DNA of 64,000 nucleotides from an uncultured Desulfobacterales bacterium. GTDB taxonomy: Bacteria; Desulfobacterota; Desulfobacteria; Desulfobacterales; CAJINA01. The notes below the pieces were generated by a model. That model saw nothing but the letters and a program-made list of their open reading frames with translations, ran no database searches and was not told the origin of the DNA. Numbering within the stretch: position 1 is the first letter of the stretch; the number at the start of each line of letters is the position of its first letter. Both the position numbers and the translations under genes were made by a program. Where the stretch lies: the NCBI GenBank assembly GCA_964636125.1, contig CAZWPX010000023.1, positions 1,010-65,009 of the forward strand, in the 5' to 3' direction. Positions 1-64,000 of the stretch are shown one piece after another.

Positions 1-874
1 CGTACCCTTCATCACCGGACGCATGGGAGATAACCAGCTTGGCCTTGAGGTCCAGACGGCTGACCAATTCGATGGCGTGCTCAATGCCTTTGCGCTTCAC
101 CACCCGGGTCGGCTGCAGGATCAGCAGTTCATCGTCCGCCACCCCCAGATCACGCCTGACGTTGCAGGCATACGCATCCCCGGCAGGCATGACGACGTCG
201 CCGGTTACCCTTCCGGCTGTATCCGTGGCGACGGTGGGCGGAGGCCGGTCGAAATCCATCACGTTGGGAATCACTGTTGCGGAGATGCCTGTTCTCAGGC
301 TCAACTGGTTGTCTGCCGAGGTATTGATAACCGCGTGATGGATATGGGGAATATGGGGGGGAAAGGCCATGTTAAGGTATTCCCATATGGCGTTGGTTTT
401 GAAGTTCTGGCGCTCCCAGAAGAAATCATGGTGATGCGCGATGGTGGGAATCCCGGTCTCGGAAATCACCTCGGTCAGGGCCAGGCCCAGCGGAACGTTG
501 AGGGGGATGGTCAACACATTCTCGGGCACCAGCACCTCCAGCTCAAACTTTTCCATAAAGTCGTAGAGGGCATCTTTCATTTCAACTTTGAGGGCCTGGA
601 TCTGTCGGGTGATAGACCGGTCGCGAACCGTGACCCCGTAGCATTGGCTGTGCAGTTTCTTGATGACCGGATGCTTGAAATGGGCCTGCGCATACAGCAT
701 CGATCTTTCCGGCGGCCGATCAAGCTCACCGGCAAAGTAGAAACATTTAAAACCTTCATGTTCCAGAACCTGGGCCCACTTCTCAGTTTCCAGGGAAACC
801 CCGTCGGTGCCCGCAAATCGCGTAGAGATAAACCCCAGGCGATGGACCTTGCCGCAATACCTGCAGACGTTCAT
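1..874 (-). CDS. Glycosyltransferase, GT-B fold (group 1-like); 3' end cut by the window edge
   Basis: Absent from the ORF track because it runs off the left edge. The reverse-strand ATG at 874 is preceded by GGGAGGG. My hand translation reads MNVCRYCGKVHRLGFISTRFAGTDGVSLETEKWAQVLEHEGF...LILQPTRVVKRKGIEHAIELVSRL, which is typical of group-1 glycosyltransferases. The listed + ORF 23..937 is its antisense shadow. Confidence 0.7.
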   Translation of the reverse strand, partial: MNVCRYCGKVHRLGFISTRFAGTDGVSLETEKWAQVLEHEGFKCFYFAGELDRPPERSMLYAQAHFKHPVIKKLHSQCYGVTVRDRSITRQIQALKVEMKDALYDFMEKFELEVLVPENVLTIPLNVPLGLALTEVISETGIPTIAHHHDFFWERQNFKTNAIWEYLNMAFPPHIPHIHHAVINTSADNQLSLRTGISATVIPNVMDFDRPPPTVATDTAGRVTGDVVMPAGDAYACNVRRDLGVADDELLILQPTRVVKRKGIEHAIELVSRLDLKAKLVISHASGDEGY

Positions 875-933
875 GTTGCCCTCCCGTTGGCCCTCACAGA
901 TCCCGGGCGTCTGGAAATGTGGTTGCTTTGCAG

Positions 934-1494
934 TTAAACTTCAGCGTGCCGGAAACAATCCACCAGGTGGTCATTGACCATCCCGGTAGCCTGCATGAAG
1001 GCATAACAGATGACCGGCCCCACAAACTTAAAACCCTCTTTTTTTAAGGCCTTGCTCATACGCTGCGATTCCTCTGTCTGGGCCGGTACCTGATCCAGCG
1101 TTTGCCAGTGGTTGCGTATGGGCCGGCCATCCACAAACTGCCAGATGTACGTATCAAAGCTGCTGAACGCCTGCTGCACTTTCAGGAATACCCGGGCATT
1201 CTCAATGGCCGCAGCAATCTTTAGACGATTGCGGATAATACCTTCATTTTCCAGCAGGCACTGAATTCTGGCGGCGTCGTAACGTGCGATCTTCTCAGGA
1301 TCAAAATCGTCAAAAGCAGCCCGGTAATTTTCACGTTTTCTCAGCACCGTAATCCAGCTGAGCCCGGCCTGGGCTCCTTCCAGGACCAGAAATTCAAACA
1401 GCTGGCGGTCATCGTGCAGGGGGACCCCCCACTGGGCATCGTGATAATCGATATAGAGCGGATCACTTCCTGCCCAGGGGCAACGCATGTGCAT
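934..1494 (-). CDS. tag: DNA-3-methyladenine glycosylase I
   Basis: RCPWAGSDPLYIDYHDAQWGVP...LEGAQAGLSWITVLRKRENYRAAF...GFKFVGPVICYAFMQATGMVNDH is collinear with E. coli Tag. I chose the ATG at 1494 (GGAG 5 nt upstream) over the longest ORF start at 1533. Confidence 0.9.
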   Translation of the reverse strand: MHMRCPWAGSDPLYIDYHDAQWGVPLHDDRQLFEFLVLEGAQAGLSWITVLRKRENYRAAFDDFDPEKIARYDAARIQCLLENEGIIRNRLKIAAAIENARVFLKVQQAFSSFDTYIWQFVDGRPIRNHWQTLDQVPAQTEESQRMSKALKKEGFKFVGPVICYAFMQATGMVNDHLVDCFRHAEV

Positions 1495-1725
1495 GGCGGC
1501 TCCGGTTATAATGGACAAATTGTTTCCAAGCATATAAAACCCAACTTAATTAAAGGAAACAACACAATGGCGGTCAAGTCAAGCAGGAAATACAGTATTG
1601 CCTGCCATATCAGACAAATAGACCGTTTTAGCACAGGAAACCTGACATGAGCACGGCGAATATCACGACGGCGGCACCACTGGCGGAACGCTGCCTGATC
1701 ATCAGGAATTTCAAAGGCGGACATC

Positions 1726-2325
1726 ATGCAAGACAATTACAGCCAGCTTGTAACGGCAAATCTGGATGAACTTTTCTCCGGCACCCCCGGAAACCTGGCC
1801 GCAACACTCCCGGCCGAGGCGGACGGAAACGGTTTCATTTTCCAGGCATTCGGCGAAACATGCCGAATCAGTCCGGACGGTATCACGCTCAAAGGAGTGC
1901 CGCCGGAAAGTATTCTGGGTATCCTGATATCACTTTATGCCCTCCAGGCCACCTCTGAGAAGTGTATTTTCGAGCCATTCCGGGCTTTCAAGGAACTGCC
2001 CGACAGTATGCCCTATGCCGGCGCATTCACCACCCATACCCAGCAGGTCCTGGCACCCTTTGTCGAAAAACTTGAGTCCCGGATCGACGCGCTGACCACA
2101 GCTTTCAATACGAAGCCGTCACCACCCGCAACAGGCGGCGACTTCAGTTTCCGCCTGCAGCCGCTTCCGAAAATCTGGCTTGAGTTCATCTGCTACCTGC
2201 CGGATGAGGATTTTCCGGCGGCCGTGACCTGCCTGTACTCGCAGAACGCCGACCGGTTTCTGACCACCGACGCCCTGGCGGATGTGGGGGAATATACAGT
2301 AAAAAGGATGATCGCGATGCTGTGA
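1726..2325 (+). CDS. Hypothetical protein, DUF3786-like
   Basis: 199 aa. The pattern FKELPDSMPYAGAF ... LPKIWLEFICYLPDEDFPAAVTCLY..ADRFLTTDALADVGE matches my memory of DUF3786 proteins from anaerobes. Not verified by HMM. Confidence 0.55.
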   Translation: MQDNYSQLVTANLDELFSGTPGNLAATLPAEADGNGFIFQAFGETCRISPDGITLKGVPPESILGILISLYALQATSEKCIFEPFRAFKELPDSMPYAGAFTTHTQQVLAPFVEKLESRIDALTTAFNTKPSPPATGGDFSFRLQPLPKIWLEFICYLPDEDFPAAVTCLYSQNADRFLTTDALADVGEYTVKRMIAML

Positions 2326-2337
2326 AGGTAAAAGGAG

Positions 2338-2535
2338 TTATCCGACCGTGACCCGGTAAAGGGCAACCACCACCGGGATGATGACACTGGCCGCAAACAG
2401 GAGGCCTTCGTTGGTTTTCCAGGCCTCGAAGAGGGTCTTTCCGCTGCGTTTACACGCCACATACTTTGCCAGGAATCCCAGCCCCATAACAAGCCACAGG
2501 GTCAATACCGCCACAACCAGGGTAATTGTATTCAT
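2338..2535 (-). CDS. Small membrane protein (2 predicted TM helices)
   Basis: 65-aa ORF with two hydrophobic stretches (ITLVVAVLTLWLVMGLGFLA and LLFAASVIIPVVVALY). No recognisable family. Confidence 0.4.
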   Translation of the reverse strand: MNTITLVVAVLTLWLVMGLGFLAKYVACKRSGKTLFEAWKTNEGLLFAASVIIPVVVALYRVTVG

Positions 2536-2667
2536 TAGACCGGATTCCTGAAACTATAGTGAAGAATCTGATAAGTGCATTCTAATTATCACATGCCAAC
2601 CACCGCCGTGAGTACTACGTTACCGCCTCTCTTTCAAGGCCTTTTCACCACTGAACTGTGAAGCGGG

Positions 2668-3648
2668 TCAAGGATCGCCCACATAGGCCGGCCACAGGTA
2701 ATAGAAACCGGCGTTTTGCGGGGGCGCCCAGTCCAATATTCCCAGGTCCACCAGAGCCGGGGGTTTCCCTTCGGTACCGGTGCTGAGCGGGTTGTAAATA
2801 TTGTCATCGGGAAATTCGGTCCGGCGGTAAATAACCACCCGGGCATCATCGGCCAGGCCGGCCAGTTCCCGGGCTTTTCGCAGGGCGTCATCCAGATACC
2901 CGATCTGGTCCACCAGACCGGCTGCGTGTGCATCATCGGCCAGGTAAATCCGGGCGGTGGCCACCGTTTCCATCTCTTCCGGCTCTATCTTGCGGTGTCG
3001 GGCAACCAGGTCGGCAAAGCGCCCGCCCAAATTTCCAATCAGCGTCTGCATGATTTCAGATTCCTCTGCGGATGGGGTTCGAAAGGGCGAGCCCATATCC
3101 TTGTTGCGACCGGACTTATGAACCGCTACATCAACCCCGACCTTCTCCATCAGACCGGATACTTCGGGCCGCAGAAAAATTGCCCCGATCGACCCGGTCA
3201 CCGTGGTCGGATGGGCCACAATTGCGTCTGCCGGCAGGGCGACATAGTAGCCGCCGGATGTGGCCAACCCCATCATCGCCGCCACAATCTTAACCTTGGT
3301 TTTCTGTTTATAGACCATAATTTCCTGGTAGAGGATATCGCTGGCTGTGGCCGACCCGCCGGGGCTGTTGATTTTCAACACGACCGCCTTGATCTTGGGG
3401 TCCTCGGCGGCCTTTTCCAGGTGGGCCACCACTTTCTGGACCAGACTGGGCAGAACCCGGATAAACCCTTTCCGGGGACTGTCGCTGATAACACCCCGGA
3501 TTGGCACAACCAGGATTTTGTCACCGGATTTCCCTGCCAGGGTGAACTCCTGTAAAGGGTCAGCCGCGTCGGAAACAAGTTTGATGGTGGGTGCGGCGCA
3601 CCCGGTCAATAAGATCAACATCATTAGAAAACCAACCGTTCTCTGCAT
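2668..3648 (-). CDS. sppA: Signal peptide peptidase SppA, 36K type (lipoprotein-like N-terminus)
   Basis: INSPGGSATAS and ATSGGYYVA motifs of the S49 family. I chose the start at 3648 (GGGAGGTG SD), which gives MQRTVGFLMMLILLTGC, a lipobox-like signal. Confidence 0.85.
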   Translation of the reverse strand: MQRTVGFLMMLILLTGCAAPTIKLVSDAADPLQEFTLAGKSGDKILVVPIRGVISDSPRKGFIRVLPSLVQKVVAHLEKAAEDPKIKAVVLKINSPGGSATASDILYQEIMVYKQKTKVKIVAAMMGLATSGGYYVALPADAIVAHPTTVTGSIGAIFLRPEVSGLMEKVGVDVAVHKSGRNKDMGSPFRTPSAEESEIMQTLIGNLGGRFADLVARHRKIEPEEMETVATARIYLADDAHAAGLVDQIGYLDDALRKARELAGLADDARVVIYRRTEFPDDNIYNPLSTGTEGKPPALVDLGILDWAPPQNAGFYYLWPAYVGDP

Positions 3649-3977
3649 GCGTACACCTCCCGCGGGGCTCACGGCCCAGGGTTGCGGTTTGTTGCCAGCT
3701 TAAAGTCCTGTTTCTTTGAAGCGGTGTCGGAATATTACAACAAACAGTCAAAAACAGCAAATCGCGGCATTACCCTGAAACGGCCGGTGGAAGGCCGGTA
3801 TCCCGGCGGCGGCAGGGCCGAATTGAAGAACCCCGGCCTGTTTTGTAAAACAAATGTAAATCCCCGGAAGGTCCTTGAATGATAGGGTTCTTCTGTTTTA
3901 GACAGGCGGTTGCTGAATTGTGCCGATTGCCGCCTGATCGCACCAGGTGATACTACCCGCGCCCCGAGAGGACTGCC

Positions 3978-6900
3978 ATGCATGCTGACAAGCCCGGTAA
4001 CACTGCCCGTGACGAACTGATCCTGCAAAAAACACCCATAGCGGTAATCGGCCTTGCAGGCCTTTTTCCCGATTCAAAAGATATCAATCAATACTGGGAC
4101 AATATTATCAATGAGGTGGACACCATCAAGGATGTGCCGCCCTCGCGCTGGAAGATTGAAGATTATTATGACCCCGACCCCGGCGCTGCGGACAAGACTT
4201 ACAGCAAGCGCGGCGGGTTTATTCCGGATATTGACTTCAACCCCATGGAATTCGGACTGCCTCCCAACATCCTGGAGGTAACAGATGTGTCGCAGCTGCT
4301 GGCCCTGGTGGTGGCCCGCCAGGTGCTCGAAGATGCCGGTTACGGTACAAAGAGCAATTACAATCGCGAAAATATCGGCATCACGCTGGGTGTGGGCGGC
4401 GGCCAGAAACTGATAACACCTCTCACCACCAGGCTGCAGTACCCCATCTGGAAACAGGTCTTAACCAATTCCGGCGTTACTGAAACAGATGCGGATGAGA
4501 TAGTCGCCAAAATTAAAAAGGCTTATGTGGGCTGGGAGGAAAATTCATTTCCCGGCATGCTCGGCAATGTGATTGCCGGCCGCGTGGCCAACCGCCTGAA
4601 CCTGGGCGGTACGAACTGCGTTCTGGATGCCGCCTGCGCCAGTTCTTTGACCGCCATCAAGATGGCTGTCAGCGACCTGCTCGAATACCGCAGTGAAATC
4701 ATGATCGCCGGCGGAATCGACACAGACAACTCCCCTTTTATGTACCTGTCGTTCAGCAAAACCCCGGCGTTTACCCCGGACGACACCAGCCGGCCATTCG
4801 ACATCGACTCAAACGGCATGCTGATTGGAGAGGGCCTTGGTATGGTGGCCCTCAAACGCCTGGAGGATGCCCGGCGAGATCAGGACCGGATCTATGCCGT
4901 TATCAAAGGCATCGGCACTTCCAGCGACGGGCGCTACAAGAGTATTTACGCCCCCCGGCCTGAAGGCCAGGTGAAAGCCCTGCAGCAGGCCTATTTCAAA
5001 GCCGGCTTTCCGCCGCAGTCCGTCGGGCTGGTGGAGGCTCACGGAACCGGCACTGCCGCCGGGGACATGGCCGAATTTTCCGCCCTTAAAACCGTATTTA
5101 CAGCAGACGATCATCCGCACCAGCACATCGCCCTGGGCAGCGTGAAGTCCCAGATCGGGCACACCAAGGCCGCCGCGGGCTCAGCCGGGTTCATCAAGGC
5201 TGCCCTGGCCCTTTATCACCGGGTCTTACCGGCCACCATCAACGTCAAAGAGCCCCAACCCAAAATCGAGATAGAAAGCTCTCCCTTTTATATCAATTCT
5301 GAAACCCGCCCCTGGTTCCCAGCGCCCCAGGGCACCCCCCGTCGGGCAGCGGTCAGCGCCTTTGGCTTCGGTGGAACCAATTTCCACGTGGCCCTTGAAG
5401 AATATGCCCCCCGAACGGATGCAAACCAGAACAGGAACGGGTATCGCCCGCGCAAGCACAGCACCCTGCACCCGGTGGTCATCTCGGGCCCGACCCCTGA
5501 CGCGCTGCTGGAAAAAGTCAAAGGCCTCCACGCAGACCTGACCGCGGAAAACAACGACCAGGCTTTTTATGAACTCGTGCGGGGCAATGGAATCTCGAAA
5601 AGGCCTGCGTCCCATGCACGCTTAGGTTTTCTCTGCGGCGACCATACTGAAGCAGTCAAACTGGCCGACCTGGCGATAAAAGGCCTCACCGCACGGCGCG
5701 GCGAAGCCTGGGAAAGCCCGGAAGGTCTCTTTTATCGACCGGCCGGCCTCGATACCCGGGGTCACGTGGTGGCCCTGTTTCCGGGCCAGGGCTCCCAGTA
5801 TCTGGATATGGGCAGCCGGCTGGCCATGAATTTTCCAGCCGTCATGGACAGCTTTACCCGCATGAACCGCCTGTTCGCAGAAGCGGGCCGCCCCCATCTT
5901 ACCGCAACAGTGTTCCCCATTCCGGTTTTTACTAAGAAACAAAAAAAAGCAAACACCCAGGCCCTGCAGCAGACCGAGATCGCCCAGCCGGCCATCGGCG
6001 CGCTGTCCGTCGGCATGTACACTCTTTTCAAAGCCGCCGGATTCCGGCCGGACTTTACGGCCGGGCACAGTTTCGGAGAGCTGACCGCACTGCATGCGGC
6101 GGGTGTGTTCAGTGCAGACGACTTCTGTTTTCTGGCCCGGGAACGGGGCCGGGCCATGGCAGCCCCGGACGATCAAAATTTTGACGCCGGCGCCATGCTG
6201 GCCGTTGTCGGCGATATTGACAACCTGCGGACAGACCTGCAGGCGATGCCGGACATTGTGATTGCCAACTTCAACTCCGGGCGGCAGGCTGTCGTAGCCG
6301 GTCCGCAACCAGCAATCAAGGCGGCCCGCCAGGATCTCAAGGCCCGGGGATATTCAGTTATTCCCCTGCCGGTTTCAGCCGCTTTTCACACCCCCCTGGT
6401 CGACCACGCCCGCAGACCATTTGCCCGGGCACTTGAAACCGTAAAATTCAAACGGCCTGAGATTCCGGTCTATACCAATACCCTGGCGACCCCTTACCCC
6501 GCAGATCCTGAAAAAATCAGGGACATTCTCAAGGACCATATTCTCAACCCGGTACGGTTCAAAGATGAAATAGACAACATCTACCAGGCCGGCGGCCGGA
6601 TCTTCATCGAATTCGGGCCCAAGAACGTACTCACCAGGCTTGTGGGCAGTATCCTTGCAGACCGGCCCCACACAGCCATCGCCTTGAATACAGGCCGTGA
6701 TTCCAGTGACGTGGAAATGCGGCAGGCGGCCTTAAAAATGTGCGTCGCCGGTCTTGAAATTGAAGACATCGACCCCCATGAAAAAATATTGCCCGAACCC
6801 CCTGGGAAATCGGCCGGACGCATGCAAATTGCCTTGAACGGCAGTAATTATGTAAGCGCAAAAACCAGAACCATTTTTGAGGATGCCTTGAACGACGGTT

Positions 6901-9900
6901 TCACGATCCAGCAGTCTACACCTGCAAGCAGCAGCGCAACGACACCTGCGCCTGCAGTAATCCAGTCAGAATCCACGCCCCCGGCAGTGGACCACCCGGT
7001 ACCACCCCAGGCACGCATAACGCACCCACCCATCTCCTTCGAAAAAGGTGAAACACCTATGAAAAGAGCTGACCAGAACCCCGGTCCGATTGATACCGGT
7101 AAAGGATCCATGGAAAATATCGAGAACAACATTGAACAGTTCTTTAAACACCAGGATGAGACTCTCAAGGTCCACTCCCAGTATCTTTCCGGCATCAAGG
7201 AATACACCGGATTGTTTTATGACCTCATGAAACAGCAGCATGCCCTGCTCAGGGAGCAGCCCGGCTTGGAGCTGCCCGCAGGAATCGAGCGCAGCATGGA
7301 CCTGTTCCACACCCACCAGGGCGACACTCTCAAGGTCCACGGCCAGTACCTGGACAATCAGACAGTTTGTGTCCGTGAAGCACTGGGGCTGATCAAACAG
7401 AAAGTAACCGGGCAGCCTGTCGATAATCTGGTTCGTGGGGCTTCCCGGGTGTCTGCGCCCGGGCCGGTTTCTACCCCGGAAAGCATACAAAGCACACGTG
7501 CAACCCACAACAATCCACCACCAGAGATAGCCCCGGAAGTGACCGGTCCCAGTGAGCCTGAACCTGTGTCAATCGAGCCGGAGCCTGTCATGGAGGCAAG
7601 CAGCACGCTGCCCCCTGCCCCGGACGCCCTGAGCGAGAACGCGTCGATCCCCCTGGCCCCGTCAGCACCGGCTGCGGCACCCGCCCCACAGCCGCCGGAC
7701 ACCGTGCTGGCGGCTGATCTTGAATCTTTGAAAACCGCCATGCTGGCAGTCGTCTCGGAGAAAACCGGCTACCCTGCCGAAATGCTGGAACTGGACATGG
7801 ACATGGAAGCGGACCTGGGGATCGATTCCATCAAACGGGTGGAGATCCTGGCCGGCTTCACAGAGCAATTCCCCGACCTGCCCGAGGCCAACCCCGATGA
7901 GCTGGCCGAATTGAAAACCCTGGGTGAGGTCATCGACAAATACCGCCGGCTGGCCCCGCCGGCAGCCGGGGCACCCGCTGCGCCCGGCACACCTGAAGCC
8001 ACAAGTACCCCGGACCCCATTCAGACGCTGACCCGGGTCATGCTGGAGGTTGTCGCGGAAAAAACCGGCTACCCGGCCGAGATGCTGGAACTGGACATGG
8101 ATATGGAAGCGGACCTGGGGATCGATTCCATCAAACGGGTGGAAATCCTGGCCGGTTTCACAGAGCAATTCCCCGACCTGCCCGAGGCCAACCCCGATGA
8201 ACTGGCCGAACTTAAAACACTGCAGGAAGTCATTGACAAGTACCGCCGACTGGCCCAACCGGCCGCAGCCGAGCCCCCGGCATCTGATCCACGGACAGCC
8301 GCATCCCATCAGCCTGACATGGAGACACTGACCCGGGTGATGCTGGAGGTAGTCGCGGATAAAACCGGCTACCCGGCCGAGATGCTGGAACTGGACATGG
8401 ATATGGAAGCGGACCTGGGGATCGATTCCATCAAACGGGTGGAAATCCTGGCCGGTGTCCAGGAACGCTTTCCACAGCTGCCCGAAGTAGACGCCGATCA
8501 GCTTGCCGGCCTGAAAACCCTGGGAGAGGTCACCGTCTGCATGGCCGCCGCAGGGCCGCAGCCCGCTACTGCGGCACCGGAAGATCAGACCGCCCCACAG
8601 GAGATCACAGCAGGTGCCCGCAGAAGTGTTGGACAGATCCGCAAACTGCCGGCACCGGACACGCTGGTATCCGGCCTGCCGCCAGACGCTGTCTGCCTGG
8701 TTACCGATGACGGCACCCGGGTGACTGCGATGCTGGCCGAAAAACTCTCCCGCCAGGGTCTGCGGGTGGTGGTCATCAGCTACCCGGAAAGCGTGGTAAA
8801 ACGGAAACCAAAGCTTGCCAGCGGTATTGTGCGGCTGACAGTGGCCGATATGCGTGAAGAGAGTCTCCAGGGACTGATCGATACAATCTTGCAGCAATTC
8901 GGCAAAATTGACGGATTTATCCACCTGCACCCGCCGGCCCTGAAAAAATCACGGGAAACACTCGTCTTTCCGGAAAAAGAGATGGCGATGCTCCTGTGGG
9001 TCTTTCTGGCCGCCAAGCACCTTAAACCCCATTTGGCCGCAGACACTGCTTCCGGCCGCAGGTTTTTTATGACCGCCTGCCGGCTCGATGGGCAGTTGGG
9101 GCTGTCCGGCCGGGGATTTGGTCTGGTCTCCGGCGGGCTCTGCGGGCTCACCAAAACCTTAAACCTGGAGTGGGACAGCGTATTCGCCAGAATCGTGGAT
9201 CTGGGCCCTGACAGGCCCCCGGCCGAATCCGCCGCAATCATTGCCTCGGAGCTTTTTGATCCCGACCGCCGGATCGTGGAAACAGCCTACGGGCCGGAAG
9301 GCAGGATAACCCTGGCGGCCCTGGAAGCCGAAGGTGCTTATGAAGTACGCCACAACCGCATTGACGATGCAGCGGTCTTTCTGGTGGCCGGGGGCGCAAA
9401 GGGCGTCACCGCCCGGTGCGCAATTGCTCTCGCCAGCGCCCACAAGTGCCGGTTTATCCTCATGGGACGTTCGCCCTACCAGGCCGTGCCTGATCCAGAC
9501 TGGGCTGCGGGTCTTAAGGATGCAGCCGAGCTGAAGAAAGCGATTATGCTCCAACTGAAACAGGCCGGTGAACCCCCCACCCCCAAAGCAGTGGAGAACA
9601 TGTACCGGGCGCTCGTGTCCCAGCGGGATATCAGCCGAACCCTGGCCGACATCCGCGCGACCGGCTCCCTGGCCGAATATATCTGTGCCGATGTAACCGA
9701 TCAAAAGAGCATCCAGGACCAGCTTGCACCGGTGGTTGACAAGCTGGGTCCGGTGACCGGGCTTATCCACGGGGCCGGCGTCCTGGCGGATCGCCACATT
9801 GAAGACAAGACAGTGGCCGATTTCATGGCGGTTTATACGACCAAGGTAAAAGGCCTGGCAATCCTGCTCGACTGTGTGGAGACGGACCGGCTTACCCACC

Positions 9901-11069
9901 TGGCGCTGTTCTCTTCAGCGGCCGGATTTTTTGGAAACGCCGGACAGGCCGACTATGCCATAGCCAATGAAATCCTCAATAAATCCGCCTTCAGGTTCAA
10001 AGCCCTCAATCCCGCCTGCCATGTGAACACATTCAACTGGGGGCCCTGGGACGGCGGCATGGTGACCCCCGAGCTCAAGCGCATGTTTGCGGATAAGCAC
10101 ATTGCCGTAATTCCCATGGAAGCCGGTTCCCGGCTCTTTGCCAACGAGCTCTCCGCGGCCGACACCACCACCCAGATCATGGTGGGCAGTTCAATGCGGG
10201 CCCGGCCGCAGCCGGGCAGCAGCGAACTGGGTGCCTACCGCATCACCCGTCGTTTGGTGCCGGAGGACAATCCCTTTTTACAAGATCACATGATCGGCCC
10301 AAACCCCGTACTGCCCACAGTGTGCGCCGGTGCCTGGATGGCAGAAGCCTGTGAAATGCTGTATCCCGGGTTCCAGTTTTTTACGGCCACCGGGTACCGG
10401 ATGTTCAAAGGAATTGTATTCGATGGCACCCAGGCCCAACACTACACGCTGGACATCGAAGAGGTCGTAAAGGATGAGGACCACATTAATTTCAATGTCA
10501 CCATATCCAGCCGCAAAAAGAACGGCAAGCCGCTGCACCACTATACGTCCGGCATAGAGCTTGTCAGCCGGATCCCGGAACCGCCCCTTTATAGCCGGGT
10601 TGACTTCGAACCCGCCGGGGCCCTGGAGGGCGGACAGCTGTACCGGAACGGAACGCTGTTTCACGGCCCAATTTTCCAGGGCATTGAACGGGTCATCAAC
10701 CTTGGCGAGCACGGTTTGACAGTCGAGTGCCGCCTCCCTGAAGTGGCCCACAGAGACCAGGGCCAGTTTACGATTGGAACCTTTAATCCGTACGCGGCCG
10801 ACATCCAGTTCCAGTGTATGCTGGTTTGGGTACGCCGCCAGCTGGAGGCGGCCAGCCTGCCGGCCCAGGCCCAAACCGCCGAGCATTACCTGTCGGTACC
10901 GGCCGGCCGTAAATTCTACGTCTCTCTGTCCGTCAAAGCCAGCAGCTCGGCCAGTGTCACGGCCGACATCACCACCCACGACCGGGAGGGGCGTATCTAT
11001 TCAAGAATCGCGGGTGCCACCGTCATTGTCAGTAAACAGCTGGACAGGCTTTTTTCAAAGACGGGATAG
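3978..11069 (+). CDS. pfaA: PfaA-like multidomain PUFA/polyketide synthase: KS-AT-ACPx3-KR-DH
   Basis: KS motifs [15 protein letters not shown] and [8 protein letters not shown]. AT motifs FPGQGSQY and GHSFGE. Three ACPs carry [10 protein letters not shown]. KR has a [12 protein letters not shown] Rossmann motif. The C-terminal PKS-type DH has [13 protein letters not shown]. Confidence 0.95.
   Translation: [2363 protein letters not shown]
7720..8550 (+). repeat. Three tandem ~300-bp ACP-coding repeats inside pfaA
   Basis: The near-identical block [30 protein letters not shown] recurs with 300-nt periodicity; ctggggatcgattccatc occurs near 7813, 8113 and 8413. Confidence 0.9.
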
Positions 11070-11082
11070 TCACAGGGGACCC

Positions 11083-13392
11083 ATGCAAAAATCAATTGCC
11101 ATTGTCGGCATCGCGACAACCTTTGGCCGCACGGACAGCCTGGCCTGTTTTGAGCGCAGGCTTTATGAGGGTGATTTCCCGGCAACCGAACACGCGTTGG
11201 AACCGGGCGGCAAACGCTCAGCCGAGGAACGCCAGGCAGCGATAGAGAGCATCACGGCTGCGGCCACGGAAAACGCAGGGCTGAACCCGGCCCAAGCGAA
11301 GTCAGCCCAGGCCTTCACTGTTGTGGCGGCCGACGCCGGGTTCGACCTCACCGACAATGAGCCTGCAGGATTTGCCACAGAGACCCGGCTCATAGCCGCC
11401 CTGGCAACCGCCCGGCAGCTGCTCGCGGATAAAAAAGCTGCGGCCGTTCAGGTAGCGGCCATGGGCCGCGCCGGCAGCGGCGCTGTTGTCCTTAAAAGTT
11501 TCGACCGGGCTGCCCGGGATCAGGATCGCATTTATGCGGTGATTGACACCCTGGGCCCTGGAACGGTTTTAAGCGCTGACGCCGCCTCAACGGCTGGTTA
11601 CCTGGAAATTTGCGGTCAGAATATAGAGGCGCTGTTCAAGGGGGCAACGCCCCTGGGCAGCAGTTTTAGCAATGCACCCCAGAAGCGCGCCTGTGCGTTG
11701 GGCCGCTCTGATTACATCAGCCCTGATGGGGTTGGCACCCGCCACAATGCCAGCCTGATGGCCGGCCTGATAAAAACGGCCCTGGGCCTGTATCACCACT
11801 ATATCCCGGCCTGTCCGGCCTGGACGGCGCCCGCAAACCGCGACCTTTGGAAAGAGAGCCCTTTTTATGTACCGAACAGTTCGCGCTACTGGTTTAGAGA
11901 CAAAGATCGTGCCGCCCGGAAAGCCGCGATTGTACTGCTAAGCGAAACCGCAGGCGGCCATCTGCTCCTGTCGGAGAGCACTTCCCGGCCTCCGGCAGTT
12001 GGGTCCTACCTGCCCTGTGCCGGTCCCTTCTGCCTGCCGCTGACCGGGAACAGCCCAGCGGATTTAACCACACGACTGGAACAGGTAGAATTACAGCTCG
12101 CCCAAAAGGCCAACCTGCCCGGCTTTTGCAAAGAACAGTATCGCGAATTTTCCCGGAATGAACACGCCCCATACGCTTTGATGCTCGTGGCCGGCACAAC
12201 AGACGCAATGGCCCGGGAAGCCCGGTTCATCCGCAAGATGCTGCCCGGCAGTTTTGACAAACTGGCTGATATCAAGACACCCCGGGGCAGTTATTTCAGC
12301 GCCCGCCCGCTGGGCAGTAAAGGCAAAGTAGCCTTTGTCTATCCGGGCATTGGCAGTGCCTATGTGGGACTGGGGCAAGACCTGTTCCACATGTTCCCCA
12401 CCCTCGCGGGCCAGTTGGGTCAACTGGTCCCCGATGTCGGCCAGGTATTGAAAGCCCGGTCGCTTTACCCCCGTACGATCGCCCCACTTTCCAAAGAGCA
12501 GCTCAAAACCCTGGAACGTCGGCTGCGCAACGATATCATGGCGGTGTCTGAGTGCGGCATTGCTTTTTCAGTGCTATACACCATGATCATGGCCGGATAT
12601 TTCAAGCTGATCCCGGACATGGCCCTGGGTTACAGTATGGGCGAAGCCTCCATGATGGCTTCTCTCGGTGTATGGGAAAACCCCGGGCGTCTCAGCCGGC
12701 GGTTGCGCGAAAACAGCGCCTTCAGAAAAGACCTGCACGCAGAGCTGTCCGCCGTGCGCAGTTCGTGGGGGCTGGAGGCGCCGGCAGCGGGTGAACCCGA
12801 CAAAATCTGGGAGTCGTATACCCTTTTTGCGGACCGGGCTGTGGTCCAGGCAGAAGTAGAACAGGCCGACCGGGTATATCTGACACTGATCAATACCGAC
12901 AACGAGGTCGTCATTGCCGGGGACCCGGCCGCATGTGAGCAAATTGCCATAAAACTGGGCTGCACCTATTTCCCTTTGCACCTCGATCTTGCGATTCACA
13001 GTGAGCCGGCTTCCCGGGTGTATCCTGATCTTGTGGAACTGTACCGCCTGCCGGTCGTAAAAAACAGCCCCATCAAATTTTATTCGTCCTCCTGCTACCT
13101 GCCGGTGCCCCTGCGCAGCAAGGCGGTCGCCCACACCATTGCCAAGGCCTTCTGTGACCCGGTGGATTTTCCGAGACTGGTCCGCAAAACCTGGGACGAC
13201 GGTGCCCGAATCTATATTGAAACCGGCCCGCGCCAGACCTGCTCCTTATGGATCAATGAAATTTTAAAAGATAAACCCTTTGCGGCCGTACCGCTGAATA
13301 TTAAAGGCGCCGGAGACAAACCGGCCCTGGCCCGTGCCATGGCGCAGCTGGTGGGCCAGCGGGTAAAGATAGATCTCGGGTGCCTTTTTTAA
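11083..13392 (+). CDS. PfaB-like protein: degenerate KS-like N-domain + acyltransferase
   Basis: The real start is the ATG at 11083 (MQKSIAIVG), 14 nt after the pfaA stop. The track ORF from 10774 overlaps pfaA. The N-terminal half has a KS fold pattern, but the Cys/His/His sites are replaced (no DxAC; [8 protein letters not shown] where HGTGT is expected). The C-terminal AT has GYSMGE. Confidence 0.85.
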   Translation: [769 protein letters not shown]

Positions 13393-13450
13393 ATGATGCC
13401 GGCCACAGACACAAGCGTCTGCCAAAAGGCGTGGAAGAATATTAACGCAG

Positions 13451-13481
13451 GTCAGGGTGCGAGCGCAGCTAGTTCCCTGAC
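13451..13481 (+). repeat. Conserved intergenic hairpin, copy 1
   Basis: GTCAGGG-tgcgagcgcagctagtt-CCCTGAC. A second copy with the same loop is at 39808..39838. Confidence 0.5.
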
Positions 13482-13543
13482 AGAAGCACACAAACGGGGA
13501 ACCGGGAACCTTGAACCCGGAACCCCGACTCACTAGAGGATCT

Positions 13544-16500
13544 ATGGAAAAGATTGCCATCATCGGTGTGTCCTGCCTGTTTCCGGGAGCCCACAACAGC
13601 TCCGCGTACTGGCAGAACCTGCTGGATGGAAAAAATTTCAAATCCACGGCCACCCGCCGGCAGATGGGCGTCGATCCCAAAGATTACTTTTCAGCGCAGC
13701 CCGGAGAGGCCGACCGCTACTACTGCATGCAGGGCGGTTACATCCGCGACTTTGAATTCGATCCCACCGGCTACCGGCTGCCGCCTGAAGATCTGGCCCG
13801 GCTTGATGACCTTTTCAAGTGGTCACTTTTTGTGTCCCGGAACGCCTTGACGGACAGCGGTTATATAGACAAACCCGCAGCGTTGTCGCAGTGCGGCGCC
13901 ATCCTGGGCAACCTCTCCTTTCCCACCAAGTCCTCCAACCACCTGTGCCTCCCCATTTGCCACCAGGCCGTGGAAGCCTCCCTGCGCAGGTACCCGGACA
14001 ATGAAGATTTTGAACTGGCGCCTTTCAGTCCGCCGCGCACGGTTGCCGACGACAACCTGATGATTTCGGGATATCCAGCCGCCGTGATTGCCCGGGCATT
14101 CGATCTGCAGGGGCCGCATTTTTGCCTTGATGCAGCCTGTGCCTCCTCCATCTATGCGGTCAAACTGGCCTGCGATTATCTTTCCACGGGCCGGGCCGAC
14201 ATGATGCTGGCCGGGGCGGTAAGTGCGGCCGACCCCTTATTTATTCACATGGGCTTTTCCATCTTTCAGGCCTACCCCGCGAACGGAAAATCCTCCCCCT
14301 TCGATAAAAACTCCCGGGGCCTGGTGGCCGGTGAAGGGGCGGGTATGTTTGTTTTAAAGCGCCATGCCGATGCGGTCAGGGACGGGGATAAAATCTACGC
14401 CTCGATCCTGGGTGTCGGGCTCTCCAATGACGGCCGCGGTCAGTCGGTCCTGGCACCAGGCATGGATGGCCAGAACGTGGCCTACGAACGCGCCTATGCC
14501 CAGGCCGCCATCGACCCCAAGGACATTGCCTACGTGGAGTGCCATGCCACCGGCACCTTGCTGGGAGACAAGGTGGAGCTCGATTCCATGGACACCTTCT
14601 TCGGAAAACACGGCGCATCACCGCTGGTGGGTTCCTGCAAATCAAACATGGGGCATCTGTTAACAGCCGCCGGCATGGCCGGTATGCTGAAAACCATCTT
14701 TGCCATGTCTAAGGGCATCATCCCGGCAACCATCGGCCTTGAGGAAGCCATCGGATCAAAAAGCAACGTGATATCGGCCCAACAGATTCCGGTGGTCAAC
14801 ACACCCTGGCCCGGGGCCCCGGAGGCCCGCCGCGCCGCTGTGAACGGCTTCGGATTTGGGGGTGCCAATGCCCATATCATCCTGGAGTCCCCGCCGCACA
14901 GCCCGGAAGGCTCATCTCCGGCGCAAAGTCCGCCCAGGGCCGCCAGCAGGGTCATCCACCTGTTCGAAGATGAGCCGGACAAGGACTGTGCCCCGTGCGC
15001 CCTGGCGATCACCGGTATGGATGCACTGTTCGGCCCATGCCGGGGAATAGCCGAGTTCCGCCGCACCACCTGCGACGGTCTGCAACAGTTTGTCGATCTG
15101 CCTGAAAAACGTTGGAAGGGTATCGATCAATACGACGCGCTCTTGAAAAACTACGGGTTCGGAGACGGCCTGCCGCCCCGGGGTGCCTACGTGGATCATT
15201 TCGACCTGGATTTTCTGGGATTCAAAATTCCACCCAACAAAGATGACCGCCTGATCCCCCAGCAGCTTATGGCCCTCAAAGTGGCCGACAAAGCTATCCG
15301 CGATGCGGAAATTACAGAAGGTGCCCAGGTGGCGGTCCTGGTGGCCATGGGCACTGAGCCCGCCCTGCACCAGTTCAGGTCACGGGTCAACCTTGACACC
15401 CAGATAAAAACCAGTTTTGAAAAAGCGCATGTCGCGTGCGCAGACCCGTCCGGGGAAACCCTTGTAGAGAACATAAAAAACAGCCTCCACGGCGTGGCCC
15501 GCACCAACCGCTACACAAGTTTTATCGGCAACATCATGGCCTCCCGCATTGCATCCATCTGGGATTTTTCCGGCCCGGCCTTTACGGTATCTTCGGAAGA
15601 AAATTCGGTTTTCAAGGCCCTGGACGTGGCCCGGCTGCTGCTGGACGACCGGAACATTGAGGCAGTTGTGGTGGCAGCCGTGGACCTGTCCGGCGGGTTT
15701 GAGCAGGTGCTTTTAAAGAACAGGCGGCTGAAGATCAATACCGGCCGGCCCACCTTGAGTTTTGACCAGGATGTAAATGGCTGGATGGTCGGCGAAGGCG
15801 CGGGCGCGGTAGTGGTCAAACGCCGTGATGATGCCCTGGCGGACAACAGTCGCATCTATGCCACCGTGGACGCATTGGGGTTTGCCGCGGGCGACGATAA
15901 AGACGCGGTCACCCGGGCCTGCCGGCATACCTTTGACTGTGCCGGGATAAATCCGGGTGAGATTGCCTACCTCGAGGTGCACGGCAGTGGCATCGGGGCC
16001 GAAGACGAGGCTGAAATAGCAGGCCTGCTGGAGGCCTACCAGGCACCCGGGTCACCCCTTAGATGCGCCATCGGGAGTGTCAAGGCCAACATCGGACACA
16101 CCTTTGCGGCGGCCGGCATGGCCAGCCTGATTAAAACAGCCCTGTGTCTCTATCACCGCTATATCCCGCCCACACCGGCGTGGTCGGGACCCAAATATCC
16201 GGAAAAGTGGGCCAAGAGTCCTTTTTTTGTACCCACAGAGTCCAGAACCTGGTTTGTGGACGGCTCCGGCCAGACCCGCCGGGCGGCCATCAACTCCATG
16301 GGGGCCGACCACAGCTGCCACCACCTGCTCCTTTCCGATGAACCATCCCAAACCGGGCCCCGACGAGGTTACCTGTCCAGCCTGCCCATGACCCTTTTCC
16401 CCCTGGCGGCTGACAGCCGCAAGGCACTTGAAGGTGAACTGGACGCATTGACAACCGCCCTTTCAGCGGATCAAAAACTCGCGACCACAGCCGGAAAGTT

Positions 16501-19500
16501 TTTCAAACGTTTTAAAACCCGGGAGGCCTGCGAATTCCGGATTTCAATTGTCGGTAAAAGCCGCAGCGAGATATATGATGAAATCGAAACTGCCAAAGTC
16601 GGCCTGCCCCAGGCCTTTGCGGAAAACGGGTCCTGGCGTTCTGAAAACGGGAGTTGTTTTACCTGTGAGCCGTTAGGCCCAGCCGGCAAGGTTGCCTTTG
16701 TTTACCCCGGCGGCTTTAATTCGTATATCGGCATAGGCCACAGTCTTTGCCAGCTTTTCCCGGAAGTACACGAACGTGCCGGGACCTACACCTCCAGCCT
16801 GGGAGAAATTATCGGGCATGATCTTCTAAGTCCCCGGAGTATGAGCACGCTGTCGGACACCGAACTCAAAGAGCTTTCGGAACAGCTGTTCAACACGCCC
16901 TCGGTTATGTTCGAAAGCGGCATCATGTCCGCTATATTGTGCACGGACATTATCAGGGAGAGCTTCGCGGTTTCACCGGACCAGGCCCTGGGTTACAGCA
17001 TGGGCGAGATCTCCATGCTGTTTGCCCTGGGGGTCTGGGATAAGGCGGATCGGATCCGCAAAGCGTTTAACGAATCCTCTGTTTACAAGCTGCGCCTGTC
17101 GGGCTCCATGGAGAATGTCCGCGCGGCCTGGAACCTGGACCCATCCGAATCCGAGAATAAGAAGATATGGTACAGCTACAAGCTGGAAGCGGCGCCGGAG
17201 CAGGTCCGCAGAGCCCTGGAAAAAGACCTGGCCATCTCCAGGGGCCGGTCGGCCTACCTGATATTTGTAAATACGCCCCAGGAGGTGGTGATTGCCGGCT
17301 ATGACCAGGCTTGCAAGCGGGTGATCAGGGATCTGGGCTGCAACTATTTTGAAGTTTCGGTGAGTGACGCCATTCACAGCGAACTGGTCAGGCCGGATTA
17401 CGAAGCCCTGATCAACATGCATCGCCTGCCGGTAAACCCGGTGCCTGATATCGACTTTTACTCCGCCTTTGACTTTGCCCCCATTGTCATGGACAGCGAA
17501 GAGATTGCCCGACGCGTGGCTGACATTTACACCCATGAGATCGATTTCCAGCAACTGATTGAAAAGGCCTACCAGGATGGCGGGCGGATTTTTATTGAGC
17601 TGGGACCGCGCAACAACTGTACCCGCTGGACCGATGAAATCCTCCAGGGGCAGCCACATCTGGCGGTGGCCACCAATGAAAAGGATGTCGATGAACACGC
17701 CACCATTATCAAGGTGATTGCCAGCCTCTTTTGTCACCAGGTTTCCGTGGACCTTTCACCTTTGTACAGTCAGTCAAAAATGAAATCGGTCTCCAAGCGT
17801 CTGCTGAATAAATCCATCGTTCTCGGGGGGCAGACCATTGACGCCCAGATCAATACCGAAAAAAATCGTCAGTTGTTTGCCTCCTTTGGCCGGTATCCGG
17901 TTCTCACTGAACCGGTCGTTGACACCGCGGTCCAGCCCAAAGCGGAAGCGGCCGCCCCCTTGATCACCCCCACTGCAACAGGTACGGAACCCCTTGTGAA
18001 AACTGAAAAGCACTTCAATGCGAATCTTTCCCGGTTGAACACTGTCCACCAGGCGTTTTTAGATCATCGCCTGGACGGCGCCCGCCAGATTCACGATCTG
18101 ATTGAACTTCAGCTCGCCCGGGCAGGCCAGATGCCTGCAGCCGACCCGGATGGCGACACCGGGTCGAATGCCCGGCCCCCTTCCCCGTCGGCCGGGGGGC
18201 AGGCTCAGAGGTTGGGCTTGCCGGTGGTCCCGAAAGCAGTCAAACCACCGGTTCGCCAAGCGGTGGTCTGGGATCAGGCGGACCTGCTCGAGTTCGCCCA
18301 GGGCAGCATTGCCAACGTATTCGGCGAAGAATATAAAATCATCGACAGCTACCCCCGGCGGGTGCGCCTGCCCATGCAGCCCTACCTGCTGGTGTCCCGG
18401 GTAACCAAACTCGATGCCCACTGCCACGAATTCAAGCCCTCTACCATGACAACTGAATATGATATCCCGCGCGACTTCTGGTACTCTGTGGACGGACAGA
18501 TTCCCTGGGCCGTATCGGTTGAATCCGGGCAGTGCGACCTGCTGCTGATCAGTTATCTCGGTATCGATTTCAGCTGCATGGGCGACCGGGTTTACCGTTT
18601 GCTGGACTGCACCCTGACCTTCCTGGAAGACATACCCATGGAGGGCGATACCCTGCGGTATGATATCCGCATAAACTCTTTTTCAAAGAGCGGAGACAGC
18701 CTGCTCTTTTTCTTCAGCTACGAGTGTTTTGTGGAAGAGACCATGGTATTGAAAATGGATGGCGGCTGTGCCGGTTTCTTTACCGATGAGGAGCTGGATG
18801 CCGGCCGGGGGATACGCCACACCGCGAAAGAGCTGGCCGAACGCGCCCGCATCGAAAAGCACTCTTTTACGCCCTATTTGCACTGCAACCGGCAGCAGTT
18901 CGAGAAAGCGGACCTGCTCAAAATAACCCGGGGTGATCTGGGTGGATGTTTGGGCGCCCACTATGCCCGCCCCGGTTACAACCCCTCTTTAAAAATGGCC
19001 ACTGAACAGATGCTGATGCTGGACCGCATTGAATCCATCGATGTGACGGGCGGGGCCTGGGGGCTGGGAAAAATCGTGGCCTGCAAAGAGCTGGCGCCGG
19101 GCCACTGGTACTTTCCCTGCCACTTCAAGGACGACGAGGTGATGGCTGGCTCTCTGATGGCGGAAGGCTGCGGACAATTGCTGCAGTTTTTCCTGCTGTA
19201 TATCGGCATGCACACCCGGGTCCAGGATGCCCGTTTCCAGCCCATCTGGAACCTGCCCCAGAAAGTCAGGTGCCGGGGTCAGGTAACCCCCGCCGACAAC
19301 CTGCTGACCTATCGCATGGAGATCAAGGAAATCGGGCTCACCCCCCACCCCTATGCCGTGGCCGATATCGATATCCTCCTGCAGGATAAAAACCGGGAAG
19401 ATAAGATTGTGGTCGATTTTGGTAGCCTGGGAGTGCAGCTGGTTGAAAAAAGCGCGGATGACCCCTATAAAGCAGTGCTGCCCATGGCAGCAAACGAAAC

Positions 19501-26388: not shown

Positions 26389-27894
26389 CTAAAAAGCACC
26401 AATAACCGTGCCGAACAGATCCAGCACAGGTTTGGGATAAAGTCCCAGCCCCAGGGCCAAGGCCGCCAGGGCCAGCAGGGGCAGGCTCATGGATAGAGAC
26501 GGGTCGGATGGCGGATGGCCTGATACGGATGGTTTTTGCGGGCCAAAAAAGATCCGGATACCGACCAGAAACGTGTACACAAGGGTTAAGATGGTTGAAA
26601 GTACCGCCAGCAGGACGACAAACAGCCCCATGGGCGAGCTGTGAAATGCCTTGAAGGCCCCCACAAACAGTATCCATTTGCCCACAAACCCACTGGTAGG
26701 CGGCAGGGCGGAAAGAATAAGCGCGGCCGAAAACCAGAGTACCCCGGTCAGGGGCATGCGCGACCAGAGGCCCCCCATATCTTTCAGCTTCCGTGACTCC
26801 ACGTGATAAACCAAAATTCCGGCTGTTGAGAACAGGATCGCCTTGCCGATTATGTGGCTTAAGAAATAGAACATGCCCCCCGTGACTCCCCAGACTGTCA
26901 TGACACTTATGCCAAGCACCGAATAAGAAATCTGGCTGATCGTGGAACAGGCGCAGAACCGTTTGACGTCTGTCTGGGCCAGCGTCAACAGGGCCCCGTA
27001 GATCATGGTAGCGGTGGCCAGAATCAGCATGGGGAGAACCAGCGGGGTAAGCTCATTTTGAAGAGGTAAAATCAGGACCCGCACTGCCACGTAAACGGCT
27101 ATATTGGCATAAATCGCCAGCAAGCCTGCGATGCAGGTGGGATGCTCGGCATGCACCCAGGGCATCCAGACGTGCAGCGGTATGATGGCCAGTTTGGTCG
27201 CCAGACCCAGTAAAATGATAACCGCGATCCAGATGGTCACGGGATTGCCCGCCAGACGCGGTAATTCGGCAATTTCGAAACTTCCAATCTGCACGTACCC
27301 CATGATGATGCCGATCAGGAAAAATGTTGCTCCAACAACCCCCCAGAAAAGACACATCAGGGCAACCTTGTAGCGCGTAATATAATCGGAATATCCGAAT
27401 TGTGCCATGATGAAGTAAAGGGGAATAATGGTTAACAGCTCCATGAAAAAGTAGACCGACAACAGATTCGTGGCAAAGGCAACCCCCATAAAACCGGTGG
27501 GGAAGAAAAGATAGAGCAGAAAGAACCGGCGGAAATAGAGATTGTAGACCCGGTGGGAACATTGTCCGTATATAAGCTCGATCCGGTGTTCGACGTAGTG
27601 AAGCGAGTAGATGGCCAGGGCCAGGCAAATCAGGTTGATAATCAGGGCCATAGGCAGGCTTAAACCGTCCGCCAGCATATTAAGACTGACTTCAGGGCCG
27701 ATGAAATACTGCTCACGCAGGACCTCGCCCCCATATACGCGGATACCCGCAAAGCCCAGCAGCAACGTGGTGTAGACGAGCGTGGCGATGGTAATCCACC
27801 CGGGTAAATGGCTTTTCCGGGCGCTGCGGGTGAACCCTGTCACGGCTGCCGCTACCAGCGGCAGGCCCACTATCTGGAGAAGTAAATAGGGCAT
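26389..27894 (-). CDS. MrpD/NuoM/NuoN-family antiporter-like subunit (4th copy, operon-distal)
   Basis: 501 aa and about 14 TM helices. Proton-conducting membrane transporter pattern: HVWMPWVHAEHPTCIAGLLA and FCACSTISQISYSVLG. Confidence 0.85.
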   Translation of the reverse strand: MPYLLLQIVGLPLVAAAVTGFTRSARKSHLPGWITIATLVYTTLLLGFAGIRVYGGEVLREQYFIGPEVSLNMLADGLSLPMALIINLICLALAIYSLHYVEHRIELIYGQCSHRVYNLYFRRFFLLYLFFPTGFMGVAFATNLLSVYFFMELLTIIPLYFIMAQFGYSDYITRYKVALMCLFWGVVGATFFLIGIIMGYVQIGSFEIAELPRLAGNPVTIWIAVIILLGLATKLAIIPLHVWMPWVHAEHPTCIAGLLAIYANIAVYVAVRVLILPLQNELTPLVLPMLILATATMIYGALLTLAQTDVKRFCACSTISQISYSVLGISVMTVWGVTGGMFYFLSHIIGKAILFSTAGILVYHVESRKLKDMGGLWSRMPLTGVLWFSAALILSALPPTSGFVGKWILFVGAFKAFHSSPMGLFVVLLAVLSTILTLVYTFLVGIRIFFGPQKPSVSGHPPSDPSLSMSLPLLALAALALGLGLYPKPVLDLFGTVIGAF

Positions 27895-27898
27895 GGTT

Positions 27899-29668
27899 TT
27901 ATCCGGTCCAATAGATCATGATCCACAATAATACGATGAAAAACAGTAAAATATGTGTCAGGTTAAAAGAGAGCAGCTTGACCTCCGTTTTTAAATAGCG
28001 GGCCCGGGCATGGATGAACTCCGGAAGGGCGGTCAGCTTTTTGTGAAAGAGATAATCGTTTCTCTCTTCAGTGCCCACGGCCCACCGGGGCGATGCTTTC
28101 AAGGTTGTCACGACTCCCAGCAGGGCGCGCTCCATGTTTTCAAAAAAGCGTTGCAGCGGCTTTTCGCAAAAAAGGATAAATTGCCGCCCCGGCAGACGCA
28201 GGAACCAGTCGGCATCCAGATTGACGGCCCGCATTTCAGCCGGGTAGTAACCGGAGAGAACCAGCAGCGTGAAGGCCAGCGCCCCGAACATGAGCAACTC
28301 CAGGACGCCGATCACGTGAAAAGCGGTGTAGGGTATGAAATCAACCGGATACGGCAAAATACGGTAAAGAGGGTCTGGATAGACACCCAAGAACACACAG
28401 ATGAAGGCCGCCATGCCCATGGCCAGGCGCATGTTGATCGGGGGCTCCTTGGTCCGGATGCCGGAATCATGACCGAAAAAGATAAAAAAGGGCACCTTGA
28501 TGCCGGCGTGGTGAAACACGCCCGCGGAGGCGAACAGCAGCATGAACCAGACGATGGTTAAATGCTCCTCGGCCACGGCGGTAATCGTCATGGATTTGCT
28601 GATAAAACCGCTGAAAAGCGGAAAGGCCGAAATGGAGGCCGCCCCGATCATGCAGCAGACCGCTGTATAAGGCATGGTTTTATAAAGTCCCCCAAGGTCG
28701 GTCCCCCTTATTTTACCGGTCATATGCAAGACGGCTCCGGTGGACATGAACAAGAGCGCCTTGTAGATGATATGGCAGAAGGCATGGGCGGCGACACCGT
28801 TCAAGGCCAAGTGTGTCCCGATGCCGATGCCGCAAACCATAAAACCCACCTGGTTGATGAGACTGTAGGCCAGGACGCGGCGCATGTCATTGGCAATCAC
28901 CGCATAGAAAATGGGGAAACAGGTCATAAAGGCGCCCGCCCAGATAAGAAAAGGGGTGCCCGGATAGGTCCTGGCCAGGATGTAGACCGCACTTTTAGTC
29001 GTCAGGGCGCTCATGAACACAGCCCCGGTGACCGTGGCCCGGGGGTAGGCATCCGCCAGCCAGGCGTGCATCGGAAAAACGACGGCGTTTAAACAGAACC
29101 CGATGAATATCAGATAGGTGGAAGGATCGCTCAATCCGATATAGGCAAAGGCAATGGTGTCCCGTTCCAGGAAGTATAAAATAATGCCGGCCAGTAAACA
29201 GAGCCCCCCGAAAAAGTGCCACAGGAAGTATCGCAGGGCGGCCTTGTTAGAGTCCTCGGTCCTGCGTGCGAGGATCAGGAAAACCGAGGCCAGGGCCATG
29301 GCCTCCCAGAAAAAATAGAGCGAAATCAAATCGCCGACAAAGGTCACCCCCAGAGCCCCGCCGGCATAGAACAGGGCCGCGACGTGCTGGCCATCGTCTT
29401 TGACGTGGAGCGCGTAAATTACACCTATCAAGGTGATTAAAACGAAAACATATCCGAAAACCATGCTCAGCCGGTCCACCCGCCCCAGAATGAGGTCCTG
29501 GTTCAAAAAGGGCACAATCCAGTAGGTGCCGCTGTCCATTGCCAGCAGATTGACAAAGGCCAGCACCGGCAGCATGACCAGATAGGCGGCTTTCAGCCGT
29601 CCTTTCAGCACCGGGACCAGGAGCGCCCCGGCCATGAAGATGAATGCGGGCGGCAGAGGCTTAATCAT
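27899..29668 (-). CDS. MrpA/NuoL-like antiporter subunit with a C-terminal amphipathic extension + terminal TM
   Basis: 589 aa with HAWLADAYPRATVTGAVFMSALTTKSAVY and LAYSLINQVGFMVCGIG. The last ~110 aa (…FLRLPGRQFILFCEKPLQRFFENMERALLGVVTTL…LTHILLFFIVLLWIMIYW) resemble a NuoL-type lateral helix plus an anchor TM. Confidence 0.8.
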   Translation of the reverse strand: MIKPLPPAFIFMAGALLVPVLKGRLKAAYLVMLPVLAFVNLLAMDSGTYWIVPFLNQDLILGRVDRLSMVFGYVFVLITLIGVIYALHVKDDGQHVAALFYAGGALGVTFVGDLISLYFFWEAMALASVFLILARRTEDSNKAALRYFLWHFFGGLCLLAGIILYFLERDTIAFAYIGLSDPSTYLIFIGFCLNAVVFPMHAWLADAYPRATVTGAVFMSALTTKSAVYILARTYPGTPFLIWAGAFMTCFPIFYAVIANDMRRVLAYSLINQVGFMVCGIGIGTHLALNGVAAHAFCHIIYKALLFMSTGAVLHMTGKIRGTDLGGLYKTMPYTAVCCMIGAASISAFPLFSGFISKSMTITAVAEEHLTIVWFMLLFASAGVFHHAGIKVPFFIFFGHDSGIRTKEPPINMRLAMGMAAFICVFLGVYPDPLYRILPYPVDFIPYTAFHVIGVLELLMFGALAFTLLVLSGYYPAEMRAVNLDADWFLRLPGRQFILFCEKPLQRFFENMERALLGVVTTLKASPRWAVGTEERNDYLFHKKLTALPEFIHARARYLKTEVKLLSFNLTHILLFFIVLLWIMIYWTG

Positions 29669-29909
29669 AGTAGTCTTCCTTTTTCTTGACCAGTGCGCGC
29701 AGCCCTTTGGCGATGAATATCAAGCTGACGCACCCGATGAACCCGTAGGCCGCAAAAAAGCAGGGGACCTCTTCCCATGCGAAATGGCCGTGCTTGGGAA
29801 CAAACGGATCAATGGCCAGCAGCAAAACCAGGGCGATATAAAAAAAGATCCGGACTCTTTTTTGATTGCGGGCAGAATCGAGAAACGTGAGCTCCTTTTT
29901 CGGCGGCAT
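29661..29909 (-). CDS. Small membrane protein (2 TM) inside the mrp-like operon
   Basis: 82 aa. Its stop overlaps the downstream start by 8 nt. Hydrophobic segments are IFFYIALVLLLAI and FFAAYGFIGCVSLIFIA. Confidence 0.5.
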   Translation of the reverse strand: MPPKKELTFLDSARNQKRVRIFFYIALVLLLAIDPFVPKHGHFAWEEVPCFFAAYGFIGCVSLIFIAKGLRALVKKKEDYYD

Positions 29910-29921
29910 ATCTATTTTCTC

Positions 29922-30113
29922 CTAGTAGTAAAAAAAAGTTACGCCCAGATGGAGCAGGCCAATTAAAACCATGAGAAAAAAAATCTTCTTGTAAAAGGGA
30001 TCGGCGGTATGTGAAAGCTCCATTTTTTCTTCAAATCCGGTGAGCCAGGCGGTAATTTCGCCATCGTCCTGCCGGTAGATGATTTCCTCGCCGTCTTTTT
30101 CAATGCCCGCCAT
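29922..30113 (-). CDS. Small protein with a C-terminal TM, inside the mrp-like operon
   Basis: 63 aa with an acidic N-terminus and IFFLMVLIGLLHLGVTFF. Tightly packed between operon genes (12-16 nt gaps). Confidence 0.45.
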   Translation of the reverse strand: MAGIEKDGEEIIYRQDDGEITAWLTGFEEKMELSHTADPFYKKIFFLMVLIGLLHLGVTFFYY

Positions 30114-30129
30114 TGCGATCCTCGCAAGC

Positions 30130-31644
30130 TTAAGGGTTGAAGAGATTGTTTACCGCAATTTCAACCAGATCCAGGATGAAAAAAGTCCCCGGAAAAAAAC
30201 AAAACACAATCGAAAAAATAGCCGTCAGCGCAAGCGGGACAACCATGAACAGGTAAAGCGGACGACTGGTCTCCAACCTCGCCACGGCTGCGCTGCCCCC
30301 GGCTGTGTCTTCCAGGGGAATGTCAAAAAAGGCGGTTTTCACGATGGGGAAAAAGTAGATCACATCCAGAAGGGAACTGACCAGGATAACACCCAGGAAA
30401 ATCAAATGCCCTGACTGGACGGATCCGAGGCAGAGATACCATTTGCTGATAAAGCCGGCCACCGGCGGTGCACCGCACATCCCGACGGCACCGACTGTAA
30501 AGGCGGCCATGGTGATCGGCATCTGCCGGCCGATACCGGTCAACTGGCTGATGGCTTTCTTGCCGGTGATCACCATGATAGTGCCGGCGCAAAGAAAAAG
30601 TGTGATTTTCATGAAAGCATGAAAAGGAATGTGGATCATGGCGCCTTTAATGCCGAAAGGGCTCAACAAAGCCACACCGAACAGGATGTAGGAAAGCTGG
30701 CTGATGGTGGAATAGGCCAGGCGGCGTTTCAGGTTGTCCTGGCCGATGGCCAGAAATGAGGCCACAATCATCGTAAAGGAGGCCACCCCTCCCAGCAGCA
30801 GACCCAGCCCCAGTTCCGAGAAGAGATCGATGCCGAAGATATGGCACACGATCCTGACAAACCCGAAGACACCGGCCTTGACAACCGCCACGGCATGTAA
30901 AAGGGAGCTGACCGGGGTAGGTGCGACCATGGCGGCCGGCAACCAGGAATGCAGGGGCATCCAGGCCGCTTTCATGGAGCCCAGTGCAAACAGGACAAAA
31001 AGCACGATCAGGGTCCACCGGGGCGCGGTGCTGGTGTCCAGGATACCACCGTCTGTGAATTGGGTTGTGCCGGCCAGGGCATACGTCAAGACCACGGCTG
31101 CGAATAAAAACCAGCCGGAAGCAAGCAGGTAGGTCAGATACTTCCGGGTGGCGGCAAAGGCCTCTTCGTCTTCGTGATGGGCAACCAGCCAGTAGGTGGA
31201 CAGCGTCAGGGCTTCATAAAACACGTAGAAGGTAACCAGGTTTTCAGCCATGGCGATGCAGACCGCCGAGAAGATCGCCAGCGCGAACATGCCGTAGTAG
31301 CGGGTCTGGGCATGCTCCTGCAAAGCGCGCATATATCCGATGGAGTAGAGCGAAACGAGAATCCAGAGAAAGGAGGCGGTGATGGCAAAAAGAAGGCCGA
31401 AGGCATCCACCCTGAATCCCAGTTCAAGCCCGGGACAAATGTCAATCAGGCGCAGCACGATCACTTTCCCGGCCAGAATAGGCGGTGCCATGGAGATGAC
31501 AACGGCAAACAACAGCCCCGCCGCGACCAGGGTGCAGGCCTCCCTGACATTGGGCTGTTTGCGGCAGATATAGATCATGCCGGCGCCCAGCAGCGGACAG
31601 CCCAGCGCCAGGATCGGTTTCAAAGATGCGACGGTTCCGGTCAT
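30130..31644 (-). CDS. MrpD/NuoM/NuoN-family antiporter-like subunit (2nd copy)
   Basis: 504 aa with HSWLPAAMVAPTPVSSLLHAVAVVKAGVF and LAYSTISQLSYILFG. ATGA overlap with the upstream gene. Confidence 0.85.
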   Translation of the reverse strand: MTGTVASLKPILALGCPLLGAGMIYICRKQPNVREACTLVAAGLLFAVVISMAPPILAGKVIVLRLIDICPGLELGFRVDAFGLLFAITASFLWILVSLYSIGYMRALQEHAQTRYYGMFALAIFSAVCIAMAENLVTFYVFYEALTLSTYWLVAHHEDEEAFAATRKYLTYLLASGWFLFAAVVLTYALAGTTQFTDGGILDTSTAPRWTLIVLFVLFALGSMKAAWMPLHSWLPAAMVAPTPVSSLLHAVAVVKAGVFGFVRIVCHIFGIDLFSELGLGLLLGGVASFTMIVASFLAIGQDNLKRRLAYSTISQLSYILFGVALLSPFGIKGAMIHIPFHAFMKITLFLCAGTIMVITGKKAISQLTGIGRQMPITMAAFTVGAVGMCGAPPVAGFISKWYLCLGSVQSGHLIFLGVILVSSLLDVIYFFPIVKTAFFDIPLEDTAGGSAAVARLETSRPLYLFMVVPLALTAIFSIVFCFFPGTFFILDLVEIAVNNLFNP

Positions 31645-33146
31645 GGCCGCACCTCCAGTCCGAAGCTGGTATTAATGGCGCTGACCAGGGGGTCGAAAGC
31701 ACCGGTAATCCAGATAATGCCGATGACAAATGTTAAAACCGCGGTGGACAAAATCGGGATCAGCATACTCAGGGGAGCCTCGGCCACCGGGGGGGCCAGG
31801 GCGGCACTGCTTTCACTATCCGCCCGGATGTACATGATTTCAACAACCCGCCAGAAATAGACGATCATCAGCAGCGTACTGAAAAAAATGACCCCCACCA
31901 ACAGGTACTTCTGGGCATCCAGCGCGGCCAGGAGCAAATACCATTTGGTCACAAATCCCGCGCTGGGCGGCATCCCGATCATGGAGAGGGCGGCGAGTAT
32001 CAGCGCGAAACTGGTATAGGGCATTTTGCGGCTGAGACCCTCGAATTGCCTGATATCCACCAGGCCGGCCTTGTAGATAAACGCTCCGGCCACCATGAAC
32101 ATGCACACCTTGATGACCGCATGATTCAAGATATGCATCAGGCCCGGGGTCAGGCCAAAAGGGGTCAGGGGCGCAAGCGTGACGGCCAGGACGATATAGC
32201 CGACATTGGCAACGCTCGAATAGGCCAGCATTCGTTTAAAATCATGCTGATAGATCGCAAATATGGAGCCGGCCACGATGGCGATGGCGGCTATCGCCCG
32301 CAGGATATCGAACAGCGGCAGGAAAGTGGTGACAAACTCAAGGGTAAAGACCGAAAAAATAATGCGAACCAGCGCATAGACCAATGTCTTGGCCATAGCG
32401 CTGGAAATGATCACACTGACCGCCGAGGGTGCGTAAGTATAAGCATCCGGCTGCCAGGCGTGTAAAGGGAAAAGTGCGATTTTGATGCCGAATCCAATCA
32501 GGATGAAAACAAACGCGGCCTGGATGGCTGTCGATGTGTAAAGGGGCGGCAGTAGAACACGCAGATCTTCCATATTCAGGGATCCGGTCATGATATAAAG
32601 ATATCCTACCCCGATCAGGTAAAAACAGGCGCCGATGGTCCCGAGGATCAGATACCGGAAACTGGCCAGGGTGGCTCTCCCCTTGCCGATGGCAATGAGG
32701 GCGTAACCGCTCAGGGACACGACCTCCAGAAGCACAAAAAGGTTAAACATGTCGGCGGTGACGATGATCCCGAGCAGCCCCGTGATCAACAGAAGGTACA
32801 GGCTCCAGAACAGTGCGACCTTGTCCGGCAGTTCCGCCTCTACGGATCTTCGGCTGTAGACGGCGGCGAGCAGGGACAGGGCTGTTACCAGGATCAGCAT
32901 GCAGGCATTGAAGTGGTCTACCCGGTACTCGATCCCCCAGGGGGGCTGCCAGCCGCCCAGCAGGTACTGGATCGTCCCCTGGGCAACAACGGATTTCAAC
33001 AGGACACAGGCTGAAATAAGGCTGACCCCCAGCGCGACAAGCGCCAGCGAAAAAGCGAAACGTTTCAACCACCAGCCTGACAGGAATATCAGGAAAGATA
33101 TCAGCAGCGGGGCAATAACAACGATAACTGGTAATTGCAGGCTCAT
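31641..33146 (-). CDS. MrpD/NuoM/NuoN-family antiporter-like subunit (1st copy)
   Basis: 501 aa with HAWQPDAYTYAPSAVSVIISSAMAKTLVY and LAYSSVANVGYIVLA. Its start overlaps the stop of the cNMP-binding gene (ATGA). Confidence 0.85.
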   Translation of the reverse strand: MSLQLPVIVVIAPLLISFLIFLSGWWLKRFAFSLALVALGVSLISACVLLKSVVAQGTIQYLLGGWQPPWGIEYRVDHFNACMLILVTALSLLAAVYSRRSVEAELPDKVALFWSLYLLLITGLLGIIVTADMFNLFVLLEVVSLSGYALIAIGKGRATLASFRYLILGTIGACFYLIGVGYLYIMTGSLNMEDLRVLLPPLYTSTAIQAAFVFILIGFGIKIALFPLHAWQPDAYTYAPSAVSVIISSAMAKTLVYALVRIIFSVFTLEFVTTFLPLFDILRAIAAIAIVAGSIFAIYQHDFKRMLAYSSVANVGYIVLAVTLAPLTPFGLTPGLMHILNHAVIKVCMFMVAGAFIYKAGLVDIRQFEGLSRKMPYTSFALILAALSMIGMPPSAGFVTKWYLLLAALDAQKYLLVGVIFFSTLLMIVYFWRVVEIMYIRADSESSAALAPPVAEAPLSMLIPILSTAVLTFVIGIIWITGAFDPLVSAINTSFGLEVRP

Positions 33147-33628
33147 TCTATTTTAAACAGGCCTTTCATGTCCGGATGATGCTGTATCACTTTGAGAAAT
33201 TGCTCCGTGCGATGGTCATAGCGCTTTTTCAGGATTATCAGGAGCCTCTGGCTCAGTAAAAATCCCATCTGCGGATCCTGGGCGCACAGCTTTCTCAACT
33301 GATTGCCGCGTATGGAAAATATTTCACAGGGCTCGGTGCATACGGCGTCGGTGGTGTAGTGCCCCTCCTCGATCATGGTTGACCAGCCGAATGCATAGCC
33401 GGATTTGATGGAACCGACAGAGACGGTGACCAGTTCGGTCATAGTCTGCTCTAAAAGCACCTTGCCCCTTTTGACCATATAAAAGCGATCGGCAACATCG
33501 CCCTGCCTGAAGATGACCTCCTGATCATGGAATGACAGGACATCGACAGACGCACCTACCCGTGCGAGCATATCGTCTTCAAGATAGGTCATGATGACGA
33601 TCTCTTTTAACTCTTCAATGGGAACCAC
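33143..33628 (-). CDS. Stand-alone cyclic-nucleotide-binding (CAP effector) domain protein
   Basis: 161 aa. A strong SD (AAGAGGAGG) precedes it. The pattern VIFRQGDVADRFYMVKRGKVLLEQ...GYAFGWSTMIE...AVCTEPCEIFSIRGNQLRKL is a cNMP-binding beta-barrel plus hinge helix. No DNA-binding domain is present. Confidence 0.85.
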   Translation of the reverse strand: MVPIEELKEIVIMTYLEDDMLARVGASVDVLSFHDQEVIFRQGDVADRFYMVKRGKVLLEQTMTELVTVSVGSIKSGYAFGWSTMIEEGHYTTDAVCTEPCEIFSIRGNQLRKLCAQDPQMGFLLSQRLLIILKKRYDHRTEQFLKVIQHHPDMKGLFKIE

Positions 33629-33660
33629 GGCACCTCCTCTTCTTTATGACGGCAACCGTT

Positions 33661-33827
33661 CAAAAGACCCTTTTGAGACAGCTTTTAGAAGCTGCCTCAA
33701 GAATGAATTTTGGTCCAAGGTCAAGGCGGCCGCGAGGTTCCAACCGGAGGAATACTCCGGTATTTCGAGGATTGGAACCAAGCGCCCAACGCCGAGATTG
33801 GGCCAAAAGACTTTTTTGAGACAGCTT
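33661..33827. repeat. Structured 199-bp gap in the mrp-like operon: 24-nt direct repeats flanking nested inverted repeats
   Basis: The direct repeats are caaaagacccttttgagacagctt (33661-84) and caaaagacttttttgagacagctt (33804-27), 22/24 identical. A GAGACAGCTT-ttag-AAGCTGCCTC hairpin starts at ~33675. GGTTCCAACCGGAG-gaata-CTCCGG...TTGGAACC spans 33736-79. Confidence 0.5.
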
Positions 33828-34223
33828 CTAATCTTCTTCCAACTGGGCCAGAATCTCATCCTCCTCCAGGGTGTGGTACTGCTTGTGCAGCTTGATAATC
33901 AATGCCAGAGCCACACCGAGGGTCGCCACGGCCACGACGATGGCCGTCAGCATCAGTACATGGGGCAGCGGGTTGGCATAATTCACCGCCTGAGCAGCAT
34001 GCGTTTCGATGCCATGTGCATGTTCAATAATCGGTAGCGTGGCTCTATGCTTGGCCCCGATGGAAATAAAAAAGAGGATGACCGCCGTTTGCAAAATGTT
34101 CATCCCGACGATTTTCTTTACCATGTTGTTCTTGGCAATCATGGCGTACAGCCCGACCATCATCAGGACAATGTACACCCAGTAATTCAGCTTGGCGGTA
34201 ATAATCGCAACCAGTTCATGCAT
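33828..34223 (-). CDS. mrpC: Mrp subunit C (NuoK-like)
   Basis: 131 aa. KKIVGMNILQTAVILFFISIG and PLPHVLMLTAIVVAVATLGVALALI are typical of MnhC/MrpC/MbhG. Confidence 0.85.
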   Translation of the reverse strand: MHELVAIITAKLNYWVYIVLMMVGLYAMIAKNNMVKKIVGMNILQTAVILFFISIGAKHRATLPIIEHAHGIETHAAQAVNYANPLPHVLMLTAIVVAVATLGVALALIIKLHKQYHTLEEDEILAQLEED

Positions 34224-34225
34224 AC

Positions 34226-35056
34226 TTATAGCCCTTCATCAAATTTCCCGCCCGAGGAGAGGTTGTAGTAAAGGCTGATCATGGCCGCCATCACAGCCAT
34301 CCCCACGCCGATTTCCACGATGAGAATTCCATGGGAACGGGCGGTCACCGGGTCAACCCCCAAAACGGGAGCAAGCGCGCTGTAATCCAGAAAATTGGCA
34401 CCCTGCAGCAGGCAGAGTCCGCCGGTGGCGGCATACAGGAACACACCCAGGGTACACAGCAGCACTGCAATTTTTTCACCGAGTCTGTGCAAAGATGATC
34501 GCAGGTTATGGGATATGGCGTAGACAATGACCGAGGCGCCCAGAATGACCCCGCCCTGGAAGCCGCCCCCGGGACTGTGATGACCGTGGGCAATGACGTA
34601 CAGGGCGAAAAGCTGGATAAAGGGAATGATCATGCGGCAGGTGGTCTTGACGACAACGCCATGGGGAACCCATTGCAGGTCAATCCTTTCAAAGTCGGCG
34701 GATTCGCGGGGATAGCGGCCGCCCTTTTTTATCCGGAAAGTCGTGCCGGTGGGAATGTGTCGATACATACGATTTTCCGGCTCATCGGTTTTGGTTTGCC
34801 GCAGCAGCAGGAAACAGGCGGCTACCGCTGTAAAAATGACAATGGTCTCGAACATCGTGTCATACCCGCGATAGTCAGCCAGGACTGCGGTGACAATGTT
34901 CGGGACCGAGGTATCTTCAAGGGTATGCTCGATATAGTAAGGTGATACATGTGTATTTGCAGGCGAACCGGGATCGCCCCAGTCGGGAAAATCCAGTGTG
35001 CAGTACATTAAAGAAATGCCGAATATCAGCACAACAACTTTCGCTATGGTGTTCAA
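34226..35056 (-). CDS. mrpB: MrpB/MnhB-domain subunit (MbhE+MbhF-like fusion)
   Basis: 276 aa. NIVTAVLADYRGYDTMFETIVIFTA and HSPGGGFQGGVILGA are MnhB hallmarks. Confidence 0.8.
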   Translation of the reverse strand: MNTIAKVVVLIFGISLMYCTLDFPDWGDPGSPANTHVSPYYIEHTLEDTSVPNIVTAVLADYRGYDTMFETIVIFTAVAACFLLLRQTKTDEPENRMYRHIPTGTTFRIKKGGRYPRESADFERIDLQWVPHGVVVKTTCRMIIPFIQLFALYVIAHGHHSPGGGFQGGVILGASVIVYAISHNLRSSLHRLGEKIAVLLCTLGVFLYAATGGLCLLQGANFLDYSALAPVLGVDPVTARSHGILIVEIGVGMAVMAAMISLYYNLSSGGKFDEGL

Positions 35057-35298
35057 TCCCTGGTTCTCCTTGAAGTTCTGAATACAGCGGCGACAAACAG
35101 CACCGTACTGATGCCGGCCCCCACGGATGCTTCGGTAAAGGCGACATCAACCGCCCCCATGATGGCCCACAAAAGACACATCATGAAGCTGTAAGCCCCA
35201 AAAAGGATGGCCGCCCCCAGCAGGTCTTTCACCGTGATGGCAGCTATGGCGGTAATAACGACCATTAGAAGCACGATCATTTCAATAGCCCATATCAT
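35053..35298 (-). CDS. DUF4040 / MbhD-like small membrane subunit
   Basis: 81 aa with LLGAAILFGAYSFMMCLLWAIMGAVDVAFTEASVGAGISTVLF. 4-nt overlaps on both sides. Confidence 0.7.
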   Translation of the reverse strand: MIWAIEMIVLLMVVITAIAAITVKDLLGAAILFGAYSFMMCLLWAIMGAVDVAFTEASVGAGISTVLFVAAVFRTSRRTRD

Positions 35299-35618
35299 GG
35301 TCTGTTCTTCTCCCTGGTCCAGGGACGCAGGCCGGCTCTGACACCTGCGTCAATGATGGCATGCGTTGCCGTGGGGCTCGTAAAGAAAACGAAGACAACG
35401 ATCAGTATGATCTTAAAAGCGGTTAACAGAGAATGGCCGGTCAAATCCTGGAGGGTGTACAGCGCCATGGCCGACATGGCCAGGACATGTCCGGCGGTGT
35501 CCAGTTTACCCGCCGGGTGCAGGCGGGTATAAAAATCAGGCAACCGGATGATCCCAATAGATCCTCCGGTAAAAAACAGGAGCCCGCCCACGAAAAGCAC
35601 TATGACAATGACATCCAT
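35295..35618 (-). CDS. mrpG: Mrp subunit G
   Basis: GGSIGIIRLPDFYTRLHPAGKLDTAG and FTSPTATHAIIDAG are MnhG/MrpG signatures. Confidence 0.85.
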   Translation of the reverse strand: MDVIVIVLFVGGLLFFTGGSIGIIRLPDFYTRLHPAGKLDTAGHVLAMSAMALYTLQDLTGHSLLTAFKIILIVVFVFFTSPTATHAIIDAGVRAGLRPWTREKNRP

Positions 35619-35623
35619 GCAAA

Positions 35624-35920
35624 CTACCTTTCCCCGGATGGGGGGGCTTCGTCATACAGCCCTTTTCTCTTCTGGAAAAACCTAGAGGCCGCCAGCACGG
35701 CAATAAAATTCAACATGGCGTAAGCCAGCGCAATATCAACAAACATGTCAACCCGCTGGTAAAGCAGCCCGATCAGAACTAGCAGTACGGTCGTCTTGGA
35801 GCCGATGGCGTTGACCCCGATAAGGCGATCGAGAATAGTGGGTCCGGTTACCGCCCGGTAAAGCGGGAGCAGCATAGCCAGGCATAAAAAAATGCCGGTA
35901 TAGAGAAAGAAAATATCCAT
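35624..35920 (-). CDS. mrpF: Mrp subunit F
   Basis: LYRAVTGPTILDRLIGVNAIGSKTTVLLVLIG...DIALAYAMLNFIAVLAASRF is the MrpF/PhaF pattern. Confidence 0.85.
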   Translation of the reverse strand: MDIFFLYTGIFLCLAMLLPLYRAVTGPTILDRLIGVNAIGSKTTVLLVLIGLLYQRVDMFVDIALAYAMLNFIAVLAASRFFQKRKGLYDEAPPSGER

Positions 35921-36510
35921 TATTTTGCGAAAACCTTCGCAATTTTGGCTTCCATTTCACCAGGAAGCGGTTTTCCTGATTCCATATCGATACAGTGTAC
36001 GGAGAACTTTCCTGCGGCCGTCACATGGACCGTGATGGTCCCGGGTGTCAACGTAATGGAATTGGCAAAAGTGGTACGGGCGACATCGCTGGAGAGTTTG
36101 CTGTCGAATTCTATGATCTTGGGATCGATCAGTTCCCGCATACGCGGGTGAAACACCAGGTACATGACATGCAGGTTTGCCAGAAAGATTTGATAAAGCA
36201 GCCATGGAATATAGCCCACAAACCGCAACCATACGAGAGGCAAATTCCGGTCCAGGGGCGCTGGAAAGAGTAAATCCCCGGATAAAAAAGCGACAATACC
36301 GCAGGAAACGGCACCCAAGATCAGATGGAATGCGTCAAATCTCCCTGAAAACACCAGCCACATTGCAAACATTGCCAGGAAGGTCAGCCAGAAGCCTGCG
36401 CCGAACCGCCTCGTTTTGACAGACAGGGGACTGCTTTCGACCTTTATTGATCTCGGCGGGTTGGATTGGGGCAAGCCGTTAGGGTCAGAAGTACGATTGG
36501 AAGTAGGCAT
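35920..36510 (-). CDS. mrpE: Mrp subunit E (with a ~45-aa N-terminal extension)
   Basis: FAMWLVFSGRFDAFHLILGAVSCGIVA...ANLHVMYLVFHP...TFANSITLTPGTITV is the MnhE pattern. It is the first gene of the operon. Confidence 0.8.
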   Translation of the reverse strand: MPTSNRTSDPNGLPQSNPPRSIKVESSPLSVKTRRFGAGFWLTFLAMFAMWLVFSGRFDAFHLILGAVSCGIVAFLSGDLLFPAPLDRNLPLVWLRFVGYIPWLLYQIFLANLHVMYLVFHPRMRELIDPKIIEFDSKLSSDVARTTFANSITLTPGTITVHVTAAGKFSVHCIDMESGKPLPGEMEAKIAKVFAK

Positions 36511-36623
36511 ACCTCAGGCCTCTCATCTTGTTGGCGGCTGTTGAGCAGGTCTAAGTCTCAATCGCAAGAAAAAGCGGATTGCGGTATACAGGTCAGTTTC
36601 AGGTGGCCGGTCTTATTGATTGA

Positions 36624-36639
36624 AGCAATATCCTTGCCA
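36624..36639 (-). promoter_or_regulatory. Putative sigma-54 (-24/-12) promoter for the mrp-like operon
   Basis: The minus strand reads TGGCAA-ggata-TTGCT, with correct GG-N10-GC spacing. It lies ~115 nt upstream of the mrpE ATG (36510). Confidence 0.5.
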
Positions 36640-36866
36640 ACAGCACCACGGTAGCGCATAAGTTAATGGGAATGCCGTCATATAAACGCTTTACCAGTTA
36701 TATCAACACAGTAAATTAATATTCTATCTGGTTTTCGCTTACGAGTTTGTACCTGGGGATCTCTGGCTTGTGAAAATACGCATTTAAATTATTGCACCGC
36801 TATACTATTATTGCAAGCTGATATCTTCGCGAAGTGGTTTCAAGTTACAAAATTCGGTTTTATGGA

Positions 36867-37040
36867 GAGATAGTGGTCTTTCATCCGGGCGTCATCCGCG
36901 GTATGGCCCTCTGTGTGCCCGCAACAGCCCTGGCCCACGCCGACCGCAGTCTCGGTGCCATCGTCCGCCTGGCCGCTGACCTGGGCCTGCCCCTTTGTAT
37001 CGAGAACATGTTCCCCGGCTATGGGGCTTTTATTGAAACC
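36867..37040 (+). pseudogene. Possible remnant of a sugar-phosphate isomerase/epimerase (xylose-isomerase-like TIM barrel)
   Basis: The translation EIVVFHPGVIRG...ALAHADRSLGAIVRLAADLGLPLCIENMFPG resembles the central HPG...A...G..L.IEN segment of that family. Only about 60 aa are present, with no proper start or end. Confidence 0.3.
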
Positions 37041-37044
37041 AAAC

Positions 37045-37308
37045 CTACTTCTTATCTCCCGCCGGGTAAAACCCCTTCTCCTCCATGCACTTATCAGTGA
37101 GATAGCGGACTTCGCCATACGTGCCCCAGTCCTGGGCAGGGTCACGGGTCAGGTTATTCTTGGATTGGCCCTCAGCCTTGCTCACACAGTCCGCGTAAGC
37201 TTCATCCCATTTTGCCTCAGGCACGGTATTGTGTTTCCAACCGTGACCGCAGGCCATGAGCAAAACAGACAACACCAGGCAGCTCGAAATTTTGATGATC
37301 GTATGCAT
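37045..37308 (-). CDS. Small lipoprotein
   Basis: The ATG at 37308 follows AAGGAGG. MHTIIKISSCLVLSVLLMACGHG is a lipobox signal. 87 aa. Confidence 0.6.
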   Translation of the reverse strand: MHTIIKISSCLVLSVLLMACGHGWKHNTVPEAKWDEAYADCVSKAEGQSKNNLTRDPAQDWGTYGEVRYLTDKCMEEKGFYPAGDKK

Positions 37309-37370
37309 GCTAACCTCCTTAAGCTTCTGAATAGACTCCACTGTAATGCTTTTCCTGGATTTAGCAATCA

Positions 37371-37589
37371 TTATTGTGACCGGCTCCCCGAGGCCGGAGG
37401 AATCAGGCTCATGGCTCTTTCAGCCATGGCAGCAATGGTCAGGCTCGGGTTGGCGCCGATATTGGATGAGACAGAGGCACCGTTTATGACAAAGAGCCCC
37501 GGGTAACCAAACACCTGGTGGGAAGTGTCAATGACGCCGTCCGCCGCCGATGATCGCGTAATCGTACTCCATCGTCGTTGATCTCTCAC
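37371..37589 (-). pseudogene. C-terminal remnant of a GMC-family oxidoreductase
   Basis: AADGVIDTSHQVFGYPGLFVINGASVSSNIGANPSLTIAAMAERA matches the conserved GMC C-terminus (VVD...V.G...L.V.DaS..P...gaNP..Ti.A.AeR). The ~500 aa that should precede it are missing. Confidence 0.45.
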
Positions 37590-37695
37590 CGGATCGGTAG
37601 AACCTATCCGGGTCCTCCGCCAGAGGTGGACGGATTAAATCAAAAGTCAAACACCGTTAGTCTCCCCTGCAAAGCTGGGGGTTTACCGATGAATA

Positions 37696-38157
37696 TTAAC
37701 CCAGTGCAAAAACCAGCAGGTTGAGCGTATCCTGATAAATACAGGGGTCCTTGCTCGCCCGCGGTCCGGCCACGTTGAGCACCTCGATACGCTGGAGTTC
37801 GATCCACGAGGCCACCAGGGAGGCGGCATCGTTCAAGTTGCTGTGGTTGTTTAAATCGATTCCCAGCAGCTGTTTGCCCCGCCGCAGGACCACCACCCGG
37901 GTGTAATCCGTCCCGCCGGTGGGCGTTCCCCGGGAAATCAGCAGGGTCCCGTCGGACTCCAGCACATTTTTGTCTGTCCGTTTGCTGTAGCTGTCGGTGG
38001 GCATTTCCACCAGGTTGTAGGTTTCCGGCAGGGACCCGTCTTCGGTGAGTCGTCCTTTGGGGAGCCACCCGCCATGGGGAATGCCCAGTCGTATGGCCGC
38101 ATCCAGGGCTGCCTGGTCCGCACCCGTCTGACCGCCTGATATGATCTTCTTCAGCAT
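37696..38157 (-). CDS. SLOG-superfamily protein, putative molybdenum-cofactor-carrier-like (YpsA-like)
   Basis: Start at 38157 (GGTGAAGG SD). MLKKIISGGQTGADQAALDAAIRLGIPHGGWLPKGR is the N-terminal GGQTGAD Rossmann-like motif of that family. Confidence 0.7.
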   Translation of the reverse strand: MLKKIISGGQTGADQAALDAAIRLGIPHGGWLPKGRLTEDGSLPETYNLVEMPTDSYSKRTDKNVLESDGTLLISRGTPTGGTDYTRVVVLRRGKQLLGIDLNNHSNLNDAASLVASWIELQRIEVLNVAGPRASKDPCIYQDTLNLLVFALG

Positions 38158-38458
38158 GATGCCTTCACCTTTTCTTTTTACCTGGGGCAAAATTGGGAAT
38201 CGTTCGATATGGGTTTGAAAGGCGTGTCATGAATTCTCCACGACCTTTTCTATGCCACGATCTGTAGCACATAGTTGTAAAAATTGGAACTGCGTCACGC
38301 AACCCGCAGTTGACAAGCTCCGCTGTGCTTCAGTAACCTGTCCCGCAATAAACAGCGGTAGTGTTACCTTACAGGTCAGCTTTCAGGCTTATATTAATCC
38401 GTGGAAGCGGCAGCTATATTCTCAATTTGAAAACTTCAACACCATCAACGGAGTGATA

Positions 38459-39790
38459 ATGGCCAGGCCTGCAAAAGGATCCGCCATAAACGGCATCTTC
38501 ATCTTCCTGATTCTATCCGGTATCCTGGCGGCCCTGGCCATGGGAAACATGGAAAAGGTCACCAAGGCTTCATTTGATGCGGCCAAAACCGCAGTGGAAC
38601 TTGCCATCGGCCTGGTAGGGGCCATGGCCCTTTGGCTGGGGCTGATGAAAGTGGTCGAGCAGGCCGGTCTGCTGCTGGTCATTGCCCGGCGCCTTAAACC
38701 CGTGATGACCAGACTTTTCCCGGATGTGCCGGGCGAGCACCCGGCCATGAGCGCCATGATCATGAACATGGCCTCAAATATCATGGGCCTGGGCAACGCG
38801 GCCACGCCCTTCGGCATCAAAGCCATGGAAGAGCTGAACCGCCTGAATCCGAACAAGGGTACGGCCACCCATTCCATGTGCCTATTCCTTGCAATCAATA
38901 CCAGCAGTGTCACCCTGCTCCCCATGGGGGTGATCGCCGTGAGGGCCGGCGCCGGGGCTCTGGATCCGGCCGGCATCTTACTGCCGTCCATTTTTTCTAC
39001 CACCTGCTCAACGCTTGTGGCCATCACTGCGGCTAAAATCCTGGCCCGGGGTTCCGCTCAGAGTCCCCCGCCCCATGAGGCCGCCCGTCTGGAAGCCACG
39101 AATACCGAAAGACAGGCTGCGTTTGAATCCGACACGCCGCAAGAACCACTGACAGCGCAGGGATGGCGACGCCTCTGCCTGCCGGGTTATTTTCTGGTAT
39201 TTTCAATCGCACTGGCAACCTACCTGACCCTGCATATCACCGGTGGGGCCGGCCCGGGTGAGTTCCTCCTGAAACAACTGCCGACCTGGCTGATTCCGTT
39301 CCTCATGGGGCTGTTCGTGGTTTACGGTTTCAGCCGCAGGGTTCCGGTGTATGAAACGGTCTGTGAGGGTGCCAAAGAGGGCTTCAAGGTGGCGCTGCGC
39401 ATCATTCCCTTTCTGGTGGCCATCCTGGTGGCCATTACTGTTTTTCGTTCATCCGGCGCACTGGAGCTATTGATCACAGCCATTGAACCGGCCACCGCCC
39501 TGATCGGCATGCCGGCCGACACTCTGCCCATGGCACTGGTGCGGCCGCTTTCGGGTTCCGGCGCTTTCGGGGTAATGAGCGATATCATCAGCAGCGCGCC
39601 GGATTCGCGCTCAGCCTTTATTGCCAGTATCATGCAGGGCTCCACAGAAACGACGTTTTATGTTCTGGCAGTCTACTTCGGAGCGGTTGGCATCACCCGT
39701 GTTCGCTATGCAGTCACGGCCGCACTGCTGGCTGACCTGGCCGGTTTTCTGGCCGCGGTCTTCTGGGGCAATCTGTTCTATGCCGGTTAA
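38459..39790 (+). CDS. Nucleoside-recognition-domain membrane protein (fused SpmA/SpmB-like)
   Basis: I chose the ATG at 38459 (GGAG upstream); the 69 codons before it in the track ORF look non-coding. The first half has GLGNAATPFGIKAMEEL (SpmA-like). The second half has LVRPLSGSGAFGVMSDI...QGSTETTFYVLAVYFG (SpmB-like). Confidence 0.85.
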   Translation: MARPAKGSAINGIFIFLILSGILAALAMGNMEKVTKASFDAAKTAVELAIGLVGAMALWLGLMKVVEQAGLLLVIARRLKPVMTRLFPDVPGEHPAMSAMIMNMASNIMGLGNAATPFGIKAMEELNRLNPNKGTATHSMCLFLAINTSSVTLLPMGVIAVRAGAGALDPAGILLPSIFSTTCSTLVAITAAKILARGSAQSPPPHEAARLEATNTERQAAFESDTPQEPLTAQGWRRLCLPGYFLVFSIALATYLTLHITGGAGPGEFLLKQLPTWLIPFLMGLFVVYGFSRRVPVYETVCEGAKEGFKVALRIIPFLVAILVAITVFRSSGALELLITAIEPATALIGMPADTLPMALVRPLSGSGAFGVMSDIISSAPDSRSAFIASIMQGSTETTFYVLAVYFGAVGITRVRYAVTAALLADLAGFLAAVFWGNLFYAG

Positions 39791-39807
39791 CCCGTTTCGC
39801 CACTGAG

Positions 39808-39838
39808 GCCAGCGTGCGAGCGCAGAGAGTTCCCTGGC
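39808..39838 (+). repeat. Conserved intergenic hairpin, copy 2
   Basis: GCCAGcG-tgcgagcgcagagagtt-CCCTGGC, 18 nt after the stop at 39790. It shares GTGCGAGCGCAG..AGTTCCCTG with 13451..13481. Confidence 0.5.
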
Positions 39839-39918
39839 ACCTGGATTTTACATTTCTCTATTAAGGCCTTATGATCAGATATCTTATATAGGGGCAACAA
39901 ACCGAAGAGGTGATCTCC

Positions 39919-40218
39919 ATGAAGTTATTTATCGCGGCCTTCCTGTTTTTCACCCTGGCCCCCGCGGCCCAGGCCCAGAGGGGCGACGGCAGTACCTACC
40001 GCTGCCAGAATTCTGAACTTATCCATGTCGGCGACTCAGCCTTTCTCATCAAATTGAAATGCGGACCGCCGACCCACAAAGAGGTGATTAATACCGGCTA
40101 CGGCAAAGGAGGCCAGATTGTAACGGAGTGGTACTACCCGAGGAAGAACGGCTGGTACGGCGTTCTGACGATACGCGCCGGTAAACTCATCAGAATTGGC
40201 ACCATTCAAACAAGATGA
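39919..40218 (+). CDS. Secreted DUF2845-like protein
   Basis: ATG at 39919 (GAAGAGGTG SD) and signal peptide MKLFIAAFLFFTLAPAAQA. YRCQNSELIHVGDSAFLIKLKCGPP...EWYY...LTIRAGKLIRI fits my memory of DUF2845. Confidence 0.65.
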   Translation: MKLFIAAFLFFTLAPAAQAQRGDGSTYRCQNSELIHVGDSAFLIKLKCGPPTHKEVINTGYGKGGQIVTEWYYPRKNGWYGVLTIRAGKLIRIGTIQTR

Positions 40219-40262
40219 ACAGTGAACCTGAGCCCAGCCTTTTTTTTACAGGTTACAGACCA

Positions 40263-40388
40263 TCAGCAGCAACAGGGATCCACACGGCAGCCGCAGGGGT
40301 CTACGTAGTAACAACAACAGCTGGAACTGGAAGTTTCCTCGCTGCTCTCTTCCTTGGTTTCAGTTTTTACATCTTTATCGTTGGACAT
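40263..40388 (-). CDS. Unannotated 41-aa cysteine-rich peptide (metallothionein-like or RiPP-precursor-like)
   Basis: Below the track's size cut-off. A perfect SD (AGGAGGT) lies 6 nt before the ATG at 40388. My codon-by-codon hand translation is MSNDKDVKTETKEESSEETSSSSCCCYYVDPCGCRVDPCCC*. It competes with the low-GC3 + ORF 40215..40403. Confidence 0.45.
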   Translation of the reverse strand: MSNDKDVKTETKEESSEETSSSSCCCYYVDPCGCRVDPCCC

Positions 40389-40432
40389 ATTGTTACCTCC
40401 TGAAATCGGAAAGGTTATTTTGAATTAGTTTT

Positions 40433-40495
40433 GTCATTCCGGCGCATGCCGGAATCCAGCGGTATTACTGGATACCGGATCAAGTCCGATATGAC
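40433..40495. repeat. REP/MITE-like palindromic element
   Basis: GTCATTCCGGCgcatGCCGGAATCCAG...CTGGATACCGGATCAAGTCCGATATGAC has GTCAT/ATGAC termini and an 8-bp ATTCCGGC/GCCGGAAT hairpin. It belongs to the widespread element class that yields spurious VIPA.AGIQ peptides. Confidence 0.6.
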
Positions 40496-40614
40496 GGCCT
40501 ACACATAATAAGTTGCCGGGTTAATACCAGCGGGATGAGCCTGGCGAAAACCGCACCTGAGTTTTTTAGGCATTCGAGAAACTATTAATATAAGCGCAAA
40601 TAACGGGGGTAAAT

Positions 40615-41016
40615 ATGCATCCGCGTCCATGGGTCGGAGTGGGGGTCATCATCACACGCAACGGAAAGATCCTGCTCGGCAAACGCCGTAACGCCCACGG
40701 CGAGGGCACCTGGTGCTGCCCCGGCGGGCACCTGGAATACGGTGAAACCCTGGAAGCCTGCGCCCGGCGCGAAGTCCGCGAAGAGACAGGACTGGAGATC
40801 GTGGACGTTCAGCGCGGCGCCTTCACCAATGACCTGTTTGCTAAAGAGGGCAAACACTATGTCACCCTCTATATGCGGGCCAATTGCCCGACTGGAACCC
40901 CCGCGGTATGCGAGCCCGAAAAGTGTTCAGCATGGGCCTGGTTTTCTCCCAAGGCACTACCCGAACCTCTGTTTCTACCCCTTCAAAACCTGCTCCAAGA
41001 CGGCTATAGTCTCTAA
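40615..41016 (+). CDS. NUDIX hydrolase (MutT-like)
   Basis: The Nudix box GGHLEYGETLEACARREVREETGL is present (GX5EX7REUXEEXGU). Confidence 0.9.
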   Translation: MHPRPWVGVGVIITRNGKILLGKRRNAHGEGTWCCPGGHLEYGETLEACARREVREETGLEIVDVQRGAFTNDLFAKEGKHYVTLYMRANCPTGTPAVCEPEKCSAWAWFSPKALPEPLFLPLQNLLQDGYSL

Positions 41017-41263
41017 AAACTGCCGGCTCCTTTCGGTCAAATCAATTCTGTTTGCCACCCATTTTCCAGACCTTTGCAGGGATATCAAAGCCGACACAAC
41101 CAGATACCCGGGTCTACTATCGCCTTAAAAATCGCAAACTAAGGGCAATCTTCAGGCCACCGAAACCTTAAGACACTGATATTTAATGAATATAATTCCT
41201 ATATCAGTCCTTTACATTTTTGCTTTTTTTGCACATACTTAGTTTACACATTGTTTGTAAGCA

Positions 41264-43054
41264 GTGTGTGTTACCCGGGTAACTTGGAGATCGTTCATCT
41301 ATCCGCTGAAAGGGAACCCGTTGGCCCCAGCAAATAGTCACAATGACGGCTCGCATTCAGGGAAGCTTAAGGACAGCGACCTGTACACGCTCATTGAATT
41401 GGGGAGCACGGTCCATTCTTCGCTCGACTCCCGCCAGGTATTTGCCATGATTATGGAAAATACAAACAAAGTCGCCGACTCGGTGGCCAGTACGCTCTTT
41501 CTTCTGGATGAAAACACCGACGAACTGGTTTTCTGCACGCCGACCGGACCCATCGCTGCACAGCTTGTCAATATGCGGATTAAGCGGGGTCAGGGAGTTG
41601 TCGGGTGGGTCCTGGAGAACGGAAAGCCGGCCAATGTCCCTGATGTATCCCGGGATCCCCGGTTTTTTAAGGAAATCGATACCAACACTGGATTCCAGAC
41701 AAAGGCCTTGTTGTGTGTGCCGCTGAAACTGGCCGGCAGGACCATCGGCGTTCTTGAGGCGGTCAACAAAAAAGACGGCTCCAGTTTTACGAAAAAAGAT
41801 ACCCTGCTGCTTTCAATTTTTGCCGACCAGACGGTGATGGCCATAGAAAATGCCCGGCTGCATGGTGCCCTTGAAAACCAGCTGCAGGAGACCCTTCGTC
41901 TGCAGGAACGCCTCTCGGAAGCTGAAAAAAGTCGTGTCCTGACAAAACTCTCCACAGGCATCGCCCATGACTTTAACAACATATTGAATGCCATTACCGG
42001 TTTTGCAGAAATTTTACATCTGGATGCAGAGGATGAAAAAACCCGTGAGGATATTGATGAAATCCTCAGGGCGTCCCATAGTGCCATGGACCTGGTTGAA
42101 CAGATCCTGGCTTTTACCAAACAGAGCCCGCACAAAAAGTCGCCTGTAAGCAGTCGCAATTGCTTCAAACAGGCTGTCAAGTTGTTCCGGATATTCCTGC
42201 CGCAGAATATTCAAATTCATGAAAACCTGTCCCTCGACAACGCCCAGATCCTGGCGAACTCAACCCAGCTGCACCACGCGATCACACAAATTTTCAAGAA
42301 TGCACGCGACGCCATTGGGCACGAGGAAGGTATCCTGGACGTCACATTTACCGTTGTTAAGCTCGATTCCGTGGCAATATCCTTTTTCCCCGGTTTGAAA
42401 CCCGGCACCTACGTCAAATACACGATTAGCGACAATGGCTGCGGAATGGATCCAGTAACCCTCAATCAGGCTTTTGAACCATACTTCAGCACCAAAATAA
42501 GGACCGTCGGCACCGGGATGGGACTCCCCGCGGTGAAGGGTATCATCAAAGACCATGGCGGTGCTCTGTCAATCAGCAGCGCACCGGGTCAGGGAACCCG
42601 GGTAGAGATTTTGCTGCCCCGGCACGAATCGAAACCGACTGCCCGCCCCCGCGCCCTGGATGAGCTGCCCCGCGGCACAGAAAAAATCATGGTGGTCGAT
42701 GATGAAAAAATCATGGCCAACACCATGAAAAAGATGCTTCAATCTCTGGGTTACCAGGTCGTCACGGTATTCAGTTCAGCCGAGGCTCTCGAAACATTTA
42801 ATGTGGACCCGCACGATTTTGACCTTGTCTTTACAGATTGGGCCATGCCGGGAATCACCGGAGACAGGCTGGCCGAAATCATGGTAGAAACCAAACCGGA
42901 CACGAAAGTCATTCTCTACTCTGCCTTCGATGAAGGTATGACCAAAGAGAACTTCCGGCCGCAGAGCATTCGCCGAACCTTGAAAAAACCGATCAGCATG
43001 GAGAAACTTGCCTTTTCGGTCAGGCAGGTTCTGGACACGCCCCCGGGTGCGTAA
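41264..43054 (+). CDS. Hybrid sensor histidine kinase: GAF-HisKA-HATPase-REC
   Basis: The GAF domain runs LYTLIELGSTVHSSLD...CVPLKLAGRTIGVLEAVNK. The H-box is LSTGIAHDFNNILNAITGF, the G-boxes are DNGCGMD and GTGMGLPAVKGI, and the receiver is MVVDDE...VFTDWAMPG. The start is uncertain: GTG at 41264 or TTG at 41321. Confidence 0.9.
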   Translation: MCVTRVTWRSFIYPLKGNPLAPANSHNDGSHSGKLKDSDLYTLIELGSTVHSSLDSRQVFAMIMENTNKVADSVASTLFLLDENTDELVFCTPTGPIAAQLVNMRIKRGQGVVGWVLENGKPANVPDVSRDPRFFKEIDTNTGFQTKALLCVPLKLAGRTIGVLEAVNKKDGSSFTKKDTLLLSIFADQTVMAIENARLHGALENQLQETLRLQERLSEAEKSRVLTKLSTGIAHDFNNILNAITGFAEILHLDAEDEKTREDIDEILRASHSAMDLVEQILAFTKQSPHKKSPVSSRNCFKQAVKLFRIFLPQNIQIHENLSLDNAQILANSTQLHHAITQIFKNARDAIGHEEGILDVTFTVVKLDSVAISFFPGLKPGTYVKYTISDNGCGMDPVTLNQAFEPYFSTKIRTVGTGMGLPAVKGIIKDHGGALSISSAPGQGTRVEILLPRHESKPTARPRALDELPRGTEKIMVVDDEKIMANTMKKMLQSLGYQVVTVFSSAEALETFNVDPHDFDLVFTDWAMPGITGDRLAEIMVETKPDTKVILYSAFDEGMTKENFRPQSIRRTLKKPISMEKLAFSVRQVLDTPPGA

Positions 43055-43453
43055 ATGAAAATAAATAAGATCGACCATATCTGCATAGCGGTGAAGGACC
43101 TGAATCAGGCCCGCGGCGTCTGGGAACCGGCGCTGGGGAAATCCGCGCCGGACGAAGAATACGTCGATAAACGTGAAAAAATCAAAGTAGCCCGCTATTG
43201 GGTGGGTGAAGTCGGGTTCGAATTGATGGAATCAACCGCTCCCGATGGGGATGTGGCCCGGTTTATCGAAAAGAAAGGTGAAGGCGTGATGCTGATCAGT
43301 TTCAACGTGGACAGCACCCGGGCAGCCATGGATGAATTGCAGCAAAAAGACTACCCCTTTATTGGAGGGACCCGCCCGTTTCGCAATTGCGAATTTGCTT
43401 TTGTGCACCCCCGCAAAATGAACGGTGTCCTGCTGGAGCTCATCGACGCCTAA
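43055..43453 (+). CDS. VOC-family protein, methylmalonyl-CoA epimerase-like
   Basis: IDHICIAVKDLNQA...GFELMES...FIEKKGEGVMLISFNVD...FVHPRKMNGVLLELI is the glyoxalase/epimerase fold pattern. The ATG follows the kinase stop directly. Confidence 0.8.
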   Translation: MKINKIDHICIAVKDLNQARGVWEPALGKSAPDEEYVDKREKIKVARYWVGEVGFELMESTAPDGDVARFIEKKGEGVMLISFNVDSTRAAMDELQQKDYPFIGGTRPFRNCEFAFVHPRKMNGVLLELIDA

Positions 43454-43623
43454 TCCAGGTCCAATTTAGCCCTGCATTTGTTGCAGGATACAACCCCCCG
43501 AAAAAGCTTGTGGCCGCACTCGGGACAAAAATATCGAGCCTCTTCATCCTCAATCCATTTTTGGGTGCCGTGTTGACGCCGGTATGGCACCGAACGTAAG
43601 ATCACCTTTTTACCGACGGCCAT
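43450..43623 (-). CDS. Small zinc-ribbon protein
   Basis: CPECGHKLFRGVVSCNKCRAKL carries a CxxC...CxxC motif. The start is ambiguous (ATG at 43623 with no clear SD, or TTG at 43665 overlapping nfsA). Confidence 0.4.
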   Translation of the reverse strand: MAVGKKVILRSVPYRRQHGTQKWIEDEEARYFCPECGHKLFRGVVSCNKCRAKLDLD

Positions 43624-43647
43624 CGAAAAATTGTCAAGGAAGCAAAA

Positions 43648-44385
43648 ATGAATCCAGTCATGCAATTACTCCAGGCCCACCGTTCCATCCGGAAATTTAC
43701 AAACCAGGCGGTGGACAATCAAACAATAGAGGCTATCGTTCGCTGCGGGCAGGCCGCGGCCACCTCCAGCAACCTCCAGGCCACGACTGTTCTCATCGTC
43801 CGGGACCCGGATACACGCCAAAAAATTGCCCGCCTGGCCGGCGATCAACAGTATGTCGCCGCTGCCGGCGCTTTCCTGGTATTTTGCGCCGATCTCCAAC
43901 GTTCGCAAAGTGCCTGTGAAATGCAAGGCGGCTCGTTTGCACCCGGCATGACCGAGCACTTTCTCATCGCCACCGTGGACGTGGCCCTGTTTGCCCAGAA
44001 CTGTGCCATCGCTGCAGAATCGATGGGGTTGGGCATCTGCTACATTGGCGGAATCCGCAACGACCCCGCCCAGGTGTGCCGCCTCCTGGATCTGCCGGAT
44101 CAGGTCTACCCCGTTTTTGGCTTCTGTCTCGGATTCCCGGCCCAGGATCCCGAAGTCAAACCACGACTGCCGCTTGCAGTCGTGCTCAAGGAGGAACGGT
44201 ATCAGGCTTCGGAGGATGAAAAGGGTATTGGGCTTTACGATAAACAGTTGCGCGATTACTACAGCACCCGTACGGGCGGCACCAAGGACAGCTGCTGGAC
44301 GCAGGAAATGAAAGAACTGGTGGGCAAGGAATCCCGCCCCCACATGCGAGGCTTTCTGAAATCACGCGGCTTTACTATGAAATGA
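43648..44385 (+). CDS. nfsA: Oxygen-insensitive NADPH nitroreductase, NfsA family
   Basis: LLQAHRSIRKFTNQAV...AATSSNLQATTVLIVRD...ESMGLGICYIGGIRN...PRLP is collinear with NfsA/FRP. The SD is AAGGAAG. Confidence 0.85.
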   Translation: MNPVMQLLQAHRSIRKFTNQAVDNQTIEAIVRCGQAAATSSNLQATTVLIVRDPDTRQKIARLAGDQQYVAAAGAFLVFCADLQRSQSACEMQGGSFAPGMTEHFLIATVDVALFAQNCAIAAESMGLGICYIGGIRNDPAQVCRLLDLPDQVYPVFGFCLGFPAQDPEVKPRLPLAVVLKEERYQASEDEKGIGLYDKQLRDYYSTRTGGTKDSCWTQEMKELVGKESRPHMRGFLKSRGFTMK

Positions 44386-44426
44386 GGCTGTTACAATTCA
44401 ACGATTTTTACTAATCGGTGCCCGAC

Positions 44427-45023
44427 ATGGATCTGTTAAAAATCGATTTCACCCAAAGGCTTCTTACAGTCAATGGACTAAACCCCGACGATGTTAAGTG
44501 CTGGTTGTTCTGCCCGGGCATGCTTTTTAATTCGCCGGATAAATGGTGGGGGGATCTGTCTCTGCGGGATTTCCCGCATGAAGGCGTCGATTTCTGCCTG
44601 TACCGGGATCACTCCGGAAAAATTGTTCATCTTGATCACACCACCCGTATCCCGGTGATGCACACCGGAACAGTCAGGGCCCTGTTCACCGATTTTTTGG
44701 GTCAGGCCGTGATAATCGAACATGAAACCGATCAGAAAAGAAAATATCTGTCGGTCTACGCCCACACAACGCCGCGCAGTGAAATCCGGCCCGGTGTCAC
44801 TGTACATGCAGGGGACGTCATCGCAAACATCGCCGATACCAGCCGGTCAAAGGCCGGAATCCACCCCCACCTGCACATCTCGTTTGGCATCCCGACTCCG
44901 GATCTAATCTACGAGCCCTTCATCTGGAACTGCATGCGTGACCCCGGCCTGGTGGCTCTGCTGGACCCGCTTCATATTCTCGATTGGCCCTGGGAACTGC
45001 AGGAAAACGGCTGGTGGTTCTAA
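44427..45023 (+). CDS. M23-family metallopeptidase-like protein (no signal peptide seen)
   Basis: HEGVDF (HxxxD) and HPHLHISF (HxH) motifs are present. An alternative GTG start is at 44418. Confidence 0.75.
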   Translation: MDLLKIDFTQRLLTVNGLNPDDVKCWLFCPGMLFNSPDKWWGDLSLRDFPHEGVDFCLYRDHSGKIVHLDHTTRIPVMHTGTVRALFTDFLGQAVIIEHETDQKRKYLSVYAHTTPRSEIRPGVTVHAGDVIANIADTSRSKAGIHPHLHISFGIPTPDLIYEPFIWNCMRDPGLVALLDPLHILDWPWELQENGWWF

Positions 45024-45147
45024 GTAAAAAAGCCTGGTCCAGAGAGGCTGTGTCGTAATTGGTCAAACCACGTAGGGCACTTGCTTCGCGACGCCTATAG
45101 TTGACGAGTCGCTGCGTTTCGCTGATTTCATCAAATAGGCAATTGTT

Positions 45148-46707
45148 CTATTCCTGATCGAGCACATTCCTCACCATTTTCAGTAGATCCTCCCCCAGAT
45201 AGGGTTTGGAAAGAAACCCCCGGGTCTGAGCTTCGATCTGCTCCCAGCTCAATGTCTCGGGTTTAGTGGCCGAGGTAAGAACCACCTTCACGCCTGGATC
45301 GATCTGCAGCAACTCCTGCAGGCATCTTTCGCCCCCCATATTCGGCATGATCAAATCGAGCAGGATCATATCGATCCGGTTTTTTTCCTCGCGGTACAGT
45401 TTCAGGGCGTCTACCCCGTCCTCCGCCGTCAAAACACTGTAGCCAGCCATTTCCAGGCGCCGTTGCCCAAATAGTCGCATGGACGCCACATCATCCACCA
45501 GCAGAATTGTTTCGCCGCCGGTTTGAACGACATTCGTTTTTTTCTTCTCTACCGCCTTCACAGATCGGGGCGCTGCCGGCAGGAAAATTTTGAACAGGGC
45601 CCCTTTCCCCAGGACGCTCTTGCAGGTGATGAGGCCGTCATGATTCTGTATAATGCCGTACACCATGGCCAGGCCCAGACCGGTACCCTTGTCCGCCCGT
45701 TTGGTGGTAAAAAAAGGATCGAAGATCTGTTCAAGGGTCTCTTTGGCCATGCCCTGGCCGGAGTCGGCCACGCTGATGCAAACATAGGCTCCCGGAACCA
45801 GGTTGGGCTGCGACTTGCAGTAATCCGGGGTGAGGGTGACACTGGCGGTCTGGATGATCAGCTTTCCGCCGTCCGGCATGGCATCCCTTGCGTTGTTGAA
45901 GAGATTCATGAGCACCTGACCGATCTGGCCGGCATCGGCAGCCACCGGGGGCAGCGCTTCCTCGAGATTCAGGATCACCTCCAACTCGCTGGCTATTCCG
46001 TTTTTCACGAGACCGTGGAGCTGACGGACCTGCTGATTCAGATCGATCAGTTTTTTGATGCTTTCCAGTTTCCGACTGTAAGAGAGCATCTGCTGCACGA
46101 TATCGACACCCCTCTGGCAGGCATCAAAGATTGTATTTAATTCAGGATAGCCGGGGTCGTCGTGGCTATGACGGATCATGAGAAGTTCGGTCGAGCCCTG
46201 GATGGCTGCAATCAAATTCTTGAAATCATGGGCGATGCCGCTGGCCAGGGTCCCCACAGCTTCCAGTTTCCGGGCTTGCTGGAGCCGTTTTTCGAGCTGC
46301 CTGCGCTCGTTCGTCAGGCGGACCGCCCGGAGCATGTACCGCACCCGCTGTACCAGGATCATCCATTCGATCGGTTTGGTGATGAAGTCGGTGGCGCCGG
46401 CTTCATAGGCCCGGCTGATCGATTCGACATCCTCCAGGGCCGTGACCATGACCACCGGGATTAAATTTCCGCCCGGCAATTCGCGGATCGCCCGGCAGGT
46501 ATCGTAGCCGTCCATCTCAGGCATCATCACATCCAGCAGCACAATCGCCGGCTTCAACCGCTTGACCGCCTCCAGGCCTTCGACGCCGTTCACAGCTTCA
46601 GACACCGAAAAGCCCGCCTGTTGTAAGGACACTCGGGCGACTTCGCGGAGAATGGTATCATCATCGACAATCAGGATCTGGGACCGGGATTCCTTTTTGG
46701 GGGCCAT
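45148..46707 (-). CDS. Hybrid histidine kinase: REC-HisKA-HATPase-REC
   Basis: The N-terminal receiver has ILIVDDD...[12 protein letters not shown]. The H-box is [18 protein letters not shown], the G-box is DSGQGM...[12 protein letters not shown], and the C-terminal receiver has ILLVDD...[12 protein letters not shown]. Confidence 0.9.
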
Positions 46708-47094
46708 GGTTTTTCCATTTTTAAAGATTCTGTTTATTGCGTTGGTTTATCATGTAAATAGTTAGATTTCCAATCTATACCGCTCTGCAAGTCAAAATCA
46801 AGTACAGAATTTTGCGTATACTAAGTTTTATTAAAATAAGCGGTACGTATTAAGCAGGAGGTAGCGTATCGTAACCAGCATACAGAAACCGTCCACCATG
46901 TAAACCGTGCACATGAGCTCCGTTCAGCCGCTCCATGCAGAACCTCCAAGATTTGTTGATTTGAGCATTCTAAACCCACCAATATCGGTGGAACCAAACA
47001 GATTTATGCCCGCAAATGTTAATTTTTATAGTAGTATCGGGGAAATAATTAGATAAAAAACTGAACTCAGCGCATACATCGGTACTTTTATTGT

Positions 47095-47110
47095 TGGCAT
47101 GCACTTTGCT
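47095..47110 (+). promoter_or_regulatory. Putative sigma-54 (-24/-12) promoter upstream of the giant repeat protein
   Basis: TGGCATgcactTTGCT is a near-perfect match to TGGCAC-N5-TTGCW. It lies 80 nt upstream of the ATG at 47190, in a 480-bp AT-rich divergent region. Confidence 0.6.
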
Positions 47111-47189
47111 ATATACTAATGGGTCTTATACTATACCATACGTTTTAGAAGCATCTGGATTATCTCAACTTCTTTGGTAACGATTTTTC

Positions 47190-50100
47190 ATGAATAAATG
47201 GTTTAAAACCGCCTTGAAAACAATGTGTGATCGCCTGGGGGCAGGCACCCGCGGCGTACCTCGGCCGGTGCCGGGCAAAGCACCGAACGCCGGGCCCAGG
47301 CAGGATTCGTTTCCCGCAGGCATTCACTTCGAGGCCCTGGAACCCCGCCTGCTGCTTTCGGCCAGCGGAGACGGCATTGTTGCGGGTGTGGCCGTCCAGG
47401 CCGCTCCTTCGTCGGAACACGCTGCCATCGAAGCGGAAAACTTTCAATTCAACCAGTTGAACCAGTCGCTATCAACCAATCTCCTGCACACAACTGAAAT
47501 CAAGGAGAGCGGCCTTTCCCAGGGCAACTCAACTCCCCAAGGGAGCAATCCGGTATCCCATCCTGCGGACGCCACCACGACAAACAATGAAAACCAACTG
47601 GTTTCGTCAATACCAGCAGAATCGGTTGACATCCTGACCAGTATAGAAAGCCATGTTCTGGATACGGTCCTCGAACGTTCTGAACTGGTGGTAATCGATG
47701 GGGGCATCCAGGACACCGATACGCTGATAAATGATCTTTTGGCTGATCGAGACGATGGCCGTACGATAGAGGTTGTGATTATAGACCCGGAACAGGACGG
47801 TTTTGAACAGGTCAGTGACCTGCTGGCCACGCGCCAGGGGCTGGATGCGGTTCATTTTGTCTCCCACGGAACGGATCGCGGTGTAAAGCTGGGTGACACG
47901 TGGCTCTATCCGGGTAATCTCGATGACTATGCGGGTGATATCGCCGGATGGAAAGATTCCCTGGCGGCGGAAGCGGATCTACTTTTTTATGGTTGTGATC
48001 TGGCCGCCGGCGAAGAGGGACAGGCCTTGCTCGCTTCTTTGGGCGAATTGACCGGTGCGGACGTTACAGCAAGCGATGATGACACCGGCCATGCGCTTTT
48101 AGGTGGAGACTGGGATCTGGAATACCGGGCAGGCGATCTCGAGACCGCTGTTGCATTCAGCGCAGAACTACAGCATCACTGGGACGGACTCCTGGCGCCC
48201 CCGACTCTCGACCTGGATGTAAACAACAGCTCAGGCGCAGGAGGTAACGATTATCAGCTCACGTATACGGAGGGAGACGTTGCCACAGCCATTGCCGACA
48301 CCGACTCCGATGTTGCCGATGCAGATTCCACCACCTTTGATCACGTGACGCTTTCAGTGAGCGGGTTGTTGGATGGCAACGCCGAGGAGATGGTGCTCGA
48401 CGGAGACACTTTTGCGCTGTCCACGGCGGTTGCAGGTCAGAACACCAGTGGTCTTAAGTACACGGTAACGGTAACAGCGGTACCGGGATCGGGCACGGCC
48501 ACGATGACGATCACCAAGCAGGGCGGTGGGACGTTTACCGAGGTCGAGACCGAAGCACTGATCGAAGAGATTAAATATCGTCATGCCGACGACAACCCGA
48601 GCGACGGCAATCGTACGATCGACATGACGGTCAACGACGGATCAGTCGACAGTGCGGCGGCGCGAACGACGATCAACGTCGATCCGGTCAACGATGCACC
48701 GACCCTGACCGTGTTTTCAGCCCCAATCAAAACGTCGTCCCAAGATGAAACGGTGACCATCACGTTTGGCGACTTGACGACTCAGGGTGATGAGGCAGAT
48801 GTGGACGGCACAGTGGATGCGTTCATCGTCAAGGCGGTATCGAGCGGCACACTGTTGATCGGCGCATCTAAGGGCTCTGCCGCAGCTTGGGCGGCCGGAA
48901 CCAACGACACAATCAGTGGTTTGGATAAAGGGTTCTGGACGCCAGTCAGCGGTGCTACGGGTACGCTAAATGCCTTTACGATGGTTGTCGAGGACAACTC
49001 GGGAGCCGAATCGGCCACCCCAGTTCAGGCGCAGGTATCGGTCACGGCCAATAATGTACCGACGCTGACGGCGTTTGCGGCTCCCATCGATACGACGGCC
49101 GAGGACACACAGGTAGATATCACGTTTGCCGAACTGGTGGCCCAGGGTGATGAGGCGGATGTTGACGGTACGGTGGACGGTTTTGTGGTCAAGGCGGTCA
49201 CGAGTGGCACGCTTTTAATTGGTACGGATGCGGGTAGTGCAACGATCTGGGCAGCGGGCAGCAACGATACAATCGATGCGGCAAACAATGCTTACTGGAC
49301 GCCGGATAGTGATGCGAACGGGACGCTGAATGCTTTTACAGCTGTGGCCTTGGACAACTCGGGAGCCGAATCAGCCACTCCGGTTCAGGCGCAGATAACG
49401 GTGACCGCGGTCAACGATGCGCCCACCGCGACGAACCTGAGTGCCCCGGAGAGCTACACCGAGGACACGGCGCTCAATCTGACCGACATCGTGGTCACTG
49501 ATGTGGACAGTGCCACTGTCACGGTGACCCTGACCTTGTCGGATCCGGCGGCCGGCTCCCTGAGCACCGGCACATCCGGTGCGGTGACCTCGACCTTTGC
49601 GGCCGGGGTGTGGACCGCCTCGGGCGCCCTTGCCGATGTCAACACCCTGCTGGCCGGCGTCACCTTCACCCCGGCGATCAACTACAACAGCAACTTTAAC
49701 ATCGCCACCGGCGTCTCTGACGGTGCGGCCCCGGCGATCACCGGCACCAAGGTCATGACCGGCGCCGCGGTCAACGATGCGCCCACCGCGACGAACCTGA
49801 GTGCCCCGGAGAGCTACACCGAGGACACGGCGCTCAATCTGACCGACATCGTGGTCACTGATGTGGACAGTGCCACTGTCACGGTGACCCTGACCTTGTC
49901 GGATCCGGCGGCCGGCTCCCTGAGCACCGGCACATCCGGTGCGGTGACCTCGACCTTTGCGGCCGGGGTGTGGACCGCCTCGGGCGCCCTTGCCGATGTC
50001 AACACCCTGCTGGCCGGCGTCACCTTCACCCCGGCGATCAACTACAACAGCAACTTTAACATCGCCACCGGCGTCTCTGACGGTGCGGCCCCGGCGATCA

Positions 50101-51311
50101 CCGGCACCAAGGTCATGACCGGCGCCGCGGTCAACGATGCGCCCACCGCGACGAACCTGAGTGCCCCGGAGAGCTACACCGAGGACACGGCGCTCAATCT
50201 GACCGACATCGTGGTCACTGATGTGGACAGTGCCACTGTCACGGTGACCCTGACCTTGTCGGATCCGGCGGCCGGCTCCCTGAGCACCGGCACATCCGGT
50301 GCGGTGACCTCGACCTTTGCGGCCGGGGTGTGGACCGCCTCGGGCGCCCTTGCCGATGTCAACACCCTGCTGGCCGGCGTCACCTTCACCCCAACCGGGG
50401 GCTACGCCGGTGACTTTACCATCGCCACAAGTGCGAACGACGGCACGGCACCGGTGGTGACGGGAGTAAAAAATGTGTCCCTGGCAGCCGCTGCCGATCC
50501 AACGCCGCCGACGCTCCCTGCGGAAGACAATGATCCAGATCCGGTAACTCCGCCCGAGCCCGATCCAGAGACACCTGAAGACGAATCCGCACCCGCGGAC
50601 GTCGCAGAAGAGGCTCCTGCCGAGGCCGAAGCCGAGGCCTTGAATGAAGATGATTCGGGTGATACCGTAACGGCGGTTCCACCGACAGCCGCCGGAGCCG
50701 TGTCTTCACAACAGCGGCTTGCCTCGAACACGCTGCGTGGATTTATACAACGGTCCCTCCGGGGCCTGAGCCTTGAACAGGTTGCGGAGATCGACCTCAA
50801 AGAACTCCGGGAAATGACGGCCGAGACCCAACCGGCCTGGTCTGTTGCCCAGACCCGGGCAGCATCAATGACCTTTGGTACCCGGCTGACTGATTTGGGC
50901 ATTCGGACAGTTCTCGCATTCGATTTCCTGGAAAACTCGCTGGACGGGCTCCAACAAGAAGCAGAGGAAGAGATCGCGCTCAACCAGGTGGTTGCAAGTT
51001 CCGCCATTGCCGTAACGACAGGCCTGTCCGTGGGGTATGTGGCCTGGCTGCTGCGAAGCGGCGTGCTGCTCAGTTCTTTGCTGTCTTCCATGCCGGCCTG
51101 GCGGATTCTGGATCCGTTGCCTGTGCTTGCAGGAAAACTGGACGATTTCGAGGAGACGGACGAAGAATCCCTGGAGACCATCATCGAGCGGCCGTCGCCG
51201 CCTTCCGCCGATGACGACCCGAATGATGCATCTGCCTCTGTGGACGTTGCGGACGAAGTCGTGAAGGACGTGAAAGACGTGAAAGACGTGAAAGACGTGA
51301 AGGAAACGTAA
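47190..51311 (+). CDS. Giant repeat protein: N-terminal LEPR-XLL motif, DUF4347, cadherin-like repeats, acidic/Pro-rich linker, C-terminal TM segment
   Basis: FEALEPRLLLSA lies at 47328..47363. The DUF4347-like block runs ELVVIDGGIQD...DAVHFVSHG...LLFYGCDLAAGEEGQALL...GADVTASDDDTGH..LGGDWDLEY. Repeats of ~120 aa are bounded by VNDAPT. The segment SAIAVTTGLSVGYVAWLLRSGVLLSSLLSSMPAW is hydrophobic. No RTX GGxGxD array was seen. Confidence 0.9.
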   Translation: MNKWFKTALKTMCDRLGAGTRGVPRPVPGKAPNAGPRQDSFPAGIHFEALEPRLLLSASGDGIVAGVAVQAAPSSEHAAIEAENFQFNQLNQSLSTNLLHTTEIKESGLSQGNSTPQGSNPVSHPADATTTNNENQLVSSIPAESVDILTSIESHVLDTVLERSELVVIDGGIQDTDTLINDLLADRDDGRTIEVVIIDPEQDGFEQVSDLLATRQGLDAVHFVSHGTDRGVKLGDTWLYPGNLDDYAGDIAGWKDSLAAEADLLFYGCDLAAGEEGQALLASLGELTGADVTASDDDTGHALLGGDWDLEYRAGDLETAVAFSAELQHHWDGLLAPPTLDLDVNNSSGAGGNDYQLTYTEGDVATAIADTDSDVADADSTTFDHVTLSVSGLLDGNAEEMVLDGDTFALSTAVAGQNTSGLKYTVTVTAVPGSGTATMTITKQGGGTFTEVETEALIEEIKYRHADDNPSDGNRTIDMTVNDGSVDSAAARTTINVDPVNDAPTLTVFSAPIKTSSQDETVTITFGDLTTQGDEADVDGTVDAFIVKAVSSGTLLIGASKGSAAAWAAGTNDTISGLDKGFWTPVSGATGTLNAFTMVVEDNSGAESATPVQAQVSVTANNVPTLTAFAAPIDTTAEDTQVDITFAELVAQGDEADVDGTVDGFVVKAVTSGTLLIGTDAGSATIWAAGSNDTIDAANNAYWTPDSDANGTLNAFTAVALDNSGAESATPVQAQITVTAVNDAPTATNLSAPESYTEDTALNLTDIVVTDVDSATVTVTLTLSDPAAGSLSTGTSGAVTSTFAAGVWTASGALADVNTLLAGVTFTPAINYNSNFNIATGVSDGAAPAITGTKVMTGAAVNDAPTATNLSAPESYTEDTALNLTDIVVTDVDSATVTVTLTLSDPAAGSLSTGTSGAVTSTFAAGVWTASGALADVNTLLAGVTFTPAINYNSNFNIATGVSDGAAPAITGTKVMTGAAVNDAPTATNLSAPESYTEDTALNLTDIVVTDVDSATVTVTLTLSDPAAGSLSTGTSGAVTSTFAAGVWTASGALADVNTLLAGVTFTPTGGYAGDFTIATSANDGTAPVVTGVKNVSLAAAADPTPPTLPAEDNDPDPVTPPEPDPETPEDESAPADVAEEAPAEAEAEALNEDDSGDTVTAVPPTAAGAVSSQQRLASNTLRGFIQRSLRGLSLEQVAEIDLKELREMTAETQPAWSVAQTRAASMTFGTRLTDLGIRTVLAFDFLENSLDGLQQEAEEEIALNQVVASSAIAVTTGLSVGYVAWLLRSGVLLSSLLSSMPAWRILDPLPVLAGKLDDFEETDEESLETIIERPSPPSADDDPNDASASVDVADEVVKDVKDVKDVKDVKET
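49405..50392 (+). repeat. 2.7 copies of a 100%-identical 360-bp (120-aa) tandem repeat
   Basis: A line-by-line comparison shows 49405-49764 equals 49765-50124, which equals 50125-50392 (a partial third unit). Two older, diverged ~120-aa units precede it (~48700-49400). Confidence 0.95.
51261..51305 (+). repeat. 9-bp microsatellite (gtgaaRgac)x5 encoding (VKD)n at the C-terminus of the giant protein
   Basis: gtgaaggac gtgaaagac gtgaaagac gtgaaagac gtgaaggaa. Confidence 0.9.
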
Positions 51312-51314
51312 TTT

Positions 51315-54239
51315 ATGGGCAGGTTGAACGTCAAATTCCGCGTGGTTGCAGGCATGGTCGGTCTGGTGATCAGCCTCATCTTTCTGGCCCTCTATCTCGG
51401 CATCATTCCGGACCGGATCGGCGCGGTGCGAAAAGGACGCACGTCCCTCGCCGAAGCCCTTGCGGTACACAGCGCGGCCCTGGTGATGACGTCCGACTTT
51501 CAGCGCCTGAAAGCCGATCTGGACCTGATTTCAAAAAGAAATCCCGGTCTGCTTTCCCTTGCCCTGCGACGGGCAGATGGCCGCAGCACGATTTCGATCG
51601 GCGATCACGACGGCCAGTGGCAACCCATGCAAGAAAACTTCACGAAAGCCAACCAGATCCGGGTCCCCATATCCGACGGCAAGCAAAACTGGGGGCAGCT
51701 GGAGCTGCGATTCAATCCCCTGCAGGACCAGGGGCTCAAGGGAATCCTCCAAACACCATGGGTCCAGATCGGGCTGTTTCTCGGGATAGGATGCTTTGTC
51801 ACCTTTTACCTGTATCTGGGCAGAGTGCTTCGCCAACTGGACCCCTCCCAGGCCATCCCCGGCAGGGTGCGCGCCGCCCTGGACACCATGGCAGAGGGGT
51901 TGCTGGTCGTTGACCCGAAGGAACAAATCGTGCTCGCCAACAAGTCTTTCGCCGACCTGTTTCAAAGATCACCGGATAAGTTTCTGGGTCACAAGGCCGG
52001 AGAACTGCCCTGGATCGACACGGAGGGGAATAAGATAGAAAAAGAAAACCGCCCGTGGATCCAGGCCCTGAAACAGGGGAAGCTTCAGAGGAAGCAAATG
52101 TTGCGGCTGCAGGTTTCGGCCGACGAGTGGCGGACCTTCAATGTCAACTGCGCGCCGGTATTGGGTTCTGCGGAAAAGCCTGCGGGGGTACTCATCAGCT
52201 TCGACGATGTAACCCAACTCGAGAAAAAAGAGATCGAACTTCGCAAATCCAAGGAAGAAGCCGAAACCGCCAACCAGGCAAAGAGTGTGTTCCTGGCCAG
52301 CATGAGCCACGAAATCCGCACACCCATGAATTCCATTCTCGGTTTCACGGAGATCCTCAAGCGCGGCTATGCCCGCAGCAAAGAAGAGACCCGCCGACAC
52401 CTCAATACCATTCATTCCAGCGGGAAAAACCTGCTGGCCCTGATCAATGACATTCTGGACCTGTCGAAAGTAGAGTCCGGCCGCATTGAGGTGGAAAAAA
52501 CCTGGGACGAGCCCCATCGGATTGCCCAGGAGGTCCTTAAGACTCTGAAAGTCCAATCGGAAGAAAAAGGACTTTATCTCCGATTCAATGCGGAGAGTGC
52601 GCTGCCGCAAAAAATCGAGACCGATCCGACGCGTTTCCGGCAGATTATTTTCAACCTGGTGGGAAACGCCATCAAGTTTACGGAAACAGGCGGTGTGACG
52701 GTCGGCCTGCGCTTTAAGAACAACCGCAGAAGGCCCCTTTTGATTGTCGACATCACCGACACCGGCATTGGAATCCCGAGTGAGAAGATCGGCAGTATTT
52801 TCGACCCCTTCACCCAGGCGGATTCTTCGATAACCCGCCATTTCGGCGGAACGGGTCTCGGCCTTTCCATCAGTCGAAAATTTGCCCGACTGCTGGGCGG
52901 AGATATCCGGGTATCCAGTCAGCCGGATAAGGGCAGCCGGTTCAGGGTTATCCTGGCTACGGGAGACACGACCTCGATTCCTTTTCTCCAACCCGAGGAA
53001 GTGGCCTTGACCCTGGAAGAGACCGCTAAGGCCAAACCTGACCGGTGGCGGCTGAACAGGTCACGCGTCCTGGTGGTGGAAGACGGCGTTGAAACCCGTG
53101 AACTCCTCCGGCTGTTGCTCGTCCAGGCGGGAGTAGACGTGTACGAGGCGGAAAACGGGCTGGAGGGTGTCAGAAAAACCACCACCGAACCCTACGACGT
53201 CATCCTGATGGATGTAAACATGCCGGTCATGGACGGCTTTGCCGCGGCCGGGAAAATGCGGCAGAACGGGGTGAAGTCACCGATCATCGCCATGACCGCC
53301 AACGCCATGAAAGGCTCTGAGCAGGAATGTCTGGCGGCTGGATACTCGGGGTACCTCCCCAAGCCCATCGATATCGACAAGCTCATGCAGATGATGGCGG
53401 ATCTCGTGGGCGGAGACCAGGTCAAGGAAATGGACGATGCGTCCCCCGGCATTCCCGCAATGCCGGAAATCGCTTCCGCGGAAAAGCAAGCAGCACCGCC
53501 GCATCCCCTCGTATCCAGCCTGCCGATCAGCGACCCGGAGTTTCAGAAAATTATTATCCGATTTGAATCCCAGCTTCGCGACAAGCTGAAATCCGCGGTC
53601 CGGGCCCGGGAGCGGGGTGACCTTGCCGAATCGGCTGCCTTCGCTCACTGGCTCAAGGGAGCGGGTGGTACCGTGGGCTTCGCTGAATTTACCGAACCGG
53701 CCCGACAACTTGAACAGCTGGTAAATGAAGGGGCCGATGTATCTGAAATGACCGCGGCATGGAAAGCTATTCGCCGGCTGGCCATCCGCCTTGCTGACAC
53801 TATAGCTGACCTGGCGATATCTGCGGCTACCGGGACCGGAGCAGCAGCATCGCCGACTCCGTCGGAAGCCCCTTCCTCTGCCCACACCGCAGGCACCGCT
53901 GTGACACCTCTGGTTTCCCGCTACGCAGAGCTCCCGGAATTTCAGCCGATTATTCACCATTTCATCGAAACGCTCGATGAAAACCTGTCAAAAATGGAAC
54001 TGGCCTATGTGCAGGAAGATTGGAAACAGCTGGAATCCCTGTCGCACTGGTTGAAAGGGTCAGGTGGTACGGTGGGTTTTGATGCCTTCACAAAACCTGC
54101 AGCGGAGCTCGAAAAATTCGCCAAGGCGCAACAGGCGGACCAGGCCGGAGGAATGCTGGATAAGCTAAAGCGGCTGAAAAACGCAGCCCTGCACCCGGAT
54201 GCAGGTGGACACGGCACAGAGCCGGCATCAATCCTTTAA
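51315..54239 (+). CDS. Hybrid sensor kinase: TM-periplasmic loop-TM, PAS, HisKA, HATPase, REC, 2x HPt
   Basis: It starts 3 nt after the giant gene's stop. The H-box is LASMSHEIRTPMNSILGF, the G-boxes are DTGIGI and GTGLGLSISRKF, and the receiver is VLVVEDG...ILMDVNMPVMDG. Two HPt motifs are present: HWLKGAGGTVGF and HWLKGSGGTVGF. Confidence 0.9.
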   Translation: MGRLNVKFRVVAGMVGLVISLIFLALYLGIIPDRIGAVRKGRTSLAEALAVHSAALVMTSDFQRLKADLDLISKRNPGLLSLALRRADGRSTISIGDHDGQWQPMQENFTKANQIRVPISDGKQNWGQLELRFNPLQDQGLKGILQTPWVQIGLFLGIGCFVTFYLYLGRVLRQLDPSQAIPGRVRAALDTMAEGLLVVDPKEQIVLANKSFADLFQRSPDKFLGHKAGELPWIDTEGNKIEKENRPWIQALKQGKLQRKQMLRLQVSADEWRTFNVNCAPVLGSAEKPAGVLISFDDVTQLEKKEIELRKSKEEAETANQAKSVFLASMSHEIRTPMNSILGFTEILKRGYARSKEETRRHLNTIHSSGKNLLALINDILDLSKVESGRIEVEKTWDEPHRIAQEVLKTLKVQSEEKGLYLRFNAESALPQKIETDPTRFRQIIFNLVGNAIKFTETGGVTVGLRFKNNRRRPLLIVDITDTGIGIPSEKIGSIFDPFTQADSSITRHFGGTGLGLSISRKFARLLGGDIRVSSQPDKGSRFRVILATGDTTSIPFLQPEEVALTLEETAKAKPDRWRLNRSRVLVVEDGVETRELLRLLLVQAGVDVYEAENGLEGVRKTTTEPYDVILMDVNMPVMDGFAAAGKMRQNGVKSPIIAMTANAMKGSEQECLAAGYSGYLPKPIDIDKLMQMMADLVGGDQVKEMDDASPGIPAMPEIASAEKQAAPPHPLVSSLPISDPEFQKIIIRFESQLRDKLKSAVRARERGDLAESAAFAHWLKGAGGTVGFAEFTEPARQLEQLVNEGADVSEMTAAWKAIRRLAIRLADTIADLAISAATGTGAAASPTPSEAPSSAHTAGTAVTPLVSRYAELPEFQPIIHHFIETLDENLSKMELAYVQEDWKQLESLSHWLKGSGGTVGFDAFTKPAAELEKFAKAQQADQAGGMLDKLKRLKNAALHPDAGGHGTEPASIL

Positions 54240-54634
54240 CTATGACGGATTCGAAATCCCGCCTCATCCAGTCGGCATCAATACAGTCGCTGCTTGATGC
54301 AAAAATTATGTCTGCAGTGATTTCTCTGGGAAAAAATCTCGGTATGTTGACCGTTGCCGAGGGGCATTGTGCAGTATGCCGATCTCGAGCACCGAACTTG
54401 AGCTGCTCTTTCACAGCTCGACTCACCAACGACGTGAGCGCGTTCCAGAGGATGGTCGTCCCGAAAAAGATAGGCCGGGTCATCTCGCCCCATAGAGAGT
54501 CTTCTCCCGGTCCACTGAACATGATGATTTTTTCACCGGCAGGCGTTCCCGGGCTGGCCGTATGTTTTTATTATTTATGAAATCAAAAGTGGTATTGTTG
54601 GACAAATGACCTAAAATATTATAAAAGTTGACTC

Positions 54635-55489
54635 ATGATTGCCAAATTCAAATCAAGCCTGTTTCTGATAGCTGTCATCGGGCTCCTGGCTGTCAGCCCC
54701 GCCGTCTCCCATTCGCTGGAAGTTCAGGCGGTAACCATTCCCAGCGCGGACGTCACGCTTTCCTTTGTGGTTTCCGGAAAAATCGCAGAAATTCTCGTCA
54801 AAGAAGGCGACAGTGTGAAAAAGGGTGCCCTGCTGGCTGCGTTGCACGATGATCCTGAACGAATTCAAACCGAGCAATTGAAGGTTCAGGCCGCGGACAT
54901 GACCCGTATCCTGTCGGCAAAAGCGGAACTGGCCCAGAAAATAGTGGACCTGGAAAAGCTCGATGCGGCCAGGAAAAAGGGTGCGGTCAGCGACTGGGAA
55001 GTCGCACATATGAAGCTGAGCGTTCGCATGGCGAAGCTGGCGCTCCAGGCGGCGACAATCGAACATGAGCAATCTCAGCGCCAGTACTCCCAGGCAGTCC
55101 AACAGCTCGAGCGCATGCGCATCGTGTCCCCGATTCCGGGGCGCGTGGAAAAGGTCTCCATTGAGGCCGGAGAAGGGATTGAAAAACTCGGACCGGTGGT
55201 TCAACTGGTCAGGACCGATCCGCTCTGGCTCGATGTCCCGGTCCCCCTGCCCCAGGCAAAGCAGCTGGCCATGGGGCAACGGGCCGCGGTCCGGTTTCCG
55301 GGTGATCCAACCGGTAAATCAACGGATGGTCGGATTGTCTACATCTCGTCCGTCGCAGATGCGGCCAGTGACACCCTGCGGGTCCGTATCGAAGTGGGCA
55401 ATCCTTCCGATCGTCCGGCAGGAGAGCGGGTGACCGTTGGCTTTCCGCTAATTCAAACCGGCAAGGTTGGGGACACTTCCCAAAATTGA
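54635..55489 (+). CDS. HlyD/RND-type periplasmic adaptor (membrane fusion protein 1)
   Basis: The N-terminal signal/anchor is SLFLIAVIGLLAV. It has a lipoyl-like half (VSGKIAEILVKEGDSVKKGALLAAL), a coiled-coil hairpin, IVSPIPGRVEKVSIEAGE and a beta-barrel tail. Confidence 0.85.
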   Translation: MIAKFKSSLFLIAVIGLLAVSPAVSHSLEVQAVTIPSADVTLSFVVSGKIAEILVKEGDSVKKGALLAALHDDPERIQTEQLKVQAADMTRILSAKAELAQKIVDLEKLDAARKKGAVSDWEVAHMKLSVRMAKLALQAATIEHEQSQRQYSQAVQQLERMRIVSPIPGRVEKVSIEAGEGIEKLGPVVQLVRTDPLWLDVPVPLPQAKQLAMGQRAAVRFPGDPTGKSTDGRIVYISSVADAASDTLRVRIEVGNPSDRPAGERVTVGFPLIQTGKVGDTSQN

Positions 55490-55494
55490 AGACG

Positions 55495-57312
55495 ATGAAC
55501 GAACTGCAGCAAACCGAAGGGCCTTTCACCAGGGTTCTCACTCGGGTACTTGCCAGGCAGTGCCGACAGGTGCGGGCGGCCGGCGGCGCAATGCTGCAAC
55601 CCGTCGAAGAGAAACGCCTGCTCCTCCTTGCGGCTTTTCCGCAATCAGACACCCAAAACGGGCTTCCCAAATGGCTCTCCCCTGCCCTGAACACCTGCCT
55701 GGAGGTCCTGTCCAGCGGAAAGGCGGCGATTGTGCCGGAATCCCCGCAGCAGGGGGCCGGCGGACAGACCGGGAGCCGGATCCTTGTCATTCCGATTCAA
55801 AAAAAGAACAATGTCCGGGCAGTGGCTGCATTTCTCGTCCCCGAGCAAAACCCCCGGAGGCTGGCGGTTATAGAAAAGAGGCTGGCCACCACCTCCTTTC
55901 TACTGAACCACTGCGAACTGCAACTGACCCTGGAAAAACACCGGAAGGCGATCGATCGCCTCTCCCTCGCGCTGGGTGTCATTTCAGTGTGCAACCAATC
56001 CAGCCACTTCACGAGCACCGCCATGGCCTTGTGCAACGAGCTTGCCGAAAAATTAAGATGCCACCGTGTCAGCCTCGGCGTTCTGGAAGGCCGCTACGTC
56101 CGCGTCCGCGCCATGAGCCGGACCGACACGTTTCACCGGGAGATGAAGCTGACCCAGGACATCGAGGCAGCCATGGAAGAGTGTCTGGACCAGGACCTGG
56201 AAATCATTCGCCCGGCGGCCGCAGATGCCGTCTACGTCAGCCGCGCAGCCGGGCAGCTTTCCCAGCGGCATGGGCCATCCGCCGTGCTCTGCGTGCCGGT
56301 CCGGATAAACGGCGGCGTGGCCGCCGTCATCACCCTGGAGCGATCTTCGGAGCGGCCGTTTACAAGCCTGGAAGAGATCGAGGCCGTCAGGCTGGCTTGC
56401 GACCTGTGCGCCCCGCGGCTGATGGACCTGCGGGAGAATGCGCGGTGGTTCGGCGCCCGCATGGCCGCAGCGGTTCGAAAAAAAGCAGGGACGATTTTTG
56501 GACCGCAACACACGGGATTGAAGCTGGGGGCCGTCCTCATTTTTCTCATCGCAGTGTTTCTTGTGTTCGCCAGGGGGGAGTACCGCGTCGGCGCCCCGTT
56601 TATCTTCGAGGCCTCGATTCAGCAAGCCGTCGTGGCCCCGTTTGACTCCTATATCAAAAACGTTCACGTGGATCCCAGCGACGCGGTAATCGCTGATCAA
56701 ACCCTATTGGGCGAGCTGGAGACTTCCGATTTGAGACTCGAACAGGCCGCGCTCAAGGCACAGCAGCAGGGGCATCGGAAACAACGTGCAGCCTCGATGC
56801 GCGACGGAAAAACGGCCGAAGCCCAGATGGCCGAGGCTCAGATTGACAAGCTGGCGGCTGAAATCCGCCTCATCGAAGGCCATATCAAACAGGCCGCACT
56901 GGTGGCGCCGATTTCCGGGCGACTCGTTTCGGAAGATCTCAAACGGCGTCTGGGAGCGCCGGTGGAAGCGGGCGACATTCTCTTCGAAATCGCCCGCATC
57001 GAATTACTGAGGGCCGAGCTTTACGTGCCGGAAGATTCGATTGCGCTGGTGAATATCGGTCAGGCCGGTGAATTGGCCGCCGTCGGCCATCCGGATCGGA
57101 AAATTCGGTTTGTGGTGGAACGCATCACGCCCCTCGCCGAGGTAGTCAACCAGGTCAATTCGTTCCGGGTGCGGGCCCGTTTGCACGACAGGCCGAAATG
57201 GATGCGGCCGGGCATGGAAGGCCTTGCCCGGATCGATGTAGGGAAAAAACGCTATGTGTGGATCTGGACCCATCGGTTGACCGACTGGCTCAGGATGAAG
57301 CTTTGGCTTTAA
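55495..57312 (+). CDS. GAF-GAF-TM-HlyD fusion (membrane fusion protein 2 with a cytoplasmic sensor module)
   Basis: About 330 cytoplasmic aa carry two GAF-like units (…ALCNELAEKLRCHRVSLGVLEG…VLCVPVRINGGVAAVITLER…). One TM follows (LGAVLIFLIAVFLVFA), then a HlyD coiled coil and VAPISGRLVSEDL. A TTG at 55486 overlapping the upstream stop is an alternative start. Confidence 0.85.
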   Translation: MNELQQTEGPFTRVLTRVLARQCRQVRAAGGAMLQPVEEKRLLLLAAFPQSDTQNGLPKWLSPALNTCLEVLSSGKAAIVPESPQQGAGGQTGSRILVIPIQKKNNVRAVAAFLVPEQNPRRLAVIEKRLATTSFLLNHCELQLTLEKHRKAIDRLSLALGVISVCNQSSHFTSTAMALCNELAEKLRCHRVSLGVLEGRYVRVRAMSRTDTFHREMKLTQDIEAAMEECLDQDLEIIRPAAADAVYVSRAAGQLSQRHGPSAVLCVPVRINGGVAAVITLERSSERPFTSLEEIEAVRLACDLCAPRLMDLRENARWFGARMAAAVRKKAGTIFGPQHTGLKLGAVLIFLIAVFLVFARGEYRVGAPFIFEASIQQAVVAPFDSYIKNVHVDPSDAVIADQTLLGELETSDLRLEQAALKAQQQGHRKQRAASMRDGKTAEAQMAEAQIDKLAAEIRLIEGHIKQAALVAPISGRLVSEDLKRRLGAPVEAGDILFEIARIELLRAELYVPEDSIALVNIGQAGELAAVGHPDRKIRFVVERITPLAEVVNQVNSFRVRARLHDRPKWMRPGMEGLARIDVGKKRYVWIWTHRLTDWLRMKLWL

Positions 57313-57382
57313 CTCAATTGCCGTCAGGCTCCGCAAAAGACCTGTTCAATAAAACTAAGAATGCACCACTTTTAAAGGTAGG

Positions 57383-59566
57383 TTGACGGTGACCGCAACA
57401 CGCCCGACATTTATCGAATCCTGGTACCGCGTGGCCAATTTGTGCCCGAAGCTGCTCCCGGCGGTGAACGTGCACCGCCAGCATTTCCGGGGCGTCCAGT
57501 GGTACGTTCTCCAGAACCCGGCCAACAATGAATATTTCCGTCTCAGCCACGGGGCCTATCACTTCGCCGCGATGCTCGACGGTCGCCTCACCGTGGACCG
57601 GGTATGGCGGACGTGCATGGACGCATTCGGCGACGAGGCGCCGACCCAGGGCGAAGTCGTCGATCTGCTTACCAGGCTCTATGCGGCCAACCTGCTCCAG
57701 GGCGATGTGGCCCCGGACGTGGAAGCGCTGTTTCAGCGGCATCAGAAGCGCGCGTGGCGGGAAATTAAAGGATTTTTTCGCAATTTCCTTTTCATCCGGA
57801 TTCCCCTGTGGGATCCGGATCGATTCCTGGAAAGATGGGCCCCTGTTTTCGGAAAATTCTTCACGGTCCATGGCCTTTTCCTCTGGGTCGGTATCATGTT
57901 AGCCGGGTTGTGGGCGGTCGGCGGACACTTCGGAGACCTGACCCGGCAGGCCGCGGGTGTTTTGAACCCGAAAAACCTGCCCCTGCTGTACGCCGCGCTC
58001 GTCATCGTCAAAGTGTTTCACGAAATGGCCCATGCGTTTGCCTGCAAACAGTTCGGGATGCGGGCGGGAACCGGGGGCGAGGTGCACCGGATGGGGGTGA
58101 CGTTCCTCGTATTCGCACCGCTGCCCTACGTAGAGGCGTCCAGTGCCTGGGCCCTTAGGGACAAATGGCAGCGGATCGTCGTCGGTGCCGCCGGCATGCT
58201 GGTGGAACTGGCGATCGCTGCGATTGCAGGCATTCTCTGGGTCCGGACCGCCGAAGGGGCCACCGTACATGCCATCGCCTACAACGTGATGTTTGTCGCC
58301 AGTGTGTCCACGCTGCTCTTCAACGGAAACCCGTTCCTGCGATACGATGCCTATTACATCCTGCTGGATCTCCTCGAAATTCCCAACCTCGATTCCCGGT
58401 CCAAAGCCTACCTTGCCTTTCTGGCCAAACGTAATCTGTGGAACCTCAAACAGGTCCATGATCCCAGCCACACGCCGGGAGAACGGGGGTGGCTCGTATT
58501 TTACGCCCTGACCGCCATGGGTATCCGTGTGGCCGTGGCAATAGCGATTGTGCTGTTTCTCGGCAGCCAATTTTTTCTGATCGGGGCGGTGGTTGCGGTC
58601 TTCATGGCTGCAACCTGGATTTTCCTTCCCCTGGGAAACTTGCTGCGCTATCTGGCCATCAGCCCCGAGCTTGCCCGGATCAGACCCCGGGCGGTTGTCA
58701 CCAGCGCAGCCGCAGCCGCGGTCCTTCTCGGGGCCGTCGGCCTCGTTCCCATGCCGGAGCGCTTTCGCATCGAGGGTGTGGTGGAGCCGATCCGCTACGC
58801 GGTCATCCACATGAAAGCCGACGGATTCGTCGACGGGTTCCTCGATTCCGGGAAAAAGACCGGTCCGAACGGCCTCCGCCTGCTTACCGCGGTCTCCCCG
58901 ATTCTGGAAACCCGGCGCGATCAGCTGCATGCCGAACGCCGCCGGCTCCAGGTGCGGCGAAAACACGCCCAGGCCCGTGAGACGGCGGCGGTACAGATTA
59001 TCGCAGAAAAAATCGCCGCCCTGGAAGAAAAAATCGCACGCAACCGCCGGGAGATGGCGGATCTGAACCTGCAAGCACCCATTCAGGGCACCTGGGTGGC
59101 CCCGAACATTGACCGGCTCCGGGGGGTGTACCTGAAGCGGGGTCGACATGTCGGGGTGGTCGCAGATCTGGACGCCCTGAGAATCCGAGCCGTTGCCGGC
59201 CAGACAGTGGCGGCAGAGCTTATTCGGGATGCCGGATCCGCTGTCGAGATCAGAGTCAAAGGCAACCCGAGTGCGACCTACGACGGCCGAATCGAGACGA
59301 TCATTCCGGCGGGACAGGAACGGCTGCCGTCTGCCGCCCTCGGCTATGCAGCGGGGGGCTCGACCCAAACGGCCCTGGATGACCCGGAGGGCCGGCAGGC
59401 CTCCGAACCGTTTTTTGAAATCCTGGTGGTTCCGGATATTCCCGAAGGAAGGCGGCTGATGCCGGGGCAGAGCACGGTGCTGCGGTTTGACACCGCCGCG
59501 AAACCACTGCTGGTACAGGCATGGAAAACCATTTTGCAACTTTTTCAGAGGAGGTTTAAAGCCTAA
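57383..59566 (+). CDS. PqqD/RRE-like domain + M50 (site-2-protease-like) membrane metalloprotease + HlyD adaptor, single polypeptide
   Basis: The N-terminus (WYVLQNPANNEYFRLSHGAYHFAAMLDGRLTVDRVWRTCMDAFGDEAPTQGEVVDLLTRLYAANLL) fits the PqqD-like peptide-binding pattern. HEMAH lies at 58019..58033 within a polytopic region. The C-terminal coiled coil plus LQAPIQGTWVAP is HlyD-like. The start is TTG 57383 or GTG 57389. Confidence 0.85.
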   Translation: MTVTATRPTFIESWYRVANLCPKLLPAVNVHRQHFRGVQWYVLQNPANNEYFRLSHGAYHFAAMLDGRLTVDRVWRTCMDAFGDEAPTQGEVVDLLTRLYAANLLQGDVAPDVEALFQRHQKRAWREIKGFFRNFLFIRIPLWDPDRFLERWAPVFGKFFTVHGLFLWVGIMLAGLWAVGGHFGDLTRQAAGVLNPKNLPLLYAALVIVKVFHEMAHAFACKQFGMRAGTGGEVHRMGVTFLVFAPLPYVEASSAWALRDKWQRIVVGAAGMLVELAIAAIAGILWVRTAEGATVHAIAYNVMFVASVSTLLFNGNPFLRYDAYYILLDLLEIPNLDSRSKAYLAFLAKRNLWNLKQVHDPSHTPGERGWLVFYALTAMGIRVAVAIAIVLFLGSQFFLIGAVVAVFMAATWIFLPLGNLLRYLAISPELARIRPRAVVTSAAAAAVLLGAVGLVPMPERFRIEGVVEPIRYAVIHMKADGFVDGFLDSGKKTGPNGLRLLTAVSPILETRRDQLHAERRRLQVRRKHAQARETAAVQIIAEKIAALEEKIARNRREMADLNLQAPIQGTWVAPNIDRLRGVYLKRGRHVGVVADLDALRIRAVAGQTVAAELIRDAGSAVEIRVKGNPSATYDGRIETIIPAGQERLPSAALGYAAGGSTQTALDDPEGRQASEPFFEILVVPDIPEGRRLMPGQSTVLRFDTAAKPLLVQAWKTILQLFQRRFKA

Positions 59567-59567
59567 C

Positions 59568-61556
59568 GTGATCCAGGTACCGAGCATAAGCTGGCGGATG
59601 CTTTCTCAGGAGCCCTCCCGGGTGGAAATTCCCCGAGGCCTGGACAGAGCGTGGCATCGGGCCGCCGGTGCCGCCGGGAGTGTTTCCCTTCGAACAAAAA
59701 GATTTATCCGCCGGGCGGAGGGTATCGTTTCCATGGACAAGCTCTTTGCGCACCTATCCGACAAAGAGTTGAGTAAAATAATCCCGCCCCTGCGGGATCG
59801 ATTTCGCCTTGGCCGGGACACAGCCGAAGATCAAAACCGGGCCTTTGCCATCGTCCGGGAAGTCGCCGGGAGAACGATCGGCATGCGCCCCTTTACGGTC
59901 CAAGTGGCCTGCGGGCTGGCAATGGAATCCGGCTGCATTGCGGAAATGGCCACCGGTGAGGGGAAAACCCTGGCCGCAACCATGCCCGCCGTTCTGGCGG
60001 GCTGGCGCAACCGGGGATGCCACGTGGTGACGGCCAATGAATACCTGGCCGCGCGGGATGCCGGTTGGATGGCGCCTGTTTACCGGTTCTGCGGATTGAC
60101 GGTCGGATGGGTGGCAAACACCATGGGCCCGGAGCAACGGCGGCGGGCCTACGACGCTCACATCACTTACTGCACAAGCAAGGAGATCGCAGCCGATTTC
60201 CTGCGCGACCGTCTTACCCTGGGCCCCATCCGGGGACTTTCTGCAGCGCTTCTGGCGAAACTGGCCGGACGCGGCCCCGACCGGATCAACGGCCTGGTTC
60301 AAAGCAGCCTGGGGTGTGCCATTATAGACGAAGCCGACGCGGTGCTCGTGGACGAAGCGGTCACACCGCTGATCATTTCAGGTTCCGGGCAGAACCCGGA
60401 CCATGCACAAGCCATTGCCGAAGCCGCTCGTCTGGCCGCGAAGCTTGCGCCGGAAAAGGACTACCGGGTAGATCGGCGATATCACGAAATCACCCTGACC
60501 GCAGCCGGAGAGGCCCGGATGGCCGGGATGGCCGAATCCCTTGGCGGCCTTTGGAGAATTTCCCGGCACCGTGAAGAACTCGTCGTTCAAGCGATCACTG
60601 CCCGGGAATTTTTTGTTCGGGACAAGCAGTATGTCGTCGACAATCAGACGGTGGTCATCATCGATGAATTCTCAGGGCGGCTCATGCCCGACAGGACCTG
60701 GCGTGACGGTCTCCACCAGGCGATCGAGGCAAAAGAGGATCTCGAGATTCATCTGCCCAGGGAAACCCTGGCCCGGATCAGCTTCCAGCGTTTTTTTCGT
60801 CTTTACGGGAAGCTGTCCGGAATGACGGGAACCGCGGCAGAGATTCGAAATGAATTCTGGCAAATTTACCGTCTTCCGGTGGTCGTCATCCCGCCCCGGC
60901 GCGCCTGTCAACGGTCCCTGCGACCGGATCGCATATTTTCAAATAAAGATGCGAAATGGAGGGCGGTCATCGATGAAATCCGCAGCGCGCACGAAATCGG
61001 GCGGCCGGTCCTGGTGGGGACCCGCAGCGTGGCAGCCAGCGAGTCTCTTGGCCGGCAGTTAACCGTCGAAAAGCTGGATCACGAGGTCCTCAATGCCGTC
61101 CGGCATGACGCCGAGGCGAGGATCATCGCCGACGCCGGCCGAAGCGGGCGCATTACCGTCGCCACGAACATGGCCGGGAGAGGAACCGATATCCGCCTGG
61201 GCCCCAATGTAGCCGAGCTGGGGGGACTGCATGTGGTCGCCACCGAGCTTCACGAAACCCGCCGGATCGACCGGCAATTATACGGCCGGTGCGCCCGCCA
61301 GGGCGATCCCGGCAGCGCCCGGGCTTTTGTGAGCCTGGATGACGAATTGCTGCAGCAGCACGCACCTCCGGTCTGGAAAAAAACGGGGTCCGGCACTGGA
61401 GACGGAGGCCGGGAAATCACTTCTGTCTTTTCCCGCCGACGGATCGAACGCGCTCAGCGCCGTGCTGAGCGGGCCGCTTTTCACCGGCGCAGGGAAGTGC
61501 TTCACACAGACCACTGGCTTGACGAACACCTGGGATTTGCGCTTAAAGAAATCTAG
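59568..61556 (+). CDS. SecA-like ATPase, C-terminally truncated paralogue (NBD1-PPXD-NBD2 + first scaffold helix only)
   Basis: It is collinear with E. coli SecA. EMATGEGKTLAA is the Walker A motif (59955-69). Other matching motifs are VVTANEYLAARD, IIDEADAVLVDEAVTPLIISG, RTWRDGLHQAIEAKE, FFRLYGKLSGMTGTA, ATNMAGRGTDI, GGLHVVATELHETRRIDRQLYGRCARQGDPGS. It ends ~40 aa into the scaffold helix (about 650-660 aa, against ~900 for SecA). Start is GTG 59568 or ATG 59598; the track start at 59487 overlaps the previous gene. Confidence 0.9.
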   Translation: MIQVPSISWRMLSQEPSRVEIPRGLDRAWHRAAGAAGSVSLRTKRFIRRAEGIVSMDKLFAHLSDKELSKIIPPLRDRFRLGRDTAEDQNRAFAIVREVAGRTIGMRPFTVQVACGLAMESGCIAEMATGEGKTLAATMPAVLAGWRNRGCHVVTANEYLAARDAGWMAPVYRFCGLTVGWVANTMGPEQRRRAYDAHITYCTSKEIAADFLRDRLTLGPIRGLSAALLAKLAGRGPDRINGLVQSSLGCAIIDEADAVLVDEAVTPLIISGSGQNPDHAQAIAEAARLAAKLAPEKDYRVDRRYHEITLTAAGEARMAGMAESLGGLWRISRHREELVVQAITAREFFVRDKQYVVDNQTVVIIDEFSGRLMPDRTWRDGLHQAIEAKEDLEIHLPRETLARISFQRFFRLYGKLSGMTGTAAEIRNEFWQIYRLPVVVIPPRRACQRSLRPDRIFSNKDAKWRAVIDEIRSAHEIGRPVLVGTRSVAASESLGRQLTVEKLDHEVLNAVRHDAEARIIADAGRSGRITVATNMAGRGTDIRLGPNVAELGGLHVVATELHETRRIDRQLYGRCARQGDPGSARAFVSLDDELLQQHAPPVWKKTGSGTGDGGREITSVFSRRRIERAQRRAERAAFHRRREVLHTDHWLDEHLGFALKEI

Positions 61557-61600
61557 ATTTTAAACACTCACTTTATGGCCCTATTGAAAGGTCGGAGATC

Positions 61601-63667
61601 ATGATTAAACGCTATGGTATATGGGTTGCCGCTGTTCTTTCGATTTTCATCACCATTTCCGTTGCCGGGGGGGAGACCTGCCAACCGATCCTGAACATCC
61701 TGAAAAGCCAGGAATGGAAGCATCGCGACACCAGGGGGGAGATCCATCTCGGCAAGGTCGCGACCCTGCTATATCCCGCCTATACGGTCGCAGCAACCGA
61801 CCGTTACCGGCCGCTCCTCGAGCAGTTGTCCGCGGCCCTGAAAACGCCGGTCAGAAAAGAATACCGGGTCGTTTTGAAGGGATATACAGATTCCCTCGGT
61901 TCACTGGTGGTCAACCAGCGCATCTCCCTGGAACGCGCCCAGGACCTGAAAAAATTGCTGACATCGGATCCATCCATGGCCCTCGACGCCAAAAGAATCC
62001 AAGTAGAGGGCCTTGGGGAGGCCGACCCGGTGGCCTCCAACCAGACGCTTGAGGGGCGGAACCAAAATCGCCGTGTTGAAATTCACATTTACGGCAATGT
62101 GGGAGAGGACGTACGAACGGTCGCTACGGCACCGCCCGCCCCCGTCCCTGTAGCCATGCAAAAGGGAAAACCGGTTATCGCAGGTGCTTTATCGGATAAA
62201 TCTACGTTGCCGTTGTCAATACCGGGGGCACAGACACCACCGGGGCCGGAGACCGTTCGCCTGTCCCTTTTCGATGCCATCCGCCATGGATTGGAAAAAA
62301 ACCTGGAGATTCGGGTGGTCGCCTTTACCCCGCAGCAGGCGCAAGAGGGCATTGCGGATGCGGAATCAGTCTTTGATCCCGAAATTTTCACGGAGGGAAC
62401 CTTCCAGCGGGATCCGAATCTGCAATCGAGCGTCACCCGGGTCGTCATGGAAGATGACAGCCTCCTTCAGACGGGAATTCGAAAGCCCCTTGGCACCGGC
62501 GGCAGCGTGTCCGGCGCCCTGGCAATGAATTACGGGAATCTGATCAACGCCGAGTTCGATCGAACCTACCGGTACACCTTCGCCCCGACCTTTGAAATCA
62601 GGCAACCGCTGCTGAAAAATATCGGCGGCCGGGAAGAAAAGGCCGCCATCAAGATCGCCAACCATCAAATGGGCATTTCCAAAGAGGCGTTTCGTCGGAA
62701 GGTAATCGACATTGCCACCCGGATCTCCAGAGCCTACTGGCGGCTCTACCTGCACCGGGACTATGTGTTGATCGACCGGCAGAATTTCGAAATGGCCGAG
62801 GAGGTCTACCGCCGGGAAACCGTCCGGGTCAAAGAAGGCCTTTCGCAACAGCTTGATGTCGCGCGGGCCCGAAGCAATGCCGAAAGCCGGCGGGGAAACC
62901 TGATTAAATCGAAAGAGCGGTTAAAGGTGGGCACGGACCAGTTAAAGCTCTTGATCAACTGGTCGAATCTGAACATCGACTCGCAGGTAAATATCTTACC
63001 CATCGATGAACCGAGCGCAGAGCCCCTTGATGTGAGCGAAGAAGAAGTCGTTGAAAAAGCGTTCCAGCATCGCCCGGAACTGTTGCAGGCCAAACAGCGG
63101 GTGAGTATCAGTAAGGTCGAAGAAGACCTTTCGCAGCATCTGAAACTGCCGACCCTGGATGTATTCGGGCGGTATGCCGTCAGCGGGTACGGCAGGGAGT
63201 TCTCGGACGCGGTTGACGATACGTCCGTCAACGATGAAGATGCCTGGGCCGCCGGCCTGAACTTTGAATATCCGATCGGCAATCGATCGGTAGTGGCCAA
63301 GGCCCGCATGAAAACGCTCGCGCGCCGTCAGTCGGAAGAACAGGTCGCCCGCCTGCGAAACCAGATCAAACAGGAAATCAAGGAGGTGCTCTCTGCGATT
63401 GTTTATGCCAAAGGTAGAATCGAGTCCACTCAAATAGCGATGGAATCCGCCCGGAGTGTGGTCGAAGGTGAATTCGTACGGTTCGAAATCGGTCAGACGA
63501 CCAATGTGGAACTTCTGCGGGCGCAGGACTCGCTGGCCGCCACCAGCCGCAGTTTCATACAAGCGATTGTGGATTACAATATTGCACTGGCCGAACTGAA
63601 AAGGGTCAAGGGCGAGCTGCACGAGGGGTTGTCGATCGATGAACTCGAAAAGCAAGCCGGAAACTGA
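61601..63667 (+). CDS. OmpA-like peptidoglycan-binding domain fused to a TolC-family outer-membrane channel
   Basis: It has a signal peptide. The OmpA_C pattern is VVLKGYTDSLGSLVVNQRISLERAQDL...GLGEADPVASNQTLEGRNQNRRVEIHIY. Two OEP repeats follow (LSLFDAIRHGLEKNLEI... and ...IVDYNIALAELKRVKGEL). Confidence 0.9.
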   Translation: MIKRYGIWVAAVLSIFITISVAGGETCQPILNILKSQEWKHRDTRGEIHLGKVATLLYPAYTVAATDRYRPLLEQLSAALKTPVRKEYRVVLKGYTDSLGSLVVNQRISLERAQDLKKLLTSDPSMALDAKRIQVEGLGEADPVASNQTLEGRNQNRRVEIHIYGNVGEDVRTVATAPPAPVPVAMQKGKPVIAGALSDKSTLPLSIPGAQTPPGPETVRLSLFDAIRHGLEKNLEIRVVAFTPQQAQEGIADAESVFDPEIFTEGTFQRDPNLQSSVTRVVMEDDSLLQTGIRKPLGTGGSVSGALAMNYGNLINAEFDRTYRYTFAPTFEIRQPLLKNIGGREEKAAIKIANHQMGISKEAFRRKVIDIATRISRAYWRLYLHRDYVLIDRQNFEMAEEVYRRETVRVKEGLSQQLDVARARSNAESRRGNLIKSKERLKVGTDQLKLLINWSNLNIDSQVNILPIDEPSAEPLDVSEEEVVEKAFQHRPELLQAKQRVSISKVEEDLSQHLKLPTLDVFGRYAVSGYGREFSDAVDDTSVNDEDAWAAGLNFEYPIGNRSVVAKARMKTLARRQSEEQVARLRNQIKQEIKEVLSAIVYAKGRIESTQIAMESARSVVEGEFVRFEIGQTTNVELLRAQDSLAATSRSFIQAIVDYNIALAELKRVKGELHEGLSIDELEKQAGN

Positions 63668-64000
63668 GGGTTGGCTATCCTTGTACGGAAAAGCTTCTTG
63701 ATCATTGGATTATCGCAGTAATCTTTTCGCCGGCTGAGACCGAATCTTGTGTTTTTCCATAAACCTGCTATTCTTAACGGGTCCAGTTCATAAATGGCCC
63801 ATGCCAATCTGATCGGCCGCATTAAACTCGATCAAACGTTGCCATTTTTGGATGCGCACGGCCTGAATACTTAAACAACTCCCCAACACTTAACAGTATC
63901 CGTACACAGGTCCCGGCCGCAAATGGTTGAAGATAGCTCCTACATCTATTTTTTCCCTTTTATCTTCGCAGCCCTGTGCATTTTTGTTGTATCACAATAT

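Follow-up and report, generated by a model that had tools for sequence, protein, structure and literature searches.

Giant repeat adhesins that lack a Sec signal and are encoded beside HlyD- and TolC-type genes are known from the LapA/LapBCE/LapD-LapG system of Pseudomonas fluorescens and from RTX adhesins such as MpIBP. The Lap system includes a protease, is linked to c-di-GMP enzymes and has a terminal module proposed for cell retention. Leader-dependent T1SS with a peptidase-containing ABC, such as colicin V CvaAB-TolC, consist of TolC, an HlyD adaptor and an inner-membrane component that includes a protease, and their substrates carry a short, conserved leader at the N-terminus. M50 proteases with PqqD-like domains belong to RiPP systems (daptide HExxH, YydH/LiaK). 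In LPXTG/sortase, PEP-CTERM/exosortase and GlyGly-CTERM/rhombosortase, surface proteins carry at the C-terminus a conserved hydrophobic helix that bears signature residues, and a membrane protease is encoded nearby. Large adhesins that have a C-terminal anchor and an atypical N-terminal signal are exported by accessory Sec systems, in which a second SecA-type ATPase (SecA2) lies beside the adhesin gene.

We analysed a window of 64,000 nt from an uncultured Desulfobacterales bacterium (GenBank assembly GCA_964636125.1, contig CAZWPX010000023.1). As listed in Table 1, a cargo ORF is followed by a kinase gene and by an apparatus predicted to comprise a TolC-like channel and three HlyD-type adaptors, here with a SecA-like ATPase and with no ABC transporter. 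This TolC/HlyD/metalloprotease export apparatus is previously undescribed. Unlike in the Lap system, there are neither RTX repeats nor an ABC exporter, three adaptors replace one, and the set also includes an M50 protease plus a SecA-like ATPase; the conserved membrane module lies at the C-terminus and is tied to the kinase, while the likely recognition element is N-terminal. No LapD or LapG homologues were found among the neighbours scanned. Where the colicin V type has a double-glycine leader, a C39-ABC fusion and peptides as cargo, this type has LEPRxLLSA, an M50-adaptor fusion and proteins of 1000-5000 aa. The M50 family match and the N-terminal PqqD-like domain are shared with the RiPP proteases, but here the protease is fused to HlyD, its partner is a giant protein and genes for RiPP precursors or RiPP modification are lacking. 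In contrast to sorting signals with their short basic cluster, the C-terminal module is ~90 aa long, with an acidic tail of 26-77 aa behind it; it has no NCBIfam sorting-signal match and is coupled to a kinase, not to a sortase-type enzyme. Accessory Sec differs in its SecY2/Asp genes, which are lacking here, where a truncated ATPase below the SecA2 cut-offs occurs in a Gram-negative organism with TolC/HlyD.

Table 1. Features of the cargo gene and its neighbours, in window coordinates.
Feature	Position (nt)	Strand	Details
REC-HisKA-HATPase-REC protein, divergent	45148..46707	-	519 aa
Cargo ORF	47190..51311	+	1373 aa; ATG start, TAA stop; net charge -152; 2 Cys
Basic N-terminal leader	47190..47324	+	aa 1-45; 8 K/R, 2 D/E; no hydrophobic h-region
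LEPR-XLL motif HFEALEPRLLLSAS	47325..47366	+	aa 46-59; NF012209 23.5 bits
DUF4347	47685..48194	+	aa 166-335; Pfam E 1.6e-52
Passenger, cadherin-like / tandem-95-type repeats	48195..50483	+	aa 336-1098; Cadherin_4, Cadherin_5, tand_rpt_95 matches
360-bp tandem repeat	49405..50392	+	2.7 copies, 100% identical; aa 739-1068
Pro/Asp/Glu-rich, basic-poor linker	50484..50663	+	aa 1099-1158
Conserved C-terminal module	50919..51185	+	aa 1244-1332; amphipathic helix, hydrophobic helix, DPLPVL, acidic run, DEESLETII
Hydrophobic segment VVASSAIAVTTGLSVGYVAWLLRSGVLLSSLLSSMPAW	50988..51101	+	aa 1267-1304; KD19 1.61; Hessa sum +2.7 kcal/mol
Acidic C-terminal tail	51129..51308	+	aa 1314-1373; includes (VKD)n repeat
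(VKD)n 9-bp tandem repeat	51256-51301	+	5.1 copies
Hybrid histidine kinase	51315..54239	+	974 aa; 2 TM, PAS, HisKA, HATPase, REC, 2 Hpt
Possible EAL-like remnant	54305..54364	+	20 aa, inside spurious 112-aa ORF; weak match, E 0.29
HlyD-type periplasmic adaptor	54635..55489	+	284 aa
GAF-TM-HlyD adaptor	55486..57312	+	608 aa
PqqD-like + M50 metalloprotease + HlyD fusion	57389..59566	+	725 aa; HEMAH, NGNPFLRYD
SecA-like ATPase	59598..61556	+	652 aa; NBD1, PPXD, NBD2
OmpA-domain + TolC-like (OEP) outer-membrane protein	61601..63667	+	688 aa

The M50 active-site motifs of the fusion protein are intact. Its M50 part matched the daptide HExxH family (142 bits) and YydH/LiaK (36 bits) of NCBIfam, both below the equivalog cut-offs, and the PqqD-like domain N-terminal to it scored 21.1 bits against a Pfam cut-off of 23.4. 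The motifs of the SecA-like ATPase are also intact; its SecA and SecA2 scores were all below the curated cut-offs, and no Pfam match was obtained for the helical wing domain or C-terminal parts. The match covers no more than roughly the first 606 of the 789 model positions, so the distal SecA regions, including the SecY-contacting ones, appear to be absent. Apart from the M50 membrane domain, no inner-membrane channel component was identified among the machinery.

The N-terminus of the orthologue P0001 is collinear with that of the cargo and of equal length, which supports the start codon. Orthologues with matching ends were found in many assemblies. The exact 1373-aa protein was not found in the protein collection, where the proteins of the neighbouring genes are present. 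The features of the cargo are far beyond chance; the LEPR motif was found in 130 distinct N-termini and the C-terminal segment in thousands of proteins. The motif scan gave zero GGxGxD motifs in the cargo ORF, in line with the earlier sequence-only reading, and the Pfam scan gave zero HemolysinCabind matches. Of 125 family members, 91 have a similar Pro/acidic linker (background Pro content, 3.6%).

That reading described the N-terminus as basic and unstructured-looking. The charge count agrees (8 K/R against 2 D/E in 45 aa), but the structural part holds only partly, since AF2 modelled aa 3-16 as a helix; the remaining leader was of low confidence. The motif FEALEPRLLLSA lies exactly where it had been placed, at nt 47328-47363 (aa 47-58), and the assignment to LEPR-XLL and DUF4347 was confirmed by profile search, the NF012209 score exceeding the NCBIfam cut-off of 17 bits. 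The family logo is [FL]E.LEPR[LIV]L[LF]SAD, and the motif lies a median of 22 aa and a minimum of 3 aa from the N-terminus (n = 130 for both). Upstream of the motif the highest 10-aa Kyte-Doolittle window is 0.27, the best Hessa-scale segment within aa 1-120 is +7.1 kcal/mol, and neither a twin-arginine motif nor a lipobox is present. By these heuristics the cargo is predicted to have no Sec, Tat or lipoprotein-type signal. The lack of a hydrophobic Sec signal before the motif, noted earlier, was thus confirmed, and a Sec or Tat signal, named beforehand as evidence against the proposed export route, did not appear.

In three plasmid cargos the N-terminal 350 aa are alike (E 1e-38 to 1e-48), and the C-terminal 300 aa are without mutual similarity. 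The LEPR-XLL + DUF4347 N-terminal region is, judging by these alignments, all that cargos adjoining one machine type have in common, which indirectly supports the proposed N-terminal export tag. This region is not exclusive to the ABC-less machine, because a Vibrio protein of ~8000 aa is reported to have LEPR-XLL at its N-terminus and RTX/serralysin-type domains at its C-terminus (PMC10868602), and P0082, one of the DUF4347 matches, carries HemolysinCabind.

The AF2 model of DUF4347 had a pLDDT >94, and H226-G227 (47865-47870) and Y267-G268-C269 (47988-47996) are near-invariant in the domain. With this model, Foldseek gave 9qpe_G, Tce1, as top match, then legumain and caspases; the latter two resemble it only weakly (E values of 1e-3 to 1e-2, low TM-scores). 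The DUF4347 effector Tce1 (PA0256, PDB 9QPE) and the clan CD autoprocessing domains (TcdB/MARTX CPD, caspases, legumain) were the best structural matches, and they share a conserved His-Gly and a Cys at strand ends (PMC13323088). Unlike the cargo, Tce1 is a small T6SS cargo and has no LEPR motif. DUF4347 is probably a clan-CD-like His-Cys protease-like fold, a point absent from the sequence-only reading; the fold and the His-Cys dyad are supported by published work (PMC13323088). The passenger lies directly C-terminal to this domain. We know of no activity for any DUF4347 domain.

About 90 related loci were compared, including 80 genomic loci fetched by the C-terminal module. GAF-HlyD, M50-HlyD or SecA-like genes were found within 10 kb in 30 of these 80 (19 of the 29 with full flanks); they lay upstream on the same strand in 14, downstream in 13 and on the opposite strand in 3. 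Conversely, the cargo was present in five of the six loci anchored on the machinery (the window, L003, L089, L090 and L091). The machinery set is transcribed divergently in L085, and in L002, a complete genome, the machine is present but no cargo lies within 10 kb of it. Plasmids of Kosakonia, E. coli and Burkholderia encode a LEPR-like/DUF4347 giant, then TolC, two HlyD and one M50-HlyD; ABC, SecA-like and kinase genes are lacking in these clusters, and no PqqD domain was detected in their M50-HlyD versions. The SecA-like ATPase cannot be a universal motor, because its gene is missing from the plasmid versions and from the otherwise complete clusters L003 and L089. LEPR/DUF4347 giants beside TolC and three HlyD adaptors, one of them M50-fused, were found in Desulfobacterota, Nitrospirota, beta- and gammaproteobacteria and on E. 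coli plasmids. ORFs with Walker A and LSGGQ numbered only five across the 80 loci, one of them exporter-sized. A T1SS-type ABC exporter is essentially never found beside these cargos, so that homologues beside classical T1SS ABC/MFP genes, which would have spoken against the earlier proposal, were not what we saw. The cargo and machine genes are co-inherited across phyla in varying gene orders, and these conserved yet rearranged neighbourhoods strongly support delivery by the adjacent machinery.

The C-terminal module was found in 3874 cluster representatives, in every one at the extreme C-terminus. Its alignment (A1) has nine invariant positions (G, Y, W, G, P, A, W, D, P), and no Pfam or NCBIfam model matched it. 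The module matches include 41 with a length of 700 aa or more. LEPRxLLSA stands at the start of 26 of them; the other 15, which open within repeat or passenger sequence, appear to be truncated at the N-terminus. We regard this ~90-aa region, from its alignment, as a conserved, previously uncatalogued, family-wide module and not a generic anchor. Within it, SAIAV...MPAW (aa 1271-1304, nt 51000-51101) is the most hydrophobic stretch of the cargo. A hydrophobic segment near the C-terminus had been noted correctly, but it starts 103 aa from the end, not about 90. By comparison, the Hessa values of the anchors in the adjacent kinase and adaptors are -1.3 to -2.9 kcal/mol; the family median for the C-terminal helix is +2.55 kcal/mol, with none below 0. 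The segment is predicted to be only marginal as an autonomous membrane helix, and stable anchoring is not assured. AF2 placed it within one long helix (aa 1229-1300), in a region of low overall confidence, and the flanking charges weakly favour N-out/C-in. The acidic tail ending in (VKD)n was as described (22 D/E and 8 K/R in the last 71 aa); this (VKD)n tail was not found in cargo orthologues.

The kinase gene starts 3 nt past the cargo stop. A kinase homologue follows the module in 74 of the 80 loci, at a median gap of 12 nt, and in 72 it lies within 150 nt of the cargo stop. The module was found in each kinase-bearing locus checked and on none of the plasmids examined. In the sampled loci its presence tracks the adjacent hybrid histidine kinase, a linkage not raised by the earlier reading. 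A membrane tether at the C-terminus is therefore a plausible but incomplete description of a marginally hydrophobic, ~90-aa conserved module whose presence goes with that of the kinase. Taken as a whole, the earlier interpretation is supported in part. The usual next gene in relatives encodes a REC-GGDEF-EAL or REC-HD regulator, and 58 of the 80 module-bearing loci have REC-GGDEF-EAL. In the window this regulator is deleted; the possible EAL-like remnant sits where relatives have the gene, and the loss is common to L011 and L003. The REC-HisKA-HATPase-REC gene upstream of the cargo is also present in L001, L037 and L040.

Several other routes were weighed. In T1SS-like export with the C-terminus first, which we consider unlikely, the module would be the secretion signal, and LEPR/DUF4347 would fold in the cytoplasm as a LapA-style retention plug until His-Cys autocleavage at LEPRxLL/SA freed the adhesin under c-di-GMP control. 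The combination of giant repeat adhesin, HlyD/TolC and c-di-GMP enzymes parallels the Lap system, and C80 protease domains cut after Leu, which would suit LL/SA. DUF4347 resembles autoprocessing Cys protease domains (PMC13323088), and C-terminal RTX-type domains occur in the Vibrio giant (PMC10868602), as do 30 GGxGxD motifs in an Azospirillum DUF4347 protein. However, the plasmid cargos of a homologous TolC/HlyD/M50-HlyD set have neither a conserved C-terminus nor the module, which tracks the kinase and not the machine. Its conserved 35-40-residue hydrophobic helix also differs from known T1SS signals, and cleavage at a motif as little as 3 aa from the N-terminus would take off almost nothing. 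Regulated intramembrane proteolysis, with the C-terminal helix as substrate of the site-2-type M50 protease, would either free the cargo from the inner membrane into the HlyD/TolC conduit or, in a Notch-like manner, release the acidic tail as a signal to the kinase. It is improbable, because the M50-HlyD machine also serves cargos without such a helix, no site-1 protease is evident, and the N-out/C-in orientation weakly favoured by the flanking charges is opposite to the N-in/C-out usual for known S2P substrates. These substrates tend toward Gly/Ser/Thr/Pro-rich, marginally stable helices, as here, and the intact M50 motifs, the conserved, cytoplasm-side DDESLESI motif and the strict kinase adjacency fit this route.

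A two-step route, in which the SecA-like ATPase would feed the cargo via SecYEG as an accessory SecA2 does, with HlyD/TolC then taking over in the periplasm for passage across the outer membrane, is quite unlikely. The ATPase does have NBD1, PPXD, NBD2 and intact motifs, it scores against SecA2 models, and comparable adhesins are handled by accessory Sec systems; set against this are the sub-cut-off scores, the apparent lack of distal SecA regions, the LEPR region without an h-region and the many clusters without the ATPase. That the cargo is not exported, being a tail-anchored cytoplasmic protein of the inner membrane, or that the ORF is a repeat-built assembly artefact, is very improbable. 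The missing signal peptide, the perfect 360-bp repeat, which makes mis-assembly possible, and the absence of the exact protein from the collection are outweighed by same-ended orthologues in many assemblies, by the consistent linkage to TolC/HlyD genes, and by cadherin-like repeats, strong net negative charge and only two Cys, typical of extracellular Ca-binding adhesins.

On balance, we think it probable that the cargo is an N-terminally recognised, dedicated substrate of an ABC-less tripartite exporter, with a C-terminal helix membrane-associated beside the kinase. The cargo would be made without a Sec signal. Its short LEPRxLLSA leader would undergo recognition on the cytoplasmic side, for which the most plausible candidates are the PqqD-like domain, which is of the leader-peptide-binding type, and/or the SecA-like ATPase. 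Either the M50 protease or the cargo's own DUF4347 His-Cys domain may trim the leader, and the chain would enter the HlyD/TolC conduit N-terminus first. The marginal C-terminal helix would be retained in the inner membrane, packed on partner helices; the Pro/Asp/Glu-rich linker would bridge the envelope, and the acidic tail with DEESLETII would lie in the cytoplasm. As part of this same, on balance probable, explanation, the cargo would be a cadherin-like repeat protein displayed on the cell surface, from a widespread family without prior functional description. Its C-terminal helix may inform the kinase of the surface protein's state, and the kinase in turn would set c-di-GMP turnover in most relatives.

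As summarised in the table, the cargo gene is the sole long ORF in its part of the window, and its product has a LEPR-XLL motif and a DUF4347 domain at one end, a passenger of cadherin-like repeats, and a conserved C-terminal module at the other. The ATG start is backed by an orthologue (P0001, 50% identity), the two N-termini being collinear from the first residues. LEPR-XLL was found where the sequence-only reading had placed it, at FEALEPRLLLSA, and matched NCBIfam NF012209 at aa 46-59 of 1373 with 23.5 bits (cut-off 17); the family median lies 22 aa from the N-terminus. DUF4347 spans aa 166-335 (Pfam PF14252, model positions 1-164 of 164, E 1.6e-52, 178 bits against a gathering score of 24.6). 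By these model matches the cargo belongs to the catalogued families LEPR-XLL and DUF4347. The same reading had described a basic N-terminus lacking a signal peptide and a protein free of RTX repeats. All of this was borne out: the first 45 aa carry a net charge of +6, heuristics revealed no Sec h-region, twin-arginine motif (RR) or lipobox in the N-terminus, and the cargo contains 0 GGxGxD motifs and no HemolysinCabind match (Pfam). The best 10-aa KD window ahead of LEPR-XLL was 0.27, and the best Hessa segment in aa 1-120 was +7.1 kcal/mol.

Features of the window and coordinates of two related loci
Feature	Coordinates (strand)	Size	Remarks
pfa-type polyunsaturated fatty-acid synthase cluster	3978-22344		KS-AT-ACPs-KR-DH, KS/CLF-FabA-type DH, enoyl reductase PfaD; unrelated to cargo
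Overlapping ORF in pfa cluster	10774-13392	872 aa	No Pfam match
Gene run with MnhB/MnhE-type subunits	26389-36510 (-)		Unrelated to cargo; suggests an Mrp/Mnh-type cation/proton antiporter or related membrane-bound complex
REC-HisKA-HATPase-REC protein	45148-46707 (-)		Divergent, upstream of cargo
Cargo	47190-51311 (+)	1373 aa	LEPR-XLL/DUF4347 giant protein
LEPR-XLL motif	47328-47363		FEALEPRLLLSA
Tandem repeat inside cargo gene	49405-50392	360-bp unit	2.7 copies, 100% identity; copy number may be unresolved in assembly
Hybrid histidine kinase	51315-54239	974 aa	Begins 3 nt after cargo stop
Rejected ORF	54242-54580	112 aa	Gap between kinase and first HlyD gene
EAL-like match	54305-54364	20 aa	Weak
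HlyD adaptor	54635-55489 (+)	284 aa	First after kinase
GAF-TM-HlyD protein	55486-57312 (+)		Second after kinase
PqqD-like + M50 protease + HlyD fusion	57389-59566 (+)		Third; HEMAH and NxxPxxxxD motifs intact
SecA-like ATPase	59598-61556 (+)		Fourth; no Pfam match for helical wing domain or C-terminal parts
OmpA-TolC (OEP) fusion	61601-63667 (+)		Fifth
Locus L002	CP070692.1, 1490613-1512790		Complete five-gene machine
Locus L093, E. coli pKL53-L	NZ_CP030920.1, 109718-129511		Reduced cluster; L092 and L094 likewise

A hydrophobic stretch about 90 aa from the end had also been described. The stretch is present (aa 1267-1304) but begins ~103-107 aa before the end, and on a simple Hessa-scale sum it reaches +2.7 kcal/mol, which is marginal for a membrane helix (the kinase and adaptor anchors score -1.3 to -2.9). 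The acidic tail was found as described, with 22 acidic residues in the last 71 aa and a (VKD) repeat of 9-bp unit at the very end. The surface-adhesin interpretation is supported in part, by the linkage to the adjacent machine, the putative membrane tether itself being only marginally hydrophobic. No curated C-terminal sorting signal (PEP-CTERM, GlyGly-CTERM, LPXTG and others) matched, NCBIfam returning only LEPR-8K and tand_rpt_95, and no further family emerged when the last 273 aa and the DUF4347 region were scanned leniently with Pfam. In the 482-bp AT-rich region upstream of the cargo, Rfam found no c-di-GMP or other riboswitch at E up to 1, and a promoter/terminator scan gave nothing above chance expectation. 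The exact cargo protein is missing from the protein collection, in which its neighbours are present.

The DUF4347 domain was modelled by AF2 with pLDDT above 94. Across 90 sequences H226-G227 and C269 are at least 90% conserved and Y267-G268-C269 is near-invariant; in the model the His-Gly/Cys dyad sits at the ends of adjacent strands (E218-224 and E258-267), an arrangement shared with clan CD proteases (CPD C80, caspase and legumain-like). The best solved-structure match of the model was Tce1 (PA0256, PDB 9QPE), followed weakly by legumain and caspases. A sequence search of solved structures gave only a marginal match for DUF4347 and none for the M50-HlyD protein. Tce1 is a DUF4347 cargo of a T6SS; its authors propose a His-Cys protease that aligns with the protease domain of TcdB, the activity being putative (PMC13323088). 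We regard DUF4347 as a probable, putative clan-CD-like protease. The searchable literature places DUF4347 in the T6SS context only.

The C-terminal module occupies aa 1244-1332 of the cargo and is not covered by any Pfam or NCBIfam model. Using aa 1170-1338 as the query against 1.84 billion cluster representatives, we obtained 3874 matches at E up to 1e-3 and 1478 at E up to 1e-10. The best 150 of the 3874 align to query positions ~70-167, end a few tens of residues from the C-terminus, and include proteins of up to 3522 aa. The consensus reads LDxxRxE - ~12 aa - VGSxxAxSTGLSVGYVxWLxRGGxLLSSLLSSLPAWRxxDPLPVLA - acidic run - DDESLESxV, with 9 invariant alignment columns. The family architecture is two-ended: 26 of the 41 matches of at least 700 aa start with LEPRxLLSA, and the remaining 15 start within repeat/passenger sequence and look N-terminally truncated. 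A Pro/Asp/Glu-rich, basic-poor linker lies ~170 aa N-terminal of the hydrophobic core in 91/125 proteins (background Pro 3.6%). AF2 gave one long helix for this region of the cargo (aa 1229-1300) at low overall confidence. The hydrophobic segment is flanked by 1.7 K/R and 4.2 D/E on the N-side and by 2.0 K/R and 2.25 D/E on the C-side, charges that weakly favour a passenger-out/tail-in orientation. MtxA, to which a preprint had likened the C-termini of LEPR giants, is unrelated to the module, since this 313-aa protein has a signal peptide but lacks any membrane segment.

The module alignment was scanned over one genome per species (185,579 species), giving 417 confirmed sites, and the best 80 loci were compared. 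These 80 come from Desulfobacterota, Nitrospirota, Oceanospirillales, Thiotrichales, Granulosicoccaceae, Methylococcales, Chromatiales and Betaproteobacteria, cultured strains among them. A homologue of the 974-aa kinase is present in 74 (40-88% identity, ~97% coverage); in 72 of these 74 it starts no more than 150 nt past the cargo stop (median gap 12 nt). With a GLSVGYVxW...SSLPAW..DPLPVL...DDESLESI module at its C-terminal end and a hybrid kinase gene next to it, the window cargo fits this pattern, and by its gene context the module is an uncatalogued, kinase-coupled element. The window kinase has two Hpt domains, and its juxtamembrane residues (aa 161-200) are conserved far above both membrane helices and the periplasmic loop. 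Two or three cargo-type genes with the module or DUF4347 stand in tandem or close together on contig CAVXWS010000076.1 (L079/L081) and at locus L080.

In 58 of the 80 loci the next gene after the kinase encodes a ~590-aa REC-GGDEF-EAL protein (the regulator), replaced by a REC-HD protein in one divergent locus. The window has no regulator, and neither do its close relatives L003 and L011; its lineage seems to have deleted the gene, as do theirs, judging from gene order. The 112-aa ORF in the gap after the kinase was rejected as a gene because none of the related loci has a homologue and because it may contain an EAL remnant. The divergent REC-HisKA-HATPase-REC gene upstream of the cargo occupies the same position in three related loci (L001, L037 and L040) and may be part of the cargo's regulatory unit in Desulfobacterales.

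Five genes encoding the putative export machine follow the kinase in the window, and domain scans detected no ABC, RND or MFS transporter in this operon. GAF-HlyD, M50-HlyD or SecA-like genes lie within 10 kb of the cargo in 30 of the 80 loci, and in 19 of the 29 with full flanks. Their position in those 30 varies (upstream in 14, downstream in 13, on the opposite strand in 3), and linkage kept despite such rearrangement is good evidence for a functional connection between cargo and machine. Four loci anchored on M50-HlyD (L003, L089, L090 and L091) share the order DUF4347 giant, kinase, (regulator), HlyD, GAF-HlyD, M50-HlyD, (SecA-like), OEP. The SecA-like ATPase is not an obligatory linked component, since L003 and L089 are otherwise complete and have none between M50-HlyD and OmpA-OEP. 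Locus L002 has the whole machine, and the surrounding 10 kb contain no LEPR/DUF4347 gene. Just upstream of the machine lie an EAL-only ORF of 211 aa and a 481-aa protein without a Pfam match, possibly what is left of a lost cargo/kinase/regulator block. A metagenome scan with the M50-HlyD protein gave 3 short loci only. Full versions of the system occur in the cultured Neptuniibacter caesariensis MED92, Neptunomonas japonica DSM 18939 and Desulfosarcina alkanivorans PL12.

In the mechanism we propose, either or both of two components would recognise the LEPR leader: the PqqD-like/M50 unit, as the analogy to RiPP leader peptidases suggests, and the SecA-like ATPase. The cargo would be threaded N-first into the HlyD/TolC conduit, its C-terminal helix would be retained in the inner membrane beside the kinase, and signalling would run onward to c-di-GMP. 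Some points weaken this mechanism: several clusters do without the SecA-like gene, the hydrophobicity of the helix is marginal, and no inner-membrane channel was identified.

Export may instead proceed C-first, with the N-terminal region serving as a retention plug. Plasmid relatives bear on which end is read: DUF4347 N-termini are found on 114 plasmids, the C-terminal module on 0. Plasmids of Kosakonia, E. coli and Burkholderia encode a 2347-4473-aa protein with an N-terminal LE[SP]R motif and DUF4347, having neither RTX repeats nor a membrane segment, and followed by genes for TolC, two HlyD proteins and an M50-HlyD fusion; ABC, SecA-like and kinase genes are absent there. The three plasmid cargos resemble one another over the N-terminal 350 aa (E 1e-38 to 1e-48), whereas the final 300 aa show no similarity. 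What all cargos of the machine have in common is thus N-terminal. In this distribution, the C-terminal module goes with the kinase and the N-terminal element with the machine. Caution on the N-terminal rule comes from a Vibrio giant in which LEPR-XLL reportedly occurs together with RTX/serralysin-type domains at the C-terminus (PMC10868602). An Azospirillum DUF4347 protein without the LEPR motif has 30 RTX motifs, and the machine was not found nearby. In Kosakonia and Burkholderia, phage tail collar domain genes ('tail fiber protein') adjoin the reduced cluster.

The M50 protease, its motifs intact, may also act on the cargo by intramembrane cleavage of the C-terminal helix, and a SecA2-like two-step route may operate; these two and C-first export are partly non-exclusive. 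On SecA2 models of accessory Sec systems, the SecA-like protein of the window scores 417-551 bits against cut-offs of 725-1100, and by these cut-offs it is no SecA2 equivalog. A classical type I (T1SS/RTX) system shares with the window the adjacent MFP (HlyD) and TolC-type genes. It differs in that the cargo has no GGxGxD repeats and that neither the window operon nor the plasmid clusters have a dedicated ABC exporter, and it was rejected on these two grounds. Homologues of the cargo beside classical T1SS ABC genes, which would have told against the sequence-only reading, were scarcely seen: the 80 loci contain 5 ORFs with Walker A and LSGGQ, one of them exporter-sized, ORF clustering across the loci revealed no recurrent ABC exporter family, and the plasmid clusters have none. 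Judged from its gene content, the cargo's apparatus lacks what defines a type I system. LapA-type adhesins differ as well, Pfam scans of the window neighbours on both sides having found neither a LapG-type protease nor a LapD-type receptor.

We would place the cargo among giant adhesins that have their own tripartite exporter and are under c-di-GMP control, and there is a substantial chance that the whole system is of a new type. At somewhat less than an even chance, we propose an undescribed envelope-spanning secretion-and-signalling system in which TolC and three HlyD proteins work without ABC, RND or MFS transporters, the M50/PqqD-like unit (with an optional SecA-like ATPase) reads the N-terminal LEPRxLLSA of giant adhesins, and, in one large subfamily, the C-terminal helix is the inner-membrane input of a hybrid kinase controlling c-di-GMP.

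Thousands of very large bacterial proteins, among them the giants of phototrophic consortia, are marked by LEPR-XLL and DUF4347; to our knowledge, they have been given neither a function nor a route of export. The searchable literature mentions LEPR-XLL solely as a motif at the N-terminus of giant proteins, and it yielded nothing relevant on an M50-HlyD/SecA-like/TolC system. The window and ~90 related loci point to an exporter of TolC, three HlyD proteins and M50 without an ABC transporter, to the N-terminus as the end probably read by it, and to a C-terminal membrane module that is new, very common and connected with a kinase and the c-di-GMP pathway. Of 5426 complete E. coli genomes, 24 carry the M50-HlyD gene, in most cases on a plasmid, and this reduced version, together with the full versions in cultured strains, makes these questions amenable to experiment. 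If confirmed, the exporter would be a secretion route outside the type I definition, and the module would provide a direct physical link from a surface adhesin to two-component signalling. If the envelope-spanning secretion-and-signalling system is real, the cargo would be a surface protein reaching across the entire envelope and serving to sense contact or tension.

Follow-up and report, generated by a model that had tools for sequence, protein, structure and literature searches.

A tandem-GAF periplasmic adaptor as a core subunit of a SecA-like/TolC export module

Gene array and conserved export module

The adaptor described here is encoded in an array of genes on the forward strand of the 64-kb window (the whole stretch of DNA that was analysed), together with a candidate substrate, a hybrid histidine kinase and the other components of an export module (Table 1). 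A TTG codon at 55486 is an alternative start of the adaptor gene that would prepend the residues MKT, and homologues starting with MKTMSELQ match this extension. This TTG shares bases with the stop codon of the preceding gene (TTGA), an arrangement suggestive of translational coupling. The reading frame is not a product of chance, given that full-length similarity was found in 730+ protein clusters, that a relative is encoded by at least 495 species-representative genomes, and that the N-terminal 338 aa were matched by 916 representatives (50% clustering, E<=1e-10). Proteins from Desulfobacterales MAGs were 86-89% identical to that of the window.

Table 1. Features of the gene array and subdivisions of the tandem-GAF adaptor
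Feature	Coordinates	Strand	Basis and remarks
Sigma-54-type -24/-12 element TGGCATGCACTTTGCT	47095..47110	+	~80 nt upstream of the array's first gene
Candidate substrate, 1373 aa	47190..51311	+	basic N-terminal leader, LEPRLLLSA (LEPR-XLL), DUF4347, cadherin-like repeats
Hybrid histidine kinase	51315..54239	+	2 TM, PAS, HisKA, HATPase, REC, Hpt; Pfam; same gene array
Short HlyD-type adaptor, 284 aa, N-terminal anchor	54635..55489	+	Pfam, NCBIfam, hydropathy; first gene of the core module
GAF-GAF-TM-adaptor gene	55495..57312	+	605 aa + stop, ATG start; ORF and translation, Pfam, homologues
GAF-1 (aa 10-115), divergent, weakly conserved	55522..55839	+	AF2, Foldseek, sub-threshold GAF_2
Long helix joining GAF-1 to GAF-2 (aa 120-166)	55852..55992	+	AF2 H120-130, H132-166, pLDDT ~90
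GAF-2 (aa 172-284), highly conserved	56008..56346	+	Pfam above cut-off, AF2, conservation
GAF-2-to-membrane helix (aa 292-333)	56368..56493	+	AF2 H292-333/335; doubles as GAF-2 C-terminal helix
Single TM helix (aa 340-358)	56512..56568	+	hydropathy peak 2.62 at aa 341-359; AF2 H340-358
Periplasmic adaptor	56572..57252	+	lipoyl halves, short alpha-hairpin (H411-436, H440-466), beta-barrel; Pfam, AF2, Foldseek
Conserved C-terminal helix W-x-W-T-H-R-L-x-x-W-L-R-M-K-L-W	57253..57306	+	AF2 H587-604
PqqD/RRE-like + M50-type intramembrane metalloprotease + C-terminal HlyD-type adaptor, 727 aa	57383..59566	+	
Truncated SecA-like ATPase	59568..61556	+	SecA_DEAD, PPXD, P-loop domains; Walker A, DEAD box
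OmpA-like domain fused to TolC-family outer-membrane channel, 688 aa	61601..63667	+	Pfam OmpA, OEP x2; NCBIfam TolC

In the 727-aa M50-HlyD protein, Peptidase_M50, HlyD_D23 and PqqD all stayed under their Pfam cut-offs. The NCBIfam model daptide_HExxH matched aa 23-413 at 2.2e-41 with 142.3 bits, against a model cut-off of 300, and the protein has an intact HExxH motif (HEMAH at aa 213) and five TM segments. Its M50 part thereby resembles RiPP leader peptidases, at a score under the curated cut-off. The mechanical ORF of the SecA-like ATPase runs from 59487, the likely start being the GTG that follows a GGAGG. The product covers about the first 600 of the ~790-815 positions of SecA models, so that the C-terminal third is missing, and retains a Walker A sequence (MATGEGKT) and the DEAD box.

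For comparison, 80 related loci were fetched from Desulfobacterales, Planctomycetota and MAGs labelled Anaerolineales or Acidobacteria. The order GAF-HlyD, M50-HlyD, SecA-like was present in essentially all of those extending far enough, and genes for a short HlyD and a TolC usually lay near these three, the former conserved upstream, or downstream and inverted, and the latter in most loci. The GAF-HlyD protein is a core subunit of a SecA-like/TolC export module spread across phyla. A preliminary description of the window had taken it for an extra layer of control at one locus, a view that the conservation of this fixed module subunit across related loci does not bear out. The module almost certainly contains three distinct adaptors, namely the short HlyD, the GAF-GAF-HlyD and the RRE/M50-protease-HlyD. 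A recent shared origin of the three adaptor parts was considered and rejected, as pairwise BLASTP showed almost no similarity among them, which makes them old, distinct paralogues.

Loci of this kind were described in silico as 'secondary SecA_DEAD' or T1SS-like loci by Kamneva, Poudel and Ward (PLoS One 2015, PMC4452313), who already reported the GAF-HlyD architecture and suggested a sensory or regulatory role for it. Their example of a GAF/HlyD protein was META1p2402 of Methylobacterium extorquens AM1, in which the GAF gene was expressed and the remaining operon silent, a pattern that the authors read as pointing to regulation. Their loci share with the window the architecture (GAF with HlyD/biotin-lipoyl; META1p2402 is likened by its description), the phyla and the order GAF, then Peptidase_M50, then SecA_DEAD and finally HlyD, sometimes with OEP. 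The window genes from 54635 to 63667 fit that module, with GAF+HlyD beside Peptidase_M50(-HlyD), SecA_DEAD and a further HlyD. Carriers of such loci include M. extorquens AM1 (META1p2399-2402) and Desulfosarcina alkanivorans (DSCA_33360). The family of the window adaptor is widespread and was first noticed by computer analysis in 2015; the adaptor is an ordinary representative of it, and a literature search found no experimental follow-up of the GAF/HlyD/SecA module beyond that in-silico paper. However, a single GAF domain was recorded in 2015, whereas the window family has a second, divergent GAF upstream of it; and no substrates were named, whereas the window module adjoins a LEPR-XLL/DUF4347 gene, a hybrid kinase and a sigma-54-type promoter. 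New here are the second GAF, the LEPR-XLL candidate substrates nearby and the sigma-54 promoter conserved in deltaproteobacterial relatives.

The 1373-aa candidate substrate matched Pfam DUF4347 at 1.6e-52 and NCBIfam LEPR-XLL with 23.5 bits (cut-off 17), and hydropathy revealed no Sec-type hydrophobic signal in it. LEPR-XLL ORFs adjoined the module in 10 of the 80 related loci. DUF4347 was also tried as a general substrate marker and was rejected, jackhmmer on all ORFs of the 80 loci finding it in the Phycisphaerales locus L079 only; what the candidate substrates next to the module have in common is their LEPR-XLL leader rather than DUF4347. In Desulfobacterales-type loci, homologues of the hybrid kinase are encoded upstream of the module, and in L079 beside the DUF4347 gene. 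The sigma-54 pattern TGGCAYN5TTGCW had one exact match in the window, where 0.15 were expected, and precedes the short HlyD gene in 12 related deltaproteobacterial loci, at a distance of ~75-95 nt in ten of them, ~120 nt in L005 and ~313 nt in L003. Directly upstream of the short HlyD gene of the window no such site was present, only a degenerate TGGCC...TTTTT, and no sigma-54 activator was found among the window ORFs scanned. The hybrid kinase and the sigma-54-type site, both of which the preliminary description had placed at the locus, are indeed in or upstream of the same gene array.

Architecture of the tandem-GAF adaptor

The 605-aa protein starts with a divergent GAF-1, which a long helix joins to GAF-2; a second helix then leads to one TM helix and a MacA-like periplasmic adaptor. 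As the TM helix begins at about aa 340, the cytoplasmic part comprises ~339 aa, unusually many for an adaptor of the HlyD/MacA type, which agrees with the ~330-aa cytoplasmic double-GAF region that had been proposed at the outset. The product is almost certainly an inner-membrane periplasmic adaptor of the MacA/HlyD kind with a tandem-GAF cytoplasmic N-terminus. Nearly all full-length proteins with the N-terminal module are ~600-650 aa long, and the module appears tied to the adaptor, since the checked proteins outside this range still have HlyD domains.

The features by which an adaptor is recognised, an N-side TM anchor and an OEP/TolC gene in the same array, were both found. In the Pfam search, aa 376-574 matched HlyD_3 with 54.5 bits (cut-off 22.2) and HlyD_D23 with 53.3 bits (cut-off 30). 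With the window protein, the RND-type model TIGR01730 reached 62.9 bits, under its cut-off of 94.9, and the type I model TIGR01843 gave no match. Foldseek placed the periplasmic part best with MacA (9qgy_G at 1.1e-14, 3fpp, 5nik) and next with EmrA, and the C-terminal part of the family profile, searched against PDB sequences, found MacA-type matches only (MacA 4dk1 at 4.4e-5). MacA, of the ABC-type tripartite pump MacAB-TolC, is closest to the window protein here and shares with it the lipoyl, alpha-hairpin and beta-barrel parts and the N-terminal TM anchor. The hairpin of the window protein is shorter, however, and the secondary structure of its model has no evident membrane-proximal domain and ends instead in the conserved C-terminal helix, in which W589, W598, R600, M601, K602, L603 and W604 are nearly invariant and which was found in distant relatives too. 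MacA also has few cytoplasmic residues and an ABC transporter as its partner, in contrast to the tandem GAF and the presumed SecA-like motor of the window system.

Two AF2 models were used (pLDDT 85.9 for aa 1-338, and 82.9). The first contains two alpha/beta units with their elements in the same order, and its best Foldseek matches ran over the full length of solved tandem GAFs, led by 1ykd (CyaB2) at 7.6e-11 over 374 columns and followed by PDE2A, PDE5 and PDE6, with 366 matches in total at E<=1e-3; a single-domain match was 3p01 (TMt 0.69). In the model, both units have the predicted GAF fold, an antiparallel sheet between N- and C-terminal helices that matches solved GAFs. The two GAF-like units that the preliminary description had placed before the single TM helix of an HlyD-type adaptor were accordingly recovered by Pfam, AF2 and Foldseek, the profile match covering unit 2 and the match of predicted structure covering both. 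By profile, GAF-2 stood above the cut-offs over aa 176-306 (GAF 33.6 bits, cut-off 22.4; GAF_2 34.6 bits, cut-off 28.6), and GAF-1 fell below with GAF_2 at E=0.0027 and 18.3 bits. GAF_3 matched unit 1 in 2 of 23 relatives (P0126 and P0137, best E=1.1e-6), and unit 1, run as a profile against PDB sequences, had no relevant match. The GAF-helix-GAF-helix-TM arrangement is the same as in signalling tandem GAFs. A recent internal duplication was rejected as the origin of the two GAFs, because hhalign of the unit 1 and unit 2 profiles detected no significant similarity (probability 1.5%).

Candidate ligands and partners of the GAF units

A cyclic nucleotide had been suggested beforehand as the ligand, and the highest structural matches, to CyaB2, PDE2A, PDE5 and PDE6, are indeed cNMP-binding tandem GAFs, which like the window protein are built as GAF-A, long helix, GAF-B, helix and output. 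However, the identity of 11-15% and the TM-scores of ~0.4 indicate a shared fold only. The NKFDE motif of those proteins (N-K-x(5-24)-F-x3-D-E) was matched by regular expression in one of 76 family members, not in the window protein, and their usual lid helices and enzyme output are absent from the latter, which has minimal GAF units and, as output, the TM helix and periplasmic adaptor. Profile searches of PDB sequences found no solved structure of the family and gave weak, generic GAF matches for GAF-2, the similarity to solved GAFs being restricted to the generic beta4-beta5-alpha5 core. A cAMP or cGMP sensor of the PDE/CyaB tandem-GAF type is therefore extremely improbable. To judge from its sequence, which carries no sign of cNMP binding, the adaptor is probably not a cyclic-nucleotide sensor of that type.

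The two units differ in conservation. Mean column identity was 0.50 for GAF-1, 0.72 for GAF-2 and 0.73 for the periplasmic part. The AF2 elements of GAF-1 are H10-25, E30-38, E41-48, H59-74, E78-81, E95-103 and E106-115, with no helices in its beta3-beta4 interval, and some apparently complete relatives lack this unit; such single-GAF relatives start inside the connecting helix and retain exactly GAF-2. The weak conservation, the missing beta3-beta4 helices and the absence from some relatives leave GAF-2 as the only credible binding unit, and GAF-1 would be an accessory unit. The weak conservation and dispensability of GAF-1, together with the general knowledge that tandem GAFs are typically dimerisation modules, would also suit GAFs that carry no signal and merely dimerise or space the adaptor, anchor it under the membrane or serve as a structural scaffold. 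We regard this as rather unlikely, since surface-type charged residues of GAF-2 are conserved across phyla beyond the usual need of a dimer interface.

The columns N181, R191, G195, S208, E224, M227-E228-E229, D232-Q233, P240, R250, P268, R270 and E282-R283 of GAF-2 were invariant or nearly so when checked in 76 and in 218 sequences; the polar or charged residues that are invariant or nearly so in the 218 sequences are N181, R191, E224, E228, E229, D232, Q233, R250, R270, E282, R283 and R299. The membrane-linking helix keeps conserved R299, L300, W318 and G320. Six cysteine columns (C23, C180, C189, C230 and the pair C302-x-x-C305) were 86-100% conserved in the 76 sequences, and four of them lie on helices alpha1, alpha2 and alpha5 of GAF-2, which could indicate a redox or metal sensor. 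In the 218 sequences, however, all six were kept in 89, and they were lost singly, with A, V, G or S instead. Loss one by one indicates buried core positions and not a ligand set that is kept jointly, so this very unlikely reading was rejected as the leading idea.

It is possible, though doubtful, that GAF-2 or both GAFs bind a small ligand other than a cyclic nucleotide, such as a metabolite, a nucleotide messenger or an ion, whose occupancy would gate conduit assembly or opening from the cytoplasmic side, as the preliminary description had suggested in general terms. GAF is generally known as a predominantly small-molecule-binding fold, the tandem with long helices leading into an output mirrors PDE2A and CyaB2, and many of the invariant polar residues of GAF-2 could line a pocket; a sensory role was moreover favoured in 2015, and the M. 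extorquens expression fits a regulator (PMC4452313). Nevertheless, no ligand-specific motif was found, and GAF-2 is conserved along its whole length instead of at a few pocket positions. In the AF2 model its beta3-beta4 interval, in which ligand-binding GAFs form their lid, contains a single short helix (250-258), against none in GAF-1. Of the neighbours, only the four remaining genes of the machine are conserved from locus to locus, and no cyclase or ligand-producing gene occurred among the neighbours recovered in this comparison.

Proposed role in export

The reading that we prefer, with a probability of about one in two, is an export machine in which the tandem GAF acts as a cytoplasmic coupling or receptor module that more likely binds a partner than a free metabolite. 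The machine would export large surface proteins whose short N-terminal leader is basic and ends in LEPR-XLL, the candidate cargo here being the 1373-aa DUF4347/cadherin-like protein at the head of the operon. In such a machine, the RRE/M50 part would recognise the leader and probably cleave it, with the SecA-like ATPase as the source of energy and the three adaptors as the bridge to TolC. The tandem GAF is probably a dimer held by its long helices. GAF-2, which we take as the functional unit on account of its column identity, its conserved charged residues and its retention by single-GAF relatives, would bind a conserved cytoplasmic partner, a machine component or the substrate leader being likelier than a free metabolite. 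Whether GAF-2 has its partner bound would be relayed, by way of its own helix and the TM helix, to the periplasmic adaptor, whose assembly with TolC would be controlled in this way.

By analogy, the ~60-aa cytoplasmic domain of E. coli HlyD in type I secretion may offer a parallel. The HlyD of haemolysin secretion is likewise a TM-anchored adaptor, and the cytoplasmic N-terminal domain of HlyD has a role in substrate engagement and TolC recruitment. This role of the HlyD domain is reported by Balakrishnan, Hughes and Koronakis (2001). The HlyD domain is not a GAF, however, in contrast to the tandem GAF of the window protein, and the type I signal is C-terminal whereas the candidate signal of the window system is N-terminal. 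Three observations count against partner binding or coupling: among GAF domains that have been characterised, most bind small molecules; the layout GAF-helix-GAF-helix-output is that of ligand-regulated enzymes; and the expression pattern in M. extorquens AM1 (PMC4452313) speaks against coupling.

More tentatively, and with less confidence than for the coupling module as such, we propose that the tandem-GAF adaptor may act as cytoplasmic signal receptor or gate in a separate kind of secretion system. This would consist of a truncated SecA-like motor, the RRE/M50 leader peptidase with its fused adaptor, two further adaptors and TolC, and would carry LEPR-XLL proteins across both membranes in a single step, GAF-2 binding the basic leader or the motor and licensing assembly of the tunnel. 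Licensing by GAF-2 would, if true, be a new way to link the recognition of a substrate to a TolC conduit. The adaptors in tripartite exporters are commonly viewed as passive periplasmic bridges, whereas the present one has a full signalling-type tandem GAF, in a machine that replaces the ABC transporter by a SecA-like ATPase and an intramembrane protease across phyla. If the GAF controls assembly, the adaptor would offer a clear example of a TolC conduit controlled from the inside out, and with it a way into a secretion module as widespread as the genomes encoding the adaptor indicate, one made approachable by the LEPR-XLL candidates, the conserved deltaproteobacterial sigma-54 promoter and the invariant residues of GAF-2.

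The cytoplasmic tandem GAF

The open reading frame of the GAF adaptor is intact, with 605 codons and a stop. Its start is either the ATG at 55495 or the TTG at 55486, since the latter, three codons upstream, runs into the stop codon of the gene before it (TTGA) and would yield the N-terminus MKTM... found in several homologues. Pfam placed HlyD_3/HlyD_D23 at aa 376-574; in NCBIfam no family-specific model was found and all adaptor subfamily matches were sub-threshold (best TIGR01730, 62.9 bits against a cut-off of 94.9). Hydropathy showed a single strong hydrophobic segment, aa 341-359, and no N-terminal signal sequence is present. As the adaptor part must be periplasmic, the first ~339 residues are cytoplasmic, in agreement with the size given in the preliminary description.

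That description had also placed two GAF units ahead of the membrane segment, and both were recovered. As an observation it is confirmed; its interpretation is partly supported. Judged by predicted fold, the protein does contain a double GAF, and sequence, too, identifies unit 2 as a GAF, with a Pfam match to GAF/GAF_2 above the cut-off at aa 176-306. Unit 1, a very divergent GAF, was not reported by Pfam in the whole-protein scan, and aa 8-150 scanned alone gave a sub-threshold GAF_2 match (E=0.0027, 18.3 bits). GAF_3 was matched in unit 1 of two of 23 diverse relatives (best 1.1e-6), and the relatives P0126 and P0137 have a GAF_3 match there too. No sequence similarity between the two units was detectable by hhalign. 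AlphaFold2, run on aa 1-338 with 76 homologues (mean pLDDT 85.9, pTM 0.70), predicted two alpha/beta units with identical element order. Foldseek returned 366 PDB matches at E<=1e-3, headed by experimental structures of tandem GAFs, with alignments that span the full query: CyaB2 (1ykd, 7.6e-11, 374 columns), PDE2A (3ibj), PDE6 and PDE5. As the two units are oriented differently to each other, these tandem matches reach TM-scores of only ~0.4; the single GAF 3p01 was matched with a TMt of 0.69.

Features of the GAF adaptor, its gene array, related loci (L numbers, from 80 fetched) and other parts of the window
Feature	Position	Strand	Source or remark
Sigma-54-type motif	47095-47110	+	
LEPR-XLL/DUF4347/cadherin-like protein, 1373 aa	47190-51311	+	
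Hybrid histidine kinase	51315-54239	+	
112-aa ORF	54242-54580	+	no family match
Short HlyD adaptor	54635-55489	+	
GAF adaptor	55495-57312	+	
M50-HlyD protein	57383-59566	+	PqqD/RRE-like N-terminus, M50-type intramembrane protease (HEMAH intact), C-terminal HlyD part
SecA-like ATPase	59568-61556	+	Walker A and DEAD box; without C-terminal third of SecA
OmpA-TolC fusion	61601-63667	+	
Unit 1 (GAF-1)	H10-25, E30-38, E41-48, H59-74, E78-81, E95-103, E106-115		AlphaFold2; mean column identity 0.50 (76 homologues)
Inter-GAF helix	aa 120-166		AlphaFold2; 47 residues
Unit 2 (GAF-2)	H172-186, E191-198, E201-207, H218-233, E237-239, H250-258, E262-271, E274-284		AlphaFold2; mean column identity 0.72 (76 homologues)
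Helix after unit 2	aa 292-335		AlphaFold2
TM helix	aa 340-358		full-length model
Lipoyl-type strands and beta-barrel	periplasmic part		full-length model; mean column identity of periplasmic part 0.73 (76 homologues)
Short alpha-hairpin	H411-436 and H440-466		full-length model
C-terminal helix	aa 587-604 (57253-57306)	+	full-length model
Loci with sigma-54-type motif	L003, L004, L005, L008, L009, L012-L016, L018, L028		example L004:8897-8912
Loci with LEPR-XLL ORF beside module	L019, L023, L033, L038, L054, L058, L059, L061, L072, L078		
DUF4347-kinase pair	47190-54239 and L079:16416-21741		
Pfa-type cluster	3978-22344		
Antiporter-like cluster	26389-35056	-	
Two upstream two-component proteins	41264-43054 and 45148-46707		one on each strand

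Conservation and the possible role of the tandem GAF

Among 76 full-length homologues (45-89% identity) almost all invariant cytoplasmic residues fall in GAF-2: N181, C189, R191, G195, S208, E224, M227, E228, E229, D232, Q233, P240, R250, G260, P268, R270, E282 and R283. R299 and L300 are invariant in the helix that follows, and the invariants of this region are almost unchanged across 218 sequences including more distant representatives. Apparently complete relatives of 476-525 aa begin inside the inter-GAF helix and consist only of GAF-2 and the adaptor. This makes GAF-2 the universal unit and GAF-1 an accessory one.

A cyclic nucleotide had been proposed as a possible gating ligand. The cNMP signature NKFDE is missing from 75 of 76 family members, this protein among them. 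The cyclic-nucleotide reading has no support, and a cNMP sensor is the least probable of the roles considered. A thiol or metal sensor, to which six highly conserved cysteine columns might point, is hardly more probable: in the 218 sequences these cysteines disappear singly, with A, V, G or S in their place, which argues for buried positions rather than a metal site. Ligand-binding GAFs carry lid helices between beta3 and beta4; in the model this stretch is only a low-confidence loop in GAF-1 and a single short helix in GAF-2. A genuine small-molecule sensor is a tentative alternative, and a purely structural role of the tandem GAF is a good deal more doubtful. We favour, with a probability of about 0.5, a coupling or receptor module whose partner is likelier a machine component or the leader of a substrate than a metabolite in free form. 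Such a role would parallel that of the cytoplasmic domain in E. coli HlyD.

The adaptor within its module

In the full-length model (pLDDT 82.9) the periplasmic part is closest to MacA among solved structures (9qgy_G 1.1e-14, 3fpp, 5nik), followed by EmrA; MacA was matched by sequence too, with the family profile. The C-terminal helix, W-x-W-T-H-R-L-x-x-W-L-R-M-K-L-W, hardly varies across the family, distant and single-GAF relatives included, and has no counterpart in the module's other two adaptors; it may lie along the membrane surface or form a contact between subunits. Some relatives have insertions in the periplasmic part, such as the 746-aa P0123, in which CBM_5_12 carbohydrate-binding modules separate the TM helix from the HlyD domains.

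More than 730 cluster-level homologues were found, and at least 495 species-representative genomes encode relatives. The N-terminal 338 aa alone matched 916 representatives at E<=1e-10, and the full-length matches are nearly all of 600-650 aa; HlyD domains were also present in the longer and shorter matches checked, so the tandem GAF appears tied to the adaptor.

The gene belongs to an array of same-strand genes separated by very short gaps. The 112-aa ORF shows no more than patchy similarity in L001, the closest relative, and is possibly not a gene. In the M50-HlyD protein, the M50 half resembles RiPP leader peptidases (daptide_HExxH 2.2e-41, 142.3 bits, under the 300-bit cut-off of that model). 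As called mechanically, the SecA-like ORF (59487-61556) shares 80 nt with the end of the M50-HlyD gene; the likely start is the GTG at 59568 behind GGAGG, giving 662 aa. PPXD is kept, but only about the first 600 positions of SecA models are aligned, so the C-terminal third is missing. In SecA that third includes parts that dock on SecY. The last gene joins an N-terminal OmpA-like peptidoglycan-binding domain to a TolC/OEP barrel. This fusion is not universal, since the TolC match of many related loci starts only past the OmpA part.

A tblastn comparison of the array proteins with the 80 fetched loci showed GAF-HlyD, M50-HlyD and SecA-like in this order in essentially every sufficiently long locus. 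The short HlyD lies upstream in loci of delta-proteobacterial type and downstream, inverted and adjoining TolC, in those of planctomycete type; the kinase occurs mainly in loci of Desulfobacterales type. The GAF adaptor is thus a core subunit of the module and not, as had been proposed, an extra layer of control.

A sigma-54 promoter had also been proposed, and this claim finds some support. The only exact TGGCAYN5TTGCW match in the window (0.15 expected), TGGCATGCACTTTGCT, lies ~80 nt upstream of the array's first gene, and in 12 related loci from deltaproteobacteria the exact motif precedes the gene for the short HlyD, at ~75-95 nt in 10 of them, ~120 nt in L005 and ~313 nt in L003; ~2 chance matches were estimated across all 80 loci. 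No such site was found directly upstream of 54635 in the window, and no sigma-54 activator among the window ORFs scanned. Shortly before the array, two further two-component proteins are encoded: a GAF-HisKA-HATPase-REC hybrid kinase on the plus strand, and a REC-HisKA-HATPase-REC protein on the minus strand, divergent from the operon promoter region. Elsewhere the window holds a Pfa-type polyunsaturated fatty acid/polyketide synthase cluster (KS-AT-ACPs-KR-DH protein of 2363 aa, KS-KS-FabA-type DH protein of 2398 aa, PfaD-like enoyl reductase) and an Mrp/Mbh-type antiporter-like membrane subunit cluster with four Proton_antipo_M proteins and MnhB/MbhE.

Candidate substrates and proposed mechanism

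The first protein of the array scores 23.5 bits on the LEPR-XLL model NF012209 (cut-off 17). In 10 of the 80 loci there are large ORFs whose short, mostly basic leader precedes LEPR(L/I/V)LL(S/N/T) at residues ~20-50, with ~0.4 chance matches expected by our own rough estimate, and four of five tested passed the NCBIfam cut-off. These neighbours are otherwise unrelated (DUF4347/cadherin-like, choice-of-anchor D, subtilase-like and Ig-like types), and a Sec-type hydrophobic signal is absent from all those adjoining the module. Judged from sequence, the basic leader with LEPR-XLL looks like the export signal of the module; no literature linking the two was found. In L079, a Phycisphaerales MAG locus, the module adjoins a DUF4347 gene with a hybrid histidine kinase gene directly behind it, as in the window, and the two kinases are homologous (45% identity), which suggests that the substrate-kinase pair travels together.

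From the fold, topology and conservation of the adaptor, its invariant neighbourhood, the intact catalytic motifs of its partners and the LEPR-XLL proteins beside the module, we infer the following scheme. The leader would be recognised and cleaved by the RRE/M50 part, the SecA-like ATPase would power translocation, and three different adaptors would build the bridge to TolC. The tandem GAF would be a cytoplasmic coupling or receptor module, probably a dimer along the long helices, in which GAF-2 would bind a conserved partner and pass this on, along the helix and the TM segment, to the periplasmic adaptor part.

The module has been described by comparative genomics, with co-encoded Peptidase_M50/HlyD, HlyD/biotin-lipoyl and GAF/HlyD proteins and sometimes an OEP protein; expression in M. 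extorquens AM1 was noted for the GAF gene but not for the remaining operon (Kamneva, Poudel and Ward, PLoS One 2015; PMC4452313). Full-text literature searches found no experimental follow-up, and the family has no PDB entry. The GAF adaptor is a typical member of this catalogued but functionally unstudied family, for which the second GAF, the accessory nature of GAF-1, the invariant residues of GAF-2, the LEPR-XLL link and the conserved sigma-54 promoter are new.

Follow-up and report, generated by a model that had tools for sequence, protein, structure and literature searches.

An RRE-M50-adaptor fusion protein as candidate receptor and leader peptidase of a probable ABC-less export cassette for giant LEPR-XLL proteins

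Environmental and symbiotic bacteria commonly encode LEPR-XLL giants, which can exceed 12,000 aa and rank among the largest bacterial proteins known. Giant adhesins of the LapA/LapBCE, SiiE and MpIBP type are handled by type I secretion systems (T1SS), whose defining traits are an ABC transporter and a signal at the C-terminus of the cargo; they export C to N and use a single adaptor. In PCAT exporters and the colicin V system CvaAB-TolC, a peptide cargo with an N-terminal leader is processed by a cytoplasmic C39 cysteine protease carried on the ABC protein. In Omnitrophota, giant proteins embed SecA-like domains without the scaffold/wing part (bioRxiv 10.1101/2023.11.21.568195). The cassette reported here is not described in that preprint, which was the only relevant literature found apart from a Chlorochromatium preprint, whose supplement holds no information on Cag_1507 or Cag_1676; an 'M50' match in a Chem Rev review of T1SS was residue M507 and irrelevant. 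Our literature searches found no description of the fusion protein or of the cassette. The cassette is widespread and apparently undescribed; it probably exports giant surface proteins through a TolC-like channel, driven by a truncated SecA-like motor rather than an ABC transporter.

The window, that is, the whole stretch of DNA analysed, covers 64,000 nucleotides of contig CAZWPX010000023.1 from an uncultured Desulfobacterales bacterium. The fusion protein at its centre of interest and the parts of this protein are as follows:

57389..59566, plus strand: RRE-M50-MFP fusion protein of 725 aa (the called ORF, 57383-59566, opens at TTG 57383)
57446..57703, plus strand: PqqD/RRE-like winged-helix domain, cytoplasmic, aa 20-105 (Pfam, AF2, Foldseek)
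57866..58747, plus strand: seven-helix membrane domain with a site-2-protease (M50) core (hydropathy, AF2, Foldseek, positive-inside count)
58019..58033, plus strand: HEMAH zinc-binding/catalytic motif in TM2 (H211, E212, H215; AF2 helix 194-226)
58322..58348, plus strand: NGNPFLRYD after TM4 (N312, N314, P315, D320), the site-2 protease (S2P) NxxPxxxxD third zinc-ligand motif
58754..59563, plus strand: periplasmic membrane-fusion/adaptor module, aa ~456-725, with the alpha-hairpin at aa 504-557

Nearly all homologs are 725 aa long, with a start that corresponds to GTG 57389. An AGG-rich Shine-Dalgarno-like stretch precedes this GTG, which is therefore probably the start. At E<=1e-30 the family counts more than 3,571 clusters of 50% identity, in which the architecture is kept and nearly all members have ~715-730 aa; its member list includes one Magnetococcales. 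Experiments are feasible, since relatives are found in E. coli and Citrobacter (IncF plasmids), C. metallidurans CH34, Azospirillum, Rhizobium and Methylosinus, all of them tractable. A contig scan with the fusion protein returned one near-identical fragment only, from an uncultured Desulfobacterales.

In the Pfam scan three modules were matched, each slightly under the gathering score (GA): PqqD (PF05402) at aa 41-105 (E 3.9e-4, 21.1 bits vs GA 23.4), Peptidase_M50 (PF02163) at aa 204-379 (E 5e-6, 26.5 bits vs GA 27.2) and HlyD_D23 at aa 471-643 (E 9.5e-7, 28.7 bits vs GA 30). Among the 120 closest homologs most carry a precomputed PF05402 match, several close ones carry a PF02163 match, and the E. 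coli plasmid relative scores 34.7 bits on PF02163, above GA. The NCBIfam model daptide_HExxH (NF041824), which describes an RRE plus an intramembrane metalloprotease, matches aa 23-413 at E 2.2e-41. The AF2 model (pLDDT 80) consists of a winged-helix domain, seven TM helices and a lipoyl/alpha-hairpin/beta-barrel adaptor. The earlier note had read the protein as a PqqD-M50-HlyD fusion and had named profile searches of the first two regions as the check; those matches, although sub-GA in Pfam, concur with NCBIfam, AF2, Foldseek and active-site conservation far beyond chance, and the protein is a three-module fusion.

For the first module, the AF2 model of aa 20-99 has the RRE fold, with strands 27-33, 36-43 and 48-52 and helices 54-61, 69-83 and 87-99. 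Foldseek with the aa 1-455 model (pLDDT 72) matched this region to the lasso-peptide RRE TbiB1 (5v1u, prob 0.94, TMt 0.56, with a modest E of 0.66), and a PDB profile search matched it to PqqD (5sxy) at E 0.059. Mean identity to the window protein is 44% for the RRE, 49% for the protease core and 30% for the adaptor. The RRE is thus about as conserved as the protease core, which fits a conserved ligand; it is a candidate leader binder.

The top PDB match of the same aa 1-455 model was the site-2 protease MjS2P (3b4r, E 8e-3, prob 1.0, over 230 columns with a high rmsd), likewise a modest match. Six positions (H211, E212, N312, N314, P315 and D320) do not vary among 126 relatives at 31-72% identity, and H215 is kept in at least 90% of these; in 78 N-terminal sequences all three HEMAH residues and the four key columns of NGNPFLRYD are invariant. 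The HEMAH motif was found exactly where it had been placed, at aa 211-215. The M50 domain is a candidate leader peptidase. For the C-terminal module, Foldseek matched MexA (1vf7, E 3.7e-11) and MacA (3fpp, E 5e-11), a PDB profile search gave MacA at 1.5e-11, and the PDB sequence matches include the TriAB fusion 6vej. The module has the lipoyl, alpha-hairpin (AF2 helices 504-530 and 532-557) and beta-barrel parts of a membrane fusion protein, and its MexA/MacA fold at E ~4e-11 upholds the earlier assignment to the HlyD type.

The N-terminal RRE has no signal peptide. The short cytoplasmic loops of the membrane domain hold 9 K+R vs 2 in the periplasmic loops, and AF2 and hydropathy put both zinc-ligand motifs in the cytoplasmic half of the membrane. 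This fits a cytoplasmic RRE, with seven predicted TM helices placing the adaptor in the periplasm. An HEMAH motif on the opposite side from a cytoplasmic leader would have spoken against the proposed function; it lies on the cytoplasmic side like the RRE, and the K+R count agrees.

The fusion gene belongs to a fixed cassette, found at about 90 loci in Desulfobacterota and Alpha-, Beta- and Gammaproteobacteria, in the order small adaptor, GAF-domain adaptor, fusion, truncated SecA-like ATPase and peptidoglycan-anchored TolC-like protein, often with a DUF3467 protein. Its other members in the window, together with a kinase gene upstream, are:

51315..54239, plus strand: PAS hybrid histidine kinase between the cargo and exporter genes, a possible regulator, also in loci L003 and L004
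54635..55489, plus strand: small periplasmic adaptor of 284 aa with an N-terminal signal/anchor (TIGR01730 RND_mfp 2e-35), recurring in the cassette
55486..57312, plus strand: GAF-domain adaptor of 608 aa, with a cytoplasmic GAF region, a TM helix at aa 344-362 and a periplasmic MFP
59568..61556, plus strand: truncated SecA-like ATPase, 662 aa from a probable GTG start, with NBD1, PPXD, NBD2 and the start of the scaffold helix
61601..63667, plus strand: outer-membrane factor with an OmpA-like peptidoglycan-binding N-terminus (5e-13) and TolC-like OEP repeats (7e-43), recurring across loci

Directly upstream of the fusion lies an adaptor gene of the GAF-MFP or MFP class at 61 of 68 loci, and directly downstream a SecA-like gene at no fewer than 51 of 61. 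The same cassette was found in Desulfobacterota MAGs and in complete records of Methylosinus and Pseudosulfitobacter, where it stands beside genes of 8,848 and 12,738 aa. The ORF at 54242-54580 (112 aa) has no family matches and an implausible sequence and is therefore probably non-coding. The earlier note had also remarked on the lack of an ABC domain, and this extends well beyond the fusion: Pfam found no ABC gene in the window from 47 to 64 kb, one ABC-like ORF was counted in 87 related loci, and neither a C39 peptidase domain nor a fused ABC exporter was detected. No RND or MFS component is present in the cassette.

The best family matches of the fusion are RiPP proteases, daptide_HExxH (E 2e-41) and YydH/LiaK (NF058609, E 4e-9), and databases name its homologs 'PqqD family peptide modification chaperone'. 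The RRE-M50 part could on this basis cleave a short RiPP- or bacteriocin-like precursor, for example the product of a small neighbouring ORF, with the giant merely a neighbour. The scores are, however, far under the equivalog cut-offs (142.3 vs 300 bits and 36 vs 225 bits), the loci share no conserved modifying enzyme, be it of the radical-SAM, YcaO, lanthipeptide or another kind, and daptide-type biosynthetic genes are absent from the window neighbourhood. The small DUF3467 protein (~110-130 aa) does recur in cassette loci, but it is of folded size, well conserved and missing from the window, including its last 333 nt. The partners that are conserved are instead a SecA-like protein motor and genes for LEPR-XLL giants. 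A RiPP-like role is given little chance. The idea that DUF3467 may be a SecB-like chaperone found no backing: hhalign against E. coli SecB gave a probability of 0.2%, and a PDB profile search lent no support.

The canonical S2P motifs, the kinase genes nearby and a FecR-like gene in one locus would also suit a regulatory site-2 protease that acts on an unrelated membrane-anchored signalling protein, with the adaptor fusion serving just for localisation. No anti-sigma/sigma pair is conserved across the loci inspected, though, and the fusion has no PDZ or CBS domain; such a role would also leave the invariant RRE and the fixed synteny with secretion genes unexplained, and we regard it as very improbable.

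The probable GTG start of the SecA-like gene lies 1 nt past the stop codon of the fusion. Its product matches Pfam SecA_DEAD at 3.4e-94 and SecA/SecA2 at E 1e-135, and it retains intact Walker A (GEGKT), DEAD and TNMAGRGTDI motifs. Every NCBIfam SecA/SecA2 equivalog score is under cut-off, and the alignment covers only residues 13-607 of B. subtilis SecA. The protein is thus not a complete SecA, with helical scaffold, wing and SecY-engaging two-helix finger: wing domain, two-helix finger and C-terminal tail are all missing. It is the obvious candidate substitute for the missing ABC motor. In a cassette subtype (L003, L037, L041, the E. coli plasmids and C. metallidurans) the SecA-like gene itself is missing, so the motor is either not universal or encoded elsewhere.

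Some accessory ATPases of the SecA2 type act together with SecY, and remnant signal peptides are degraded by S2P enzymes, RseP among them. Given these precedents and the strong similarity to SecA/SecA2, export might take two steps, in which the SecA-like ATPase feeds SecYEG, the three adaptors and the TolC-like protein then carry the giant from the periplasm across the outer membrane, and the M50 domain clears membrane-embedded leaders like a signal peptide peptidase. Against this, the ATPase lacks the parts just named, the LEPR-XLL segment has E, R and D residues that interrupt it, unlike the hydrophobic core of a Sec signal, the gene tables of the few inspected loci show no secY-like gene, and a cytoplasmic RRE fused to an adaptor favours direct hand-over. 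We therefore hold passage through SecYEG to be improbable.

The candidate cargo is encoded upstream of the kinase gene:

47190..51311, plus strand: candidate cargo, a repetitive protein of 1,373 aa with DUF4347 and cadherin-like repeats and no Sec signal peptide
47328..47363, plus strand: LEPR-XLL motif FEALEPRLLLSA (aa 47-58; NCBIfam NF012209) with a basic N-terminal region before it, a candidate export signal/leader

Giants beside the cassette lack Sec signal peptides, range from 1,373 aa in the window up to 12,738 aa elsewhere, and have in common the N-terminal LEPR-XLL consensus phi-E-x-L-E-P-R-x-L-L-S-A. The motif is found at the N-terminus of giant or large neighbouring ORFs in the window, Methylosinus, Pseudosulfitobacter, the E. 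coli plasmids and 9-10 metagenomic loci, and is conserved in 13 cassette-associated large ORFs; equivalents of the window cargo occur in L003, L004, L006, L007 and L010. Strict-motif ORFs numbered 11, with 0.28 expected by shuffling, which strengthens the earlier suggestion that the substrate is the N-terminus of the neighbouring giant. On plasmids, the counts by genus of DUF4347 genes and of fusion genes run in parallel (Escherichia 19/18, Citrobacter 8/8, Cupriavidus 2/2, Burkholderia 2/2), which also speaks for an association of cargo and exporter. At L001 and some other loci no cargo gene lies within 10 kb. DUF4347 follows the leader directly and has an invariant His/Cys pair (SHG...YGC), so that, judged from these residues, it might itself process the leader; its identification as a CPD/caspase-like cysteine protease found no support in Pfam or PDB sequence searches.

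The C-terminus of the window cargo consists of a hydrophobic segment and an acidic tail, and Desulfobacterota cargo proteins have a conserved, anchor-like hydrophobic segment there. No RTX-repeat family was found in Pfam and NCBIfam scans of the window cargo, which may have a cryptic C-terminal secretion signal. A Vibrio LEPR-XLL giant is reported to have a C-terminal RTX region (PMC10868602), so LEPR-XLL proteins may also use a classical T1SS with a C-terminal signal, and the N-terminal motif would then have a different role. Both the Vibrio giant and the anchor-like segment, as well as the regulators grouped around the cassette (the GAF domain of the second adaptor, a hybrid kinase, GGDEF/EAL or EAL genes), speak for retention and release: an adhesin exported by the cassette or another route would stay tethered through its LEPR-XLL segment in the RRE/inner-membrane assembly, and the M50 cut would be a regulated release or clear a jam, comparable to the way LapG cleaves LapA at its N-terminal retention module. 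This is considered unlikely because the 87 loci hold no ABC exporter beyond the single ABC-like ORF, a motor of the SecA type fits N-to-C threading that starts at an N-terminal signal, and the RRE-M50 modules of RiPP systems, which the NCBIfam match recalls, are constitutive leader peptidases.

We slightly favour the reading that LEPR-XLL giants leave the cell through a TolC-dependent exporter that has no ABC protein and is driven by the SecA-like ATPase, and that the fusion protein is the subunit that serves this exporter as signal receptor, leader peptidase and adaptor. The analysis shows the architecture, the conservation of the catalytic motifs, the topology logic, the fixed synteny, the absence of ABC genes and the association with LEPR-XLL cargo, and from these we infer binding, cleavage, export, transport direction, motor coupling and stoichiometry. 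In the cytoplasm, the PqqD/RRE-like domain would catch the giant at its basic N-terminus with the LEPR-XLL motif, probably taking it up as an added beta-strand, the way RiPP leaders are recognised. The truncated SecA-like ATPase, which keeps the DEAD motor and the preprotein-binding domain without the SecY-inserting parts, would clamp the unfolded chain and push it N to C, which would let export start during translation. In the inner membrane the chain would cross an assembly formed by the seven-helix M50 domains together with one TM helix from each of the two other adaptors. From there it would enter a tunnel, made of the three adaptor paralogs, that docks to the TolC-like channel anchored in the peptidoglycan. 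With its active site predicted to face the cytoplasmic leaflet beside the RRE, the M50 domain would remove the leader during or after threading, much as the C39 peptidase domain does in bacteriocin ABC exporters. Nearby GAF, histidine-kinase and c-di-GMP genes suggest that export may be regulated. No S2P domain is known to form a protein-conducting channel, which counts against this reading. The earlier note had supposed that one protein could bind the leader, cleave it and couple to TolC; the three modules are indeed in one protein, but it does not act alone, being a subunit of a conserved cassette.

More tentatively, and with the balance leaning somewhat against it, the cassette may be an unrecognised type of Gram-negative secretion system, with an N-terminal LEPR-XLL signal, a SecY-independent truncated SecA motor, possibly co-translational transport, an S2P-like adaptor-fusion platform, a three-adaptor/TolC tunnel and intramembrane leader cleavage. 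It would then be the missing export route of LEPR-XLL giants across Proteobacteria, Desulfobacterota and probably other phyla. A RiPP-type receptor and an intramembrane protease on an adaptor, a SecY-detached SecA, three adaptor paralogs and a peptidoglycan-anchored TolC form an unprecedented set of parts. If confirmed, the energisers of TolC-dependent export would extend past ABC, RND and MFS, site-2 proteases would gain a role in secretion, and the N-terminal signal could be used for engineering the export of very large proteins.

Compared with known systems, the cassette shares with PCAT and CvaAB-TolC an N-terminal leader on the cargo (here a candidate one), a built-in protease that would recognise it, an adaptor with a TolC-type channel and Sec-less cargo. 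It differs in having the protease as an intramembrane M50 domain with an RRE on the adaptor, a truncated SecA as candidate motor where PCAT has an ABC motor, and cargo of 1,000 to >12,000 aa rather than peptides. With the giant-adhesin T1SS it has in common a giant repetitive surface protein by adaptor/TolC-like genes, the logic of a one-step, envelope-spanning conduit and c-di-GMP-type regulators nearby, whereas its signal-like element is N-terminal, its adaptor paralogs are three and its ATPase is SecA-like. The RiPP peptidases of NF041824 and NF058609 likewise have a PqqD-like domain followed by a polytopic HExxH protease, to which the fusion adds a C-terminal TM helix and a ~270-aa periplasmic adaptor, without RiPP-modifying genes. 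MjS2P, whose 3b4r fold is matched, RseP and SpoIVFB resemble it in the HExxH in a TM helix, the later NxxPxxxxD and the membrane-reentrant beta-hairpin between them; the fusion differs by an RRE and MFP in place of PDZ/CBS, by three extra TM helices and by the lack of a site-1 protease or anti-sigma partner. Several MFP paralogs in one system are also known from TriABC-OpmH, which exports small molecules with an RND inner-membrane pump, while the cassette has no RND, ABC or MFS. The partner ATPase shares the SecA DEAD motor and preprotein cross-linking domain with SecA/SecA2 and the Omnitrophota SecA-like domains. The latter are embedded in giants, whereas that of the cassette is a separate 660-aa protein among TolC/MFP genes; in both, a truncated SecA is linked to giant-protein biology.

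The open reading frame 57383-59566 (+) was confirmed as real. Since almost all of its 120 closest database relatives are 725 aa long and start two codons downstream of the ORF call, and an AGG-rich stretch precedes GTG 57389, the fusion protein is most likely 725 aa long and starts at this GTG, from which its residues are numbered. The three modules named in the earlier note (PqqD-like, M50 and HlyD) were each detected by Pfam just under the gathering scores: PqqD at aa 41-105 (E 3.9e-4), Peptidase_M50 at aa 204-379 (E 5e-6) and HlyD_D23 at aa 471-643 (E 9.5e-7). The position given there for HEMAH, 58019-58033, was exact. A much stronger match was obtained with the NCBIfam model daptide_HExxH, a profile for proteins in which an RRE-type domain precedes an intramembrane HExxH protease (aa 23-413, E 2.2e-41), and YydH/LiaK (NCBIfam) matched at E 4e-9. 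Both matches score far below the equivalog cut-offs, and the fusion belongs to neither the daptide nor the YydH equivalog.

An AlphaFold2 model of the fusion was built from 56 homologs (pLDDT 80). In this model, aa 20-99 form the three strands and three helices of the RRE winged-helix pattern, followed by seven TM helices (160-191, 194-226, 259-286, 292-312, 363-394, 396-424 and 432-451), with HEMAH inside helix 194-226 and a beta-hairpin between TM2 and TM3, and then by an adaptor with lipoyl, alpha-hairpin (504-557) and beta-barrel parts. The C-terminal third matched MexA and MacA (Foldseek against PDB, E ~4e-11), and a profile of 126 relatives searched against PDB matched MacA (1.5e-11), PqqD (5sxy, 0.059) and MjS2P (3b4r, 0.097). 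For a separate model of aa 1-455 (pLDDT 72), the top PDB match was MjS2P (E 8e-3, prob 1.0) and the second was the lasso-peptide RRE TbiB1 (prob 0.94, TMt 0.56), whose structure was solved with its leader bound. Motifs and fold identify the fusion as an S2P, fold also identifies it as an RRE, and fold together with profile as an MFP.

The N-terminal domain is without a signal peptide, the short loops carry nine K+R on the cytoplasmic side vs two on the periplasmic side, and seven helices are predicted to place the adaptor in the periplasm, its required side. The HEMAH helix runs from outside to inside, and N312-x-N-P-x4-D320 lies at the cytoplasmic end of TM4. Because of this topology, both motifs are predicted to face the cytoplasmic leaflet, as the zinc-site motifs of MjS2P and RseP do in the established S2P structures. 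Neither of the outcomes named earlier as refuting the reading was obtained: a lack of significant PqqD-like or M50 profile matches, or a topology with HEMAH on the wrong side of the membrane for a cytoplasmic leader.

An exhaustive HMMER search returned 10,681 cluster representatives at E<=1e-3, of which 3,571 reached E<=1e-30, and the best 150 relatives were nearly all full-length (715-730 aa). Their database names are generic and mutually inconsistent: 'PqqD family peptide modification chaperone', 'efflux RND transporter periplasmic adaptor subunit', 'putative peptide zinc metalloprotease' and 'biotin/lipoyl-binding protein' are all in use. Among 126 members (31-72% identity), H211, E212, N312, N314, P315 and D320 do not vary and at least 90% retain H215, so selection appears to maintain the protease as an active enzyme. 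Mean identity to the window fusion is 44% in the RRE region, 49% in the protease core and 30% in the adaptor; an RRE conserved to a degree comparable with the protease core would fit a conserved ligand.

Genes around the fusion in the window
47190-51311, giant protein, 1,373 aa, without signal peptide; LEPR-XLL (NCBIfam) at aa 46-59, DUF4347, cadherin-like repeats
51315-54239, PAS hybrid histidine kinase
54635-55489, adaptor, 284 aa
55486-57312, adaptor, 608 aa, with a cytoplasmic GAF region and one TM helix
57389-59566 (+), fusion
59568-61556, SecA-like ATPase, 662 aa, with a probable GTG start 1 nt past the stop codon of the fusion
61601-63667, outer-membrane factor, OmpA-domain and TolC-like

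The SecA-like protein aligns only to residues 13-607 of B. subtilis SecA (E 1e-135). It retains the GEGKT, DEAD and TNMAGRGTDI motifs and lacks the wing domain, the C-terminal tail and the two-helix finger, the part of SecA that inserts into SecY. The TolC-like factors of the window and of the related locus L004 are of unusual length for the TolC family (~650-690 aa), and each begins with a peptidoglycan-binding domain, OmpA-like in the window (61601-63667) and SPOR in L004 (14188-16179). The 112-aa ORF 54242-54580, between the kinase and the first adaptor, is probably non-coding because it has no family matches and an implausible sequence; a response-regulator GGDEF-EAL gene occupies the equivalent position in L004. 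Further hybrid histidine kinase/response regulator genes lie upstream of the giant gene, at 45148-46707 (-, CckA-like) and 41264-43054 (+, GAF-HK-REC). A pfa-type polyunsaturated fatty acid/polyketide synthase cluster occupies 3978-22344, with ORFs of 2,363 aa (KS-AT-ACP-KR-DH), 872 aa (no Pfam matches), 2,398 aa (KS-KS-FabA-FabA) and 546 aa (PfaD-like enoyl reductase).

The cassette arrangement was repeated in four Desulfobacterota MAG loci. On complete plasmids of Methylosinus sp. C49 and Pseudosulfitobacter, the order is giant gene (products of 8,848 and 12,738 aa, respectively), DUF3467, GAF-adaptor, fusion and SecA-like gene. In Methylosinus sp. C49 the small adaptor and TolC genes directly follow the SecA-like gene; in Pseudosulfitobacter an adaptor gene precedes the giant gene, and TolC was not found in the stretch inspected. 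The SecA-like gene of these plasmids is annotated 'translocase' or 'prepilin peptidase'. The latter, the RefSeq label of WP_244635385.1 (plasmid pMSC49a of Methylosinus sp. C49, L006 17201-19117), is a misannotation, because the Pfam match is SecA_DEAD at 1e-103.

Based on local ORF and BLAST annotation of 80 metagenomic loci with 34-55% identity, an adaptor gene (GAF-MFP or MFP class) lies directly upstream of the fusion in 61 of the 68 loci with enough sequence, and at least 51 of 61 have a SecA-like gene immediately after it. Several apparent misses were ORF-extension artefacts; L037, L041 and L053 are clear exceptions. A DUF3467 protein of ~106-130 aa recurs within the cassette (L001 16482-16817, L005 7608-7970, L006 12723-13043, L007 12744-13085 and about 15 metagenomic loci), usually with the GAF-adaptor gene on one side and the cargo or small adaptor gene on the other; no copy was found in the window. 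A SecB-like identity for DUF3467 was not supported by hhalign (prob 0.2%). Across the 87 related loci together, only one ABC-like ORF was present, which extends the absence of an ABC domain reported earlier for the fusion.

Some close Desulfobacterota and metagenomic loci (L003, 12178-12430; L037; L041) have no SecA-like gene, and an outer-membrane factor directly follows the fusion. In these genomes the motor would therefore either not be needed or have its gene at another place. A more distant variant (27% identity) is also without a SecA-like gene; it has genes for a giant DUF4347 protein, TolC, two adaptors and the M50-adaptor, in that order. It occurs on IncF plasmids of E. coli and Citrobacter, being present in 24 of 5,426 complete E. 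coli genomes, and the related locus L012 is grouped with it. On the C. metallidurans CH34 chromid (L093, NC_007974.2), a DUF4347 gene and an M50-adaptor homolog lie 14 kb apart. These hosts are tractable for experiments.

SecA-less variant on an E. coli plasmid (NZ_CP081687.1 54796-69240)
giant DUF4347 protein, 4,459 aa
TolC family protein, 639 aa
adaptors, 293 and 449 aa
M50-adaptor, 710 aa

Every associated large ORF with a readable N-terminus carries the same N-terminal element, in which a basic stretch leads into phi-x-[FL]-E-x-[LMF]-E-[PSA]-R-x-L-[LF]-[SDNT]-[AG].

LEPR-XLL elements
window, FEALEPRLLLSA
Methylosinus, FDTLEPRVLLNA
Pseudosulfitobacter, LETFEPRVLLSA
E. coli, FALESRQLFDGA

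The element was also found in nine metagenomic loci. The strict pattern was observed in 11 of the 2,912 ORFs of these loci vs 0.28 expected after shuffling (50 shuffles, maximum 1 occurrence), which bears out the link proposed between the fusion and the N-terminus of the neighbouring giant. Among 72,556 plasmids, DUF4347 and fusion counts ran parallel by genus (Escherichia 19/18, Citrobacter 8/8, Cupriavidus 2/2, Burkholderia 2/2, Azospirillum 23/13); the link is not absolute at plasmid level, because Phaeobacter had 40 and 0. Since the loci are many, independent and spread across phyla, we have high confidence that the cassette and its association with LEPR-XLL giants are real.

DUF4347 directly follows the leader (window copy 47685-48194; also L003, L012, L080, L081, L084 and L093). 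All seven aligned copies share an invariant [S/G]HG ... YGC pair, with His and Cys ~45 aa apart, together with ADVAAS-D-TG and GDW-LE motifs. This pattern resembles that of clan-CD self-cleaving cysteine protease domains, and the giant protein may thus be cleaved by its own DUF4347 domain; Pfam and PDB sequence searches found no support for a cysteine protease. Near the C-terminus of the window giant (50985-51131, aa ~1266-1314), a conserved hydrophobic segment, SSAIAVTTGLSVGYVAWLLRSGVLLSSLLSSMPAWRILDPLPVLAGK, precedes an acidic tail. It is common to Desulfobacterota cargo (window, L003, L004), absent from alphaproteobacterial and E. coli cargo, and may be a membrane anchor or sorting element.

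These observations suggest that the cassette exports proteins in a leader-dependent way, following the logic of peptidase-containing ABC exporters with a different set of modules. The RRE would capture the export signal, the M50 site would remove the leader at the cytoplasmic face, the truncated SecA would be the motor pushing the polypeptide, and three adaptor paralogs with the TolC-like channel would form the conduit. Oligomers of the seven-helix domain, the sole polytopic candidate, could provide the inner-membrane pore. With an N-terminal signal and an N-to-C motor, export could begin during translation, which is attractive for proteins of at least 10,000 aa. Cautions come from the SecA-less subtype, from L001, which has no adjacent cargo gene, and from a report of an RTX region at the C-terminus of a Vibrio LEPR-XLL giant (PMC10868602). 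Four rival readings were considered: the fusion could serve retention and release, the cassette could export a RiPP, transport could proceed in two steps through SecYEG, or the M50 domain could carry out classical regulated intramembrane proteolysis. We lean slightly towards the fusion binding and cleaving the LEPR-XLL leader during export. The earlier interpretation, in which one protein combines leader binding, cleavage and coupling to TolC, is partly supported and needs enlarging, because the fusion is a single subunit within a conserved cassette that has no ABC, is associated with a SecA-like protein and is linked to LEPR-XLL giants.

The searchable literature yielded no account of the fusion or cassette; two preprints are related in theme. 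Omnitrophota giant proteins embed SecA DEAD/PPXD domains, likewise without scaffold and wing (10.1101/2023.11.21.568195), and the Chlorochromatium LEPRxLL giants Cag_663 and Cag_665, said to be without known transport signals, are co-expressed with a recently acquired secA (10.64898/2026.03.19.712371). In working logic the cassette would be like a PCAT/T1SS hybrid, whereas by their defining features it belongs to neither T1SS nor PCAT, because it has no ABC and no C39. We rate it as a tripartite TolC-dependent exporter in a variant form, and there is a substantial chance that it deserves the name of a new secretion system.

Follow-up and report, generated by a model that had tools for sequence, protein, structure and literature searches.

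Results

Gene Organization of the Locus

The window, a 64,000-nucleotide stretch of DNA from an uncultured Desulfobacterales bacterium, contained a putative export cassette with the conserved gene order MFP, GAF-MFP, M50-MFP, short SecA and OEP. All genes and features described below were encoded on the + strand. The first gene of the cassette (54635..55489) encoded MFP1, a 284 aa periplasmic adaptor of the HlyD/RND_mfp type that carried a membrane anchor or signal at its N-terminus; a hydrophobic segment was present, TIGR01730 was matched with 122 bits (cut-off 94.9), and HlyD_D23 and HlyD_3 were found by Pfam. The GAF-MFP protein (55486..57312, 608 aa) consisted of a cytoplasmic GAF domain, one TM helix (residues 344-362) and a periplasmic HlyD-type adaptor, with Pfam matches to GAF/GAF_2 and HlyD_3/HlyD_D23. 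At nearly all loci, its gene preceded that of M50-MFP. The M50-MFP gene (57383..59566) encoded a 727 aa fusion of an RRE(PqqD)-like domain, an M50-type intramembrane metalloprotease and an MFP. It was followed by the gene of a short SecA paralogue, or "secondary SecA_DEAD domain protein" (59568..61556, 662 aa and a stop codon). The last gene (61601..63667) encoded a 688 aa outer-membrane factor, in which an OmpA-like peptidoglycan-binding domain at the N-terminus was combined with two OEP (TolC-family) repeats (Pfam OEP, E 7e-43; OmpA, E 5e-13; TIGR01844, E 1e-29).

The short SecA gene started with GTG at 59568, leaving a gap of 1 nt after the TAA codon of the upstream gene (59564-59566), and ended with TAG at 61554-61556. 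The ATG codon of the TolC-like gene was found 44 nt beyond this stop, at 61601. A previous sequence-only reading of this DNA had placed the gene 1 nt after an M50-HlyD gene and ahead of a TolC gene; the coordinates agreed, and the linkage extended to other loci, since the short SecA lay immediately downstream of M50-MFP in 68 of 73, with gaps of 1-30 nt, usually 6-30. The short SecA is probably translationally coupled to M50-MFP. No ABC, RND, MFS or SecY gene was present in any cassette examined, in the window or at the related loci. SecY-like genes (SecY2 included) and Asp or accessory Sec genes were likewise missing from the window cassette and from every related locus.

A hybrid histidine kinase gene (51315..54239; PAS, HisKA, HATPase_c, receiver and two Hpt domains by Pfam) was situated between the candidate cargo gene, described below, and the cassette. 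Orthologues occupied the same position at the related loci L001 (53%), L085 (78%) and L167 (84%). Besides the histidine kinase, GGDEF/EAL genes were neighbours of the cassette.

The cassette was found on Desulfobacterales-like, Phycisphaerae and Anaerolineales-labelled contigs and on many metagenome contigs. When contigs were scanned with the short SecA protein alone, mostly canonical SecAs of ~40% identity were retrieved, and only L005-L007 were family members; the other loci of the same search, which were canonical secA regions, served as the control set. The SecA gene was missing from the otherwise intact cassettes of three close relatives (L088, L089 and L091), and L165 was also without it, the ORFs at the SecA gene position of L165 having no Pfam match. 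Based on these four loci, the short SecA motor may be dispensable or encoded elsewhere.

A DUF3467 accessory gene was frequent at the cassettes. The candidate role of a SecB-like chaperone was unsupported (hhalign probability of 0.1 against E. coli SecB), and no match to DUF3467 was obtained in the PDB either by sequence or by profile.

Domains and Truncation Point of the Short SecA

The SecA_DEAD domain of Pfam covered residues 43-431 of the short SecA (E 3e-94). The preprotein cross-linking domain (PPXD) was assigned to residues 281-387 (60408..60728) by the match to SecA_PP_bind (E 2e-26), and NBD2, the second RecA-like motor domain, to residues ~448-600 (60909..61367), where P-loop_SecA matched from residue 448 (E 1e-56) and motifs V and VI were invariant. 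The first 41 residues (59568..59690) were recognized in the family alignment as a family-specific N-terminal extension. It contained the conserved motif WRML.Q.PS..LPRGLD.AW, took the place of the canonical SecA N-terminus and had a pLDDT below 50 in the monomer model.

The C-terminal part (61425..61553) consisted of a single scaffold helix (residues 620-647) and a family-specific tail (residues 648-658), as derived from the AF2 secondary structure and the alignment with E. coli SecA. Residues 623-657 were RRRIERAQRRAERAAFHRRREVLHTDHWLDEHLGF. The scaffold helix was aligned to residues 621-650 of E. coli SecA, and the whole alignment spanned residues 15-607 of the B. subtilis and 11-649 of the E. 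coli protein; therefore, the short SecA reaches only as far as the end of the first long scaffold helix. The helical wing domain, the two-helix finger and the C-terminal zinc finger were absent, and neither SecA_SW nor SEC-C was matched in Pfam even at E 0.01. The protein ended with the tail, conserved in the family as TD.WLDE.LGFA. Most of the best 120 homologues were 652-662 aa long, 662 aa being the commonest length, and 54 of 54 complete orthologous ORFs from independent metagenome loci ended at the equivalent of residue 661-662.

The tail WLDEHLGFA was considered as a relic of the two-helix finger, since MAFFT placed it on EHL (777-779) and GYAQKD (793-798) of E. coli SecA. The similarity was rejected as chance: with a profile of the canonical C-terminal third, 530 of 2000 shuffles were as good, and the histidine of the tail was variable.

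Conservation, Structure and Phylogeny of the Motor

The motifs GEGKT (Walker A), DEAD box, TNMAGRGTD and RQGDPG, motifs V and VI included, were invariant in the short SecA family. In total, 145 positions carried the same residue in canonical and short SecAs with a conservation of 90% or more. The identity between the two was 38-43%, compared to 63% within the short SecA family and 43% between groups. NBD1, PPXD, NBD2 and all ATPase motifs were shared with canonical SecA (TIGR00963/NF009538; structures 1M6N, 3DIN and 6ITC), and the fold agreed at a TM of 0.70-0.76. The best superpositions of the model were recorded with 6itc (TM 0.76), 5eul (0.74) and 3jv2 (0.74). Unlike canonical SecA, the short SecA had a different N-terminus, carried a 20-residue insert before the DEAD box and ended at approximately E. 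coli residue 662, thus being devoid of the wing domain, the IRA1/two-helix finger and the C-terminal linker/zinc finger. Residue switches specific to the short SecA family were clustered at the PPXD stem (R220V, S350R, S374R, T376S and N379R in E. coli numbering).

The short SecA scored below the cut-offs of all canonical NCBIfam models (e.g., NF009538, 621 vs 814; TIGR00963, 612 vs 800) and of the SecA2 models (TIGR04397, 552 vs 1085; TIGR03714, 484 vs 930; TIGR04221, 473 vs 725; NF012136, 417 vs 1100). In a neighbor-joining tree comprising short SecAs and 59 canonical SecAs, the short SecAs formed a clade separate from all canonical ones (bootstrap 50/50). It was concluded that the short SecA belongs to a monophyletic group of SecA paralogues and that its DEAD motor and polypeptide clamp are intact in sequence.

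The sequence-only reading had described a SecA paralogue that keeps the motor and the preprotein-binding domain, stops after the first scaffold helix and lacks the parts that engage SecYEG. The retained motor and PPXD were borne out by the matches to SecA_DEAD, SecA_PP_bind and P-loop_SecA and by the invariant ATPase motifs, and the end of the protein by the alignment limits at B. subtilis residue 607 and E. coli residue 649; the Pfam scan gave the predicted outcome, including the lack of SecA_SW and SEC-C. The statement on SecYEG was only partly accurate. The wing domain, the finger and the C-terminal tail were indeed absent; however, contacts to SecY in the canonical SecA-SecYEG complex are also made by PPXD, NBD2 and the long scaffold helix, all of which are retained.

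The M50-MFP Fusion

The M50-MFP protein was composed of a cytoplasmic domain (residues ~10-107), a multi-helix membrane domain and a periplasmic adaptor (residues 460-727). Two zinc-site motifs were recognized in transmembrane helices of the membrane domain, namely HEMAH (213-217) and NGNPFLRYD (314-322, NGNPxxxxD), and the residues H213, E214, H217, N314, N316, P317 and D322 were invariant in 39 sequences. The three parts matched PqqD (E 4e-4), Peptidase_M50 (E 5e-6) and HlyD_D23 (E 1e-6), all just under the Pfam cut-offs: PF02163 (Peptidase_M50) gave 26.5 at a cut-off of 27.2, and PF05402 (PqqD) gave 21.1 bits at a cut-off of 23.4 for the window protein, with PF05402 being precomputed for most homologues. 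A profile of the N-terminal domain retrieved PqqD structures as its top three PDB matches (E 0.004-0.7; 3g2b, E 0.004), and the AF2 model (pLDDT 78) displayed strands followed by helices at residues 22-101. The C-terminal part matched MexA, MacA and AcrA, i.e., the adaptor fold.

Residues 23-413 were also matched by the NCBIfam daptide_HExxH model (E 2e-41), and a match to YydH/LiaK (E 4e-9) was obtained as well. The curated cut-offs for RiPP leader peptidases were higher than the scores of M50-MFP (NF041824, 142 vs 300; NF058609, 36 vs 225). By sequence comparison, M50-MFP is a homologue of the daptide HExxH and YydH/LiaK leader peptidases and not a member of those subfamilies. The M50-MFP family comprised 3571 cluster representatives (50% identity) at E <= 1e-30, distributed over many phyla.

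Candidate Cargo

A candidate cargo gene was found at 47190..51311. It encoded a 1373 aa protein with a LEPR-XLL motif, a DUF4347 domain, cadherin-like repeats, a C-terminal hydrophobic hairpin and an acidic tail. The LEPR-XLL motif, FEALEPRLLLSA, corresponded to residues 47-58, and NF012209 (LEPR-XLL) scored 23.5 bits at a cut-off of 17, compared to 24.3 and 25.6 for the proteins of L106 and L152. DUF4347 occupied residues 166-335 (E 2e-52), and Cadherin_4/5 of Pfam were matched as well. The N-terminus carrying the LEPR-XLL motif had no Sec-type hydrophobic core. The C-terminal module was kept in L085, L088/89/91, L167 and L169.

Genes of LEPR-XLL/DUF4347 proteins adjoined the cassette or were located within ~20 kb of it in the window, L085/L087, L088/89/91, L106, L116, L122, L152 and L169-L170, and probably in L167. 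No comparable N-terminal motif was found in 1.23 Mb around canonical secA genes, the controls being from other taxa. The recurrence of giant LEPR-XLL/DUF4347 cadherin-like proteins near the cassette in several lineages makes them candidate cargo. Of the 36 loci with flanks of 5 kb or more, only 7 had such an adjacent gene, four of these being close relatives, and the control regions came from other taxa; the link between these giants and the short SecA cassette is therefore suggestive only.

Discussion

Relation to the Earlier Genomic Prediction

A computer analysis by Kamneva, Poudel and Ward (PLoS One 2015, PMC4452313) described this locus and its "secondary SecA_DEAD domain proteins". It was hypothesized there that a SecA-derived ATPase substitutes for an ABC transporter, and the M50 membrane protein was put forward as a candidate for the pore. 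In that family, likewise, SecA_DEAD and PPXD were present and SecA_SW was lost (absent or fragmentary), and the surrounding genes encoded, as here, GAF-HlyD, a weak Peptidase_M50-HlyD fusion, HlyD/biotin-lipoyl and, in some cases, OEP. The window shares its gene order with META1p2402-2399 of M. extorquens. Among the members listed in the paper are Desulfococcus oleovorans, Desulfomicrobium baculatum, Planctomyces, Pirellula and Phycisphaera (PMC4452313), and the relatives of the short SecA found here came from taxa on that list (Desulfobacterales and Phycisphaerae/Planctomycetes). The window protein itself is not on the list and is probably a new member. The sequence-only reading of the short SecA was supported, but its observation and its hypothesis of a motor likely repurposed for another channel had already been published by Kamneva et al. 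in 2015.

The paper contains no structural definition of the truncation point and makes no mention of PqqD/RRE, DUF3467, DUF4347, LEPR-XLL or cargo (PMC4452313). Literature searches on LEPR-XLL, DUF4347, DUF3467 or a SecA-like protein with TolC/HlyD/M50 yielded no relevant paper, and no paper reporting experimental work on the short SecA family was found. Four observations are possibly new: the LEPR-XLL/DUF4347 giants near the cassette in several lineages as candidate cargo, the M50 fusion with a predicted PqqD/RRE-like leader-binding domain and invariant protease motifs, the frequent DUF3467 accessory gene, and the existence of some cassettes devoid of a SecA gene.

Proposed Function of the Cassette

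We propose, with a probability of roughly 55%, that the short SecA is the dedicated ATPase of an envelope-spanning, type-I-like exporter that operates without an ABC transporter. From the gene context, we infer that it uses a channel other than SecY. The short SecA would dock on the cytoplasmic face of the M50-MFP/GAF-MFP assembly, with its family-specific N- and C-terminal motifs as the candidate docking surface. It would clamp the unfolded substrate and, at the expense of ATP, feed it N-terminus first into a predicted pore formed by the oligomeric M50 membrane domains of M50-MFP, from where the substrate may pass through the adaptor tunnel and then the OEP channel to the outside.

The substrates may be the giant LEPR-XLL/DUF4347 cadherin-like surface proteins. 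A leader "ΦE.LEPR.LLSAD" at their N-terminus could be recognized by the RRE-like domain and cut by the M50 active site, a scheme that would parallel bacteriocin export by C39-peptidase ABC exporters, and the C-terminal hydrophobic hairpin may hold the cargo on the cell. Only tentatively do we put these steps together as a distinct pathway, in which LEPR-XLL would be the N-terminal leader recognized and cleaved by the RRE-like/M50/adaptor fusion, the truncated SecA would drive the giant adhesin N-terminus first through the M50/adaptor/TolC conduit, and the C-terminal hairpin would anchor it.

Alternative Explanations

The sequence-only reading had named a frameshift near 61.5 kb, which would restore a full SecA C-terminus, as a possible error. 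Neither such a sequencing or assembly artefact nor a decaying secA pseudogene, for which nothing but the unusual length speaks, is tenable: the next gene is only 44 nt away, hundreds of homologues have a length of 652-662 aa, all 54 complete orthologues share the same end, the catalytic motifs do not vary, and conservation extends to the family-specific end motifs. This explanation was considered refuted. A more serious one is that the short SecA acts as an accessory, SecA2-like motor on the housekeeping SecYEG, serving special substrates or the cassette's own components, with the adaptors and TolC performing a separate step from the periplasm. The retained PPXD, NBD2 and long scaffold helix are consistent with it, as are the best superpositions on SecY-bound and peptide-bound SecA (6itc, 5eul and 3jv2), the existence of cassettes devoid of the short SecA gene, and the position of the clade as sister to actinobacterial SecA2 reported by Kamneva et al. 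(PMC4452313). Yet the protein has lost the wing domain, the two-helix finger and the lipid/SecB/ribosome-binding C-terminal tail, carries a different conserved motif in place of the canonical N-terminal membrane-binding helix and falls below every SecA2 model cut-off, while SecY2 or accessory Sec genes occur at no locus and no Sec-type hydrophobic core is present in the LEPR-XLL N-terminus. Together with the tight coupling to M50-MFP in 68 of 73 loci, this makes a SecYEG-bound motor unlikely.

It was also considered that the cassette matures and exports a small RiPP or bacteriocin-like peptide, or signals by regulated intramembrane proteolysis, the short SecA being an unfoldase that feeds the M50 protease rather than a translocation motor for giants. 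In favour of this reading, M50-MFP shows homology to RiPP leader peptidases over its N-terminal 413 residues, and RiPP pathways typically involve a PqqD/RRE-like domain; signalling is suggested by the GAF sensor and the neighbouring kinases, and most loci have no adjacent LEPR-XLL gene. However, neither a conserved small precursor gene nor a peptide-modifying enzyme was seen in the cassettes, and three periplasmic adaptors with a TolC-family channel indicate export across both membranes. A clamp of the SecA type is made for long unfolded chains, and the LEPR-XLL giants recur near the cassette in several lineages. We therefore regard a peptide-maturing or signalling cassette as improbable.

Comparison with Known Systems

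The proposed exporter shares the adaptor(s) and the TolC-family channel with type I systems (HlyB/HlyD/TolC and the C39-peptidase bacteriocin exporters). According to the proposed model, it would also resemble the peptidase-containing ABC exporters in having a leader-recognizing and -cleaving module fused to the inner-membrane component. In contrast to type I systems, the ABC transporter is replaced by a SecA-derived ATPase and three different adaptors are encoded; the protease is of the M50 rather than the C39 type, and the candidate signal is an N-terminal LEPR-XLL instead of a C-terminal RTX-type one.

SecA-N68 (5K9T, rank 16 among the structural matches to the short SecA model), a C-terminally truncated E. 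coli SecA made in the laboratory, has nearly the same domains, i.e., the motor and PPXD without the C-terminal third. SecA-N68 is an artificial fragment that has a deregulated ATPase and is not known to translocate, whereas the short SecA is natural and conserved and has its own terminal motifs and dedicated partners. SecA modules with the motor and PPXD and without the scaffold and wing domains also occur in giant Omnitrophota/actinobacterial proteins, where they were likewise proposed to export giant surface proteins (bioRxiv 10.1101/2023.11.21.568195). Those modules are embedded in the giant protein beside type-II-like secretion genes, whereas the short SecA is a stand-alone protein of 662 aa within an adaptor/TolC cassette.

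If the proposed function is correct, the cassette would encode an exporter that spans the envelope and in which a SecA-derived motor provides the energy, with neither SecYEG nor an ABC transporter involved, an architecture matched by no recognized secretion-system type. As the partner family of M50-MFP proteins is very large, such exporters could be one of the main ways in which environmental bacteria deploy giant adhesins. The prediction of the machine dates from 2015; new, if true, would be the cargo class, the signal and the logic of leader recognition, and the candidate signal (LEPR-XLL) and cargo make a ten-year-old genomic prediction testable by experiment.

Deployment of the exporter may be regulated by the GAF domain and by the neighbouring histidine kinase and GGDEF/EAL genes. 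A point against the proposed function is that, in M. extorquens AM1, the operon was barely expressed during exponential growth, with the exception of the GAF gene (Kamneva et al., PMC4452313).

Domain content and end point of the short SecA

The gene at 59568-61556 (+) had been described in the sequence-only reading as encoding a SecA paralogue that keeps NBD1, PPXD and NBD2 and stops after the first long scaffold helix, and both points were borne out. The gene starts with a GTG at 59568, 1 nt past the TAA of the upstream gene, and ends with a TAG at 61554-61556, resulting in a product of 662 amino acids (short SecA). This start was supported by the N-terminal consensus M..VPSTTWRML, which is kept from residue 1 in the family alignment. 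As anticipated, Pfam matches were obtained for SecA_DEAD (residues 43-431, E 3e-94) and SecA_PP_bind (281-387, E 2e-26), and none for SecA_SW or SEC-C; P-loop_SecA/NBD2 (from residue 448, E 1e-56) was matched as well. The protein scored well under the curated cut-off of every NCBIfam SecA and SecA2 model (at best 621 bits vs 814). The protein was aligned to residues 15-607 of B. subtilis SecA with 41% identity, and to residues 11-649 of E. coli SecA (901 residues) with 38% identity.

The domain limits of E. coli SecA were taken to be ~621-672 for the scaffold helix, ~673-755 for the wing domain and ~756-834 for IRA1 (the two-helix finger), with the C-terminal tail extending to 901. From the alignment and these limits, it was concluded that the short SecA reaches the end of its first long scaffold helix and goes no further. 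One helix was placed at 620-647 by the AlphaFold2 model (pLDDT 73, pTM 0.68), followed by a short low-confidence tail. When compared with SecA structures, the model matched them at TM 0.70-0.76; the closest were substrate-engaged or peptide-bound forms (6ITC, 5EUL and 3JV2), and the laboratory truncation SecA-N68 (5K9T) was matched as well.

A distinct family rather than a truncated gene

A frameshift at ~61.5 kb that hides a full-length C-terminus was ruled out, since the next gene begins with an ATG only 44 nt past the stop codon, a gap that includes a ribosome-binding site, and all 54 complete copies of the short SecA stop at the position equivalent to residue 661-662. The shortness of the gene is not an artefact. 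The homologues are almost all 652-662 aa long (mode 662; best 120 database matches, 58-100% identity), and the gene was present in 68 of the 73 related loci with sequence 3' of the M50-HlyD gene. The same residue was found in canonical and short SecAs at 145 positions conserved at ≥90%, and Walker A (GEGKT), the DEAD box and motifs V and VI are invariant in the short SecAs. In a phylogeny with 59 canonical SecAs, the short SecAs formed one separate clade (NJ bootstrap 50/50), with a mean identity of 63% inside the clade and 43% between the two clades.

Several features were specific to the family: in place of the canonical N-terminus, an extension with the conserved sequence WRML.Q.PS..LPRGLD.AW (residues 9-29); an insert of ~20 residues ahead of the DEAD box (219-240); and a C-terminal tail, TD.WLDE.LGFA (648-658), conserved in the family alignment. 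A MAFFT alignment that equated this tail with the canonical finger-tip motif was rejected, as it was no better than chance in a shuffle test. Fixed residue switches (E. coli R220V, G346D, S350R, E368P, S374R, T376S, N379R and T396E) were grouped at the stem and return strand of the PPXD, the peptide-binding region of 3JV2; an altered substrate contact is thus possible. Several family members, e.g., P0033, P0064 and P0093, are named "prepilin peptidase" by NCBI, which looks like an annotation error spreading through the family.

The gene cassette

The neighbours were as claimed, with an M50-HlyD gene 1 nt upstream and a TolC-family gene downstream. On the + strand, the cassette consists of a 284-aa periplasmic adaptor (MFP1, 54635-55489), a GAF-adaptor fusion with one transmembrane helix (GAF-MFP, 55486-57312), a 727-aa protein in which a PqqD-like domain and an M50-type membrane domain are fused to an adaptor (M50-MFP, 57383-59566), the short SecA and an OmpA-OEP protein of the TolC family (OEP, 61601-63667). 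No ABC, RND, MFS or SecY gene was found in the window's cassette. Repurposing of the motor for another channel, as proposed in the sequence-only reading, is well supported by this gene context, and every mechanistic step past domain content and synteny is our inference.

The same gene order was found in Desulfosarcina alkanivorans (L001), a Deltaproteobacteria MAG (L086), Phycisphaerae (L003, L006 and L007), an Anaerolineales-labelled MAG (L005) and ~80 metagenome contigs. The M50-MFP and short SecA genes are typically 6-30 nt apart (1 nt in the window), and this small gap suggests translational coupling. The M50-MFP family is very large: at E ≤ 1e-30, it counted 3571 cluster representatives (clusters of 50% identity), with lengths nearly all of 710-740 aa among the top 150. 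Its HEMAH and NGNPxxxxD motifs were invariant in 39 sequences and are its most conserved stretches. Residues 23-413 are homologous to daptide (E 2e-41) and YydH/LiaK (E 4e-9) leader peptidases, both under the equivalog cut-offs. The top PDB matches of the N-terminal domain profile were three PqqD chains (best E 0.004), and the C-terminal part is folded like the adaptors MexA, MacA and AcrA. The structure model of the fusion had a pLDDT of 78.

Of 86 related loci, 27 have a DUF3467 gene (106-159 aa) between the MFP1 and GAF-MFP genes. Such a gene was found at 5478-5864 in L003 and, 3' of the OEP gene, at 14294-14629 in L086; it is absent from the window. When its protein was compared by sequence with SecB and with solved structures, no similarity was found.

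The closely related loci L088 (7433-11731), L089 and L091 carry otherwise intact cassettes lacking SecA, in which the OEP gene begins 94 nt past the stop of an M50-MFP ~70% identical to that of the window. Either the motor of these cassettes is encoded at another site, or it is not always needed. In the divergent cassette of L165 (M50-MFP 43% identical), ORFs of 340 and 406 aa without a Pfam match occupy the SecA position (12200-14744), followed by OEP and MFP genes.

LEPR-XLL/DUF4347 proteins as candidate cargo

Upstream of the cassette, the window encodes a 1373-aa LEPR-XLL protein with DUF4347 and cadherin-like repeats (47190-51311, +; NF012209 23.5 bits, cut-off 17) and a hybrid histidine kinase (51315-54239, +). 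DUF4347 giant genes also lie 5' of the cassette in L085/L087; L167 has the same DUF4347-kinase arrangement (kinase 84% identical), and two such genes were found 9-20 kb upstream of the cassette on the 427-kb contig of L169/L170. ORFs with an N-terminal LE[PDS]RxLL adjoin divergent cassettes in L106, L116, L122 (two) and L152, those of L106 and L152 being over the NF012209 cut-off. Such a neighbour was recorded in only 7 of 36 loci with ≥5 kb of flank. No comparable N-terminal motif was found in the regions surrounding canonical secA genes (1.23 Mb in all), these control loci being from other taxa.

Among 91 DUF4347 homologues (P0391-P0481), 66 carried the motif within ~90 residues of the start, typically as ΦEELEPRLLLSAD. 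The motif-bearing proteins, from Gamma-, Beta- and Deltaproteobacteria and Planctomycetes, follow the pattern ΦE.LEPR.LLSAD, usually preceded by a short basic stretch, so that the motif behaves like a leader sequence; no Sec-type hydrophobic core was seen in the motif region. The C-terminus of the window's protein has two hydrophobic helices (~1262-1310) and an acidic tail ending KDVKDVKDVKDVKET. This module, which may be a membrane anchor or sorting element, recurs in cassette-adjacent DUF4347 proteins of L085, L167 (71% identity) and L169 (58% and 35%), and was likewise detected in L088, L089 and L091.

Directly 5' of the candidate cargo gene, two more hybrid histidine kinases are encoded (41264-43054 and 45148-46707), of which one has a GAF domain, and GGDEF/EAL response regulators occur between candidate cargo genes and cassette in L001 and L170, which hints at cyclic-di-GMP-linked control.

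Relation to reported SecA_DEAD proteins

"Secondary SecA_DEAD domain proteins" that differ from the canonical SecA of each genome were reported by Kamneva, Poudel & Ward (PLoS One 2015, PMC4452313). Their gene neighbours code for GAF-HlyD, weak Peptidase_M50-HlyD and HlyD/biotin-lipoyl proteins, and in some cases for an OEP protein. In the authors' proposal, the ATPase is the SecA_DEAD protein, which stands in for an ABC transporter, and the pore might be formed by the M50 membrane protein; they described the biological role as completely unknown. Their supplementary table includes members from Desulfococcus oleovorans, Desulfomicrobium baculatum, Methylobacterium, Planctomyces, Pirellula and Phycisphaera. 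The family, locus and hypothesis were thus published in 2015, and the window's protein is a new member of a family described purely computationally; a search by family name found no experimental follow-up in the literature covered. PqqD, DUF3467, DUF4347, LEPR-XLL and any cargo are not mentioned in that paper. New and useful points may be the link to LEPR-XLL/DUF4347 proteins as cargo, the reading of the M50 fusion as a leader peptidase with an RRE, DUF3467 as an accessory gene, the conserved motifs at the two ends of the short SecA and the SecA-less cassettes. Scaffold-less SecA modules embedded in giant Omnitrophota proteins, described in a 2023 preprint (bioRxiv 10.1101/2023.11.21.568195), are thematically related but occur in another setting.

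Other features of the window

A complete pfaA/pfaB/pfaC/pfaD-type polyunsaturated fatty acid (polyketide-type) synthase cluster was found at 3978-22344 (TIGR02813 2896 bits; TIGR02816 and TIGR02814 over their cut-offs). Four consecutive Proton_antipo_M genes (Mrp antiporter or complex-I-like membrane subunits) lie at 26389-33146 (-), and this stretch coincides with a strong AT skew of 0.21-0.23.
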